A stretch of 64,000 nt of DNA from Azolla caroliniana (taxonomy: Eukaryota; Plantae; Polypodiophyta): contig JBHGNT010000004.1 of NCBI GenBank assembly GCA_043228905.1, positions 8,804,001-8,868,000 on the forward strand, in the 5' to 3' direction. The notes beneath the pieces are model-generated. The model was not told where the DNA came from. It did no database searches and worked only from the letters and a program-made list of their open reading frames with translations. The translations under genes and the position numbers were made by a program. This document shows positions 1 to 64,000 of the stretch, in pieces (within the stretch, counting starts at the first letter, position 1; every line of letters begins with the position of its first letter).

Positions 1-1042
1 CGAACGGATGAACCGGAGTGTGATGGAGAGAGTCCAGAGCATGTTGGCACATGCAAAGTTACCCAAGAAGTTTTGGGCTGAGGCGTTGATGACGGCAACC
101 TATGTGATAAAGAGATCACCCTTTGTACCCTTGGACAGAGACACATCGCAAAGAGTATGGACTGGTAAGGACGTGTGTTACCGGCATCTAAAGGTGTTTG
201 GGTGTCTCACATATGTGCATGTTGCAAAGGAGAAGATAGCAAAGCTGGATCCGAAGTCCAGGCCATGCATATTCCTTGGATACGACGATGATGAGTTCGG
301 TTAGTGGGTGTGGGATCTGGTCGACAAGAAGGTGTTCCGGAGTCGAGACATAGTCTTCATAGAAGATAGGACCATTGCCGACTGGGAGTCAGAGACGAAG
401 GTCATGAACTCCGGATCATCCAATGAAAACCGGCTTGAGGACACAAGGACATATCCGGTTGAAAACCGGATGTTCGCCGGTAACCGGATGACACTCGACG
501 AACCGTCTAGATACGGACAAGAAACTGAACTGACCGAAGAAGAAGAAGAAGAAGGACACATCGTAACAAGACAAGATCTTGAATTGGATTCGGATAAGCA
601 ACAAACGAAGGAATTGATAGTCAGAAACCAAGGACGGAGATATCCTCTCCGAGAGAGAAGTGTCCCCCAGAGATTTCCTCATGCAGAGCATGTGTTGCTA
701 ACCGATGAGGGGGAGCTGGAAAGCTTCGAAGAAGCAAAGAGAGACACCCACAGTGGCAAGTGGTTGAGTGTCATGCAGGATGAGATGGTTTCCCTGCATG
801 AGAACGACACATATGAACTAACGGATTTGCTGAAAGGGAAGAGAGCACTCCGGAACAAGTGGGTGTACAAGCTGAAACCGGGAGATGCCGGAAATCCACC
901 AAGGTATAAGGCCCAAATCATAGTGAAGGGCTTCCAACAGAAGAAAGGAGTGGACTTCGATAAGATCTTTGCCCCGGTAGTAAAGATGACATCCATCCGG
1001 ACGGTATTGGGCATAGCGGCAAGCATGGACCTCGAGGTAGAG
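1..1042 (+). pseudogene. copia A pol fragment (integrase C-term, RT N-term)
   Basis: ORFs 8..304 and 308..1081 contain FWAEA, KLDPKS..CIFLGY, KWVYK, FAPVVK; in-frame stop at 302-304. Confidence 0.92.
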
Positions 1043-1452
1043 TGTGAAATGTTACGTGCGGAAGCTATACGAAACACATAATACCCAAAGAGAAAAAAAT
1101 AGGTTTAATGGAGAGCTTAAGACACAATGTACACAGGAGAGACAGAGAGGAAAAAACACACAGAAAAACTGAATTTGAATAATGTGTAAACTCTATACAT
1201 AGGATGTGCTCAAAGAGCACTTTTATACAAGTCCATACTGACTGATAGAAGTATTGATACGTACTTCAATGCTCATAACTGAGCTCCTACACTAACTCCC
1301 AAATATATTCCTTCGCAGAATATCTATTCAACAACCTCCTGATTTACGCACCGATCTGGCTTCTTGTTGCGCACCGGTACGCACCGATCCGACCTAACCA
1401 ATCGGTCCACTTGCACAGCCGATCCGGCTAATGTTGAGCTTGTATCTCAACA
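1043..1452 (-). repeat. 3' LTR of copia B
   Basis: Matches 9305-9610 plus 15258-15330; adjoins the PPT complement CTCCCCCTCAA at 1453. Confidence 0.93.
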
Positions 1453-1492
1453 CTCCCCCTCAACCTCAACTTGAGGCTCTTCTGATCCTTCG

Positions 1493-4400
1493 TGTCGAAT
1501 ACAAGTGTATAATGGCCGTATTCACACTGTCCCTTTGGACAGCCCAAGTTTGGGCTATTTCTGTAAATAGAATAAACGGTAGTTGCCCTAGGATAGTCAC
1601 TATATAAAGTGACTTTGTAACTTGTAGTGAAGGTCGGTTGTCATTTGTAACTATTGCTATTAAGAAATAAAACGTTTCTTTGCGCCTCTCTCTCTCTCTC
1701 TCTCTCTGTGCATCTTGTTGATTCTCATACACATGTCCTTCAACGTCACAGAAGTTGTTTGTTCTTCTGCATTGACGACCATGTGAATATATGGCACCCT
1801 ATAGTTCGGAGCAGAACGGAATTACTGAATGCATGAATCAGACGATTCAAGAATGCATAGTATCCATGCTCCAACACTCCGGACTGTCGGATGGCTTCTG
1901 GGCGGAGACTCTACTTACGGCAGTACACATAATAAATATGTCGCCAAGTAGACCTCTAGGACTTAAAATACCTTAGGAAACATGGACCGGTAGTAAGCTG
2001 AATTATGACAAGCTAAGGATCTTCAGTTGCGAGGCGTATGCCCTCATACCGAAAGACGACCGCCAGAAACTCGAACCAAGATCAAGGAAATGTGTTTTCC
2101 CTTTATATGGACCCGACGGCAAGATCGGATACCGACTGTGGGACCCCGAGCACAGACAAATCGTCTGAATATCGGACAGTGCCAACCCTTCATGAAGGTC
2201 CAAGCCACAACACGAGATCGGTTTCACGGGTAACCGACACCTCTCGTCTTGACTCCACTGATTCAGCATAGCCGAATGGTTCGGCTTACGACCATCCGAC
2301 ACCTATACCTAGTGCGACCAGTCCAGTCATACCTCGAAGATCCGAGAGACTGTCGCAACCTCCAGAAAGGTAGTCTCCCAGAATTTTCTTTATCGACGCC
2401 GACGAACCGACGTCTTACGAAGAAGCATCAGCATCAGCCGACTCAACCACTTGGCATCTGGCGATGGAGTCGGAAATGCACTCCATTCGCGCAAACAAGA
2501 CTTGGGACTTGGTCCAATTACCGAAGAATCGACGTACTCTTCCGTGTAAGTTGGTCTATCGACTAAACGAGACGTCTGACTCGACCAACCCAAAGTACAA
2601 GACCAGATTAGTTGTGAAGGGATTTCGACAAGAATATGGCGTCGACTTCGACGAAATCTTTTCACCAGTGGTGAAAATTACAACCCTTCATTTCATGCTC
2701 GGCGTCGTGGCCACCGACAACTTGGAGCTGATTCAGTTAGATGTAAAAACGGCATTCCTCCATGGTGACCTATAGGAGGAAATCTATATGGAGCAGCCGA
2801 AAGGCTTTGTGGCATCCAACCAGGAACATCGAGTCTGCCGACTCAGGAAGAGTTTATACGGCCTGAAACAGGCACCCCGACAGTGGTACAAGAAGTTCGA
2901 CGACTTCATCCAGTCGGTCGGCTTCACCACTGTCTCTCCACCAAAACAGCTCAAGACGGGTCTCTTGTCTTCCTCATCATTTACGTGGACGACATGCTAC
3001 TCTTCGGCCGACATGCCAAAGAGCTCACCGAACTCGTTCGGAAATTGCGGTTGAAGTTTTCCATGAAGGACCTCGGTTCGGCAAGATACATACTTGAAGA
3101 TTAGTCGGCATCGCGATAAACAACAACTTTTCTTGTCTCAAACCGACTACATCGAACGTGTCTTGGAACGCTTCAACATGCACTCGGCCAACTCTGCTTC
3201 GACCCCGCTCCCCATTAACCTTCGGTTGTCTCAGCGAGACTGCCCGACATCCGATTCGGAGGGGGAAGATATGAAGTCGGTATCGTATGCACCGGCAATC
3301 GGCTCCTTTATATACGTGATGGTCACTACACGGCCTGATATTTCTCACACCGTAGGAGTCGCCAACATATTCATGCACGACCCAGGCTAATTGCACTGGA
3401 ACGCAGTCAAGCATGTGTTCAGATATCTAGCCGGCACAAAAGACCACGACCTTCTTTCATCCGCAAGTTGTAGAGGCGCCGGATCAGATACATCTTCGTC
3501 GTGGCGACCTTGTTTTCATAAGTTTCTGACAGTGTGCATGTGTTCAAATATCTAGCTGGCACAAAAGACCACAACATTCTTTTTGGCCCGAACTCAACCT
3601 CAAGTGTAGTCGGTTACACCGACTCGGATTTCGCCGGTTGCGTGGACAGTCGGAAATCAACAACCGGATATTGTTTCAAATTCGGCAATGGAGCCACCTC
3701 AACGACCAAAGTGGAATATGTAGTTGCGTCCGACGCGACAGAAGAAGCTTTATGGCTCGGTCGGTTGGCGCATACGTTTCGACAAGTCGACCTCGACTCT
3801 GCTCCAGTTGTCTACAGCGACAGTCAGGGTGTTGTTGCTTTGTCAAAAAATCTAGTTCACCACAACGCCTCCAAGCATATCGACGTTCGATATTGTTCGG
3901 GACCGCGTCATTTCACGGAAAATCGGTCTCAAGAAGATATCCATAACCGATAATATCGCAAATGGAATGCCCAAGTGTCTTTCGACGGATCGCTTCCGGT
4001 CCCTTTGGCACCAGATCGGCGTAACGAAAAATCGGTCTAGTTAAAGTCGGACACACAACACAGGATGGTTTCAGACAACCGACATCGGTTCTTTGAGGAT
4101 CGGCTTAGCTCTTCCGACCCGACCGGTTTAGTCTTCTGTCTTCAAATCTTGCCGACTCGATCAAAACCGATCTGTTCGATAAACCTTGTGTATACCTGTA
4201 ATTCAAAAAAACCCATGTATACACCCATTACGGGGGAGTGTCGAATACGAGTGTATAATGGCCGTATTCACATTGTCCCTTTGGACAACCCAAGTTTGTA
4301 ACCTTTAGTGAAGGGCAGTTGCCCTAGGATAGTCACTATATAAAGTGAATTTGTAACCTTTAGTGAAGGTCGGTTGTCATTTGTAACTGTTGCTATTAAG

Positions 4401-4536
4401 AAATAAAACGTTTCTTTGTGCCTATCTCTCTCTATCTCTCTCTCTATCTGTGTGTATCTTGTTCATTCTCATACACAGGTCCTTCAACATCACAGATGTT
4501 GTTTGTTCTTCTGCACTAACGACCTTGTCCCCAACA
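1493..4536 (+). mobile_element. Ty1/copia element C (same family as E), internally deleted, inserted in the 3' region of B
   Basis: LTRs 1493-~1780 (3'-truncated) and 4239-4536; TSD CTTCG/CTTCC (1488-1492 / 4537-4541); PPT GGGGGAG at 4232-4238; INT-RT-RH remnants collinear with E. Confidence 0.92.
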
Positions 4537-4954
4537 CTTCCCTCCAGTTTCTCTTGGCTTCACGCCTCGCTCGTGCTCCTCGACCTGTTCAATTCCACGC
4601 ACCTCGACCCTTTCAGTCGGCTTGTTTGCTCGTGCGGCCTTTTCCAGCTCCCTTGTTGTCACGGTGTTAGCGCCTCTTCTGCTGCCCTTTATTCCGCTTG
4701 GCCTTCGATTCGTCTCCACTTTTGTCCGAATTGGTTGTCTCCAATTCGTCCTTCTCGCCCTTGTTGGCTTCATCTCCCACATGTTTGGTTGGCTCTGGCT
4801 CTTTCTTTCGGTTGTTGCCCTCTCGTCCGCTTCCAGACTCCTCTGTGGATCCGCCTTCGGCTTCTTCAGTCAACACTAAATCGAATTCGTCATCCGGTTT
4901 GATGTCGCGGTCACTCCCGCTCCTTTCCTGTTCTTTCCTTGGTCTTGCGGGACT

Positions 4955-7900
4955 TTTCTCCCCCTCAAGTTCGACACATCAAGGTGCCGCAACTCAAGCG
5001 CACCCAAGAATTGCCGCAACTTGTCCAGACCAACGGGCTTGGTGAAAATATCGGCAGTTTGTCGATCCGTCGAAACATATTGAAGTTCAACTTCACCAGA
5101 GAGAACACTCTCACGAAAAAAGTGGTAGTGCACCTCAATGTGCTTAGTCTAGGCGTGGAAGACAGGGTTCTTCGCAAGTTGGATGTTGTTGAGGTTGTCG
5201 TAGTAGATCGTCGTCGGATCAGACACGTCCACCTATAGATCCTTAAGTAGCCACTTCAGCCATATGGCTTCGCATGTTGTGACAGCCGCTCCTCGATACT
5301 CAGCCTCTATGCTCGACAATGCAACTGTCAGCTGCTTCTTGCTACTCCACGTGATCGCGACACTCCCAAAGGAGAACGCAAATCCGTATGTGGATCGGCG
5401 ATCGTCGGCGTTTCCGGCCCAGTCGATCTATCCGTATAGCTGACTAGTTGAACGGCAGTACCGGTCTGATATAGTAGCCCTCAGTCCTTAGTACCGCTGA
5501 CGTACCTGAGTATGCGTTGCGCGCACTTGAGGTGCTCCTTGGTTGGCCGCGCCATGAACTGACTAATCAAGCCGACCGGGTAACTGAGGTCCGGCCGGGT
5601 GCTAGTCAAGTATATGAGGCTTCCGACAATCTGTCGGAACCTTTTCGGGTCGCAGACCTTTACGGAGTCAGGGCAAAGCTTCAAGGTTCTGTCCAGAGGA
5701 GTTGAGACAGGCTTACAGGCCGCATCCCGAACTTGAAGAGCATACTCAGCATGTAATGCCGTTGGGTGATCAATATGTCTTCGGGGGTTCGGATCACTTC
5801 GATCCCGAGAAAGTAATGAAGGTCCCCCCGGTCCTTCATATTAAATGATGCCGCAAGCTGGAGTTTTATGCGATCAATTTCACCTAGGTCGACGCCGGCG
5901 ATGACCAAGTCATCAACATAAAGTAAAATAATAACTAGCCCAAGTCAACTTTACTGGACAAACAATGAAGAGTCCGATTTGGACATCGCAAATCCCATCC
6001 GACGCAATTGCTGCGTGATCTTCGCGTTCCAGGCATGCAAGGCTTGCTTTAGTCCATAAAGGGACTTCTTCAACCGGCATACCGCCGAAGTGTTTGTTCC
6101 GGAGTGAAATCTAGGGGGTTGTACAATGTACACTTGTTCCTCAAGTTCGCCTTGTAGGAACTCATTCTTTACATCCATTAGATGTATGTGCCACCCCTTC
6201 GTCGTAGCTACTGCTAGCAAAACACGGACGATCGTCATCTTCGCGACCGGCGCAAACGTCTCATCGTAATCGATGATGTGTTGTTGCGCATATCCTTTTG
6301 CTACTAACCAGGCCTTGTATCGGTTGAACAAACTGTCGGTGTTGTACTTGATCTTGTACACCCACCTGCATCCCATCGGATTTACACCCTTGGGGGCGTC
6401 AACCAGGTCCCAGGTTTCATTCTCGGCAAGTGCATTCATCTCTTCCTCCATGGCGGCATGCCAATTAGCATTCTTTGCCGCTTCTGCGTACCTCTCCAGC
6501 TCAAGCACTTCCGCTACACGTGTCATGTATGCATAGTGATGCGCCATGTACTCGTTGTATCTGAACTGCACACCAGGGTTCTTCTGGCGGATAGATCAGC
6601 GTAATTGTTCATTAGACGATGTTGAGGCTATATTGGTCGACGCGGGCTTCTTTCTTGAAGGCACATCATCGCTCTTCTCGGAGTCGGATTTGCATCGATC
6701 TAACTCGTCCCTATCCGTGTCGTACTTCGGCATCTTCTTCTTTCCCTTTTGTTTGTGTGTAAGCTGTCTCTTCAGCTTCTTGCGCGGGAAATGCACGACC
6801 GAGTCTCCACTACTCGCCGACTTAGTCACTCATTCGGTCCACTTAGCCAAAAGGAGATCGGACTCTCTTCAAGAGTTCCGACTTCGCGTTCATGAGGAGG
6901 CATCTCAGCCTTGCCGACCTCATCTTCAGAACTCGGATTGTAGTTGAGGTCTGGAGTTGGAGACAAGTACCAAGACGCAGACTCATCGAATACGACATCG
7001 TGACTTACGTGAGCTTTTTTGGTTTGGGGTTTATAATACTTCTAACCCTTTTGTTCGTCCGAATAGCCGACCAAGATACACTTCTCAGCTTTCATGTCTA
7101 GCTTCCTCCACTTCTCCTTCGGCACATGCACATACGCGATGCTACCGAAAACCCTCAAATGTCGTAGATTCGGCTTCCTTCCGAAATACAACTCATGTGC
7201 TGACACTTTTTCGCCAATCCGATTTTGGATGTAGACCGCGGTTCGGACCGCTTCGGCCCAATAGAACTTGGGCATGCCCTTTTCTTCCAGCATTGCCCGC
7301 GCCGCTTCCACAACCGACCGATTCTTCCTTTCGGCTACGCCGTTTTGCTCCAGCATATACCTCCAACTGAATTCATGCTGAATTCCCATTTGTTGTAGAT
7401 AACTGTTGAATTAGCCGGAAAAGTACTCTTTTCTGCCATCACACTGCAGGCACTTTATCTTCCTCCCTGTTTCCCTTTCGACAAGATTTTTGAGGTTCCG
7501 GAAACAGTCGAAGACTTCACTCTTCTTTTCGATGAGGTAGATCCATGTGTGCCGGGTGTAGTCGTCGATGAAGGAGACGAAATATCGCCTCCCGCCAAGA
7601 CTCACGTTTTGTGCCGGTCCCCATACATCTGAGTGTATCAAGTCGAGCTTATTTCGGCTCCGATTACGCTCGTTGGGGAAAGGAATTCGGTGTTGCTTCC
7701 CTAACTGGCAAGCACTTCACAAATTTGGGCCTTTCAACCATTGAATTTCGGCAATTTGAACACAACTTGTTTCGATTGTAGGTTCTGAGGCCTTTGGTAG
7801 TTGACATGGCCAATTTGTTTATGCCACAAGTCGATATCTGACTTGAATTTTCTCCCTTTTGCGAACATGGCGGTGCCTACGTCATTGGTGTCGAGGATGA

Positions 7901-9196
7901 ACACCCTCCCATCTCTACGCCCTTGTGCAATAACTTGGCCTTCTTCCTCGATGAAGCACCTGAGATGCGTGAACCGGACTTGCATCCCCCGGTCGACGAT
8001 CTGCCCGACCGACACCAGATTCTTCGTACTTGCATCCCTTTTGGCCTGACGTGGCTGAGGGGAATTTCACTGATATGTACAATCGGATGCGGAGTGTCGT
8101 GTCCTGTTGCGACTACTCCCGGTTGTTCTGGTTTTTCTAAATATGAGAACCATTGTTTATGGTTCGTCATATGGTTTGACACTCCAGAGTCAACGTACCA
8201 CACTTCGACTGATTCCGGGGTGGTCTTCTTCATCGAGTTCGCTTCGTGTCTTGTCACGAAGGCTGCCCCCTTTTTGACTTCTTCGGATCCTTCGGCGTAG
8301 TGCGTCCGCTGCCGATTTCCTTGTTCGGTCCGTCCGGATTCGGATCCAGTTTTCTCTGAATCGGGTCGCTTCTTCCAACACTCACTCTCCTTGTGGCCTT
8401 TCTTGCCACAATACCAAAATTCTGCGACGTGTTTCCCTTGTCGGTTCTCGTCGCCTCCTCAACTCCCCCTGCTTCTAGAGGGTCCGGAATTGCTGTGGGC
8501 ATCACCACGATGCCTTCTTCATTGCACCCATCGACCGCCTCCATTGCACGCCGATTTGCTTTGTCCACCATGACCATGGGGCCTATCTCCCTCTATGTAC
8601 AACATCTTGCTATCGGCGTGCACACTTGTCGACGCACTCGCGTGATTCTCCTCTACAAGGAGCATCGACTACAAGTCAAAAAACAACGGCGTATTCTCCC
8701 TTGTACAAACAGCAGTTCGGAATGCTCCGAACATCGACGCCAATCCTCGGAGGAAAATCTGCACCATTTCGCCCTCCTCAACGTTCACATTGATGGAGGC
8801 GAGGGAGTCACAGATATCCTTTATCTTGGAGGTGTAGTCAGCTACCGTCATGTCACGTTGACGCACATTGCTCAACTCCTATCGGAGTTGGAGCTTCCTG
8901 GCTGTGGTGCTTGCGACGAAAATCTTTTTCAGATTTCCCCCATCATCCTTCAGCGTTCTTGCATCTTGAACGTAGCTCAAGAGTTGTTCGCTCACATAGG
9001 ACGCGAAGCAGTAGAGAGCTCCGCTCGCCGACTGTTACCAGGCTGGGAAGTCTCTCTGTGTTGATTCGGGTGCTGCATCATTCCCTCCATCGACATAGCT
9101 CCAGTATCCATGTCCGAGCAGGTACTGGTGCATCTTGTACGACCAAGATGCATAGTTACTTCTGTCGAGCTTCTCAGTTGGAAGCAAACTAGCCAT
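4955..9196 (-). pseudogene. copia B gag-pol, fragmented
   Basis: ATG at 9196 (MASLLPTEKLDRSNYASW), WYVDSG protease, IHSDVWGP integrase, RT, and ADIFTK..LRG RNase H end; many stops and frameshifts. Confidence 0.92.
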
Positions 9197-9292
9197 TCCT
9201 CGATCCAATTATTTTTCTTTCTGTTCTTCACCGAGATTAGGGTTTTTTTTTGTTTCGGGCTGAAGTTGGCTGTAGAGGTTCTCAACCCTCGT

Positions 9293-9304
9293 GCTCTGAT
9301 ACTA
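9293..9304 (-). promoter_or_regulatory. PBS of B (tRNA-iMet, one mismatch)
   Basis: Minus strand reads TAGTATCAGAGC versus canonical TGGTATCAGAGC, adjacent to the LTR. Confidence 0.85.
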
Positions 9305-9610
9305 TGTGAAATGTTACGTGCGGAAGCTATACGAAACACAGAATACCGATAGAGAAAAAAACAGGTTTACTGGAGAGCTTAAGACACAATGTACGCGGGA
9401 GAGACAAAGAGGGAAAAACACACAGAAAAACTGAATTGGAATAATGTGTAAACTCTGTACATAGGATGTGATCAGAGAGCACTTTTATACAAGTCCATAT
9501 AGACTGACAAAAGTACTAATAGGTACTTCAATGCTCATAACTGAGCGGCTTCACTAACTCCCAAATATATTCCCTCGCGGAATATCTGTTCAACAACCTC
9601 CCGGTTTGCA

Positions 9611-10084
9611 TGTTAAGAGTCTATTACTAATCAATAGACCAAATCAAGTAAAAAGGAAGAAAATAGATTGGATAGAAGAACCCGTTCCACCCGACCACCC
9701 CCGAGCTATGATCTAGACATAGCCAACCTACCACCGACGTCCCATACCGCCGGATATTAGGATGACTAATACCTTGGAAGAGATAAACACGATCGTCGAG
9801 ACGAAAGCCTAGCCCGCACCACCGGTGTCTACGACAGCAGCCTTCCGACGTGATGATCCCTATGAGGGTAGCTAAGCCTCATATTTATACCTTTTCCTAG
9901 GCCCCTTGAATAGATGTGCCTTTCTAAAAGGCTCTCTATTCATTGGTTGTCTAAATCATGATAGTGCATGCACATATCATTCATTCTATCCAATCATTAG
10001 TCCCCTTTTTAATAATAGTGAACATACCCTTCACTAATGTAAATATTAGCGACCTACCCTCACCAACGTTATGTGTACATAACA
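9611..10084 (-). repeat. 3' LTR of the chromovirus
   Basis: Follows PPT AGGGGAGTA at the pol stop; sense strand reads TGTTATGT...CTCTTAACA with TATAAATA near 9885. Confidence 0.85.
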
Positions 10085-10091
10085 TACTCCC

Positions 10092-13000
10092 CTACTTCAA
10101 AAGATTGCACTCTTGCAATATAAAGTGGGGAAATTGTGCCTTAAGCGAATGCTCGCGTTCCCATGTGGCATCATCAATAGGTTTATCCATCCATTTGATC
10201 TTGAATAGCCGAATCTCTTTAGAACGTAAACGTTTAGTACGAGAATCAAGAATTTGTTCAGGAACATGAGGTTTGTAAGAAAAATCCTCTAATGTTACAA
10301 GATCTTGGATTGTGATGGTGTTATCACCAGAGCCTAAAAATGGTTTTAGACGACTGACGTGAAAAACAGGATAAATACCAACGTTACGAGGTAAGGCAAG
10401 GTGATAAGCAGATGACCCAACTCGCTTAAGGATTTCAAATGGGCCACAATATCGTGGGGCTAACTTAGCGCACTTGCCCGTAGATAATGACGTAGAATCA
10501 GTCGGGACACGCAAAAAAACTTTTTGACCAATAGTAAATGCACGAGGACGTCTATCCCGATCAGCATAAAATCGAGCACGATCTTGAGCTGTCTTGACAT
10601 TTTCTTTGGCAATATGCAACATTTGGTTCATGTCTTGCAAAAAATTGCGTGTACTGTCTAATGTATCACGATGAATCGTGACATCAACTGGGGCACGTGG
10701 CTGAAAACCATACATCAACATAAAAGGACTATATCCAGTGGATGTATGTTTAGAGCTATTATAGGCAAATTCTAAGATAGGAAGGTATTGCTCCCACTTA
10801 GAAGGGGTTTTTGCTACATAAGCTCGAAGCATGTCCTCAATAATTTGATTAACTCGTTCAGTTTGTCCATCAGACTGAGGATGATCTGCGGAACTCATGC
10901 TCAACGTAGTTTCTAGTTTCTTAAAGACCTGAGTCCAAAAGTCACTAGTAAACTTGGAATCTCGATCACTAACAATATCCATCGGTAATCCATAAAAACA
11001 AAATAACTCATCAACAAATTGATAAGCCAACTGTTGAGCGGTTACCGTGGTTTTTGTAGGAATAAATCTAGCTAATTTTGTTAGCCTGTCAACGACAACC
11101 CATATGGCATCATGACCCCTCTGTGTACGAGGTAAACTAACAATAAAATCCATCGAGATACTTTCCCATTTATTGTTGGGAATATCTAAGGGATGTAAAA
11201 GACCAGCAGCTTTAAGTCATTCCGACTTATTAATCTGACATTGTAAGCATTGAGTTACGTATTTATGCACGTCAGAGCGCATCTTAGGCCAGAAAAAAGT
11301 ACACGAGATGAGAACGAGTGTGCGTTGTATTCCAGGATGACCAGCAGATGGTGCATCATGACATTCATGAAAAATTTTCTGTTTAACATTTGGTAAATCT
11401 GGAACACAGACCTTTCCACTACGGTAGAGCAAACCGTTTGTAATGTGAAAGGTCGCCTTCGAGGGTAGGGTGCTAGTATCGGCATCTAAACCAGATTCGG
11501 CTTTCATCCAGTATTTTGAGAAATAACTGTCATCAAGGTATTTCCCTCGAAGGTGATCTAAAAGATCAGATTTTATTTCCGTGAAGCTAAGCATGTTAAC
11601 TTCTTTAATGCGACTAAGAGCATCAGCAACGGTGTTCATAGAACCCTTGCGATATCGTATGGAAAAATCAAAATCTTGCATAAGGTCAGCCCAACGGCCT
11701 TTACGACCAACAAGATCGGGCTGGTCACAAAAATACTTTAATGATTGATGGTCTGTTGTAACCACAAATTTATTTCCATAGAGATAGTGCCTCCATGTTT
11801 TAAGTGCGTGTATCACCGCAAACAACTCTTTCTCTTGAACCGAATACCGAGATTGAGCAGCATCAAGCTTCTTACTTTCAAAAGCAATAGGGTGACCACC
11901 TTGATAAAGAACGGCACCAATAGCATAATCACTAGCATCGGTTTCAATTGAGAAAGGCTTAGAAGGGTCTGGTAATAGAAGAGTGGGAGCCTGACACACA
12001 TGCTCCTTGAGTGTCTCAAATGATTTGTCAAGTTGTTCATTCCATGAAATTGGTTTGACAGACTTACGTGGATGACCTTTTAAAAGGTCAGTTAATGGCG
12101 TAGTCAATTTGGAATAGTTACGAATTGATTTTCGTAAAAATCCAACAAACCCTAAGAATGATCTAAGTTCACGAATATTACGAGGAATGGGCCAAAGTTT
12201 AACCTTTTCAATACGAGAAGGTTCAATTTCAACGCCATTTTCTGTAATTAAATGACCTAGGTACACAATAGATTTTTGGAAGAAGTCACATTTTGAATGT
12301 TTTGCATAGAAAGAGTTGTCACGCAACTTTCGCAAAACAAATCGAACATGTTGAACATGATCTTGCAAGGTACGGCTATATATCAAAATATCATCCAAGA
12401 AGACGACAACAAAATCACCGAGTTGATCTCGGAAAACATCATTCATCGCTTGTTGGAATGTGGCTGGAGCATTAGTCAACCCAAACGGCATGACTAAAAA
12501 CTCATAATGGCCATAGCGCGTACGAAAAGCGGTTTTAGGAATATCATCCTCGGCGATGCGAATCTGATGATAACCAGTTCGTAAGTCAATTTTCGTAAAA
12601 TATCGAGCCCCGTGCAAACGATCAATCAAATCATCGGCACGAGGTAATGGATATGCATTCTTAATTGTCATTTTATTCAAACGGCGATAATTGATACACA
12701 TTCGCCACGAACCTTCCTTCTTCTTGACTAATAGAACTGGCGCACCCCAAGGTGATTTACTATACCTAATGTGGCCCATACTCAAGTATTCCTTAAGTTG
12801 TTTAGCGATCTCATCCTCTTCTAATCGACTAAGTCGGTAAGGTGGAATGCTCACAGGAGCAGCCCCAGGGATGAGTTCAATTTGATGGTCCACATTACGT
12901 TTAGGTGGTAAAGTAAGCGGTAATTCAGTAGGAAACACATCTTGAAAATCCTCTAAAATAGAGTCGAGTAATCGTTGCTCAAAATGTGGTAATTGTGTGG

Positions 13001-14495
13001 CGTCAATATTAAAATAATAAAATTGAACCGCAGGATCAATTACACACGAATAAATTAATGAACTAGAATACTCACTTAAAGATTTAGAAGACACAAGTGA
13101 ATGAGAAGGAAGTTTGGAACATTGAATAAAATGTTTACAATTATTAAGTTCAAATGTGATTGAGTGATTAACCCAATCAATGGACAAAGAAGGGTTTTTA
13201 TTAAAAAACCAAGGATATCCTAAAATGACATCTGCGGATTGTAATTTCATAACATGAAAGTCAAGCTTCTCCAAATAAGTATCTATTTGAATTGGCAGTT
13301 GACAAACAATGCCACTGATGTATTGAACGTTTCCATTTGCCATGTGAACTTGATAGATATGATCACTTGCGTTTATGTGGAGCTCCATTTGCTGCACAAA
13401 GTGATCATTAAGAAAATTGTGAGAACTACCGGAATCAAACAAGAAATGTGCTTGTGTTCCATTGATATATCCGACTGCTCGGAGTAAATCATTAGGTCCA
13501 AGTAAATGTGAAGGAAAAGTGCATTCACATAAACTTAAGTGATTGGTATGAACTTCAACAATATCAAAAGACTCACCTGTGTGACTCGTAGATTTGTCTT
13601 GAGGAGGGGTGTTCATTGACTTCCTCTCAAGACGACGACAGGTATCCTTTGTGTGGCCCCGCTTCTTGCAATATGCACAGAAGAGGTTCGGTTTCTTTGA
13701 GTCGCGGTCAAGAGTGTCACTGGATTGCTTACGTTTCCCAATGAACTTGACATTCGGAGTTTTGGCGAACTCAGGTTTATTGTGGTCTTTCTTGGAAGTC
13801 CTATGGTATCGCAACACAATGTTGACGGCTTCCTCGAAAGTTGTGGGGTCCTTGTCATGGACAATCCAATGATAATCCCCATTGGGAATACCATTCAAAA
13901 AACAAGCGACAAACCATTTCTCACCCGTAAGTCCCGATTTTTGGATCTGGGTCCGAGCGTGATGCACATAATCCTCGAGAGAGGTAAATGGCTTACTAGA
14001 CAATGTGAGCAAGTGTTGCGCTTGTTCGGTTTGAGAAGGTGGCTGCAAGAATTGTTTCTTAAAAACATCAACGAAACCTTCCCAAGTTGTGGGTAAGTTT
14101 TTTGTGGTCGTTAGGCCACGCCACCAAGCAGCAGCTCGGCCACCTAACTCACGACCGACATAACCAATTTTTACTGCATCGGGCTTGGGATGAAGCTCAA
14201 AGTGAGACTCCCAACGACCAAGCCAAGTGCTAATGGCCTCCTCGGTTCTTTCTTTCTTATCTCCCTTGAAAGGCGTGACTACGAAGGAAGGTTCACCTTC
14301 TTTCTTGGACTCAATAGTTAATTCTTGGAATTTCTTTTCCAATGCCATATTGGCCTGTCTCATTTCGGCCAATTGATTCAAGGTAGTAGTGAGCAATTGC
14401 TCAATAGTGATCTCAGCTTGTGTGCGAGATGCGGATTGGGGTTGAGAGGTCTCATTTGGAGAGATCGTTCCAACTGCGTTCAAAACTTGTTCCAT
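10092..14495 (-). pseudogene. chromovirus gag-pol polyprotein with one premature stop (11217)
   Basis: ORFs 11217..14495 and 10092..11153 are in the same frame; CAYCKKRGH knuckle, LFDSG, FLDD, ETDAS, GHPG, SDRD, GPF and a chromodomain (EQILD..KW..ATWE). Confidence 0.93.
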
Positions 14496-15335
14496 GATGC
14501 ACGTTGTGGGTATGCAATAAAATAAGGAGGTTCAGAAAATACACAAGCAAAATGAATGCTTGAAATTTTGATTGAAAGAACTTTATCCAAGAAAGTATCT
14601 CATGTCTTTACCCCTCTAGACATATGAGATGTGATTCGAGATCCGATAACTATGGTAACACTATGGTGTTTTAAAAACCATGGGGGAAAACATAGCTAAG
14701 ATGTATTTCTCGGATCTCTATCTTGAGTAATCATGGCGGCTCCCCGAGGCTCAACCATGGTTCTTACATCAATGAAATTTCCTAGATAGCCTTATATTAA
14801 TGCCAACCCATCATGTATTATATGGTCGAGAAAGTGTATTACGTGAAAAAACAAGTGCACTCACAAGTAATATTCTAGTCTTGCGAGCAATAAGCAAATG
14901 TGATGATAAAATGATAAAATAAGGCACTACTCATAAGAGTTAAGTAGTGACGAAAACAAGGGTAAAAAAAAAAGAACCCATGTGTTACCTACGAAAAAAA
15001 CAATGTCACAAATAAATGGGAAGTGCAAGGTATGCACATATACAACCCAATATGATTGTTATAACTTGCACAATTGTGACATAAGCCACAAATTGATACA
15101 AGTGATGACGGTGTTGTGCGCAAAGATGTAATACTCAAATCCATGAGTAAAACATCAATAAGGGAACTCATATGGTTTTACTCGTTTTCTAAGGCTTGAT
15201 GATAAGAGTTAAACCTAGATGACCCGTTGAAAAAAAAAATGCTAACATAACATTGCACACCAATTTACGCACCGATCCGGTTCTCGGCTTGCACAGCCGA
15301 CCTGGCCAATGTTGAGCTTGTATCTCAACATAGAG

Positions 15336-16456
15336 CAACTGGACATCAAGATAGTGTTCCTACATGGCAACCTCAAAGAAGAGATCTACATGCATCAACC
15401 GGAAGGATTTGAGAAGAAAGGGAAGGAGCACCTAGTGTGCCGGCTGAAGAAGAGCTTATACGGATTAAAGCAAGCCCCACGGCAATCATACCAGAAGTTC
15501 GACTCCTTCATGACCGGCCAAGCGTACCACAAGACGCAAGCCGATCACTACGTGTTTGTGAAGAATTTTGATGGAGGAGATTTGTTGATACTCCTATATG
15601 TGGATGATATGTTGATCGTCGGACAAGACCAAGGCAAGATTTGGATGCTGAAGAAGGCTTTGAACCGGACCTTCTCAATGAAAGACTTGGGTCCGGCAAG
15701 ACAGATATTGGGAATGCACATCATCCAGGACCGGTCGAAAAAGTTGTTGTGGTTGTCATAGGAGAAGTACGTGACAAAAGTACTTCAACGGTTCAACGGT
15801 TCAACGTGACACTTCCGGCAAACTACAAGCTATCCGGAAAATAAAGGTTGAGGACAAAGGCAGAGAAGACAGATATGATGAAGATACCATATGCCTCTGC
15901 CGTCAGGAGCTTGATGTACACAATGGTATGTACCCGGCCGGATATCGGATATGCAATCGGACTGGTGAGCCGATTCATGAGCAATCTCGGAAAAGAGCAC
16001 TGGAACGCGGTCAAGTGGATACCCCGGTATCTGAAAGGCACCTCGAGTATGTGCCTCCGGTTCGGCTTTGGTAATCCCCAACTTGACGGATTCATGGATT
16101 CGGATATGTCGGCTGATGTAGATACCGGTCGGTCTACATTCGGATATGTCATGACTTATGCAGTGGGAGTTGTTTCGTGGCAGTCAAGGCTGCAAAAGAT
16201 GGTTGCGTTGTCAACCACGGAAGCAGAGTACATGGTAGCTGTCGAAGCCGACAAGGAGATAATTTGGATGAACGAGTTCATCTGAGAGTTAGGGATCCAA
16301 TAGGAGGAATACCGGCTCTACTACGACAGTCAAAGTGTCATCCACCTTTCAAAGAAAGCGGCCTACCATTCCTGGACGAAACATATCCAGTGGAGGTATC
16401 ACTGGATCCGAGAGAGAGTAGAAGATCAACTGTTCGTGTTGACGAAGATCCACATG
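15336..16456 (+). pseudogene. copia A pol fragment (RT C-term, RNase H)
   Basis: LKKSLYGLKQ, YVDD, TRPDI, ALSTTEAEY motifs with stops and frameshifts; the RNase H end, PPT and LTR start are deleted at about 16457. Confidence 0.92.
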
Positions 16457-16667
16457 GAGGTCCTTCCAGATGGGATCCGGTTATGGATCGGATGGACCCG
16501 GTGAGAACTGAAAGAGAAGACATATTTGTAAATATGTTTTGAGTAAGCCTATTGAGGCTATATTTGTGAATAGCCCTAAGTTTATATAAGTATAAATATG
16601 ACTTAGCGCAATCACTTTGTAAGGTTGTTGTCATATTCTTGTATGTGCATAACTGCTGTATATATAG

Positions 16668-16687
16668 AGATAGATAGATAGATAGAT
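16668..16687 (-). repeat. (ATCT)5 LINE 3' tail
   Basis: AGAT x5 on the plus strand, about 55 nt after the ORF2 stop. Confidence 0.85.
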
Positions 16688-16742
16688 TATATTATCGTCT
16701 TCGGAGATCAAATATGACCTATGAGACCAAAAATGTTACATT

Positions 16743-19700
16743 TCACGTGATACGTGTGAAAGTGAGTAGTGACTCTCGATGTTCAAGAACTTTACCAATG
16801 AATGTTGCAATCGAGAGTGCACATTGTGGTTGTGAGAGGAATTCATGCAAAGATTGGGCTCGATCGAAGAGATGTGGAAAGCATGGTCGAATATGATCAA
16901 AGGCAGAGCATTGTATCAAAGTGTGATACTCAGACTCGCGAACTTGTTTAGGGCAAAGTGTGCATAGCCGACAACTCTCATCACTTGTACCCCAACGCCC
17001 TGTTTCACATCGCAATGCATGTGAGCTAAGTCGCATGGAAGCAATGGTTCGAATGGCAGATAACGGTATGGGCTCTAACATGTATGGATGTGTACGATTT
17101 CCCCGTTCTGCAAAGAATATGGTTTTGTAGTTAGGTGCAACATGTGTAGTATAATGTGTGAAGCGTGAGCCTCCACATTTGTCCCATGTCATGATACATT
17201 GGCGTTGCAAAAATGCCTCATTTACAGAGGAATCTAATGATGCATCATGAAGCAAGTGTCTCGCATCCCATCTACCAAACCATTTTTCTATATCTTGCAT
17301 CCAACCGGAACACAAAATTTTGCTTTTATGCGTCTTTTGGATCTTTTTGCTTGCTTCCCACGCAATTCTAGGAAGTCGATGTGAGGGACTTTTTTGAACC
17401 TTAAGCATGTATTCAACAACCCTTTCCATGGCCATGATCTCAATGGGAAGCGATCCCGTCTCAAGGAGGAGGAGGGTGTAGGGCGTTTGTTTCTTAACTT
17501 GTAGAAACTTGGTAAGAAAATGCTTTTGGACATTTTCAAACTCTTTCCACATAGACTTAGGGATGCTACCGCCCCATACTTCCACCCCATAGAGAAGAAC
17601 TGGTGTCACCAAAGTGTCAAAAAGATATTTCTTGAGGACCCAACACTTAATATCTCCAAGATTGCATGTGTTCTCAAATGCATAGTATGCTCGTTTGCCC
17701 GCCTCTAAGCGGCGTGTAGCACATTCATTCCATCTATGATTTGAAGGAACTTCAAGGCCAAGATATTTGAAGCTTTCCACACATTCAAGTGGCTCATTGT
17801 TGTACATAATGCATGGTTTATCTCTTTTTTGGCTCTTCACAAGCATAATCTTTGTTTTAGAGCTATTGACACTTAATTTAGTATGCATGCAAAATTTTTC
17901 CATTGCCTTCATAAGCTTTTGTGCATCTCCTAAAGTATTTGCAAAAAGCACTACGTCATCTGCATATAGCAAAAGCATAATCACAACATTCCCAATGGCA
18001 ACTTCTTCAACACATTCTTCCTTTGCAAACTTGGTAACCATTTCTTCCAATTCATCAATGCATAGACCAAATAGTGTTGGTGAGAGTGGGCATCCTTGCT
18101 TAACACCAATAGTGCTTTTGAAAAAATCTGAAAGTTTATCTTTCATGCGCACACAACATATAACCTTCTCATAAATTCGGGAAATTGCAAGCATATATTC
18201 ACTTGGCACCTCAAGTTCTTCCATTCGCCTCCAAAGATGCTCACGAGGTACCATATCAAAAGCTTTCTTGAAGTCTACAAAGCAACAATATAAACCTTTA
18301 CCTCTAAGGCGACTTTCCTCCATTAATACTCGAAGGGTGATAAGGTGATCAATGGTGCTATGGTGTTTCCGAAAGCCAGCTTGTCCATAAGCTCTCTTAC
18401 CACTTTTTTCAGCCCATACACTTATCTTTGATTCCATTATACATCCAAATAGTTTTGCCATTAATGAGCCAACCATGATGGTTCGATAGTTGTTTACATT
18501 ATTTATATCTCCACCTTTATGTAAAGGTTTGATCCAATTTGTAGTCCAATCGTACGGCATACCATGTTGCGATGCATCATTAAACATATCGCTTATCCAT
18601 ATATGTGCTTCCTTTCCCGTCCATTTGAGCATTTCAGCCTTTATACATTGAAGATCGCTTGCCTTTCGAGAGGCCAATTTCTTAAGTCCTATGCATATAT
18701 CTTCAATTGTAAAGAAGGAAGGCATATGTGAAAGAGAACCATAACACATCATCTTTCCGGCAAGAGATAACTCATATAAATTCTTACAATGCATAGACAA
18801 GTCGTGAAGAGTTAAGTCACCATAACTCTCAACACGTTTTCCCTTTAGATTTCCCCAAAATTTAGCACATGCATGTGCTTTCTCTTGCGTTTGGATAAAT
18901 TGTTGAGTAACTTCCCATATTCTTCTCTTTCTTTGAATAAGCCTTTTATACTCATGCAAATGCTTTTGGTAATTCTCTTTATCCTTAACTACATCCAAAA
19001 CCATAAGGCACTTTCGAGCTTCACGACATTCTTTATCAAACCATTTTTTCCTAAGTTTCTTGGTGCATTTCCAAGATGTGCGGTTGGTCGAAAAACATTT
19101 GTTTGTACATGAGAGAATGACTTTCTTGAAAGCTTCCCATTTGCATTCTAGTGTGGCACCATGTTGTATCTTTGTCATTTGTAACATATCCTCAACCATC
19201 TTGGAATACATGGGTGCTCGCTTAAGGTTCATGCTCAAGTGCGGTTGTTTATTATCTTCAATAGCCTTCTCACAATCAAACCTATGCATACATTTGAGAT
19301 CAATACATAAAGGCCTATGATCTGATTCCGGTGTCCATTCACCAAGTGAGAATTTATGTATACGATCCAAAATACCTTCGGAAAGTAGCACATAATCAAT
19401 CACACTATTTCCGTTGTATTTTCTACATGTAAAACCATTAGTGTTGGGCCATAAGGAAATACCATTTGCAATAAGCAATCTGGTACTATTGCACATTTGT
19501 AGGAGTAACTTCCCAAATTGGTCCGGATCTTTTTCATCGCTAGAAGAGCGATTATACATTTGCATATCCTCTTGCATCCTTGAGATATGTGGCATGAAAG
19601 ATTCTTGTGAATCAAGTTGGAAACTTCTTGTACGAGCATTCATGTCACCAAAGACAATAACTTCCCCTTTGGATTTGAAATAAGCAATATCATCTTCTAG

Positions 19701-20117
19701 ATTGGCAAACGGTTGATCTTTATCCAAACAAGCATAAAAGTTAGAATCTTGATGAGGAATGTAACATCCAACAACAAAAGTGGGCAAATCATTAAGTGTT
19801 TCTATTTTGAGCCATATGTAGCATTTATTTTCATCATTTTTTATGATTGACACATATTTCTCTATTTCCTTCTTAATCAAACATGCCACCCCTCCTTGTC
19901 CTCTTCTTTGTCTTGGATTTTTCTTCCATATCAAAGAGTGTACATTATAGTTTCCTAAACCTTGAATCCTTTGAGTATCATGCTCCCATGTTTCAACAAG
20001 AAGTGTGATATCCGAGTCATTGGTGAACTCCTCTATGCCAAATCCCGCATTCCATGGGTATCCATTGCAATTCCAAAAGCATAGTCGTAAAAGGCGTGGG
20101 TTAGTCTCATAGATCAC
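16743..20117 (-). CDS. LINE ORF2: APE endonuclease, reverse transcriptase and Cys-rich C-terminus
   Basis: 1124 open codons with WNCNG, ETW, GDMNAR, IDY, SDH, QAGFR, FVDFKKAFD, GVKQGCPLSP, LYADD, YLG, RLCTLC..H....C. The annotated start codon is GTG. Confidence 0.95.
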   Translation of the reverse strand: MIYETNPRLLRLCFWNCNGYPWNAGFGIEEFTNDSDITLLVETWEHDTQRIQGLGNYNVHSLIWKKNPRQRRGQGGVACLIKKEIEKYVSIIKNDENKCYIWLKIETLNDLPTFVVGCYIPHQDSNFYACLDKDQPFANLEDDIAYFKSKGEVIVFGDMNARTRSFQLDSQESFMPHISRMQEDMQMYNRSSSDEKDPDQFGKLLLQMCNSTRLLIANGISLWPNTNGFTCRKYNGNSVIDYVLLSEGILDRIHKFSLGEWTPESDHRPLCIDLKCMHRFDCEKAIEDNKQPHLSMNLKRAPMYSKMVEDMLQMTKIQHGATLECKWEAFKKVILSCTNKCFSTNRTSWKCTKKLRKKWFDKECREARKCLMVLDVVKDKENYQKHLHEYKRLIQRKRRIWEVTQQFIQTQEKAHACAKFWGNLKGKRVESYGDLTLHDLSMHCKNLYELSLAGKMMCYGSLSHMPSFFTIEDICIGLKKLASRKASDLQCIKAEMLKWTGKEAHIWISDMFNDASQHGMPYDWTTNWIKPLHKGGDINNVNNYRTIMVGSLMAKLFGCIMESKISVWAEKSGKRAYGQAGFRKHHSTIDHLITLRVLMEESRLRGKGLYCCFVDFKKAFDMVPREHLWRRMEELEVPSEYMLAISRIYEKVICCVRMKDKLSDFFKSTIGVKQGCPLSPTLFGLCIDELEEMVTKFAKEECVEEVAIGNVVIMLLLYADDVVLFANTLGDAQKLMKAMEKFCMHTKLSVNSSKTKIMLVKSQKRDKPCIMYNNEPLECVESFKYLGLEVPSNHRWNECATRRLEAGKRAYYAFENTCNLGDIKCWVLKKYLFDTLVTPVLLYGVEVWGGSIPKSMWKEFENVQKHFLTKFLQVKKQTPYTLLLLETGSLPIEIMAMERVVEYMLKVQKSPSHRLPRIAWEASKKIQKTHKSKILCSGWMQDIEKWFGRWDARHLLHDASLDSSVNEAFLQRQCIMTWDKCGGSRFTHYTTHVAPNYKTIFFAERGNRTHPYMLEPIPLSAIRTIASMRLSSHALRCETGRWGTSDESCRLCTLCPKQVRESEYHTLIQCSAFDHIRPCFPHLFDRAQSLHEFLSQPQCALSIATFIGKVLEHRESLLTFTRIT

Positions 20118-20123
20118 GTGTCC

Positions 20124-20993
20124 CTATTTGCCTACATTTCCATCTTTAGGCACATCCTTAACCTTGTTTTTCAATCTTTCTTCATATGCTTTACGACGAG
20201 CATTTTGTTGTGAGATAGTACGATCTTCACTCACAAAGCATTGTGTACCTTTGAGGTATACCCAACTATTTTCGAGTATGATCCGCCGCTTTGTATCATC
20301 TGTCATTGTGCATACAATAGGCCTTTCTCCGGAGCGAGTAACACCATGTTTCCCAACTCGGTGTGCCCCATATACATTCACATCTGACATCCCATAATGC
20401 ATGCTAAAAAATTCACCAATGGCCTTTCCAAGGGATGCGGGTGTTTCCATACTCTCTTCTTTAATCCCACGGACGACAATGTTCTTTGATCGTCGTTCGC
20501 GTTCTTTCAATTCTTGGACATCTATGCTTTCTATATTCTTCTCTTGGTGCATCACATGCATATTAGATGAGTTTGATAACACATCCCCACCACATACATC
20601 GGCCCATGACTTCGTTGTACATACATTTTTCATCTCACTTACATCCCGCCTCATCGTATCCAATTTTTCTTCTTTTAATGGTTCCTTTAACTCAATCTTG
20701 TTAAGGCGCTCATTTGTTTCAAATGAAGCTCTTTTACATTCTTGAATCTCTTCTTGAAGTTTTGCAACCACTTGTTTAAGACTTTCATTCTCAATGACAA
20801 CACTTTGGAGCTTAGTATTCTCTTTCATTAACATCCTAATATCTTCACCTTGCTTGTTTATGGTTTCTTGAAGAGAAATCAAGTGACTCATAAGCATTTT
20901 GTCCATTGCATTAGAATCGAGATTTGTTGGTGATCTCGGCTCATTATCAATCATACCCCCAAACTTTGCGGCGGTTTTACGAGTATTTGCCAT
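20124..20993 (-). CDS. LINE ORF1 (coiled coil plus RRM-like region)
   Basis: 289 aa with ATG start, heptad-rich middle, and RSKNIVVRGIKE..HRVG..RPIV..SED motifs typical of LINE ORF1 proteins. Confidence 0.9.
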   Translation of the reverse strand: MANTRKTAAKFGGMIDNEPRSPTNLDSNAMDKMLMSHLISLQETINKQGEDIRMLMKENTKLQSVVIENESLKQVVAKLQEEIQECKRASFETNERLNKIELKEPLKEEKLDTMRRDVSEMKNVCTTKSWADVCGGDVLSNSSNMHVMHQEKNIESIDVQELKERERRSKNIVVRGIKEESMETPASLGKAIGEFFSMHYGMSDVNVYGAHRVGKHGVTRSGERPIVCTMTDDTKRRIILENSWVYLKGTQCFVSEDRTISQQNARRKAYEERLKNKVKDVPKDGNVGK

Positions 20994-21909
20994 TGTAGGG
21001 ACAAACCGTACGGGAAAAGAGAGACAAAGAGGGAAGGAGAGAGAATGTACCTTTCACTCGATTTAGGGCTTCAAAATCTACCTTCCGTTTGAGGAACCGT
21101 GGGGCAAAGATGGCTGCGGATGAAAGAGAGAGAGATACAGAGTGATACTCTATCATAACCGCCGCTCGGCAAAGAAATAGAGCTCGAGGTCGTTGCCTCC
21201 GAGTCTCTGATTGTACCTTTCTCATATAGTGATATTTTGGAGTCTATGGGCTCCCGTGGTTTTTTCCCTATTAGGTTTTTTCCACGTAAACATCCTGTGT
21301 ATCCTCTATCGTTGTTTGTGTGCATGTGCGTATGCGTACCAATTTCCCTACTTCCCATTTCTGTGTTTGATTCTCATCAACAAGTGATTCAAGACTCGGT
21401 TGTGGCCGAGCAATACTCCGCGCTATTTCCCTCATACCATAAGTTGGTTGAAGATAGAGCTTGGTTAGAAAATAAGGTGTTGGATACATGGAGCATTACT
21501 AGAAATATAAAGTGGTGGCATAGAGTTTTAGATGTAGGGTGGTAGCCTCATCTTCCATTCCGTGCAAAGGTGTTTCTTTGGCATGCCATAGTTGGTGGGC
21601 TGCCTTTGGCAATGACCTTAAAACGAAGACATATTTCGAATGGGACATGTTTTTTCTTGTACGGTGGTTGAAGAAGATGCCAAACATAGGCCATTTGGGT
21701 GATTATGTCACAAATTTGGGCATCGATAATAGAAAATATTTTGTCACTTTATAAATGGGTTTATATGGATGAGGATAAAGTTATGCCCACACCATCATAT
21801 AAGGTGGTTTTTGATTACCTTGGATATTGGGGGATATGGTTTAATTGTACCATGAGAAATGAGTTCTTGTTTGATGGACTTCAAGGGATAACACAACAAC
21901 TCTGTAGGA

Positions 21910-24900
21910 TGAAAGGGAAATTGATTTGGCAACTTTTGTATCGTTGTATGTTGATGATCCAAACTATTGTCATAGACAATCACCCAATCTCCTTCTTCAA
22001 TCCCGCGGTCGTAGTCGATGTTTTGTGTCGAATCGGCTTTTGTTCCTGAATCGTGCTTCTTGTTGTCAGCGTGTTGCTTCCGCTATGTCTTCCGGTCTTC
22101 CCTCTAGTTGTCGTATCTGGACCACTAGTAGTTCTTCCCGGCTCATCTCTTCCTTCTACGGTAGCATTGTCCATGTTGCGATCGCGGTTTCCGTCGGCAT
22201 TACCGGTGCTTGTCCGGTCATAAGTTTAGTCGGCATATAACCGATTACGGAGCTATGCGTCGTCCGATCCGCCGATAGTGCATATGGGAGCATCTGCGAC
22301 CAATCCTTCACCCTTCCGTCGCATGCTTTGGGAAGTGCTTTGAGGATTGGACTATGTCCTCGTTCGATTTTTCCATTGGCCTCTAGATTGTATGCCGTTT
22401 TTAGTGTTAACCGAACTCCATGTTTGGTGAAGAATTCCCTAGCTTTATTAGAGTCGAGTTCTCCCCGATCCGCAATCACTTGTCCTATGCACCCATACTT
22501 GCAAAACACTTATTCCAAAAGGAATTGGCATACCGCAGAACACGTTTTCCTCCATAGCGCTCGACCTTCTACTTGGTTTATGAGATCTTCCTGAGCTAAC
22601 ACCAAGTACTTCTTTTGTCTGATCCCCATTGGCATGGCTACAATGTCAACCGTCCATTTGAAGTTGATTGTCAGTGAGAATGTCGGATGTAACTCGTCTC
22701 GGTGTCGAACTCCGAAGTAGATTTCCGTGAGCTCCACCATATCTTTGTACATATTCTTCCACCAATATTTTTCTTTGATTTTCACAAAAGTTTCCCATGT
22801 TCCTCGATGTCCAGCCCAATCGGATTCGTGAAACTCGGACATTATCCAGTTTCGTTGCTCTTTCATCCCGACTACCCAAAGTGGTATGCCATCCAGTCTT
22901 TTTGGCTCCCTCCATATTAATCCATTTTTCAAGAAGAACTTTTGGACTTGCCTCTTATGCCTTCGGATCTCGGCTCTCTTCTCTTTATCGTCTGGTGATT
23001 CCTCAATCTCTTGTAGCACCTTCCTGATCATCACGCTTTCTCCCTCGTACTCTTCTTCTCGGAATTCTCGGATTACGTTTAACCGACATATGTGCTCCGA
23101 AGCAAAGTAGTCTTCAGAAACTTCTTCATTATTGGATTCAGCTATGTCATCTCTGAACCGAGCCCTTGATAGCATATCCGCTACTGCGTTGTCTTTTCTG
23201 GAGATGTGTCGTACGTCCGGGTTAAGCGACTTAACATATGCAATCCATCTTAGCATAGCCACATCCGGTATCGTGCAACACCGCATCATCCCGAGTATCG
23301 GAAGACAATCCGTTTCGATCACTACTTCGGCTCCGATCAAATAATCTCGATCCGATTTGATTGCCGACATGACTCCCCATAACTCTCTTTTGACTTGTGC
23401 ATACCCGCGTTGTCTTTTGTTGAGAACCTTTGCTCTGAATCAGATTGGATATAGCGAACCATCCGAGTCGGCTTGATTGATGACCCATCTGATTCCGGTT
23501 GGACTCGTGTCAACCGTTACTATGATTGGTTGGTGATAGCTTGGCTTCTTAAGTGATTCCACCCTCCGTAGTGTTTTCTTAAGCTTCTTCATGGCTTTAG
23601 TATGTTCCGGTCTCCATTCGAACTTCTTACCCTTCTGCAACAAGTGATAGAGTGGGCCCGCAATATGTGCATAGTGCGGAATCCATATGTGATAAAATGC
23701 ACAAGCTCCAAGAACCCTTCGGACTTCGGATTGTGACTCGCATACTTCTTTCATAGCTTGAATCGCATTGATCTTGGTTGGTGACGGTCTTTGGCCGTAG
23801 GGCCCACATAGATGTCTAACTACCAATATTTCTTCTTGTCCGAATGCCAATTTCTCACCGGAAAGTGTTAGGTGCACATCTTCTAACTTTCATAGCACTT
23901 TCTTGCAATCGCGAATATGGTCGACTACAAACTGTTGGCATCCCTGATCATCCATAATCTAATCTTTTTCTTCCACCGCGCATCCTTTCATCGGAATGTC
24001 ATCTAGGAACGGCATCGTTATCTCCGGAATGCAGTCTTGAAGCACCTTGTTCATCGCATTCATCATATGTGCAACCGAGTTTGTCGCTCCTTGTGGTAGT
24101 GTGCACATTCGGACTAATCCTATTGGTGTCCGCATGGCAGTGATGTCTCGGCTCTCCACGGCTAGTTGGAATTGTTCATACCCGAGTATAGGTCTCCGAT
24201 GGAGTATATCGCACGACCGGCAAATGCTTCTGCAAATTCGTCCACTATCGGACCGACTCCGGAGTTCCGGATCGTGACTTTGTTCACCGGTTGCAAGTCT
24301 TGGATATTTCAGAGTCACCCATTCTTCTTCGGAATCGTAAATCATCAATTTGAGTATGGAGCATTTGATGGCTCTAGAATCCCCATCGCCACCTTCTCCT
24401 TGAGCAAGTCGATGACTTTCGGAATATGCGCCCGCAGCACTGGAATCGGCTTGAGGTTCCACGGCACATGGTCAATCATGAAGATCACCATCGGTTCCAC
24501 TATCTTTGGATCAGCGCACCCTATCTCCATCGATGTGAACGAAAATGCTTCCCCATGTTGTTCCAACATCCCATGGAATCGTTCTTCTTCATTTTGTAAA
24601 AGGAAACCACCTCCACCAATCCGAAGTTTCTTCCGGGTCTCATCCGTGAAGGCATGTCCGATATCCACGGACTTCCGAAGTGTCGGATCTACTGAGACTT
24701 CTTTCCTCTTTTGCTCGCTATCAGTGGGTAACGGTCCTGCGGCCGGTTTCACTTTCTTCTCCACGGTTTTGTATTTCGTACTTACCATTGCTTCTTCTTT
24801 GCAGAGCGCATCCGGCCCCATTTTCGCAATGATCTCGTACATCTCGACTGATTCCACCGGGACTACCCGGTCTCCTTGGCTTTTATCCTCCACAAGCTCT

Positions 24901-26520
24901 TCAAGCTGTTGTAGCGTGCTCCCATAGAACACTTCTTCGACTACCCCCACGATTTCTTCGTCTTCTTTTATTATTGATGCCGACCGCAACTTATCCTCTA
25001 GTTTCCGGTATTCTTTCTTCTTTTCTTCGGTTACGGCCATGTACGTAGATACCCCATCTAGACCGATTTGTACTTGTTTTGCTCCGAGAGTTTTCTTCCT
25101 GTGTGGGGTACCAGGGCTTCTCGGACTATCACTTACCCACTCCGCAATAGTCCGCTCTAGAAATCCATCCTTCTTTGGGACAAGAGCTCTCTCTTGTTCC
25201 TTTCAGGATTTTCCGGCACAGTTAGGAATTGGACGGATTTCCCTCCGCTTTGGCTCCGAATTCGTGCGAAAGCCACACCGCTATCAAGCACCTTTGTCTC
25301 CATCCGTGAAGCCGTTATAAAGGGTTGCCCGAGGATCATGGAATGGGAGACCTCATCTTGTACGAAGAAATTTTGGTCGATCTCAACATCCCCGATCTTC
25401 ACCGTCACATCCGTACAAGCTACAAATAGATCTTCCGTTGCTTTAGTGGCTGCCCGGATCTTCCATCCATGCATAGTATTTATAGGCCACTTCCCCTTCC
25501 GGTAGAACTCCTTGGACATCAAATTGATCTTCAATCCGTGATCAATCAATGCTAGCACGGGCTCTTTGATGTTGTCGATTCGGACCGGAGTCTCCGTAGT
25601 TGCACGTGCGCAGTGTGGCCTTGTGTAGTGGGAGTTCGGAATTTCGTCCTCCACTTCAGTGTCATTCATTAAAACCGTGTTCACATTTACCCTTGGAGCA
25701 TTCTCCTCTCTACTTTGTCTTTTTCTCTTCACGAGATCCACAAGAAGGTCGCGGAACTCCTTCTTCGCTATTCCGAGTAATTCCCGAAGCGAAAAGTCCA
25801 CCCGACTATCAAGGATTCTCTCTTCAAACACCTTCTTTAGGTCCGTTTGTTGTTCGATGTCCGAGGCGAGTTTGAATGCCAGAATTGTTTTTCCTTTCCC
25901 CTTCCCTTCGGAGTTCCAACTCTCCGGCACCTTTGATGGTCCGACCGCATCATCCGTGCGCCTTCGTTTTTCATCCACATAGATACACTTCATGCAATTG
26001 ACATAGTGCGTGTACACTATTCTTATCTACGGGGCAGTCCCATCCCGTAGCTTCCCGGATACATTCCGCAGCGCTTCGGATTTCATCATGGTTGGCTTTG
26101 TTCGAAATTTCTAGCACTTCCAGTAGAAAAGACGCCTTTGCTCTAGATCACTCCCCCACACGTATTCTCGTGGTTGTCGCATAGTTGTTTTTAGCCGCGA
26201 TCTCCTCCTCTAGAACCTTCTTCATGCCGCCTTTTCGGAAGTTCAGTCGGAGTGGCTTCCGAGAGTCCATCGAATGGATCTGATTTCCCTCGTAGTAGAT
26301 AAGATCCCGTCGTAACACCTCCTTGTGCTCGTCGCAATCTCTCCGATCATGTTCGGTGCTATCACACCATATGCATCGACGGTCCATGTACTTGGAACTT
26401 GTGGGATGGTCTTCCATCTTCTTCACCATCACAATTTTCAGATTCTCCATCTCCTTCAACAATTGCTCCACCGTGGTTGCATCGACTCCCTTCTCAGTCA
26501 TAGTCTCCCGAGCCCGCGGT
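21910..26520 (-). mobile_element. Ty3/gypsy remnant D (same lineage as D2 and G), both ends lost
   Basis: gag CIWC knuckle, ALIDHG protease, LPQGATNSVA/FLDD RT, VDTSPTG RNase H, GHRG/DRGE/THSS integrase; no LTRs found. Boundaries approximate. Confidence 0.88.
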
Positions 26521-27795
26521 TGAACAGTAGTGGGAACGCATCAATTACTCTGGCCGGATTCAGCTTCTGGTATTTCACGCATACCCGAATCTTACCATTT
26601 TCCTTAGTTACTACCACAATCGAGCTCAACCACATTGCTTGCTTTACAGGCCGTATGAACCCGACTCTCAGAAGCTTGTCGATTTCTTCCTTGACCTTCA
26701 CCGCATAATTGGGATTCATTCGGTAATGGCGTTGTGGCACTGGTTTGGCATCCATGCTGAGGTGGATTTGATGTTGATAAAGTTGGGGATCCAATCCTTG
26801 CATATCCTCGTAGGACCAGGCGAATATGTCTCGCAAACTTGTGAGTAATTCGTCCATCGCCTTCTTTTCGACCCATGGCATTTCTTTGGCTACGTTCACC
26901 GGTCTGGGTGTGTCGTCGGTACCAAGGTCCACTTCCTCGAGCTGGCATGCTTTTACTCTTTGGGATATAGTCATTTACCTTTCCAATGATTCTTGTGCTT
27001 GTCGTAACTCCCAGATTTCTTCTTGATCCGGTTCGTCCGATTCCTTTCCCAGGTCCGTCACATATGGTATGACGGCTTCGGTTATGTCTACCTCAAATAA
27101 CGGCTTCGGTTATGTCTTCCAAGTAACAATCGACTTCTTCGTCAGCTAACCCGTCCAACATGTTGATGCTCTCCGCATATAGGGGGGTTACTTCCTTACT
27201 GGTTCCTACTCGTGGTTGTGGCGGTACGCGTACTTTGGTCTTTCCTCGTCGAAAGGTGATTACATTCTTTTGCTAGTTTTGTTTTATGTGCGCCATCCGC
27301 AACCATGGTCTTCCTAGCAACAAGGGATAGCCCCCTTGCACATTAAGTTGTAATACCACTGCCGATATCTGGAATGCGTATCCTTTGATTGTGTTGTCCA
27401 AGTCCTGAATGAGTCCGGTTGGTTGAACTGAACTTGTATCTACCATTCTTAGCCAGAATGGACACGGTTCCCAATCTCGGATTCCCAAGGTGTCACATGT
27501 CCCCTTGCTGATGACATTCACCCCTGAACCACCGTCAATAATGATTCCGGTGATCTCTTTGCCTTTAACAATCACTATGATGGACAGGCTGCTTGTGTCC
27601 ACCATTGCCGGTCCTTCCTCCGGATTGGAGCACAATGCTAGTGACGGCTCCTGATTTGGTGCGGTGAACGTTGTTTTGAGCCCTTCAGTAAATTGGGGGA
27701 CTAATTGTAGCAGGCGCCCCAATGGTAACACGATCTGGCATTCTTGTAATGCCTTCCAAGTTGGGTCCTTGTCGGTACTCTTTACGGTGTTGCGT

Positions 27796-27957
27796 TGTTA
27801 CGCGCGTGCGTGGAGAAAGGTGGGACCACGGGGGTCTTGGACTAGGGGGTGACGGAGCGTAGGAAGTCGTACTTCACCGTTTCCGGGGCATCCCAGAAGG
27901 ACACCGGAAGCAACCGAAGGGAGAGGGAGAAAGAGAGGGAGCGCGCGCTTGACACCG

Positions 27958-28000
<43 letters not shown>

Positions 28001-28560
28001 CCGACCCGACTCACGCCCTTATGTACAGGAAACGCAGGAAAAGGGGAAGCACCCGACACCAACAGAGACACCAATATACACAGACAGACGCAAATGTATA
28101 TATATAAAAGGAAGAATACATTCCCGGCTTCGAGCCTGACCAAGGTAGGTTACAGTAGTCGTCGGCTGCCAAGCCGTAGGTCGGGAGCTCACGGGCTTGT
28201 CGCGCCGAGCGGGGTCTTGCGCAGGAGACGAGCTGAAGCCAACCCTAAGCGAACACGAAGGGGGAGAAGAAGAAGAATAAGTAACCCTAAATCTAGCGGT
28301 ATACCCTCTAACGCAAAATGGGCAACCCCTTTCTAAAATGGCGCTCCCTTCCTTTTATAGAACAAGGAGAGGGATGCGTTACAATGTGGGATAAATCCCG
28401 ACTTACATGGGATCGTCTGTCCCGACTTGACTACTCTTCGGCGCCATAAAGGCGCCCTCGTTATTCACACTAAATGTACAAGGGTGAACACACATGCCAC
28501 ACCCCCCCGATGTAGCCAATGTTTCTCGGTTTCCGCCTCTGACCGAAATTCTTCACGACA
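27796..28560 (-). repeat. probable gypsy solo LTR (D2 lineage)
   Basis: TGTTAC...CTTCACGACA ends; subterminal GGACCACGGGGGTCTTGGACTA resembles the D2 LTR; flanks GCGT/ACGG are only a partial TSD. Confidence 0.65.
27964..27997. repeat. (CA)n microsatellite inside the solo LTR
   Basis: Uninterrupted CA dinucleotide run. Confidence 0.95.
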
Positions 28561-28861
28561 ACGGGCTCCTCCGGCTGTAAATTTTGCTCCTATATCTCGA
28601 CCACATTACGTTCATAGGCTTTCTTGATCCATTCGGTGGCTTGCTTCTGGATATGTTCTTGAGTTTCTCACTCGACCGTTGTTCCTTTGGAACGGGTAGC
28701 GACTTGCTAGATGTCGGTAACTTCAGCGGTGACCATGTTTACCGCCAGTTGTTTTTCGTTAGCCTTGACCGGACATTGGTTGCTATAATGCCCATCCTTC
28801 TGGCAATAATAGCAATATGCCTTACGGTTGCTGCCTGATTCCCTCTTGTCCATGTTTCTGT

Positions 28862-29564
28862 TATCGTAGTGTATTCCACACACAGCGTGAAAACCATAAA
28901 ATAATATATCCGATTTAGATACATATAAATAAATAAATAATATATCAAAACATTTATCACGTGCATAGGGCAGGATTCAAACCTTGCACCTCCACGTAGA
29001 TAAACCCCAACTTTACCATTGTAATAACTTATCTTTAGTGTTATACATATAGATTTAATACGTATAAGACCTTTATTTACACATACCTTTATTAAAAGGT
29101 AAAAATCATGTATTCTTTAGGGTGTGAATATTTTATTTACACGTGACATTGAAAGTGACTCATGCACATCTAGCGTGCATGAGCCCTATATTTAGGAAAT
29201 GACAAAGCATCACATGCACATTCAGTGTGCATGGACACTTTTGGTGAAAAAGCATGGAGCCATGCTTAGCCTCTTCCATGTTTATATAAGGAGGAGAGAA
29301 ATATGTATAAGGTTGTTGATTAATATACAAGGATTGATCAATCTAATATATTCGTGGGATTCACGAATTTTGCCATCAAAATTACTCTGATAATCTAAAT
29401 ATTGTTTTAAATACACTAAACTCGTGGGATTCACAAGATTGCTATCTTACTTCTCTTTCTACTATTCATAACTAGCCTTAAGTTGTATTCCTCTTCCTCC
29501 TAGTCCAAAACCTCGGCGGTTCCCACCCAACTCACGCAACGATCCATAGCCGAAAGGCACGACA
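28862..29564 (+). repeat. gypsy solo LTR with antisense tRNA-like cassette
   Basis: TATCGT (from TGTCGT)...GCACGACA ends, 4-bp TSD CTGT/CCGT, TATATAAG near 29283; shares blocks with 47968-49087 in inverted orientation. Confidence 0.8.
28973..29026 (-). promoter_or_regulatory. degenerate tRNA-derived A and B box cassette
   Basis: Minus strand TATTACAATGG...GGAGGTGCAAGGTTTGAATCC; 20/21 match to 48476-48496, same 32-nt spacing. Confidence 0.65.
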
Positions 29565-30332
29565 CCGTTCTGTGCATCGAAGGTTATCCAGCGTATGTCC
29601 TCCGTTTGTCGTTGCTTCGGTGGTGTCACAACGGTGTTTGTGCTTCTTGGATTGTACTCTCTGGCTGCTTCCCGACGCTTTTCCCTACGAAAATACCCTC
29701 ATTTTTGGTTGCGTCGGAAATTCCGATTTCCTTGTCATTCTAGATAGCGTCTATCGTCCCTTCTCCGATCGTAATCCAGGGAGTAGTCCCGTTCATACCG
29801 ATCTCGGTTGTAGCCTACCCTGTGTCGGTCGTCACAATCGCACTCATAATCGTCGTGTCTTCTATCATTGTCTTGATTCCCACATTCTGGTTGGTATCGT
29901 TCCTCCCTCCGGAACCGTTCGTCGTCCGGTTCATGACTGCGACGTGGTTTAATGTTCCGCAACGGTGCCTCTTGTCGGTTGAGCAGGTTGTACTCGCATC
30001 GGTCCGTTGTGTGTGCCCGTGAGTGGCATATCATACACTACGTCCTCATTGTGCAGTCTACCGTTGAATGGCCCGAGTTTAAACACATTGTGCATTGCAA
30101 CGCCTAGCGAACCCTGAGATCCTCCTTATTCGGAAGGGCCATATGCAGGGCTCCCATCGTCATCAGAGAGCTATGTTTATCCATTTCTAGCACTCGATCG
30201 ATGATTGTTACCAATTAGGAACACGGTCTACGGTCAGTCCTTCGACCTAGACCTCAAAGTGACTGTGTTGCAACGAATGGTAACGCCGTACCGTAATACG
30301 TAATGGGATACTTCCCTGTATCCTAGTAGCGT

Positions 30333-30946
30333 TGTCTAGGTATTCCTCGCGGATGCGTGGAATGAGGCGGAACCTCGGGGGTCCTGTACCAAAGAGCAAG
30401 AGAGGAAGGGGAAGAAACCCTCTACGTGCGAGCGTAGATCCACAGGGACACGGCCCTTCGACGCAAAGACGCAAGTGGGACAGCGACACAGAAAGGCACG
30501 AATGTATGTATGTATTAACAGAGGAAAACAACAAGAACACGAAGTCGGTTACAACCGAACAGGCCGGCGAACAGATACCGATGCCTATTCGTAAACGCAC
30601 AGAAAGACAGGAGCAGGTTGGAGGTGCTGCCGGAAGCACTCGGGCATTCCTCAGAGCAGCGCGAGCCTCCCGAAACCTGCACAGAAGGAAGCTATGGAGT
30701 TTGCGAACCAGAGAGAGAGAGGGAAGCCTTCGCACGCAAACCGACAACACTTCTTCCTCGACTCTCCGCGATCCTTCGCCGCTCCTCATCTCCCTCCTTT
30801 TATAGCCAAGGAAGGAGTCGTTTCCCTACCTACCGAATCTACCGGCCTAGGAGATTCTATGTACAACATAAGGCGCATGTGCACGAAGAGCCGGTTCCTA
30901 CGCTCCGGTGCACCGATTCCGCTTGTGGACGGTTTTCTTCATGACA
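30333..30946 (-). repeat. 3' LTR of D2
   Basis: Highly similar to 36639-37283 apart from a 31-bp indel in AAGAACACGAA-type repeats and scattered substitutions. Confidence 0.95.
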
Positions 30947-31019
30947 TCCGCCCCCACCTAACCGCGCATCCACCGGCATGCGCCAAATTGTGTTGGGACG
31001 GAGAAAACCAGTCCAGCCT

Positions 31020-34000
31020 TCATTCTCCGCCCGTCGGTTCTTCTTCGGTTTCGGATCGTTCGTCGTCACAGTCCAGGTTAACCGGATCCGGCTCGTCATC
31101 GTGACGCTTCTTGAACGCTTTGATCCGCTTCCCAGCTACGGGTATCGCCATTCTTGTGCCGTCGAATTCCGCCAGATGGTACGTTCCGTTGTCGTTGGCG
31201 CTTTGTACCACGTAAGGCCCGAACCATCTTCTTGCGAACTTCCGTGTCGCTCGGTGCTGGTTGTCGAGGCTGCTGTCATAGACTAGCACCCAGTCGCCTT
31301 CCTCGACCTTCTTCGGTCGGAGCCGGTGCGTCCGATCGAACCGGGCTTTGTTCCTCGTCCTAGCCACCCGAAGCTTTTCCGCAGCCTACTCCACGTCCTC
31401 CGGTCTTCGCTCGAGCTGTCGTATGCGCGCCGCCAACAGTTCCTCCCGGCTCATCTCGTCTCTCCAGTCCAGGGTTGCCCATGAGGAGATCGTACGTTCC
31501 ACTGGCATGATCGGCTTCTGCCCAAACATCAGCTCTGCCGGCATGAATCCGGTTACCGAACTGTGCGTAGTTCGGTTCGCCCACAACGCGTAAGGCAACA
31601 GCCGCGGCCAGTTCCCGACTTGACCTCTGCATGCCCGAACTAACGCCTTGACGATCGGTCCGTGTCCGCGCTCCACCTTTCCATTCACCTCCGGATTGTA
31701 CGCAGTGGTAAGCGAGAGCTTGACTCCTAGCCGGTCGAACAACTTCTCGGCCTCTTCGGCGTCCAGCTCCCCGCGATCAGCCACGATCTTCCTGACGCAC
31801 CCGTACCGGCATATCACGTCCTCAATCAGGAACCGACATACGGCCGCGGTCATTTTGTTCTGAAGGGCTCAGCCTTCTACCTGGTTGGTCAGATCTTCCC
31901 GAGCCAGGACCAGATACCGCATCTGTCCTACTCCCATCGGCATCGTCACCAGATCTACCATCCATTTGAAGTGGATGGTCGGAGGGTACGTAGGGTGAAG
32001 CTTGTCCCGATGCCGGACTATGGAGTGCATCTGACAGCTCTCGCAAGTTGTCACGAACCGATGCACGTCCCGGTACAGGCCCGGCCACCAGTACTTCCCC
32101 TTTATCTTCTCGAACGTGGCCCACGTTCCACGGTGTCCGGCCCAAGGGCTGTCGTGGTAGCCCGTCAGCAGCTCCTCCTGTTCTTCCTTCATCGCCACCA
32201 CCCGGAGCGGGACACCGTTCCTCTTCTTCGGGTGCTTCCATAAGTATCCGTCCCGGAGAAAGAATCGGTAAGCTTTCTTCCGGATCCGGTTGGCCTCGTC
32301 CTTCGTCCACGACGCATCCGGCGTCATCGTCCTCAAAAATCCACCGATTTGGAGCCACTCGCCGTCGTATTTGCTCTCGTCGAAGTCGTTAAGTGCCGGA
32401 GTGCTCGTCCCATCGGTCGTCACGTACGCTGCCTCGAAGAAGTCCACGCCGACTTCTTCGTCCTCCGAAACCATGCCGCCCTCGTCATCAAACCTCGCCC
32501 TCGAAAGCATGTCAGCCATGGCGTTGTCTTTTCCGGAAATGTGTCGTATTTCCGGGTCCAGGGACTTGATGTACGCTATCCACCTGAGCATCGCCAGGTC
32601 CGGTGTCGCGCATCCGGAAACCATGCCGAGAATCGGCAGACAATCCGTCTCGATAACCACTTCTATCCCGATCAGGTAGTCTTTGTCGGCCTTTACTGCC
32701 GAAACGATACCCCAGAGTTCGCGTTTAACCTGGGCGTACCCTCGCTGTCGGTCACTGAGAACCTTCATGCCGAATCGGATCGGGAACCGAATGCTATCCT
32801 CGTCTTCTTGGTTGACGACCCACCCGATCCCGGTCGGACTCGTATCCACTGTTATGTATTCCGGAGCGCCGGTGCTGCCGCAAGAGCTTCCTTCAGCTTC
32901 CGGACCGACTCTGTGTGCTCGTCTCACCACTCGAATTTTCGCCCTTTCTTCAGCAACCCGTATAGCGGCTCCGCAACGTGGGCGTAATGCGGGATCCATA
33001 TGTGGTAGAACGCGCATGCCCCCAGGAACCTCCGAACTTCCGTAACCGAGCTACAATCAGTCTTCATCGCAAAGATGGCTTCTACCTTTGCCGGAGACGG
33101 CTTCCGGCCATAAGGTCCACATAGGTGTCCGACCACCAGGATTTCCGATTGCCCGAAGGCCGATTTCTCCCCGGAGAAGGTGAGCCTCACATCCTCTAGC
33201 CTCTGTAGCACCTTCTCGCAGTCGTCGATGTGTGTCGCCACGAATCGCCGGCATCCGTCCGGCCTGACTGTCTCGTCCTTCTCCTCCACCGGGCACCCCT
33301 TGATTGGGATGTCGTCTAGAAACGGCATGGTGATGTCCGGGATGCAATCCCTCAGTACCTTGTTCATTGCATTCACCATGTGGGCCACCGAGTTGGTCCC
33401 TCCTTGTGGCAGGGTACACATTCGCACTAGGCTGAGGGGAGTTCGCATCGTCGTAATATCTCTGCTCTCCACAGCTAGCTGGAACTGGTCGTACCCCGAG
33501 TACAGATCAGCGAGTAAATCGACCTTCCGGCGAAGGCCTCCGCGAACTCGTCTATGGTCGGTCTGATTCCTGCGTTCCGAATGGTCACTCTGTTGACCGG
33601 CTGCAGGTCTTGAATGAAGCGCATCGTTCCGTTTTTCTTTGGTACGGTAAACCATCGGTTCGAGTATGGGGCACTCGACGGTTCGAGAATGCCCATATCT
33701 ACTTTCTGCCTCAATAGCTCCATCAACTTCGGGATGTGAGCTCTCGGTACTGGAATCTGCTTGAGATTCCACGGCACATGCGGTACCGTGAATATCACCA
33801 TTGGCTCCACGATCGTCGGGTCTGCGCACCCGATCTCGTCCGGTGAGAATGCGAAGGCTTTCCCGTGCCTTCCGAGCATTCTCCGAAACCGGCCTTCCTC
33901 CGCCGGCAGTAGGAACCCGCCCCCACCAATCTTGAGCTCCCGGAGCGTCCCGTCAGTGAAGGTGTGTCCTATGCAGGCCGGATCTCGTAAACTGGGGTCC

Positions 34001-34477
34001 GACGCCACCCCTCTGATTCGGGACTCGCTGCCCTCTAGTAAGGGTGCCGCGACTGGCCTTACCTTTCGGTCCACATTCTGGTCGGGCCGTCCGATCCGAC
34101 CCGAGCCCCCGACTGAAGTTCGCGATGACTTCGTACATCTCTTCGAAACATACCGGTATCGTCCGGTCTTCGTTAAGGTCTTCTCCGGCAACCTTCCTCA
34201 ACATCCCCAAGGTGTCGTCGAAGGAGACCGCCTCCACGGCTCCGTTGATTTCCTCGTCCGGGCCGAGAACTCCGCACGCTCGAAGTCGCACTTCCGCCCT
34301 TGTCTTTTCTTGCCCAACGATGCCGACTATCATACACCCTTCGTCGCCGGAGAAGCAGAATTTTCTACCTATCGTACAAGGTTTCTTCGGTTTCGGTTCT
34401 ATCGTACAGCTGTGGGGTCTTTCCCGAGTGTCCGGACTGTCTCGGCCCCATGCCTTGGCAGCCCTCTCTAAAAATCC
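31020..34477 (-). pseudogene. D2 RT-RNaseH-integrase ORF (-1 frame relative to gag-PR)
   Basis: YSGYDQF, LPQG, FLDD, VDTSP, GHRG, ADRGE and WFGPY motifs spread over frameshifted ORFs. Confidence 0.9.
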
Positions 34478-36622
34478 TCCCGGTTCTCGCCACCGAGGGA
34501 TTCACGGTTCCGCTCGTGGTTCGGTCTCACGGTCAGAATTTGGACCGAATGGCGCCCGTCCTGGCTTTTGACCCTTGCGTAGGCCGAACCGTTGTCTAGC
34601 ACCTTGGTCTCCATTTGCGCCGCCGTGATGTATGGTTCACCTAATATGACCGGGTGCGAAGACGTCTCCTGTACGAAGAAGTGTTGGTCAATCTCGACGT
34701 CGCCGATCTTGACTCGCACGTTCGGGCAGGCCCCATGCAGTTCCTCGGTGGCGCGCGTCGCCGCCCGTATCTTCCACCCGTGCTTGGTGTTGATCGGCCA
34801 CTTCCCCTTCTTATAGAAGTTCATGGACATTAGGTTTATTTCCGAACCGTGGTCCACCAACACCACCACCGGTTCCCGAACATCTCCGATCTTTACCGGG
34901 GTCTCCGTGGGTCGCTCGGGCCCAGTGTGGCCTCGAATAGTGGCTCTCCGCCCACTCATCTGCCAGCGCCGAGTCGTCGATGTGCGTCGTCCGCACCTCT
35001 ACCGGTCTTTCCGGATCCGTCTCCGTCGACAGCCTCTTCCGTTTCACCAAGTCTACAATGGAGTCGTGGAACTCCTTCTTGGCGATCCCTAGCACCTCCC
35101 GCAATGACAGCTCCACCTTGCTGTCGAGGATCCATTCCTCTAGGACCTTCCGTAGGTCCGTAGTCCTTTCTATTTCTGTCCCCAGTCGGTATCCGCCCTT
35201 CCTGGGGTTATCTTGCGAGTTGGGCCCGCTGGCATCGTTCCGTCATTGCCCGAATCGGGTCTCGTACCGTTGTGAGGGCCCGGCCGCTCCGGCTTTCCCC
35301 ACTCGTTTGTCCTCTACCAGAGCCTCGTAGTTCCGGTAGGCGGCTTCTACGAAGCCCGTCTTCTCCTCGACCGGATCGCTCCACCCGGTTATTTCCCGGA
35401 CCCGTCTCTCAGCGTGGTCCGTTTCATCTTTCCTTCGCCGTGCGCCGGCAAGACCTCCCAGCATTGCCAACCAGAATCCGTCTTTGCCCTCTGTTCGGGC
35501 CTCGCTGCCCCCGACCCGAATTCCGGCCGACGCCGAGTAGTGGATGGCCTCTACGTGTCGGGCCGCTGCCTCTTCCATCAGTCTCTTCATACCTCCTCGC
35601 CCGTCGTTTCGGTTTAGGGTCCTCCTGGTGTCGCCGGCGTGCACCCGGCCTTCCCACAGGTACACCACCCAGTTCCTCAACGCTTCTGCGAAATCGCCGC
35701 AGTCCTTCCGGATGTGGCCGACCTCGTCGCACCACATGCACCTGTTCCTTGCTGCCGGCCATCGGTCACGAGCCGGTTCGCCGCCTTCCCTTCGAGTCTG
35801 GGCGATCTGGAGATCCTTTATCGCCCGCGTCAATTCCTCCAGCGCTGCTCCTCCGGACGAGCCACTGACCATGCCGGTCGAAGCCGGTCCGGTCCCGAGC
35901 CATTCCCGGGTCTCTTCCCTTCGCACTTGCGGTGCCGGTTCAAGCCTCCTTGCTGTGACAGAGCCCGCACCGGCCGCCCCGTTGTCAGCCCATTCTCGCC
36001 GTTTATCGAAACGGCCACAGACTCTCCTAACCGCAGCCCAATCGGTTGTCAACCCGTCCTCAGTTTCCAGCAAGGAGCCGCCTTGGTCCCGGTCCCGCTC
36101 GTCCACCGACTTGAAGAACAGTAGGACCCGGCTCGTATCCAGAATGGTTCGGTCAAGCGCCGAAAGGCGCGCAAAGCGTTCCTCGAACTCCCGGAGGAGT
36201 GCCGTCGCGTTTCTTCCCTTGCCGGGGAACTCCACCCATTCCATGAAGTCCCGTTTCGAAAGCCAGAGTGCGTCGTCCAGCCCGTATTTCTCTAGGAGTC
36301 GGCCTTCGAACTCCTCCCAGGTACGGCTCTCCGCCCGCACCTCGAGCACCTCTGCATGGATGCTCGGCATCGCCACTCAAGGAAACCCGGCAAGACGCCT
36401 CTCTTCCGGAATGTCCCGCATCAGCATTTCTGCCCCGTACGACGCCAAATACTTCGTGACATCCTTTCCGCTGAACCGGCCGATCGTACCGACGACCGCC
36501 TCAATGGCTCTGTCGAGGGCGCCGGTGCCCTCGCGTGCACTCAATATCCGATCTACGGCCGAAGCCATGGCCTCTGCAAGATCCGACCCTTTCATCTTCT
36601 GCTCTTCTACCGCCTCCTTCAC
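34468..36622 (-). pseudogene. D2 gag-protease ORF
   Basis: ORFs 36377..36622, 35243..36376, 34811..35116, 34468..34959; CMWC..GH...C knuckle, LVDHGSEIN protease; ends REDF*. Confidence 0.88.
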
Positions 36623-36635
36623 GTCGGGTTCACCA
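36618..36635 (-). promoter_or_regulatory. PBS of D2, tRNA-Trp
   Basis: TGGTGAACCCGACGTGAA, 3 nt from the LTR, complements the plant tRNA-Trp 3' end (UUCACGUCGGGUUCACCA, recalled from memory). Confidence 0.85.
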
Positions 36636-36638
36636 AGA

Positions 36639-37283
36639 TGTCGAGGTATTCCTCGCGGATGCGTGGAATGAGGCGGAACCTCGGGGGTCCTGTACCAAAG
36701 AGCAAGAGAGGAAGGGGAAGAAACCCTCTACGTGCGAGCATAGATCCACAGGGACACGACCCTTCGACGCAAAGACGCAAGTGGGACAGCGACACAGAAA
36801 GGCACGAATGTATGTATGTATTAACAAAGGCAAACAACAAGAACACGAAAACAACAAGAACACGAACACAGGAACACGAAGTCAGTTACAACCGAACAGG
36901 CTGGCGAACAGATGCCGATGCCTGTTCGTAAACGCACAGAAAGACAGGAGCAGGTTGGAGGTGCTGCCGGAAGCACTCAGGCATTCCTTAGAGCAGCGCG
37001 AGCCTCCCGAAACCTGCACAGAAGGAAGCTATGGAGTTTGCGAACTAGAGAGAGAGAGGGAAGCCTTCGCACGCAAATCGACAGCACTTCGTCCTCGACT
37101 CTCCGCGATCCTTCGCCCCTCCTCGTCTCCCTCCTTTTATAGCCAAGGAAGGAGCCGTTTCCCTACCTACCGAATCTACCGGCCTAGGAGATTCTATGTA
37201 CAACATAAGGCGCATGTGCACGAAGAGCCGGTTCCTACGCTCCGGTGCACCGATTCCGCTTGTGAACGGTTTTCTTCACGACA
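36639..37283 (-). repeat. 5' LTR of D2
   Basis: TGTCGAGG...CTTCACGACA; adjacent to the PBS. Confidence 0.95.
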
Positions 37284-37287
37284 GCGT

Positions 37288-37520
37288 ATAAGGGAGATGG
37301 CTACAACTGAACTCCTGAGACAGTGTGCTAGTAACCGCACTCACATCTACGCTCTTACGCTTACAATACGCCACCGAGAATAACAAGAACACAGTAGATC
37401 AAGAACAGATATGCACGATAATCAGAGAAGATAGTACTCTATTAAGATAACGCTCTATGCCCAAAATTTACACACTACCTCTTACAGAGGATTTCTGCCC
37501 TTTATATACACAGGGTCTTT
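37288..37520 (-). repeat. LTR-like non-coding remnant (continues at about 30250-30332), interrupted by D2
   Basis: TATATAAA on the minus strand at about 37501-37508 followed by a pyrimidine-rich tract; termini not identified. Confidence 0.4.
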
Positions 37521-40186
37521 TAGCCGTTCACGCTTCCCGCATGAACCATTAATGGCCTGGATGTTTGGTTCCGCTCCGATGTCCGAGTCTGGGGATGGCC
37601 TAGTGTACGTAGGAGCGTCGTTGTGTGGTTCCATTACTGGCTCGGTACTGCTTCCCATGGTGTTGTTGGCTTTCGGTGTGGGAGGTCCAGGCTCTGTTGG
37701 CTCATCCCGTGCTATTGTGGCTGGCTCACCCATCTGCGGGCTCTCGGTAGGTTGAGGTTCCATCTCGTCCGTAACTTCCTCCGTGGTGTCGGCCGTAGTC
37801 GTACGTTCCGGTGAATGGGGTTGGGGTTCCTATTGGTTGGCGGTCTCACTTTCTGTTATCGCGGGGGGCTCCGCTTGCTGTTCCATGCTGTCCACCATAG
37901 TGGTTATTCCCGGTGACATGGGCTAAGGTTCCTCTCATTCGGCAATATCTTGTATTTGTACCACGATGGATTCCGCGTTTGGTCACGTGCTGCCAGCTTG
38001 CATGATTTGGTGAAACAAGTCCTCCTAACTTTCGTCAAAATCGTCTAGTAGCTGCACGAGTTCCTCGAAGTGTTGGTCCGCTAGCGTGCGATAATCCTGT
38101 GCTAGCTCCTCGCATATTGCCGCAATGCTTTCCTCATTGAGTTTGTAGAAATCTCAGCTGTCTTTTCTTCGGTTCTCCCAGTCCGCCCGGTACGTATGCA
38201 ACGCCACCGCATGTGCAGCCCACGCCATCCAACCTTTGTCTACTGCCGCTTGTAATTGCGCCGTAAACCTCTCCCGATTTGTTTGAAGAAGTATGCGCAC
38301 GTTGTCGGTTATTGCTTGCCAACGGTTGCGTGCTTCTTCTACGGTTTTCTTGAGTTTTTCGATCTCTTGTTTACTGACCGCCGCCGCTTCCTCATAATTG
38401 CTCCTCATTCCTACCCATAGCTGAGATTCCTGCCCATTTCATTGTTCAGGCGGATTTCGAGCTGATGCTTCCTCTCCTGTTCCCGTATCAATTGCTCGTC
38501 GAACAATGCTTACTTCTTTTCCAATAACACCTAGAGTCCTATGATTGACGTTTTTTATTTTTGCGCTTGCTCCCGTAGTTTGGTGTTTTCTTCTTTCATG
38601 CGGGTGTGTTGTGCTGCCTCTATTATGAGTTTCTCTTCAGGGGTTTTCACTGCCTTTCGGCCGTTGGCCCGAATGTCCTTTTCCTTGTCAGAGGATTAGC
38701 GAAGTTCAGAGCGGAGGCGGTCAATCTTTGATTCCGCCAGTTGCATGACCCTCTTTGCTTTCGAGGCAATGGCGGTCTGTGCTTCAATGTCTTCTCTCAG
38801 GGCCTGGGCGGTGTTGTTTGTTGGTTGAGCTGCCCGTTGCGCCGTAATCGCGTCACGTTTCAACTCCGCGATGCATTCGTTGGCCTTTTGTAGCTCAGCT
38901 TGGGTCTATTTGACCGTTTTCCAGACATTTTTATTTTTAATCGTCATATCCTTGGCGCCAATACTGACCTTAGCTAGTTCCCTATGAACCTCAACGAGGG
39001 CTGCGTTTAGTGGGGGTAGTTCCATCTCCATTCGGCGTATACCGGTGTTCCGCTGTCTACCGACTCTGGCTAGCTGCCCCTCATCATCGATTTCCGCCGT
39101 TTGTGTTAGCGCACGCTCTATCATTTGTCTCTCCGCATGCTCCTTGGCTATTCGTTGTGAGACTTTTATTTGTTGTGTTGCTAAAAATTCCATGAGTTCA
39201 AATGTAGTTCTGAACTGTAATAGTGCGCCGAACTCATGGGCCGTGTCCGGAATGTTCGGATACGCCAGGACCTCGCTTTTCGCCGTAAATACGCCTTTCC
39301 CCCGTTGTGACTGGGCTGAGATGATCGACCATGGTTCCCGGATTATTTCGAAGGTGGTGTTGGGCTCCATAGCTACGGAGTTGTCGACCATGGTGGTCGT
39401 CTCTGTGGCCGCGAGTGTGTCTTTAACTAACCTGCGCCCATCTTTCCTGTCCAGCCTCCACCATTTCGGCCTCGGGCTTCCCTGAGGTTGCTCGGCTTCC
39501 TGCTCGTGCGAAGCTTCCTCCTTGCGTTCCGCCCGTTCCTCCTGTGTTGTTTGTGTGCTGGGCTGGGCTGATTGGGGTTCATCCTCCCACTCTGTGGTGG
39601 CCAACTCCGCTAACCTTTGTTTCGCGGATCGTGGCGGCGGCATGGGTTTGCTGGGTTGTGGTGTGGGTAGACCTCGGGGTTGAAATAGTATCGTTAGATA
39701 CTATTGTATGATAGGGCTTAGCTTTTTTCTGCCTTGATACGCGTGTAGGCCTTCCCGTAACATTGGTCCCATAATGACCCCCCAATCAACCGTGTGCCCT
39801 TTGAAGGTATCAATGATGATACCTGCCTTCTGCTTCGGCATCCCATATGTATTTACATGCACGCATCCGACCTCCAATAGGAACTTGGATATTTCGCGAA
39901 AGAAGGGGTCGGGGATTTCCTTCGTCCGGTAGGCCTTGGCGGACGCCGAATATGGCCCGAAATATCTCTGCAAAGTTTCTGCAGGTGGGATTTCAAAATA
40001 TCTTTCTCCCAGCGATGACAGGTCAAGCGTCTTCCAGATGGATGTGTTGGTGACTGTGTCGATATTAAGCTTCCTAGCAATGTCCAGGGCTTCAAGGTGA
40101 GGGGGTGCCTCTACAACTTTGATGTATCCATCCAAGAGTTTCTCCACTAGCCATCGATGCAAGGCGACAGAAATAGGGATCGGCAT
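37482..40186 (-). pseudogene. decayed accessory ORF 3' of a gypsy integrase (globular N-term, coiled coil, P/E/T-rich tail)
   Basis: Collinear minus-strand ORFs 39701..40186, 38906..39643, 38154..38408, 37482..37763, starting about 400 bp after the integrase stop. Confidence 0.6.
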
Positions 40187-40620
40187 AGTAGGATGGTGAG
40201 ACTCGTGGCTAGTGGGTGAGGACTGCTAGCTATGGCGAACTTGAGCTCTCAGGGTGAGTGAGGGGAGTGATGAGGGTGATGAGAGTTAGAAGGTTGATTT
40301 CTGTATTGTGTAGAAAACCTTCTATTTTCTTCTTTTTGTGGCCTAGGGTTCATTGGTCGGTGAGCCATCGTGGTGTCGTGTGTTCTTGGTTTAGAAGTTT
40401 GTGCATCCCTTAAGTCCTTTTAATAGCGTCACTATCTTCTCTTTTTTTTTCTTTTTTTTTTTCTTTTGTAACTGTTACATACAATCTTATTTTTACACTA
40501 TAGTACAAGTAGGGCCCTATACTTACTCCGCGGATTCTCCGGTTTTGTCCTGTCCGGTGGGAAACGGGTTAGGTGGCGTAGGTCCCAGTTAAGGTTTAAG
40601 GCGAAACCCATTCACCTTTT

Positions 40621-43600
40621 TGTCGAATACGAGTGTATAATGACATATTCACACTGTCCCTTTGGACAACCCAAGTTTGGGCTATTTCTGTAAATAGCAT
40701 AAAGGGCAGTTGCCCTAGGACAGTCACTATATAAAGTGACTTTGTAACCTTTAGTGAGGGTTGGTTGTCATTTGTAACTGTTGCTATTGGAATATAACAT
40801 TTCCTTTGTGCTTCTCTCTCTCTCTCTCTCTCCCTCCCTCTGTGTCTATCTTACTCATGCATACACAGGTTCTTCTTCATCACCAATGTTGCTTGCACTT
40901 CCGCATTGACGGCCTTGTCCACAATATTTGGTATCAGAGCGTTGGAGGTTCTTCAACCTGCTGCCAGCCGTCATCGTACAACACAACATTCTGTTTTCAT
41001 TTTCTTTGAAGAATAGAGAAGAGAGAAGACAAACAAAAAGCTCGCATCTCACTGTGTTAAATCATAAACTGGAGTAAGCCAACCGGTTGTACCCTGTTCC
41101 TGTGATTGTAACTGCTTGAGGGGAGCTCCATGTGCAACACCCGACCCAATCGTGCTTCATTCGGTTAAACGGCATTCGAATAGGTCACCGGATGCTATTC
41201 ACCCGATTGTTGTAACCACCTGCTGTAGATTGGTCTCCTGGCAACAACCACTTCGTGCTTCACTCGACTGATCAACATTCGGGAGGATCAATTGGATCCA
41301 TCCCTCTCATCGTTGCAGTCATCTGAAGCAGAATCAGCCCAAACAATTGGTTTCGTGTAATCGGTATTCGACATACAATCGGAAGCTAACCGGGCTCACT
41401 CCAACTCGGCAACATTCGGGAAGACCAGCCGGTTTTGTTCCTCAAGTTACCGGAGTCACTCCGAGCAAGTTCAGAAACAAGTATCCGAAACCAAACCGAC
41501 TCGGGTTCAAAACCGACTAGAACGATATCGGGTGAGCCAACTGGCTGCACCCCACTAAGGTTCGTAGTCAACTCCGAACCGAGTCTTCCAAACCGAAACC
41601 GAATTAGATAGTATCAACATCCGACTCATCGGAGATGAGTCTAAGGAGGTTCGATGGTTCGAACTTCAACTTCTGGAAGGAACAAATGCATGACTATCTC
41701 ATAGTCAAGGGTCAGACAGACCCGATTGAGAATGAAAATCCTCCAGAAGCATACAAGGCAAACGAGTAGCTAAAGCTGGACAGAATTGTCTGAGCCACGA
41801 TTCGGATGCACTTGTCGGAGTCAGTGTACTTCACAGTGCAATCATGCAAGACAACGTTTGAACTTTAGAAAACATTGTCGGAAACTCATGAAAAGAAGGT
41901 CGCCGCAACGAAGATGTATCTAATCCTGCGCCTCTACAACTTGCGGATGAAAGAAACCGATTCGGTTTAGGCACACCTCAATGAGTACGAACGCATAAGC
42001 TCCCAAATCTCATCTCAGGGGGCGACAATCGAGGATGAACTCAGAGCAATGATACTCATGAGTAGTCTCCCCTCTTCATGGGAAACTTTCGTTACAACCG
42101 TGTGCAATGCTTTAACAACTATCGTTAAGTACTCCAAAGTCACGAGCGCAATCCTAACTAAAGCAGCTCGGAGAAAGTCTTTCGCCAAAGAATTGGCAGA
42201 TGAAGCTTACGTAGTACAATGTTCGACCGACCGATCGAACAACCGGGGAAGAAGTTCTTCCCGACCGCCGAACAATCAGCTAAGCCGGAGCAAGTCCCAG
42301 GACAACCGAATCTGCAACTACTACAAGAAACCGGGACACATCAAAGACGACTGCCGGGCACTCAAAGCAAAAACCGACAAAGCTCAGAGAGCGGATCAAA
42401 AGAGTAGCCGGCATGAGGAGGTCAACTACGTCGGCTCTTCAGCCAAAATTTTGACGAACGACCCGAACATATTGTCCATAGAGAACCCAGTCGAATCAGA
42501 AGTTCTGCTTATGACTAAGGAATCGAGCACATGGCTCTTGGACTCGGGCACATCGTATCATGTGACACCTCACCGATCTCAGTTTCGGCAAAACTCGAAC
42601 CGGCACTCCGACTCAGTTCGAGTTGGAAACTCCCAGCACTGTGCTATAATCGGAATCGGCACCGTAGAGCTCAACCTTCCGGGTGGCTCTACGCTCATAC
42701 TACACAACGTCTGACACATTCCTGAGCTCTCAAGACCCTTGATCTTAGTCGGACAGCTTGATGAAGCCGACATTCATGCCGGATTCTCATCAGGAGGGTG
42801 GACACTCCACAAAGGGAACCTCCTGCTTGCTCGAGGACAAAAGGTACATTCCTTGTATCCTTTATATGTCACACTCAAAGAGGGTGAGTTATTTTTGGTA
42901 GATATCCCCGTGTCATCGTTATGGCATGGACGACTTGGACACCTCAGCAAGGCCAGCATAACGCACCTATCCAAAGTCGGTTGCATCCCCAAACTCTCCT
43001 TCTCGGATCACCAATTCTGCGAACATTGCCAGTACGGCAAACAGGTAGCCGCATCACATCCGACATCAGCACCAAGAGAATCGAGTCCCCTCGATTTGGT
43101 CCACTCGGACGTCTGTGGCCCAATGCCACATCAGTCTCTCGGCGGTGCTTCGTACTTCGTCAGTTTTATTGACGACTCGACTCGGAAGGTGTGGGCATAC
43201 CCCATTAGAACCAAAGATCGGGTGTTCTGGATCTTCTCCGAATGGCTTGCAATGATCGAAAATCAGACCGGTCGGAAACTCAAATGTCTTTGAACTAACA
43301 ATGGAGGAGAATTCAAGTCTAAAGAATTCATCAAATTTTGCCGGGAACGCGGCATTCGACGTGAATATACAGCACCCTATAGTCCGGAGCGGAACGGAAT
43401 TGCTAAACACATGAATTAGACGATTCAAGAACACGTAGTATCCATGCTCCAACACTCCGAACTGTCGGATGGCTTCTGGGCGGAGGATCTACTTACGACA
43501 ATAAATATCATAAATATGTTGCCAAGTAGACCTCTAGGACTTCAAATACCTCAGGAAATATGGACTGGCAGTAAGCCGAATTATGACAAGCTGAGGATCT

Positions 43601-46129
43601 TCGGCTATGAGGCATACACCCTCATACCGAAAGACGATCGCCGGAAACTCGAACCAAGATCAAGGAAATGCATTTTCCTTGGGTATGGACCCAAAGGCGA
43701 GATCGGATACCAACTCTGGGACCCCGAGCATAGACAAATCATTCGAAGTTCGGACATCGTGTTCAACGAGTCGGTTTGGCATAAAACGGCCGAAAGGCCT
43801 CTTGAAGTCCGAAGGGTAATATTTTCCAAAGTGTGAACCCTTCATGATGGCCCAACCCACAACACGAGATTGGTTTCACGGGTAATCAACAACTGTCACA
43901 CCGAATCCACCGATTCAGCACAACCAAATGGCTTGGCTCCCGACCATCCGACATCGACACCTGGTGCAACCAGTCCACTCATACCTCGTAGATCCGAGAG
44001 ACTGTCAAAACCTCTAGAAAGGTACTCTCCCGGAATTTTCTTTACCGATGCCGGCGAACCGACGTCTTACGAAGAAGCATCGGCATCTGCCAATTCAACC
44101 ACCTGGCCTGTGGCGATGGAGTCGGAAATGCACTCCATTTGGGCAAACAAAACTTGGGACTTGGTCGAATTACCGAGGAATCGACATGCTCTTCCGTGTA
44201 AGTAGGTCTATCGACTAAATGAGACGTCTGACTCGACCAACCCAAAGTACAAGGCCAGATTAGTTGCGAAGGGATTTAGACAAGAATATGGCGTCGAATT
44301 CGACGAAATCTTTTCACCAGTGGTGAGAATGACGACCCTCCGTTTCATCCTCGGCGTCGTGGCCGCCGACAACTTGGAGCTGATTCAGCTAGATGTAAAA
44401 ATGGAATTCCTCCATGGTGACCTACAGGAGGAAATCCATATGGAGCAGCCGAAAGGCTTTGTGGCATCCGGCCAGGAACATCTAGTCTGCCGACTCAAGA
44501 AGAGTCTCTACGGCTTAAAATAGGCACCCCCACAGTGGTACAAGAAGTTCGACGACTTCATCCAATCAGTTGGCTTCTCAAAGAGCGATGAGGACCACTG
44601 TCTGTTCACCAAAACAACTCAAGACTGATCTCCCGTCTTCCTCATCATCTACGTGGACGACATGCTACTCTCTGGTCGGCATGCCGGAGAGCTCACCGAA
44701 CTCGTTCGGAAACTGCGGTTGAACTTTGCCATGAAGGACCTCGGTCCGGCAAGACACATACTTGGTATGAAGATTAGTCGGCATCGTGATAAACGACAAC
44801 TTTTCTTGTCTCAAACCGACTACATCGGACGTCTCTTGGAACGCTTCAACATGCACTCAGCCAAGTCTGCTTCGACCCCGCTCCCCATTAACCTTCGACT
44901 GTCTCAGCGAGACTGCCCGACATCCACTCTAGAGGGGGAAGATATGAAGTCGGTACCATATGCACCGACAGTTGGCTCCATTATGTACGCGATGGTCGCG
45001 ACACGACCTGATATTTCTCACGCCATAGGAGTGGTTAGCAGATTCATGCACAACCCCGGCCGATCGCATTGGAACGCAATCAAGCATGTGTTCAGATATC
45101 TAGCTGGCACAAAAGACCATGGCATTCTTTTCGGCCGAACTCAACCTCAGGCGTAATCGGTTACACCGACTCGGACTTCGCCGGATGTGTGGACAGTTGA
45201 AAATCAATAACCGGATATTGTTTCAAATTTGGCAATGGAGCAATCTACTCGAAGTCGAAACTTCAGGAGTGCACAACCACTTCAACGACTGAAGCGGAAT
45301 ATGTAGCTACGTCCGACGCGGCAAAAGAAGCTTTATGGCTCGGTCGGCTGGCGCACATGTTTCGACAGGTCGACTCCGACTCGGTTCCAGTTGTCTACAG
45401 CGACAGTTAGGGTGTTGTTGCTTTGTCAAAAAAATCGGTTCACCACAACGCCTCAAAGCACATCGACGTTCGATATCACTTCTTTCAGGACTGCGTTATT
45501 TCAGGGAAACTTGGTCTCGAGAATATATCCAGAACCGATAATGTCGTAGATGGAATGACCAAGTGTCTTTCGGCGGATCGTTTCCGGTCCCTTCGGCACC
45601 AGATGGCCGTAATGAAAAATCGGTCCGGTTAAAGTCGGACACATCATAGGACGGTTTCGGACCACCAACATCGGTTCTCTAAGGATCGGCTTTAGCTCTT
45701 CCGACCCGACCAATTCGGTCTTCTGTCTTCGGAGGTTGCCGACTCCGACAAACCGATCTTCCAATAAACCTTGTATATATACCTATATATCTTTAAGATA
45801 ACCCATGTATACGCCCATTATGGGGGAGTGTCGAATACGAGTGTATAATGGCCGTATTCACATTGTCGCTTTAGACTGCCCAAGTTCGGGCTATTTATGT
45901 AAATAGCATAAAGGGCAGTTGCCCTAGGACAGTCACTATATAAAGTGACTTTGTAACCTTTAGTGAGGGTTGGTTTTCATTTGTAACTGTTGTTATTGGA
46001 ATATAACGTTTCCTTTGTGCCTCTCTCTCTCTCTCTCTCCCTCTGTGTCTATCTTGCTCATGCATACACAGGTTCTTCTTCATCACGAATGTTGCTTGCA
46101 CTTCCGCATTGATGGCCTTGTCCACAACA
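40621..46129 (+). mobile_element. Full-length Ty1/copia element E
   Basis: LTRs 40621-40926 and 45829-46129, TSD CTTTT (40616-40620 / 46130-46134), PBS TGGTATCAGAGC at 40929-40940, PPT GGGGGAG at 45822-45828. Confidence 0.96.
41635..45632 (+). pseudogene. copia E gag-pol with multiple stops
   Basis: FDGSNFNFWK, WLLDSG, LWHGRLGH, VHSDVCGP, YVDD and SKHIDVRYH motifs. Confidence 0.92.
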
Positions 46130-47600
46130 CTTTTGTCGTAGGCAGTTCCCCGGCCAAGGTGCCAAGTTGAAATGTGCCCTGTTCCGCTCCCACTATCCAA
46201 TACGGGCCTGTCCAGCGGAATCTTAATTTTCGTGGCATTCACCCCATGCATGTTTGAAACACTAATATCGGTTTCCCAACCGTAAAATCCTTTTCACACA
46301 CGTGCCGATGTCGGTCCACGGATGCTTTGCGCCACCGTTGTTCCTGCTCCAATATGGCCATATTGCGTAACCTTGTTTCGCCTAGTTCTAGTAGTTGTTG
46401 TAGCCGTATTTGCTCGGATTTACCCTCTGGCATCCGGGCTCGTACTTGAATCCACAGATTGGGTACTTGGAATTCAACTAGCATCACTAGGAATAGCTTC
46501 TTCTAATGTTCTTGGTTCGCCTGCACAGGTGTTGACATAGTCGAGGCCCGGTTGGTACAACTCTGTTTGCCTTCGAGCTCGTCCAGATCTCCTGGGTGCC
46601 GAGATAAGAGGTTCAGAGTCCTCAATCGGCTCTGACGGCCGATCGGTATTTGTTGAACCGTTTGTGTCAGGACTCTTGTTAGATTACCCACCCCCAAGTC
46701 GAGATTTCAGTGGTGTCACATTGTCGTCCCCTATGGACTTTGTCGACTTGGTTCTGTTTCCAACTCGCATCTTGTTGACTTTGTCTTCTTCGACTCTTGT
46801 CGAATCGGCTCTGTCTTTGTCTTCGAGTTCAATTAGTGGATTTTCTACCAATTCGGAGTCGGTAGATATGTTGTCGGCCTGGTCGAGTTCGACTATTTGT
46901 CAAATCCATAAAGATAATTTTAACAACACACTATGATGATATTATACATTATATGTCGAGGCAAATAAAAAAACCATGAAATGTACCACATGTGCACCAT
47001 ATAGCACACATGCAAGAGTCTCTCGGCATGTGCACCATATAGCACACAATCAAGAGCCTCTTTACATGTGCACCACATGGCCCACATGTAGAACCATCTC
47101 TTCCGTGTAAAAGGAAAAGGGAGTATGGTCACAAGGGATATCGAAGGAATTGAAATCGAAGAACTATATTGGATGATATATCAAGAGAATCAAATAGAGT
47201 TATATTACATAAGAGATATCATAAGATAGAAACTGCAAAAAAAGAATAAATAACAAGAGAAGAGCTAGCTTGATGGTTGTGGTGCTCAACTTGCAATGAA
47301 AGGGCGGAGGTTCGATTCTTATCTTCATCGAAATATTGAAGTAAAGATGTGAGACAAAGATCGAAGGTTCAACGATGCTCATAATCATTTTGTAACTCTT
47401 TCATCAAATAATTATAAATTTCTTTTATTCCTTGAAATATCATTCTATATCCTATCTTGTCATATCTTGTGGATCTCTATTTACTCTATCTCTACTCTTT
47501 CGTCCCTTCCGTCCATAATCCCAGTGATTCCCCTCACTTTCACGATATCTTTTGTGTATGCAATGCTACGCTTCTGAGCGAGCCACGTCACGACACAATT

Positions 47601-47618
47601 TGGTGAACCCAACGTGAA
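47601..47618 (+). promoter_or_regulatory. PBS of G, tRNA-Trp (one mismatch to the D2 PBS)
   Basis: TGGTGAACCCAACGTGAA. Confidence 0.82.
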
Positions 47619-47967
47619 ACGAGGAAGTAGAAGAGACATCTCAAGTACAGATCCACATCACCATGGCAAGTACGAGTACAATGGAACCGGTAAGGTTATT
47701 TATTGAAAAATTGAATCAAGATCAATTATTTCATGCCTTACAAGAAGTCCAAGAGAAGATTGGTGTGTTTGATGGCACAAATATTTCAAAGTATGTCACT
47801 ATATATTATGATGAAATGGAAATGTCTTGTGTGAATGATGTCAATATGATAGCAAACTTTTATAAATTAGTGGAGATGGAATTAAGAGATAGAATTCGTT
47901 AAATACAAGCATTGCATAGTTTGGATTGGAATGCATTCAAAGAAGACTTGTGTTTGAATATTCCCGT

Positions 47968-49087
47968 TGTCGTGAAGATCCGTCACTACGCGCAGATCGT
48001 GAGGCAGAACCGTCGGGGTTCTGGACCAGAAGGATTCGACGTTGGCACAAGCTTTAGCGAGAAAGGAATTAAGATAGATTGAAAGAGAGAGAGATTGAGA
48101 AAAGATAGAACGCTTGATTTTAGATTAAGAGAGAGATTAAGAACTCTTGACTTTAGATTTTAGAAACAAGTTACACGATTAATTCAATAACGAATTTTCT
48201 TCTTCTTAATTTCATAACCAAAAGAGCCTAACCCTGCTTCTTTTTCATCCTCCTCTTTTATAGATGCTCTCATGCATATGATGCATGTGAGGGTACAAGA
48301 CATGCATAAAATGCATGTTTGCCATTTGGCACTCATGTATTACATGTGGTGCATGATAACCATGTCACTCATTTTAGCTCTCATGTATGAGAATTTACAT
48401 GTAAAAGTGCAATGATAGAAATAAAAATTCAACTAAATGTAATGGCTTAGTGGTAAGCCTACTAACTATTAACTAGGAGGTGCAAGGTTCGAATCCACAC
48501 TTGCACTCCTTGTGTAGTGTGTATACATATATTTATTAATTTATTTATATATCTAGCCAGTCGCCGGATGCCGGATGACGCCGGTTCGCCGGATCCCGGT
48601 TCCGTCGCCGGATGCCGGATGCCGGTTACCGTTCGGTCACCGGGTCCCAGTTCCGTTGTCGGATGCTGGTTATGTTGCCGGTCTAGTTTTGGTTGGGCGA
48701 AACCTTTGTAAGTAGCTAGGCCACACCCATTCATCCAATAGCTTAGTTCAATTCACCTTGAACTCTCTATGCTCCACACATAGACACAAAGATAATAACT
48801 TTTGCTCTACCATATATATGGTGAGATCCTTATTTCCTGTCTATGTGGGATATCTCACACTTTTATTTTTCTCTTCTTCCTTCTCATACTTCACTCCCAC
48901 ATAACTTGTCGCTTAGATGTCTGTTTCTTATGTAGTAAAGTGCATCTCTTCAAGATCTTCGTCTTTTGTACTAAGATATTAAACTTACTTAGAATCAGTA
49001 TATTCACTATTATTGTTTTATATGATTGACACTTGATTTCGTACGTCTTATGTAATTTTCACACCATAGCCGAAAATCTTCACGACA
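47968..49087 (-). repeat. gypsy solo LTR (1.1 kb) in the gag of G, carrying a tRNA-like cassette
   Basis: 12-bp terminal inverted repeat TGTCGTGAAGAT/ATCTTCACGACA, TSD CCGT/CCAT, subterminal GAACCGTCGGGGTTCTGGACCA resembling the D2 LTR, TATAAAAG on the minus strand near 48255-48262. Confidence 0.82.
48435..48506 (+). promoter_or_regulatory. tRNA-derived Pol III internal promoter (A and B boxes)
   Basis: A box TGGCTTAGTGG at 48443-48453, B box GGTTCGAATCC at 48486-48496, 32-nt spacing. Confidence 0.75.
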
Positions 49088-52000
49088 CCATGAAGATTTC
49101 TCTCGCGTTACTATGCGTTCATTCAATGAATGGGTCCTAAAAGAAAATAAAGCATTATCTGTTGTTGACATGGAAAAAGAGTTTGATAGATTGTATTGAC
49201 AGTTAAAGCCAAAATAAAGAAATTCTTTGTCTTGGCAAAATATGGCTTTATTTTTGTAGGCAGTTGACAAGAAATATAGAAAAGAATTGGAATTTATGCT
49301 TGAAGTACCAAATACCGAGGATGGTATAACTGCAGATTGGAATGAGGTAACAAATGCTTTTAATAAATTTATGAAAAGAATGCAAAGGAATTGTGCAATG
49401 CTACAAATACCACATGTGGGAATCACAAATCGACTTGAGCAAAACATTGAAGTTCAAAGACTTGGTCGAAAACCATCATACGAAATGGTCCATCAACCAC
49501 GAGAAATGATCGAAACTAAGAGTGAGTCTTTGCTTGATGATTTAGTACAAAGTATGAAAGATTAAACAATTAAAGTGGCAAAGCTTGAGAATGGTTAGAC
49601 TTCAAGGTCAAGGGAACCATTTAGACCTCGATGCATGTGGTGTGATAGTCTCGAACATTGATTCCGTGATTGTGCGGAATATAAAGACATCGAAAATCGA
49701 GACTTGGTCAATTGGAAAAATGGTAACATTTTCTTAACTGAAACTAGAAGTCCACTTTCAAAGAACTTTGGTGATGGTGGTGTTAAGGTTAAGTTTGAAG
49801 AAGCTGAAGCAAAAAAGGCTTCTGCAATGTACTACTCGGCAACAACAGGAATGTGTCTTGATGACAGGCCATGTCGATCATCACTTTGGGAGAAGGTTGT
49901 AAGTTCCACACTAAAGCAAAAGCTGAAGATGGAAGACCTTCGTGTTGCTAGAGATTTTGTAAGGAAAAATACTAGATGAAATGTTCCGGTAGATGCTATG
50001 ACAATCTATGCTCAGATGGCAAAACACTGAGACCATAAAGTGATAATGGAAGAAAAAAGGAAAATCCGGATGATGAGATTGGCCTTACAAAGAAGCATTA
50101 AACAAGAGAAAGCAAAAGAAAAAAGAGATGGACGCAAAAGTCGATAAAGGTAAATCTGGTCCTTCATTCAAATTAATGTTTGATATTGAAAAGGATACAG
50201 ATTGAAGAAAATTTTAGAAACAAGAATACTAGACAATCGAGTAGAATTTACACTAAGAGAAGTATTAGGTCTTGCAAAAAAGGAATTTCATAATGAAATA
50301 ATTGATATTTGTGCGAAGATAGAAGCAAGTAAATGAGCAGGTTAAAGAGACAAATCCGAGGGTGGATATGAAATGGTGAGCAACGAGTCGAACAATATCA
50401 TTGTTGACTCTCAGCATGCATCAACCTCAATGATAAGTTCAACATATACAAGAAGGCACTACTCTCACAAATGTTGTGCAAGAGCCACTACTCAGCATCA
50501 TGTGAAGATTGGAAATGTTCCAGACCCGGTGATGGCACTTATTGATCATGGTTCTGAAATAATTATAATGAGTGAAAATTTTTACAAGAAAGGTAGATGG
50601 CTAATGTATACTCAGCATGGTTGATGAGTAAAAGCAGCCACATCAGTCAGTGAAGATTTATTTGGTGCATGCCCAAATGTAAAGGTTATTATTGGTGATA
50701 TAGAGGTAGATCAACATTTCTTTGTGCAAGAAGGATCTACCTATCCAATAATCTTGGGGCAACCATACATCGCAACGGTACGGATGGAATCGAAAGTCCT
50801 CGACAATGGTTCTGCCTATGCAAAGATCCGCAACCAAGATGGACGACGAACGGAACAGTTTATGACATTTCACCCAAATCATGAGAGGAACAAGCAAGAG
50901 CTTCGTGATCATTCGATACCGAAAGACTCTGACGATTTTAATAATTAGGTTTTTGACTAGGACTGTTGCAAATGAGGGTTGCAATAGTCTCATTATTAAA
51001 AGACCTTGATGTGGGGCATTACAACATATGAATAAGTCATTTCATGTTTCTGAAAGTGGTGCTATATGTGTGACTAGGATGTAGGACTGCAAGAGGAACT
51101 TGAAAAAGAATGCTAATTTGTTTCAACAAGCATTGAAAGGTAATGGAGTACTTGAAATGGAAGAGCAGATTCAAAGTGTTATGGAAGAAATTTCTTTTGC
51201 AAATACTATAGAAGAGTTAGAAATGTATTTGAAAGAGGATGATGAGAGTGTTAAAAAGATACATGTAAACTCAATTGATATGTAATACGAGATTGATAGG
51301 TATAATTGTAAATATGAAGAAGTAGAAAGTTTATGTAATACAAAATACAAAACATTAGATAAAAAGGTCAAACCTTTTGCAGTACCATTACCTATTGGTA
51401 ACGAAGAGAAGATAAAGGCAAAAACAACCGAGCCTATGCTTCGACTAATACATAAGATCAGACATCACTTCACTTCGGAGACAATAAATAACTTGAGAAT
51501 CGGAGGGGATGAATTTCTTCTGCAATCAGATATCTCGACTTTCAAAGAAATGATCTTTAGGCATGCGAAAACGTTTGCATTCAAATATGAGGAGATTGGT
51601 TGTGTAGATCCAAACGTGGTGATGTCAATGGTAATATTTACTATCCCTCATATTCCTTGGAATTTTAAACCTATTACAGTACAGAGAGCTCGATTGCTTC
51701 AGTTGTTGGAGCTGCTAAAGGATTAAGTCAAGATAAAGATTTTAGAGCCTTCCAACGCACAACATTCCAACTGTTGGTTCACTGTTCCAAAGAAAGATGG
51801 CTCTCTAAGATTTATTCAAGATCTACAACTAGTCAACAAAGTCACAATCTGAAATGAAGGAATTGGACTGATCGTTGATGAATTTGTAGAAGCTTTTGCT
51901 GGGAGAGCTATTTACTCTATGGGAGACCTATATTCAGGATATGACCAATTTTAGCTAGCAATTGATAGTCGCAATATCACAACAATGAAAACACCAATTG

Positions 52001-52372
52001 GATTGGTTCGAATGTGCACTCTACCTCAAGGTGCGACAGATTCAGTTGCTCATATGATGAATGCAATGAACAAAGTTCTACATGAGTACATCCCTATTGA
52101 GAATCAAGCTCAACTTGGTCTAGTGTGTGAACTCACCTTGAGAGTGAATAGACACTCCAACGGTCAAGAGTCACCATTAAGTCACCACTTTGTATTCTAG
52201 CATTTAGTATGAGTCATAGAATCATATTCTATGACACATAACTTATCAGCTTTCACATTCCCCATGCTCCACGAGTCTTGTAGTTAATGAAGAGAGAGGG
52301 TGACTATATAAAGCACCCTCCTCCCACCTTGTATGAGGTTGAGTCTTCTCCTTTGTTAATATACTTTTACCT

Positions 52373-53041
52373 TGTTGAGAACTCGACGTTCCTTATGTCC
52401 GACGCTCGGCCGCAACCGAGATTCTTTTCATACACAGAAAAACAGGTAATGAAACGCGACACAAAAGAGGAGAAATGGTACACAGGAGGTATACGTGGAA
52501 AAACCCCAAAATAGGGGAAAAAAAACCACGACAGCCCACAAGCTACAAACTGTCACTATGTAGAAATATACAACAGTGAGATCACCGAGGCAACGACCTC
52601 GTGCTCTCAGATCTTCGCCACAGGCGGCGGTTACAACAGAGGCAATGACCTCGTCTCTCTCTCTCTCTCTTTGTACAGTTACGTGCTCTGATTTCTTCTT
52701 GCACCAACAAGGAAGAATAATCACAAAAACGACAACTACACAAAAAAAAACTAAAAGTTTGCCCTAAGTCATATTTATACTAATATGACTTTTCGGCTAT
52801 TTACAAATGTAGCCTCGATGGGCTCCATCCGGCTCTCCGCAGTCGGGTACTCCCCGTCCGGCTCTCCGCAGTCGGGTACTCCTCATCCGGTTCATACCGG
52901 GCCTACACCATCCGACTCTCCGCAGTCGGGTTCTCCCCATCCGGTTCATACCGTTTCGGCCTCGGCCTGTCGGCCTCGGCCGAGTTTGTTCGTCGGCACT
53001 GTTCTTCTCCCTTCCCATCCGGAGGGACCTGTCTACCAACA
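52373..53041 (-). repeat. copia solo LTR (related to the LTR of A) in the 5' LTR of F
   Basis: TGTTG..CAACA ends, TSD TACCT (52368-52372 / 53042-53046); the empty site is visible in the 3' LTR of F at 57788-57796. Confidence 0.95.
52825..52953. repeat. about 30-bp imperfect tandem repeats in U3 of the solo LTR
   Basis: TCCGrCTCTCCGCAGTCGGGT x3 and CATCCGGTTCATACCG x2. Confidence 0.88.
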
Positions 53042-53307
53042 TACCTTGCGTATTCTCTATGTCTTCTTCCTTGTCTCTCTCTCTCATACACACACATAAC
53101 TCATATCTCTTCCGCTTCACAAGAATCATATCCGATTCTTTACATTGGTATCAGAGCGATTTGGTAGCTCGATCTAGCCCATTCACCTCATCGTGATCAT
53201 GTGTTGTGCTCCACGCCGACGACCAATAACCGGCTCATCGCTATCGTAGCTTCACTACATAGCTTGCATTCGAAGAGAGAAGAAGAAGAAGAAGAAGAAT
53301 CGAAATA

Positions 53308-56300
53308 ATGAATACTCAAATGGGGAGTGCTCTCCATACCGAGAAGTTGGATCGAAACAACTTCGCATCTTGGGAGTACAAGATGCACCAATACCTTGTC
53401 GGACAAGGCTATTGGAGCTACATCAAAGGAGCGCATGAAGACCGACCCGCCGAAGCGGCTCCCAGATACGCGACATGGGAGCAAGCCGCAAGCCGCATGA
53501 TGGATTGCTTGGTGACATGTGTTCACGATCACGTGCTCGGCTACATTCACGAAGCCAAGACGCCAAAGGAGGCATGGGAAAATCTACGAAAGATTTTCGC
53601 CGCCAACACGACCGCGAGGAAGCTTCAACTCCGCCAAGAGTTGAACAACATTCAACAAAGGGACATGTCCATTACGACATACACCTTGAAGATCAAGGAG
53701 CTTTGCGATTGGCTCGGCTCAATAAGCGTAAATATCGATGATGATGAGATGGTTCAAATATGCCTCGGCGGCCTCGCACCACGGTTTGGCGCAATGCGAA
53801 CCGCCGTTCTAGCATGGGAGAAATCTCCCTCCTTCTTCGAGCTCCAATCAATGCTATTGGTCGAAGAAAACCACGTGCGTACAAGGAGCAATGAGTCGGA
53901 AGGCCACATGCTCTACACGCACTCGAATGGAGGAAGAGGACGCGGATGGTTGAGAGGCCGATTCAGCGAAGGACAAGGCGGACGAGGTCCGATTTACGAT
54001 AACAACTCCCAATTTCGGCCGCAAAATGGAAGCCAACGAGTAACCTTCACAAGAAGGGGGAGCTTCCACTCCGGCCCGAACCGTCAAAACGCAACCGAAT
54101 GTGGATATTGCGGAAAGCTCGGCAACCACGAAGAAGAGTGCCGAAAGAAGATGCGTGAATCGGCTTCCACAAGCCGACAACTCACGAATTACGCGCAGAA
54201 CTCCAACTACGAAGGTCGTGGCAGAATGTATGCACACAACTCTGACCGTGGCGGAATGTACGGGTACAACTCCGACTACGAAGATCATGGCAGAATGTAT
54301 GCACACAACTCTGACCGTTGCGGTATGTACGGGCATAACTCCGACTACGAAGATCGTGGCGGAATGTATGCACACAACTCCGACCGTGGCGGAATGTTCA
54401 TAATGAAATATAGAGCAAACTCTATTTCGGCCTCTACCTCAACTAGTGTCTCCAGTCTGGAAGACGTATGGTTCGTCGATTCCGGTGCCTCGAACCATAT
54501 GACATCGCATCAAGAATGGTTCCGAGAACTTCGAGAGCTTGACCGACCCGACTATGTCGAAACCGAAGACGACACTACACACCCGATTCGGCACATCGGC
54601 AATGTTCCGTTCGTAAAACAAGGTAAGAAAATTTAAATTAAAAATGTCTTGCATGTACCGACCATTACGAAGAATTTGGTCTCCGTCGGCCAAATTGTAG
54701 AGCAAGGGATGCAAGTTCGATTTAATCAAGGCGGTTGCTTCATCGAAAAAGAGGGCTGACTCATCGCACGCGGACGAAGAGAGGGCCAAATGTTCATTCT
54801 CGACTCACACGAGATGAAATCGGCCATGTTCGCAAAGGCCATGAAAGCCGACTCCGACATAGAGTTATGGCACAAACGGATTGGGCATATAAATCTCCAA
54901 AAGCTCAAAGCAATGTCATCGAAAGGAGTCGTCATCGGATTCCCAACATTCAAAGAGAAGGAGATTGAAGGTGTATGCAAAGCGTGCCAATTCGGCAAGC
55001 AACACCGACACCCATTCCCGATGAGCGGAACGTGAGCAAAGGTCTACTTGATGTAGTCCATTCCAACGTATAGGGACCGGCGCAGACGGCTACATTCAGT
55101 GGATGCCGATATTACGTGCTCTTCGTCAACGACTTTTCTAGGCACACTTCGATCTACCCGATGCGGCAAAAGAGCGAAGTGTTCGGACACTTCCAAAATT
55201 TCAAGAATGAAGTCGAGAAAGCCATGGGCCGACATATACGATGCCTTCGATCGGATGGCGGCAAGGAGTACTTCTCGGACGATTTCACGGCGTATCTCCG
55301 AAAGGAAGGAATTTGGCGAGAATTCACTTGTCGACACACTCTGCAACAAAATGGAGTAGCCAAGCGCAAAAATCGGCACATCCTCGAAGTAGTGCGGGCC
55401 ATGATGAACGAGAAGCATATGCCCAAGTCATATTGGGCCGAAGCTGCAAATACATGGTCGTCTACCTAATGAATTGGTGCACAACATCCGGCGTGCATGA
55501 GGTCACTCCGCACAAAAAATACGTCGGAAAGAAGTCGAACTTATTGCACACCCGGATATTCGGTGCAATAGTGTACGTGCACATCCCCGATGAGAAGCGT
55601 CAAAAGTTTGACCCGAAGTCGGAGAAATGTATCCTCGTAGGATACTCACTGGAGCAAAAGGGGTACAAGTGCTACAACCCCTCAACTCAAAAATCTCGAG
55701 TAAATCGAGACGTCTTCTTTGACGAGTCCGCATCCTGGTATGCATCAGAGACGACTTCGACTTCGACTCCGTTGGACCCAGAATCCGCCGAACAAGAGAT
55801 AGAGGATGAAGATCGCCTTACGTGCATGATCGAAGAAAGTCCGATCACGACCTGACTGAGCTGACCACAAGAGCCTTTGAGCGATCAAAGCACATCACGG
55901 CCTAGCCCAAAGATGGACAAAGGCAAGGCGAAAATGGCAGAATACGCAGGCGATCGCTTCGACGACGATAAGGCGACACACTCACTCGACAGTGAGTTCA
56001 ACGGTTTCGAGGTACCAATCGGAGCTAGGAAAGCCCTCATCTCTGCAAACGAAAAGCTTCGCCGATCCACACGTGAAAAGAACCTCGTAAGTCGATTCAG
56101 CTACAACAATTATATGGCGTACCATTACGCCTTTATGATGAAGGTAGCGACAATACGGGAGCCGGAAACCTTTTCCGAAGCTGCGAAGGACCTGCGATGG
56201 ATCGAAGCAATGAACGAGGAGATGCAGGCACTTCGGAAGAACGAGACGTGGGATCTCGTTCTTCCGAAGCGATTCCGCAAGTCCGATCGTCATCATCTTA

Positions 56301-57265
56301 TATGTGGATGACCTAATCATTGGAGGTGAGCATCTCGTTGAAATCAATAAGGTCAAATCCCTACTTTCCGACAAGTTGGAGAGGACGGACATGAAGGAGC
56401 TCCACTACTTCCTCGGCATCGAGGTAATTTGGACTCCGGCCGGAATCTTGTCTCTCAACGACACTACATCATCAACTTGTTATACAAGTTCAGTATGGAT
56501 GAGTGCAAATCCGTGGCAACCTTGCTCGATCACAATCTCAAACTAGATGCGAACTCCGGCACCAAAGCGTGTGAGCCGACTTAGTATCGACAAATCATCG
56601 GGAGTCTCATCTACCTCACGATCACTCGACCCGATTTCAGTTATCCGGTTGGTCTCCTTAGCCAATTCATGCAAATACCGCGTGATGCTCACTTGAATTG
56701 CGCTAAGCGAGTTCTACAATACGTGAGCAGCACAATGGATTACAGCATCCTCACAAGACCGTGATGCCAATACAACTCGAGGGGTACACAGACGCCGATT
56801 GGGCCGGCTACAAAGATGATAGAAGGTCAACCTCCGGATTTGTTTTCTCCCTCGAGAGCGGAGCAATATCCTAGAGTAGCAAAAAGCAGTTGACCGCCGC
56901 TCTTTCGAGTACGGAGGCTGAATACAGGGGTGCAGTCGTAGCTGCATGTGAAGCCGTATGGCTCAAGAGGATTTTGAAGGATCTAGGCGTACCCATCAAG
57001 GATCCGACCTCCCTTTACTGCGACAACATGAGCAGTATCTATCTAGCTCGGAACCCAGTGTTCCACGCGCGGACAAAGGACATCGAAGTGCACTATCACT
57101 TCATCTGAGAGCGCGTTCTAGCTGGTGATGTCGACCTACAACACATTAGCACAAATCTTCAAATGGCCGACATCTTCACTAAAGCCTTAGGAGCTGACAA
57201 GCTGTGGCAATTCATGACCGATCTCGGATGGACAATCCCTGACCTGCCAAGCTTGAGGGGGAGTA
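53308..57265 (+). pseudogene. copia F gag-pol
   Basis: 442-aa gag-PR ORF (KLDRNNFASW, CGYCGKLGNH, WFVDSGASNHM) followed by broken INT, RT and RNase H ending ADIFTK..SLRG. Confidence 0.92.
54199..54397 (+). repeat. in-frame 69-bp tandem repeat (about 3 copies) in F gag
   Basis: Encodes NSDYEDRGRMYAHNSDRGGMYGY-like units. Confidence 0.92.
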
Positions 57266-59411
57266 CTGAAGATATTACGCAATAACGCGTGGATTACGCA
57301 ACCACGCAACGAAGCCGCGAAGAGTCGATCTACTGCACAAAGCCGCAAAGAAAGATGCAAGCCGAAGCACAGCCTTCGCAACTACGCACAACGCAAGCTA
57401 CAGCACGGATTCCGCAACTCTGCATAAATGCGAGTCGACGCGGACTCCAGAACGCGATTCGAAGTGGATTTCGGATACCATCTAAAACCGACCTGACTTG
57501 AGCTTGAGGGGGCGTGTTGAGAATCAAGCTCAACTTGGTCTAGTGTGTGAACTCATCTTGAGAGTGAATAGACACTCTAATGGTCAAGAGTCACCGTTAA
57601 GTCACCACTTTGTATTCTAGCATTTAGTATGAGTCGTAGAATCATATTCTAGGACACATAACTTATGAGCTTTCACATTCACCATGCTCCATGAGTCTTG
57701 TAGTTAATGAAGAGAGAGGGTAACTATATAGAGCACCCTCCTCCCACCTTGTATAAGGTTGAGTCTTCTCCTTTGTTAATATACTTTTACCTTGCGTATT
57801 CTCTGTGTCTTATTCCTTGTCTCTCTCTCTCATACACACACATAACTCATATCTCTTCCGCTTCACAAGAATCACATCCGATTCTTTATAATCCGAAAGG
57901 TAACTATGCCATGTTTAGACGATATTCCTATTAAGGGATGCTTAGAAAGAGAGAAAGATGAGACTATGGTTGGAAATGGTTGTAGAAAGTTTGTGATGTA
58001 TCACATTAATGATTGTGAAAGTATTTTAAATAAGCTTGAGCAGGTACATTTGACACTATCAGGAACAAAGTCAAGCTTTGTGAAGAACGAAGTTCTGATA
58101 GTTGGTCATATGTGTGGCCGGTATGGCAAGAAGCCTTCACCGATCAAAATTAACGCAATACAAAATATGAAGGAGGTTTGTGAATCGGTAACAGAGGTGA
58201 GAAGATTTTTAGGTGCATGTGTGTTTTATCATATTTGGTTACCACACTTTGCATATGTATCAGATCCTCTCTACCAACTTTTAAGAAAAGGGAAGAAGTT
58301 TATTTGGACTAATGAACATACACACATTGTTCAACAATTGAAAGAAGCATTATAAAAAGCTCCAGTTGATACTAGCCCAATTGGGATCGGTTGGGTTATC
58401 AACCAAGAAGATGAAGACCAACATCGATATGCTATATGGTTTGGACCTAAGATATTAAATGAAAGACAATGAAATTATGCACAAGTTAAACAAGAATTGT
58501 GGGGCTTGCTTGATGCATTAAAAACAGATAGAGATTACTTGATCGGAGCAGATGTAGTGGTTGAAACATCAGAATCATAGCCAGTTGCACGACACTAGAT
58601 ATTGCAATGCTTCAGTGGATTGCATACATTAGAATCATGAACCCAAAATTACGGCATATAAAGGGCAAAGAGAACCCAATCGCAGATATGCTGTCAAGAG
58701 CAAGGTTCATAAATGAAAAGGTGATGCAAACTGAAGATAATAATTGGGCAACTACAAGCCATCAAGTTGCTCATCAAGTATCTATTAAGCCTCATGATGA
58801 GTTTAATGTAAGCATAATGTTCGAAGACACGGAATATGAAGGTCAATGGTTAGAAATAGGAAATTTTCTAAAGACACAAGAAGCCAACCCATCATTGTCG
58901 AATAAACAATTAAATGAATTTCGAAGATGGGCATTCAAGTTTTCTTTACATGAAGGGCATTTATGGAGGAGTCTAAAAAGACCAACCAAAAATCCTCTTC
59001 GAGACATTTTTAAGGATGACATTAAGAGAAAATTAATTATTGAATTCCATGATATTTGTGGGCAGGACATAGTGACATATGGGTGACATCTATGAAGTTG
59101 AAAGAAGAGTATTGGTGACCACAGATGTATAAAGATGTAACGAAATTTGTGGAAACCTATGAGGTCTGCCAGAGGTATTCAACTATTTGGTATCAAGATG
59201 AGCTAAAAACAACATATTCATCATCAATGCATTATAAATGGATGGTCGAGCTAGTGACAATGCCACTTGGGGAAGGTTAAATGCGATATTTTGTACTAGC
59301 AAGAGAAGACCTTACAAACCAAATAGAAGGAAGGCCACTACGACAGAAAACAACTAGAGTTGTACTTAAAGTTTTGTTAGAAGATGTAATATGTCATTTT
59401 GGGTGTGTTAG

Positions 59412-62400
59412 TGTTGAGCGGCAAGCTCAATTGGAGCCAGATCGGCTGGATAAGCCTGAGCCGGTGAGCACCCGGTGAGCAAAAGAGCCGGTGAGCTGGG
59501 GAGCCGGTTAGCTGGATCCATTAGTAATCGGAAGCCTAGTAGTAGCTAGACTACTAGGGAGTTATTACTCTCGTAGTTAGTATCAGACGCTCGAGTGAGC
59601 ATTGAAATACACCGTACTTTTGTCAGTCTGTATGGACCTGTATAAAAGTGTTCGCTAAACACATACAATGTACAGAGCGTTGATATAATTTTTGAATAGA
59701 GATTCTTGTTCTCTCTCTCTGTCTCCCCTGGGTACTATTAAGCTCTCCATTAAACCTGTTCTCTGTTTTTTGTTTTTTTATTGCTTCCACACGCTATTTG
59801 TTTTTACATGGTATCAGAGCACAAGGGTTGAGAACCTCTACAACCAACATTCACGTTCGCAAGAAGAAAACCTAACCTTTGTAAAGAACAGAAGAAAAAA
59901 AAAACAATGGATAGAGGAATGGCTAGCTCGCTTCCGGTGGAGAAGCTCGACAGATCCAACTACGCATCTTGGTCATACAAGATGCACCAGTACCTGCTTG
60001 GGCATGGTTACTGGAGCTATGTCAACGGAGCTAACGACACAGCACATGATGTAGCACACAAGGACTTCCCGGTGTGGGAACAATTGGCAAGTAGAGTGAT
60101 GTACTGCTTTGCATCCAGTCTGGGAGACCAGCTGCTGAGCCATGTCCGAGATGCCGGGACGCCGAAAGAGGCTTGGGGAAACCTGAAGAAGGTGTTCGCC
60201 GCAAGCACCACAACCCGGAAGCTGCAACTCCAACAGGAGTTGAGCAATGTCCGACAGAAGGACATGTTGGTGGCTGATTACACGACCTGAATCAAAGAGA
60301 TCTGTGACTCGCTTGCCTCTATCAATATCAATGTAGAGGAAGACAAGATGGTACAAGTCTGTCTTGGGGGCCTGACATCCAAGTTCCAAGCTTTTCGGAC
60401 AGCAGTATGTAAGAGGGAGAATACACCATCATTTTTCGACTTACAGTCGATGCTCCTTGTAGAGGAGAACCACGCCAGTGCGTCAACTAGTGCACCCACC
60501 GACAACCGGATGTTGTACATGGAGGCGGGTGGGCGTGGTGGACGAGGTGGGTCAGCACGGAATGGAGGCGGCCGGAAAGGGCAAGACCGACGACACAGAG
60601 ACCGTGCTAATAGCAGTTCCGGGACTTCCACAAGCAGGGGGAGTCAAGGTGACGCCAGAGGCTGGCAAGACAAATCCGCCACGGAATGCTGGTACTGTGG
60701 CAAAAAGGGCCATAGAGAAAGCGAGTGCTAGAAGAAGCGCGCCGTTACGTTCACTCGGCATATGTGCTCCGAAGTAAAGTAGTTTTTGGAAACTTCTTCA
60801 TTATCGGATTCGGCTACACACAAGGATCGAGAGGATTCGGAACCGGGAAGACCGGTAAACGGCCAACCTTCGTGATGAAGCATGAGGCAAACTCGATGAA
60901 GAAGCCCACTTCCAAATCGGAGGAAGTGTGGTACGTTGATTCAGGTGCGTCAAATCACATGACGAGCCACAAAGACTGGTTCTCCTTCTTGGAGAAATCG
61001 GAATAGCTAGGAGTTATCGAAACCGGAGACGATACTCCTCACCCAATCGTGCATGTTGGAGAAGTTCCCCTGAGCCACGTTGGACAGAGGGGGAAGTTGA
61101 TGAACGTATTACACGTTTCGACTACCACGAAGAACCTGGTGTCAGTCGGACAGATCGTCAACCAGGGAATGCAGGTGCGGTTTACGCACCCCGGGTGCTT
61201 CATCGAGGAGGAGGGCCAGATTATCGCGCAAGGGCGTAGAGATGGGAGGATGTTCATCCTCAACACCAATGACGTCGGCACCGCCTTGTTCGCCAAAGGA
61301 CAGAAGGTCAAATCGGACATTGACCTGTGGCACAAGCGAATCGGCCACGCCAATTACCGGCGGCTTCAAGACTTGCAAACGAAACAAGTTGTTTTCGGTT
61401 TGCCGATGTTTAGTGGCCGGAAGGCCCAAGTATGTGAAGACTGCCAACTAGGGAAGCAACACCGGCTTCCATTCCCCGCCGAACAAAACCGTAGCCATAA
61501 CAAGCTTGACCTTATTCATTCGGATGTATGGGGACCGACATAGAGCATGAGTCTTGGCAGGAGTCGATACTTCGTCTCCTTCATCGACGACTATAGCCGG
61601 CACACATGGATCTACCTCATTGAGCGGAAGAGCGAAGTCTTCGACTGTTTCCGGAACCTCCAGAGCACGGTGGAACGGGAATCGGAGAGGAAGATCAAGT
61701 GCCTACGGTTAGATGGCAGAAAAGAATATTTTTCCGACCAATTCAACTGTTACGTGCAACAAACAGGAATTCGAAGAGAGTTCAACTGCAGATACATGCT
61801 GGAGTAAAACGGTGTGGCCAAAAGGAAGAACCGGTCGCTTGTTGACGCGGCAAGGGCAATGTTGGAAGAGAAGAGCATGCCCCATTTCTACTAGGCGGAG
61901 GCGGTCTGGACGGTTGTCTACATCCAAAACCGGATCGGTGACAAGGTGTCCGCGCATGAGCTGTATTTCGGGCGCAAGACGAATTTGAGACACCTTCGGA
62001 TTTTCGGCAACATAGCATATGTGCATGTGCCGGATGAGATGCGGAGGAAGCTGGATGCAAAATCGGAGAAGTGCATCCTCGTCGGCTACTCACATGAGCA
62101 AAAGGGGTATAAGTGTTATAACCCCCGGACGAAGTAGGTCCGAGTTAGCCGCATCATGGTATGCCTTACCAGCTCCGACTTCTAACCCCGACCCGATACC
62201 GGAGGATGAGGCTAGTGAGCCTGAACCGGTCCAATTAGAAGATGATGAATCCGGGACTCAAGAAGAGAGTCCGGAATTGATTCGATTGAGTGGGCCGAAT
62301 GAGAGACTAGGTCAATCCAACCAGTCAGAAGAAGAACCAGCGAGTAGTGAAGACTCTATCGTGCTCTCCCCGTGCAAGGAACCGAGGAGACGGTTCACGA

Positions 62401-64000
62401 GCAAAGAGAAGGGGAAGAAGAAGATGTTGGATTATGGAACCGGTGTTGATGAGTCGGATCGAAGCGGATCCGACTCCGGAAAGGAAAATGACAGTTCTTC
62501 GGCATCGAAAACCAAACTGGCCAAGAAGGGCCTCAAACCGGGTAATGGTAGGTTACGTCGGTCAACCCGCCAGAAGGAACCTGTTAAGCGGTACGGGTAC
62601 AATGAGTACATGGCGCATCACTATGCGTACATGACCAAGGTAGTGGATGTGTGTGAGCCGGAGAGCTATGCAAAAGCGGCAAAGGACGCACATTGGCGTG
62701 CCGCTATGGAAGAAGAGATGCGGGCACTTGATGCCAACGATACATGGGACCTGGTTGACCCTCCCCGTCATAGTAAACCAATCAGATGCAAGTGGATGTA
62801 CAAGGTAAAGTACAATGTCGAAGGTTCAGTTAACCGGTACAAGGCCCGGTTAGTGGCGAAGGGATACGCACAGACCCACGGAATCGACTACGACGGGACC
62901 TTCGCTCCGGTAGCGAAGATGATGACGATTCATGTGGTGCTAGCGGTTGCAGCGGCAAGGGGGTGGCATCTTCACCAGATGGATGTGAAGAATGCATTTC
63001 TTCAAGGAGATCTTGAAGAAGTGTTCTTTATGATACAACCCCCGGTTTCCAGACGGAGATGAACAAGTCGGCGGTATGCCGGCTGAAGAAGTCACTTTAT
63101 GGCCTGAAGCAAGCCCCCCGAGCTTGGAATGCGAAGATCACGTACCGGTTGTGTAAGATGGGGTTTGCGGCCTCCAAGTCCGACTCTTCGTTGTTCATTC
63201 GCCAAGGTCCGGACGGTCCGGTTTGCATCTTGTTGTACGTTGATGATCTGGTCATCACCGAACCCGAACTCGATGAAATTAGTTGAGTCAAGTCCCAGTT
63301 GTCGGATGCGTTTGAGATGAAGGACCTGGGGGACCTTCATTATTTTCTTGGGATCGAGGTGATCCGAACCCCCAACGACATATTGCTCTCACAAAGGCAC
63401 TATGTGTTGAATATGTTGTACAAGTTCGGCGTGACAGAATGCCGACCTATCTCTACTCCCCTGAACCGCAACCAAAAGCTCTGTCCCGATTCCGGACCGG
63501 CCTGCGATGAGAAACGGTTCCGACAAATTGTCGGAAGCCTTATATATTTGACCCTCACCCGACCCGACATCAGCTATCCGGTTGGTGTGATTAGCCAATT
63601 CATGTAGAAGCCAACCGTGGAGCATCTTCAGTGCACGCACCGAATACTACGGTATGTGAGCGGCACGAAGGACCGGGGACTGTTATACCGGCGCGGTATA
63701 ACCGAAGAGCTGGTCGGTTACACAGATGCCGACTAGGCCAGCGATGCATCAGATCGCCGATCAACCTCCGGTTACATATTTTCCCTAGGTAGCGCGGTTG
63801 TTGCGTGGAGCAGCAAAAAGCAGCCAACAGTTGCTCTGTCATTTGGCTTCGACGACTGCTGCAAGACCTACGGATCGAGGTACCGACCCCGATTCTGATC
63901 TACTGCGACAACATAAACAGCATGTAGCTCACCAAGAACCCCGTATTCCATGCTCGCACAAAGCACATAGAACTGCACTATCACTTCGTGCATGAGTGTG
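59412..64000 (+). mobile_element. Ty1/copia element H (B family) inserted in the integrase of G; runs off the window
   Basis: 5' LTR 59412-59808, PBS TGGTATCAGAGC at 59809-59820, MASSLPVEKLDRSNYASW gag, then PR, INT, RT, RNase H collinear with B. Confidence 0.93.

Follow-up and report, generated by a model that had tools for sequence, protein, structure and literature searches.

How the reverse transcriptase (RT), RNase H (RH) and integrase (INT) of a retrotransposon are translated when the upstream open reading frame, holding Gag and protease (Gag-PR), closes in a different frame is a question raised at three sites of the window, the 64,000-nt stretch of Azolla caroliniana DNA analysed here (genome 523 Mb), in which LTR retrotransposons and one LINE are nested. 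The sites belong one each to three related Ty3/gypsy families, named D, D2 and G, all with a DUF4100 Gag, protease, RT, RNase H and integrase. Gag-PR of ~710-750 aa ends at the site and pol of ~1150-1200 codons (RT, RNase H, integrase) begins there. As all three window copies are decayed, the signal was judged on family members. A covariance model of 21 junctions (including D, D2 and one G family member) matched the window at these three sites and nowhere else. The sequences indicate that a conserved recoding signal following the protease, with pol out of frame, is real. The reading that we favour, to which we give a probability of roughly 65%, is that the lineage slips -1 after the protease on a pseudoknot signal and that the clade of G has switched to -2.

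The D-family element occupies 21940-26523 on the minus strand, where the 3' part of gag, the protease and pol (RT, RNase H, integrase) can be followed through several stops and frame breaks at 87% to full-length members. The D2 element (30333-37283, minus strand) is full-length but decayed, with LTRs at 37283-36639 and 30946-30333 that are 96-98% identical, a target duplication ACGC and a tRNA-Trp primer site at 36635-36619. The G-family element lies on the plus strand (47203-59412) in the pieces 47203-47967, 49091-52094 and 57891-59412, with its primer site at 47601, and is split by a copia-type insertion (52097-57794), whose gag ORF contains three 69-nt tandem units at 54190-54397. Other features were also observed in the window. 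D gag is joined at 26523-27800 (minus strand) to part of another gypsy element, which has its own protease-like ORF (27276-27797, with a weak Peptidase_A2B match) followed by RT-like peptides, and a D-family LTR, apparently a solo LTR, is found at 28860-29569 on the plus strand, 94% to a full-length member and running opposite to the D body. At 16743-21053 (minus strand) lies a LINE-like element, identified by eye and close to intact, with a 309-aa ORF1, a single stop and then a 1126-aa endonuclease-RT-like ORF. At 10092-14531 (minus strand) there is a young-looking gypsy element with Gag-PR-RT-RH-INT in a single frame and one stop at ~11217, which provides an in-window contrast without a frameshift. 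Two ORFs of 264 and 174 aa at 38906-40225 (minus strand) had no Pfam match.

The three families can be described as Phygy-like, a lineage for which the available text of Neumann et al. (2019; PMC6317226) gives NCGN target duplications and a tRNA-Trp primer site. From 40 elements fetched, 33 were resolved, and matched target duplications were found for 7/7 D, 7/9 D2 and 12/17 G elements, with all 26 being NCGN. A single primer-site motif was present in all 37 elements reported, its complement being the 3' end of the host tRNA-Trp(CCA) genes (3/3 loci scanned of 63 matches). These 63 genome matches to the tRNA-Trp 3' motif include tandem clusters at G000:C8:17796786-17823371 (14 listed) and G000:C16:4989495-5105657 (23 listed), with a spacing of ~1.2 kb on C8. 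Pfam analysis of one intact G copy identified DUF4100, a weak protease match, RT, one RNase H and integrase, with no match to a chromodomain or a second RNase H. Named homologues are from Physcomitrium, Adiantum and Riccia, with the close ones from Physcomitrium patens. Membership therefore draws on the duplications, the primer site, the domain order and the P. patens homologues, and the likeness to Phygy covers the NCGN duplication, the tRNA-Trp primer site and the lack of both a chromodomain and an archaeal-type RNase H (aRH). In size the families differ: G (7.9-8.2 kb) fits the 7656-9968 bp (7.7-10 kb) listed for Phygy, whereas D (7.1-7.4 kb) and D2 (6.8-7.3 kb), spanning 6.8-7.4 kb, fall below it. 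Viral contigs that were scanned held no relatives. Proteins resembling one distant homologue proved to be basidiomycete proteases for the most part, a lead only.

At the D junction the Gag-PR frame ends on the slippery heptamer G GAU UUC (25160-25166, minus strand; G GAU UUU in most D copies) and the stop UAG (25159-25157), and the -1 frame, reading GFLERTIA, is open for 42 codons and through the ATG at 25040. An 11-bp stem 1 (25122-25154, minus strand; fold z -2.2) pairs 25154-25144 with 25132-25122, and its loop GUGGG (25140-25136), the 5' strand of stem 2, is complementary to CCCAC at 25107-25103; the 3' strand of stem 2, CCCCAC (25103-25108, minus strand), lies 14 nt past the core hairpin and would complete a predicted pseudoknot. 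At D2 the heptamer is G GAU UUU (34471-34477, minus strand) with the stop UAG at 34470-34468, and the -1 frame is open for 48 codons to the ATG at 34333. The heptamers with their stops, the -1 frames open for 42 and 48 codons, and the D stem with its loop pairing had been described in the initial annotation and are borne out. That annotation had also proposed a D2 stem GGGCUG/CAGUCC with loop pairing UGGGG/CCCCA (34413-34464, minus strand; hairpin 34464-34434, stem-2 3' strand CCCCA 34417-34413), for which the letters and the pairing are present but the structure is weak in the window copy, its fold being no better than shuffles (z -0.2).

Family members, taken as the best 30 of 150 scored matches per family, carried G GAU UUY-stop in 29/30 loci of D and likewise of D2, and the -1 frame was open for at least 150 codons in 23/30 loci of each. 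Among 21 divergent junctions compared, pol lies in the -1 frame in 20, and 19 of these 20 -1-type junctions have a G GAU UUY or G GGU UUU heptamer at the end of Gag-PR. The presence of the heptamer at this position is not due to chance, because in-frame G G[AG]U UU[UC] away from ORF ends occurs only twice per 21,977 codons. GGAUUUU and GGGUUUU are the -1 sites of RCNMV and BYDV, respectively. Three further families of the same genome are also -1. Of 80 metagenome loci, 75 come from one assembly series, so they added families rather than hosts; 13 were without a complete protease end and 23 without a downstream pol match, leaving 44 scorable, in which the first pol match is in -1 in 39, in +1/-2 in three and in frame in two. 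The five non--1 loci have short open frames and look decayed. The canonical arrangement for -1 frameshifting is found in D and D2, with a heptamer that is read in phase with the upstream ORF, the downstream ORF in -1 and, for a structure expected 5-9 nt downstream, a covarying stem 6 nt past the heptamer by homologous column. On these sequence features, it is very probable that D and D2 use -1 frameshifting.

Related protein ends occur in homologues that are labelled as moss, fern or liverwort or carry no label. Of 120 homologous proteins, 55 have DF as their last residues and a further 33 finish in PL or PF, the latter typically a few residues past DF or GF. Four loci (L126, L135, L141 and L153) form another -1 class, with the stop of Gag-PR located six codons past the heptamer, inside the stem; their proteins end in ...PL or ...LL, which matches fern-labelled protein ends. 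A search for longer, fused PR-RT forms returned 16 proteins, all of them Riccia sorocarpa gene models. The seven with a locatable junction have 49 to 135 residues to the first pol motif, differing between models, and a DF-L-x-R join is present in none of these seven. As judged from the protein models alone, the fused forms are read as predicted introns bridging the junction.

For the analysis of RNA structure, 39 junctions were kept, comprising 32 metagenome loci (passed by an open-frame filter independent of structure) and seven of this genome, two of which are window copies; one more metagenome locus was dropped as having no U-run. Removal of junctions at least 90% alike left 21, and these align gap-free over the heptamer and on to the end of a 31-nt hairpin (12+7+12). 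The mean z of the hairpin is -3.3, with values below -2 in 16/21 junctions; in four flanking windows such values were reached by 0, 0, 3 and 2 of the 21. When stem 1 is taken together with a stem 2 of six pairs, the paired fraction of cells is 81.5% versus 73.9 +/- 1.1% in shuffles (0/500), and slid partners, used as a control, gave 36-41%. Covariation, suggested as a check in the initial annotation, is present: both partners are altered in 13 of 18 pairs (9/12 in stem 1, 4/6 in stem 2), in counts that ignore relatedness and refer to a structure derived from the same 21 sequences. Stem 1 is well supported. A search of four loci against Rfam identified no frameshift family at E up to 1; one chance CRISPR-repeat match was returned, away from the junction.

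The pairing of the loop with the downstream strand, giving a predicted H-type pseudoknot, is moderately supported. Loop 3 would be 11-16 nt, and stem 2 would consist mostly of G-C runs, 74.6% paired in fixed register. The shortness of stem 2 (2-7 bp, and only 2 bp in one family), its G and C runs and a register varying with loop 3 would fit a simple stem-loop driving -1 shifting without the loop pairing ever forming, and such an explanation, if improbable, deserves some weight. It is opposed by the changes on both sides at four of the six stem-2 pairs, and by a stem-2 run that is longer with a family's own loop (5.24 nt) than with the loops of other families (4.63 +/- 0.15 nt; 0/2000), the run falling to 3.27 nt in windows further downstream. 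A held-out family likewise retains stem 2, having the same heptamer, stem 1 and stem 2 with new pairs in 3/3 loci covering the junction.

The third site, that of G, had been presented as a further -1 site. Its letters and its stem exist (50947-50990), but the frame had been wrongly assigned, as pol lies in the +1/-2 frame. The shift site reads AG GUU UUU GAC UAG (50947-50960, plus strand); in the window copy the protease frame is AAT TAG GTT TTT GAC TAG, the -1 frame reads GGT TTT TGA and is closed immediately, and FLTRTVA, thought to be a -1 peptide like FLERTIA and FLERAAK, is encoded in the +1/-2 frame. Stem 1 has 12 bp and a 7-nt loop (50960-50990), and the stem-2 3' strand is at 51004-51010 (whole structure 50960-51010, plus strand), with stem 2 decayed here and fully complementary in intact copies. 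The window copy also has a premature stop at 50946-50948 (TAG GTT TTT GAC TAG versus CAG in most members), a TAG shared with 8 of 83 G junctions. Frames open for at least 150 codons were found in -1 in 0/30 G loci and in +1/-2 in 18/30. Among 100 loci fetched there were 83 distinct G junctions, 81 of which have no net indel versus an intact copy and keep the +1/-2 offset of pol; CAG GTT TTT GAC TAG is exact in 55/83, and AG GUU UUU is in frame in most.

The genome has 101 exact matches to the G stem pattern, and no G stem with a -1-type head was found in it with one mismatch allowed. A genome pattern search for a second -2 family gave 102 matches, at least 100 of them G-like (all among the matches listed). 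A sister family with 74% identity to G ends in DQVFY and groups with G at 100/99; it is absent from this genome, where the best matches (68%) are the G family itself. Four other organism labels (C, D, E and F, from two studies) have contigs that span the G junction gap-free, one contig starting just 30 nt before it. In trees, G is placed with -1 families with support of only 81/74 (pol) and 86/76 (protease), with an outgroup too distant to root; a switch from -1 to -2 is the direction suggested by the number of -1 relatives on these unrooted trees. A low-depth DNA contig of run X15 (24 vs 624) skips 67 nt over the G junction, ending GA..CC (L106:2681-2749), and is probably a deletion in an old copy and not a splice. 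In three G-derived loci (L098, L099 and L100) the protease frame runs on to sequence near the 3' LTR, with a 758-aa ORF in two, and these are apparently deletion derivatives without pol.

Family G is not dead. In 17 resolved elements, out of 20 chosen for a long Gag-PR, 12 full-length copies combine a pol ORF of ~1150 codons with an LTR identity of at least 99.5%, and six of the 17 have no LTR substitution. Of 19 full-length copies whose junction was matched, 12 retain an uninterrupted pol of 1154 codons. The shared pol polymorphisms of these 19 copies have a pN/pS of 0.11 (22 vs 54), with singletons at 0.73, and RT differences from other organisms in four runs fall at third positions in 27 of 31 listed, or by codon 27 synonymous versus 3 non-synonymous. 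These patterns point to recent activity and to purifying selection on pol; the pol protein has thus been needed while the offset remained unchanged.

Taking these results together, the following mechanism can be proposed. The majority of ribosomes would terminate at the site and yield Gag-PR, while a minority would pause at the pseudoknot, slip on G GAU UUY and continue to Gag-PR-RT-RH-INT. Abundant Gag-PR and a rarer RT-RH-INT fusion, as the lineage may make, would resemble the gag-pro/pol arrangement of avian alpharetroviruses. In the -1 families the A-site UUU would be U2-U4 of the run and slip to U1-U3; in G it would be U3-U5 and move two steps back to the same U1-U3, a -2 slip. The product in G would be QVF-LTR, in register with DF-LER, giving a shared junction peptide ...F-L-x-R-T, and a -1 slip in G would meet UGA immediately. 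The U-run and the hairpin have an identical register relative to pol in all families, and the nearest -1 families read CAG GAT TTY TAG where G has CAG GTT TTT GAC TAG, so that the stretch from CAG G to the U5 run has one base fewer in G than in these relatives. The distance from the A site to the homologous stem is 6 nt in 20/20 -1 junctions and 5 nt in G; counted to the first true pair it is 5 nt in G and also 5 nt in 7/20 -1 junctions (range 3-7), which makes the shorter spacer a modest argument that fits -2 and is no proof of it. As the pol frame is closed 10 codons upstream in 6/23 G copies with long pol, any shift is confined to the last codons of Gag-PR. That G makes its RT by a -2 shift on an RNA pseudoknot alone, through a one-base switch from -1, is judged rather likely on this reasoning, slightly less so than the reading for the lineage as a whole. 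Transcriptional slippage was considered and rejected, as the run has just five U and no run-length indel is present in 83 junctions.

If -1 frameshifting is accepted for D and D2, a -2 shift is the clearly favoured route to pol in G, although the re-pairing of the P site would be poor (GUU to AGG) and the sequence alone gives the same frame for -2 and for +1. A +1 shift near the Gag-PR stop, as in Ty1, Ty3 and antizyme, therefore has to be weighed, and according to the available text of PMC5009743 it is by +1 shifting that this frame is reached in most known cases. The head CAA GAU UUU GAC, found in 2/83 junctions, would suit +1 and permits no -2 re-pairing; one of the two is the intact young copy L200, which has identical LTRs and may have been copied in trans. 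However, the last codons contain no motif of the Ty1, Ty3, PA-X or antizyme type as these are generally known, UUU to UUG is not cognate re-pairing, and the U5 run and stem hold the register of the -1 families. Decoding of the stop codon would moreover require the stem to be open already, as the stop shares bases with the first stem pair. We consider +1 unlikely. Only marginally less probable is that the pol of G, perhaps of the whole lineage, comes from a spliced or separate RNA or from internal initiation, the hairpin being otherwise used, for example in packaging. CAG|GU at the G site is donor-like, there are in-frame YAG acceptors 178, 181 and 220 nt further on, an AUG in the pol frame first occurs 27 codons past the run, and the Riccia gene models bridge the junction; Ogre, according to the portion of PMC6317226 at hand, is spliced between PR and RT. 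Yet the donor reads GUUUUU and the acceptors are just 29-59% pyrimidines, and the pol frame runs uninterrupted through the would-be intron; across organisms this stretch shows neither stops nor indels, its differences being 10 synonymous versus 9 non-synonymous. The length to the first conserved pol motif is also as in the -1 families, and those families keep the canonical heptamer even without GU there.

It could also be argued that the G junction is broken and copied in trans by the enzymes of -1 families, with the offset a defect, as at least six related families in the genome have the same primer site and one base separates G from its nearest -1 relatives. This defective reading of G is largely refuted by the selection on pol: the ORF of 1154 codons is retained in the 12 of 19 copies given above, and both the pN/pS within the genome and the 27 versus 3 changes between organisms are seen with the offset unchanged. 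No G copy has a -1 head, and the 74%-identity sister family has the same QVF-x-stop end. Its probability is very low, far below that of a +1 shift or a spliced RNA, and a -2 shift remains the preferred reading for G.

The ratio of Gag to Pol in plant LTR retrotransposons is mostly known from splicing (EVADE, BARE1 and Ogre), and this lineage offers a predicted -1 signal of the classical heptamer-plus-pseudoknot kind after the protease. G matters more than the -1 families, since structure-driven -2 shifting on a shorter spacer is so far described just on engineered constructs in the source text available. If the reading is true, the families would form a natural -1/-2 pair on one homologous stimulator and a direct test of the mRNA-tension model, and G would be the first -2 frameshift found for a retroelement or a plant within the literature searched. 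That literature was open-access, and its listings and abstracts described neither this signal nor a retrotransposon that shifts by -2. Cassettes of ~70 nt, matched for -1 and -2, would be a cheap test of structure-driven -2 shifting. For annotation, such junctions are not to be called pseudogene breaks or bridged with introns.

Among plant retrotransposons, the ORF organisation of Phygy is entered as 'ND' (PMC6317226, supplementary file 3), and the signal described here would fill this entry. The layout had been called unusual for plants, which holds in part: a split after the protease prevails in Retand and Ogre, but an overlap of GAG-PROT with RT in a different frame is listed for none of the lineages in the same supplementary file. 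These Tat clade elements are similar to D, D2 and G in that the polyprotein is split between protease and RT; they differ in that an in-frame stop or a spacer/intron, and not an overlap of frames, makes the split (PMC6317226, supplementary file 3), and in carrying aRH and 5-bp duplications. Splicing is the well-characterised plant route to Gag/Pol control in the accessible part of a 2025 review (PMC12786077). Closer in kind are the -1 sites of plant viruses, with which 19/20 -1 junctions share their heptamers, a stop close behind and a structure ~6 nt downstream. In the available text of PMC5009743, G_GAU_UUU is the site of pea enation mosaic umbravirus, G_GGU_UUU is among the shiftiest -1 heptamers, and the viruses use a bulged stem-loop and long-distance pairing, whereas here a local H-type pseudoknot is predicted. 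The pro-pol shifts of MMTV and HTLV differ in needing a first shift between gag and pro, where Gag and protease are here one ORF, and no -2 variant for pol is described for retroviral pro-pol in the texts available.

With regard to -2 shifting, the available text of PMC3458567 reports it to be optimal at a spacer 1-2 nt shorter than for -1 on engineered U6A constructs, and natural cases, as far as given in the part of PMC5009743 at hand, are phage Mu, the arteriviruses and Trichomonas virus 1. Trichomonas vaginalis virus 1 shifts -2 on CC_CUU_UUU versus -1 in TVV2-4, so it is likewise a -2 member among -1 relatives and needs the shift for its polymerase; it differs in being a dsRNA virus of a protist, and a shared stimulatory pseudoknot is not described in the text available. 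The most similar site is that of arterivirus nsp2TF. In PRRSV the -2/-1 site is AG_GUU_UUU / G_GUU_UUU and functions without RNA structure (available text of PMC7618472), with an immediate -1 stop, limited P-site re-pairing and A-site re-pairing (available text of PMC6675879), and G shares AG_GUU_UUU, full A-site and poor P-site re-pairing at -2, and the immediate -1 stop. PRRSV does without RNA structure and relies on nsp1beta and PCBP bound to a C-rich motif 10 nt downstream, and in G the unstructured CCCANCUCC motif is absent 10 nt downstream, the 12-bp stem being there. G shares the arterivirus shift site and not its stimulator, so it is not a member of that system; in place of the protein-dependent stimulation of PRRSV it has a stem of 12 bp with a predicted pseudoknot at a distance of 5 nt, and it is the polymerase of the element that the shift would yield.

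What the first reader, a model, noticed from the sequence alone, without database searches (positions are those of the whole stretch)
30329..37287. Trp-primed gypsy lineage makes 4-bp, CG-centred TSDs
Seen: D2 GCGT/GCGT; solo 47968 CCGT/CCAT; solo 28862 CTGT/CCGT; solo 27796 GCGT/ACGG (imperfect). The mismatches in the second and third pairs are what CpG deamination would produce, so the consensus is about SCGT. All copia and chromovirus insertions here have 5-bp TSDs without such a shared core. Inference: this integrase has a 4-bp stagger and a preference for CpG, possibly methyl-CpG, which would give heterochromatin targeting without a chromodomain. The sample is only four sites, and the left flank of G (TATA) does not fit.
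Basis: partly seen in the sequence, partly recalled or inferred. Interest (0 to 1): 0.7.

Follow-up and report, generated by a model that had tools for sequence, protein, structure and literature searches.

The report
Fern Phygy retrotransposons insert at ACGT
These jumping genes in a fern-like plant land on a C-G pair and duplicate four bases around it, a habit already published for their moss relatives, and it likely comes from their integrase reading the DNA letters rather than a methyl mark.

Summary
Real, but largely published. D2 (30333-37283, minus strand) is a chromodomain-less, tRNA-Trp-primed Ty3/gypsy element of the Phygy kind, for which Neumann 2019 lists 4-bp NCGN duplications and Trp priming. 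In 63 independent paired sites from five LTR families, 39 have exact 4-bp duplications and none has 5 bp. CG is central in 38 of the 39. Genome-wide, 4,655 of 5,582 outward-facing LTR ends are followed by NCG. Chromovirus and copia controls give 5 bp. Corrections: the consensus is V-CG-B, ACGT commonest, not SCGT. The '27796' solo starts at 27788 and has a perfect ACGG pair. G's 'TATA' lies inside its LTR. Additions that my searches did not find in print: a fern-like host, strong avoidance of T at position 1, and a fit to the foamy-virus VYRB rule. Methyl-CpG targeting is untested. The motif alone lifts repeat-flanked sites from 46% to 62%; 75% is observed. No reader domain was found. My two look-ups showed no earlier scan note on this TSD.

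The parts
30333..37283 (-). D2: full-length but broken Phygy-type Ty3/gypsy element, 6,951 bp
   Evidence: 91.6-92.7% identical end to end to four other copies
30329..30332 (+). left target-site duplication GCGT
37284..37287 (+). right target-site duplication GCGT
36639..37283 (-). 5' LTR (645 bp; ends TGTCG and CGACA)
   Evidence: 19 mismatches in 614 aligned columns and a 31-base indel against the other LTR
30333..30946 (-). 3' LTR (614 bp)
36618..36635 (-). primer binding site complementary to the 3' end of tRNA-Trp(CCA), three bases from the LTR
   Evidence: the complement lies in tRNA-Trp genes at 6 of 6 loci scanned
30947..30959 (-). G-rich purine tract at the polypurine-tract position
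   Evidence: same tract beside the inner LTR end in other copies
34468..34998 (-). protease frame, ending at the stop of the gag-protease reading frame; candidate -1 slippery site at 34471-34477
32924..33952 (-). reverse transcriptase piece (RVT_1, E 5e-11)
31869..33050 (-). RNase H and integrase zinc-binding piece
31020..31868 (-). integrase core, GPY motif, SH3-like C-terminal domain and acidic tail; one internal stop; no chromodomain; ends about 70 bases before the 3' LTR
27788..28560 (.). solo LTR of a second Trp-primed family; duplication ACGG/ACGG (27784-27787, 28561-28564)
28862..29564 (.). solo LTR of a third Trp-primed family; duplication CTGT/CCGT (28858-28861, 29565-29568)
47968..49087 (.). 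solo LTR of a fourth Trp-primed family, inserted in the internal region of G; duplication CCGT/CCAT (47964-47967, 49088-49091)
46908..47618 (+). element G: 5'-truncated LTR (to 47595) and Trp primer site (47601-47618); no left junction

Best explanation
D2 and the neighbouring solo LTRs are tRNA-Trp-primed, chromodomain-less Ty3/gypsy elements, likely of the Phygy lineage, that leave 4-bp duplications centred on CG (V-CG-B, most often ACGT), likely because their integrase bends the target at a central pyrimidine-purine step and reads the C-G bases directly, with or without a methyl mark. Shown: 4-bp length, CG centre, avoidance of T at position 1 and A at position 4, Trp primer site, no chromodomain or extra RNase H. 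Inferred by analogy with the foamy-virus intasome (target consensus VYRB): the sharp bend and the steric exclusion of T at the joined base. Inferred, with no residue identified: an added base contact that picks CG over the commoner TA and CA/TG steps. Because CpG is twice as dense in repeats as outside them in this genome, the motif itself steers insertions towards other transposons; selection likely supplies much of the rest.
For: 63 independent paired sites (65 found, 2 duplicates dropped): 4-bp exact 39, one mismatch 19, two or more 5; 5-bp and 6-bp exact or one-mismatch 0. CG central in 38 of 39 exact pairs and on at least one side in 61 of 63. Half-site logo (241): A59 C24 G12 T5 / C92 / G88 / T53 G25 C17 A5, with no strong preference outside. 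Among 144 CG sites counted once per insertion: ACGT 45 against 8.5 expected, TCGA 0 against 16.3, T1-or-A4 12 against 56% background. Genome-wide: 9,040 ends of three families, 3,458 facing the inner purine tract; of the other 5,582, 4,441 are followed by VCG and 214 by TCG. Controls: chromovirus 6 of 6 pairs exact 5 bp; copia 4 of 5 independent sites 5 bp; CG at positions 2-3 in 2 of 32 and 0 of 39 half-sites. Phygy is published as 4 bp (100%), NCGN, tRNA-Trp 81%, no extra domain. The D2-family protease is 51-68% identical to 19 P. patens proteins that form one clade; the window's chromovirus protease gives no BLAST hit. The best solved matches of the integrase are PFV and Ty3. PFV prefers VYRB, and 4-bp retroviruses disfavour T at 0 and A at +3 (PMC4422553 passages). 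CpG per base is 0.044 in repeat windows and 0.022 outside.
Against: No REXdb Phygy sequence could be read (supplements too large), so membership rests on traits and on unlabelled P. patens proteins. D2-family copies without nested insertions are about 6.85-7.0 kb, below the published Phygy range of 7,656-9,968 bp. Insertion flanks are in repeats more often than the motif predicts: 117 of 155 (75.5%) against 62% (95% interval 55-69%), difference interval 3-24 points, similar to the chromovirus (23 of 32). A chromatin or methyl component is therefore not excluded. The integrase model is weak (pLDDT 57, pTM 0.29) and names no CG-reading residue. Flexibility alone cannot explain CG, since TA, CA and TG are each twice as common.
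Confidence: 0.68

Rival explanations
1. The integrase prefers methylated CpG, which would steer it into silenced transposon DNA without a chromodomain.
For: Flanks are repeats in 75.5% of sites against 62% expected from the motif alone, as often as for the chromovirus; 135 of 155 when all fetched loci serve as the repeat library. In P. patens methylation is confined to transposons (PMC6453930 passages).
Against: No methyl-reader or chromodomain Pfam match in integrase frames of six copies, and the D2-type integrase ends in a short acidic tail. The residual excess is also what selection against gene insertions would give. One flank holds a host gene fragment (Gar1) within 1.4 kb. The moss methylation pattern need not hold in a fern. 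No methylation data were seen.
Confidence: 0.14
2. A host protein that binds ACGT-core or CpG DNA tethers the integration complex, and the integrase is not itself selective.
For: ACGT is the modal site and is the core bound by plant bZIP factors (recalled, no call). The integrase has an acidic C-terminal tail that is disordered in the model and could dock a partner.
Against: The motif sits exactly between the two cuts and is symmetric, with no strong preference outside it; a bound factor would cover the cut site. The same CG core is published for moss and holds in five fern families.
Confidence: 0.08
3. The elements are TatI, the other plant lineage with 4-bp duplications and Trp priming.
For: TatI is listed with 4 bp (100%) and tRNA-Trp (75%), from 4 elements.
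Against: TatI carries an additional RNase H in 100%. None was found in frames spanning the protease-RT linker to the integrase end, at E up to 1. TatI averages 9.1 kb and no NCGN motif is reported for it.
Confidence: 0.03
4. The four bases are part of the LTR end or a boundary artefact, not a target duplication.
Against: The four bases vary between insertions but match within each. Empty homologous sites hold a single copy with a 4-base overlap (8 homologues at two sites). Inner LTR ends are followed by the primer site or purine tract instead.
Confidence: 0.01

Closest known systems
Phygy (non-chromovirus Ty3/gypsy; Neumann et al. 2019, PMC6317226; passages, section 15 and Additional file 5 read)
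   Same: 4-bp duplication, CG centre, tRNA-Trp primer, no chromodomain, no aRH, coding region filling the inside; protease 51-68% identical to P. patens proteins.
   Different: Described there as a P. patens-specific clade, whereas this host is fern-like. D2 is shorter (6.95 kb). The outer bases are not N (V-CG-B). Gag-protease and RT-RH-INT lie in overlapping frames, where the table says ND.
Prototype foamy virus intasome, target consensus VYRB (PMC4422553, passages)
   Same: 4-bp stagger, central pyrimidine-purine step, T avoided at the first and A at the last duplicated base; best solved match to the integrase (E 4e-19).
   Different: PFV accepts any YR step weakly and has preferences outside the duplication. 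Here YR is fixed as CG, and the residue aligned with PFV Ala188 is Glu in 22 of 23 relatives.
Drosophila ZAM, target CGCGCg (PMC2527525, passages)
   Same: A gypsy-type element with a CG-rich target that its integrase binds directly.
   Different: A six-base alternating motif plus a second binding site; here CG is a single central step and GCGC is under-used (2 against 3.5 expected).
Plant chromoviruses such as P. patens RLG1 (PMC7466625, passages)
   Same: Found in repeat-rich DNA at a similar rate in this genome (72% against 74-75%).
   Different: They carry a chromodomain (window chromovirus, E 1.5e-7) and make 5-bp duplications without a core.
TatI and Selgy (PMC6317226, Additional file 5)
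   Same: 4-bp duplications; TatI is also Trp-primed.
   Different: TatI has aRH; Selgy is Ala-primed and about 5 kb; no NCGN motif is listed for either.

Membership tests
Phygy | 4-bp target-site duplication | tested here: met
   39 exact and 19 one-mismatch of 63 at 4 bp, 0 of 63 at 5 bp; empty sites
Phygy | NCGN insertion motif | tested here: met
   38 of 39 exact pairs; 4,655 of 5,582 ends
Phygy | tRNA-Trp primer binding site | tested here: met
   all five LTR families have copies with it; matches tRNA-Trp(CCA) genes
Phygy | no chromodomain | tested here: met
   no Chromo match in integrase frames; the same scan finds it in the window's chromovirus
Phygy | no aRH, no extra ORF, coding region spans the internal part | tested here: met
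   the integrase stop lies about 70 bases from the 3' LTR
Phygy | phylogenetic grouping with REXdb Phygy on RT-RH-INT | tested here: inconclusive
   No labelled reference readable. RT-RH tree: D2 and 28862 families sit in a starred clade with Riccia, Adiantum and unnamed proteins, far from the chromovirus. Protease tree: P. patens proteins form one close clade, without an outgroup.
Phygy | length 7,656-9,968 bp (descriptive; the authors call size of little value for classification) | tested here: not met
   D2 family about 6.85-7.0 kb, 28862 family 6.9-7.1 kb; the 47968 family reaches about 8.1 kb
TatI | additional RNase H (aRH) | tested here: not met
Chromovirus | C-terminal chromodomain and mostly 5-bp duplication | tested here: not met
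Methyl-CpG-directed integration (proposed, not an established family) | preference for methylated over unmethylated CpG | not testable with these tools
   no methylome; only a repeat-context proxy

The most novel reading that the evidence does not exclude
Phygy integrases, conserved from moss to fern, read methylated CpG at the centre of the bent target and so aim at silenced transposon DNA with no chromodomain or host tether: an integrase that uses the host's own silencing mark as its landing signal.
Probability: 0.12. Interest if true: 0.75.

Novelty: new member of a known kind. Interest (0 to 1): 0.22.

Why it matters
The headline (Trp-primed, 4-bp, CG-centred) is the published signature of Phygy, so it is not a discovery. 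The additions are modest. The lineage and its site choice extend from moss to a fern-like host with thousands of copies. The motif is V-CG-B, which fits the foamy-virus 4-bp rule. A bare CpG preference already biases insertions towards repeats, a passive route to safe sites. Neumann 2019 names Phygy as the only plant LTR lineage with a sequence-specific target, so these copies are good material for asking how an integrase gains base specificity. It would matter much more if methylation proved to be the signal.

Tried and rejected
SCGT consensus: rejected, A leads. G as a counter-example: rejected, its TATA is LTR-internal. Four G-family 'solo' pairs with mismatched flanks were 3' LTRs whose purine tract had been taken for a flank; 9 ends were reclassified before the count. 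Strand asymmetry: none evident (sense-oriented A first 76, T last 85 of 144). Longer motif: positions 5-14 show no strong preference. The structure prediction of a 28862-family integrase frame was of low confidence, and the fold search returned only integrases among the rows shown, so no CG-reading residue can be named. The ESM Atlas gave generic integrase clusters. Pfam on frames in the 20 non-repeat flanks (74 frames from 19 flanks): four held retroelement domains, one a Gar1 fragment, one a weak EED-insertion match, the rest nothing; this says nothing on methylation. P. patens proteins found did not reach RT or integrase, so no RT tree with moss members. Literature searches: six-term search for CpG or methylation insertion preference, 0 papers; 'NCGN' plus retrotransposon, 2 papers, only Neumann relevant; 'Phygy' plus 'fern', 3 papers, two read as passages with nothing on fern Phygy sites, PMC13477047 seen in the listing only; one search listed 7. 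The library lacks most subscription papers.
Full report
1. The element. D2 spans 30333-37283 on the minus strand. Its LTRs (36639-37283 and 30333-30946) differ at 19 of 614 aligned bases plus a 31-base indel. It is flanked by GCGT on both sides, and the fifth bases disagree. An 18-base primer site follows the 5' LTR after three bases. Its complement lies in tRNA-Trp(CCA) genes at 6 of 6 loci scanned, out of 63 pattern matches. Pfam finds RT, RNase H and integrase pieces in gypsy order, split by stops and frame changes.

2. 47968 (CCGT/CCAT) and 28862 (CTGT/CCGT) are correct. The 27796 solo starts nine bases earlier, at 27788, as copies of its family show, and its duplication is ACGG/ACGG. G's TATA is inside the LTR; the window copy lacks the first 80 or so LTR bases. 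All five LTR families have copies beside a Trp primer site. Homologous empty sites hold the four bases once: two for D2 and six for 47968; none was found for the other two solos.

3. Counts. I searched the genome with five LTRs, took the 30 best loci of each, fetched 40 further stretches and 60 evenly spaced 10-kb samples, and located LTR ends by BLAST. After reclassifying 9 inner ends and dropping 2 duplicated sites, 63 paired insertions remained: 39 exact at 4 bp, 19 with one mismatch, 5 with more. None matched at 5 or 6 bp with at most one mismatch. CG is central in 38 of the 39; the exception is GTGT. Of 24 inexact pairs, 20 differ only by transitions. In 241 non-redundant half-sites (267 before removing duplicates; paired sites contribute two) the logo is A59 C24 G12 T5, C92, G88, T53 G25 C17 A5, with no strong preference further out. 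Counted once per insertion, 144 of 179 have CG. ACGT is 5.3-fold over background and TCGA is absent (0 against 16.3). Exact-pattern counts over the whole genome agree: of 9,040 ends of three families, 3,458 face the purine tract, and 4,655 of the other 5,582 (83%) are followed by NCG, only 214 (4.6%) of them by TCG. T is the first base of about 34% of background NCGN. These counts include segmental duplicates.

4. Controls. The window's chromovirus family gave 6 of 6 exact 5-bp pairs. One copia family gave 9 pairs: five were copies of one duplicated site (5 bp), three other sites were exact at 5 bp, and one did not match. CG at positions 2-3 occurred in 2 of 32 and 0 of 39 half-sites.

5. What it is. 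Neumann et al. 2019 (PMC6317226; passages, section 15 and Additional file 5 read; Additional files 1 and 3 too large to open) list Phygy as 186 elements, 4 bp in 100%, NCGN, tRNA-Trp in 81%, no extra domain. They call it the exception among plant lineages in having a site preference. Jedlicka et al. (PMC6911290, passages) also find 4 bp commonest in Phygy. Here no chromodomain or aRH was found. The gag frame carries DUF4100 and hits 28 P. patens proteins plus Riccia and Adiantum proteins. The protease is 51-68% identical to 19 P. patens proteins, and the chromovirus protease gives no hit (six rows left out for short or no match). On RT-RH the families group with liverwort and fern relatives (one row left out). 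That the P. patens proteins are Phygy is inferred, as they carry no label. A scan note called the host a likely fern. A host 4-coumarate-CoA ligase is 75-77% identical to proteins of three named fern genera, its best named hits; this is one gene. Phygy has also been reported in a liverwort (PMC12885004, passages).

6. Mechanism. Shown: a symmetric V-CG-B target between cuts four bases apart. From the literature: PFV has a 4-bp stagger and consensus VYRB, bends the target at the central YR step, and avoids T at the joined base, probably through a methyl clash; other 4-bp retroviruses share this (PMC4422553, passages). PFV integrase is the best solved match. Inferred: the Phygy intasome uses the same geometry and adds a contact that selects CG, since TA, CA and TG are each twice as frequent as CG yet hardly used. 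Leads only: a Glu in 22 of 23 relatives where PFV has Ala188, and a conserved loop before the GPY motif. ZAM shows that a gypsy-type integrase can bind a CG-rich target directly (PMC2527525, passages).

7. Methyl-CpG. CG decay in the duplications (40 of 241) resembles that at LTR termini (33 of 241), which fits methylation after insertion and says nothing about the empty site. With the 600-kb sample as repeat library, 117 of 155 primary flanks are repeats (75.5%). Random sites weighted by the motif give 62% (block-bootstrap 55-69%) and random positions 46% (39-54%). The motif thus explains about 16 of 29 points. The remaining 13 (interval 3-24, somewhat too narrow because half-sites are paired) fit selection, chromatin preference or methyl reading equally well. 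Chromovirus flanks were 23 of 32 and copia 16 of 40. The D2-type integrase leaves no room for a reader domain.

8. Verdict. The core claim is a published trait of a named lineage. The fern-like host and the V-CG-B refinement were not found in my searches, though the unread supplement may hold the latter. Interest 0.22.

Noticed in passing
window 34468-34477 (minus); L155, L156, L157, L151, L152, L153: The gag-protease frame ends just after a conserved G-GAU-UUU heptamer in two families about 65-72% alike. RT lies in the -1 frame in three D2-family copies with an intact junction. This suggests a -1 frameshift between protease and RT; the likeness to known slippery sites is recalled. Neumann's table gives Phygy's layout as ND.
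   Followed up: partly
L019 (G000:C10:4566837-4566842) and L144 (G000:C8:12182370-12182375): Two LTRs stand four bases apart, separated only by an NCGN-type word, as if a later element re-used the duplication left by an earlier one.
   Followed up: no
G000:C8:17.80-17.82 Mb, C5:10.11 Mb, C16:4.99-5.11 Mb, C300: Clusters and tandem arrays (spacing about 0.9-1.2 kb on C5, C8 and C300) of the tRNA-Trp 3' motif; 63 matches in all.
   Followed up: no
G000:C4:9.23-9.80 Mb: Several large duplicated blocks repeat insertions of this window (the 47968 solo in G, the copia at 52095-57890); recent segmental duplication or assembly redundancy.
   Followed up: partly
window 22000-27787: Internal region of a 28862-family element, 87% identical to full copies, into which the 27788 solo is nested.
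   Followed up: partly
window 9611-14531 (minus): A young Met-primed chromovirus family with intact frames and a chromodomain; its LTR has at least 40 near-identical copies.
   Followed up: partly
window 16743-21053 (minus): A LINE-like element with an endonuclease plus RT frame of 1,126 aa.
   Followed up: no
L022 and L023 (G000:C7:6156860-6163848): A D2-family LTR with a primer site on one side and a purine tract on the other, i.e. a tandem LTR-internal-LTR-internal-LTR array.
   Followed up: no
L133, L146, L182, L125, L148, L183 against window 47964-47967: Empty homologues of the 47968 site read TCGT or TTGT while the used copy reads CCGT, in line with avoidance of T at position 1; one site only.
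   Followed up: no
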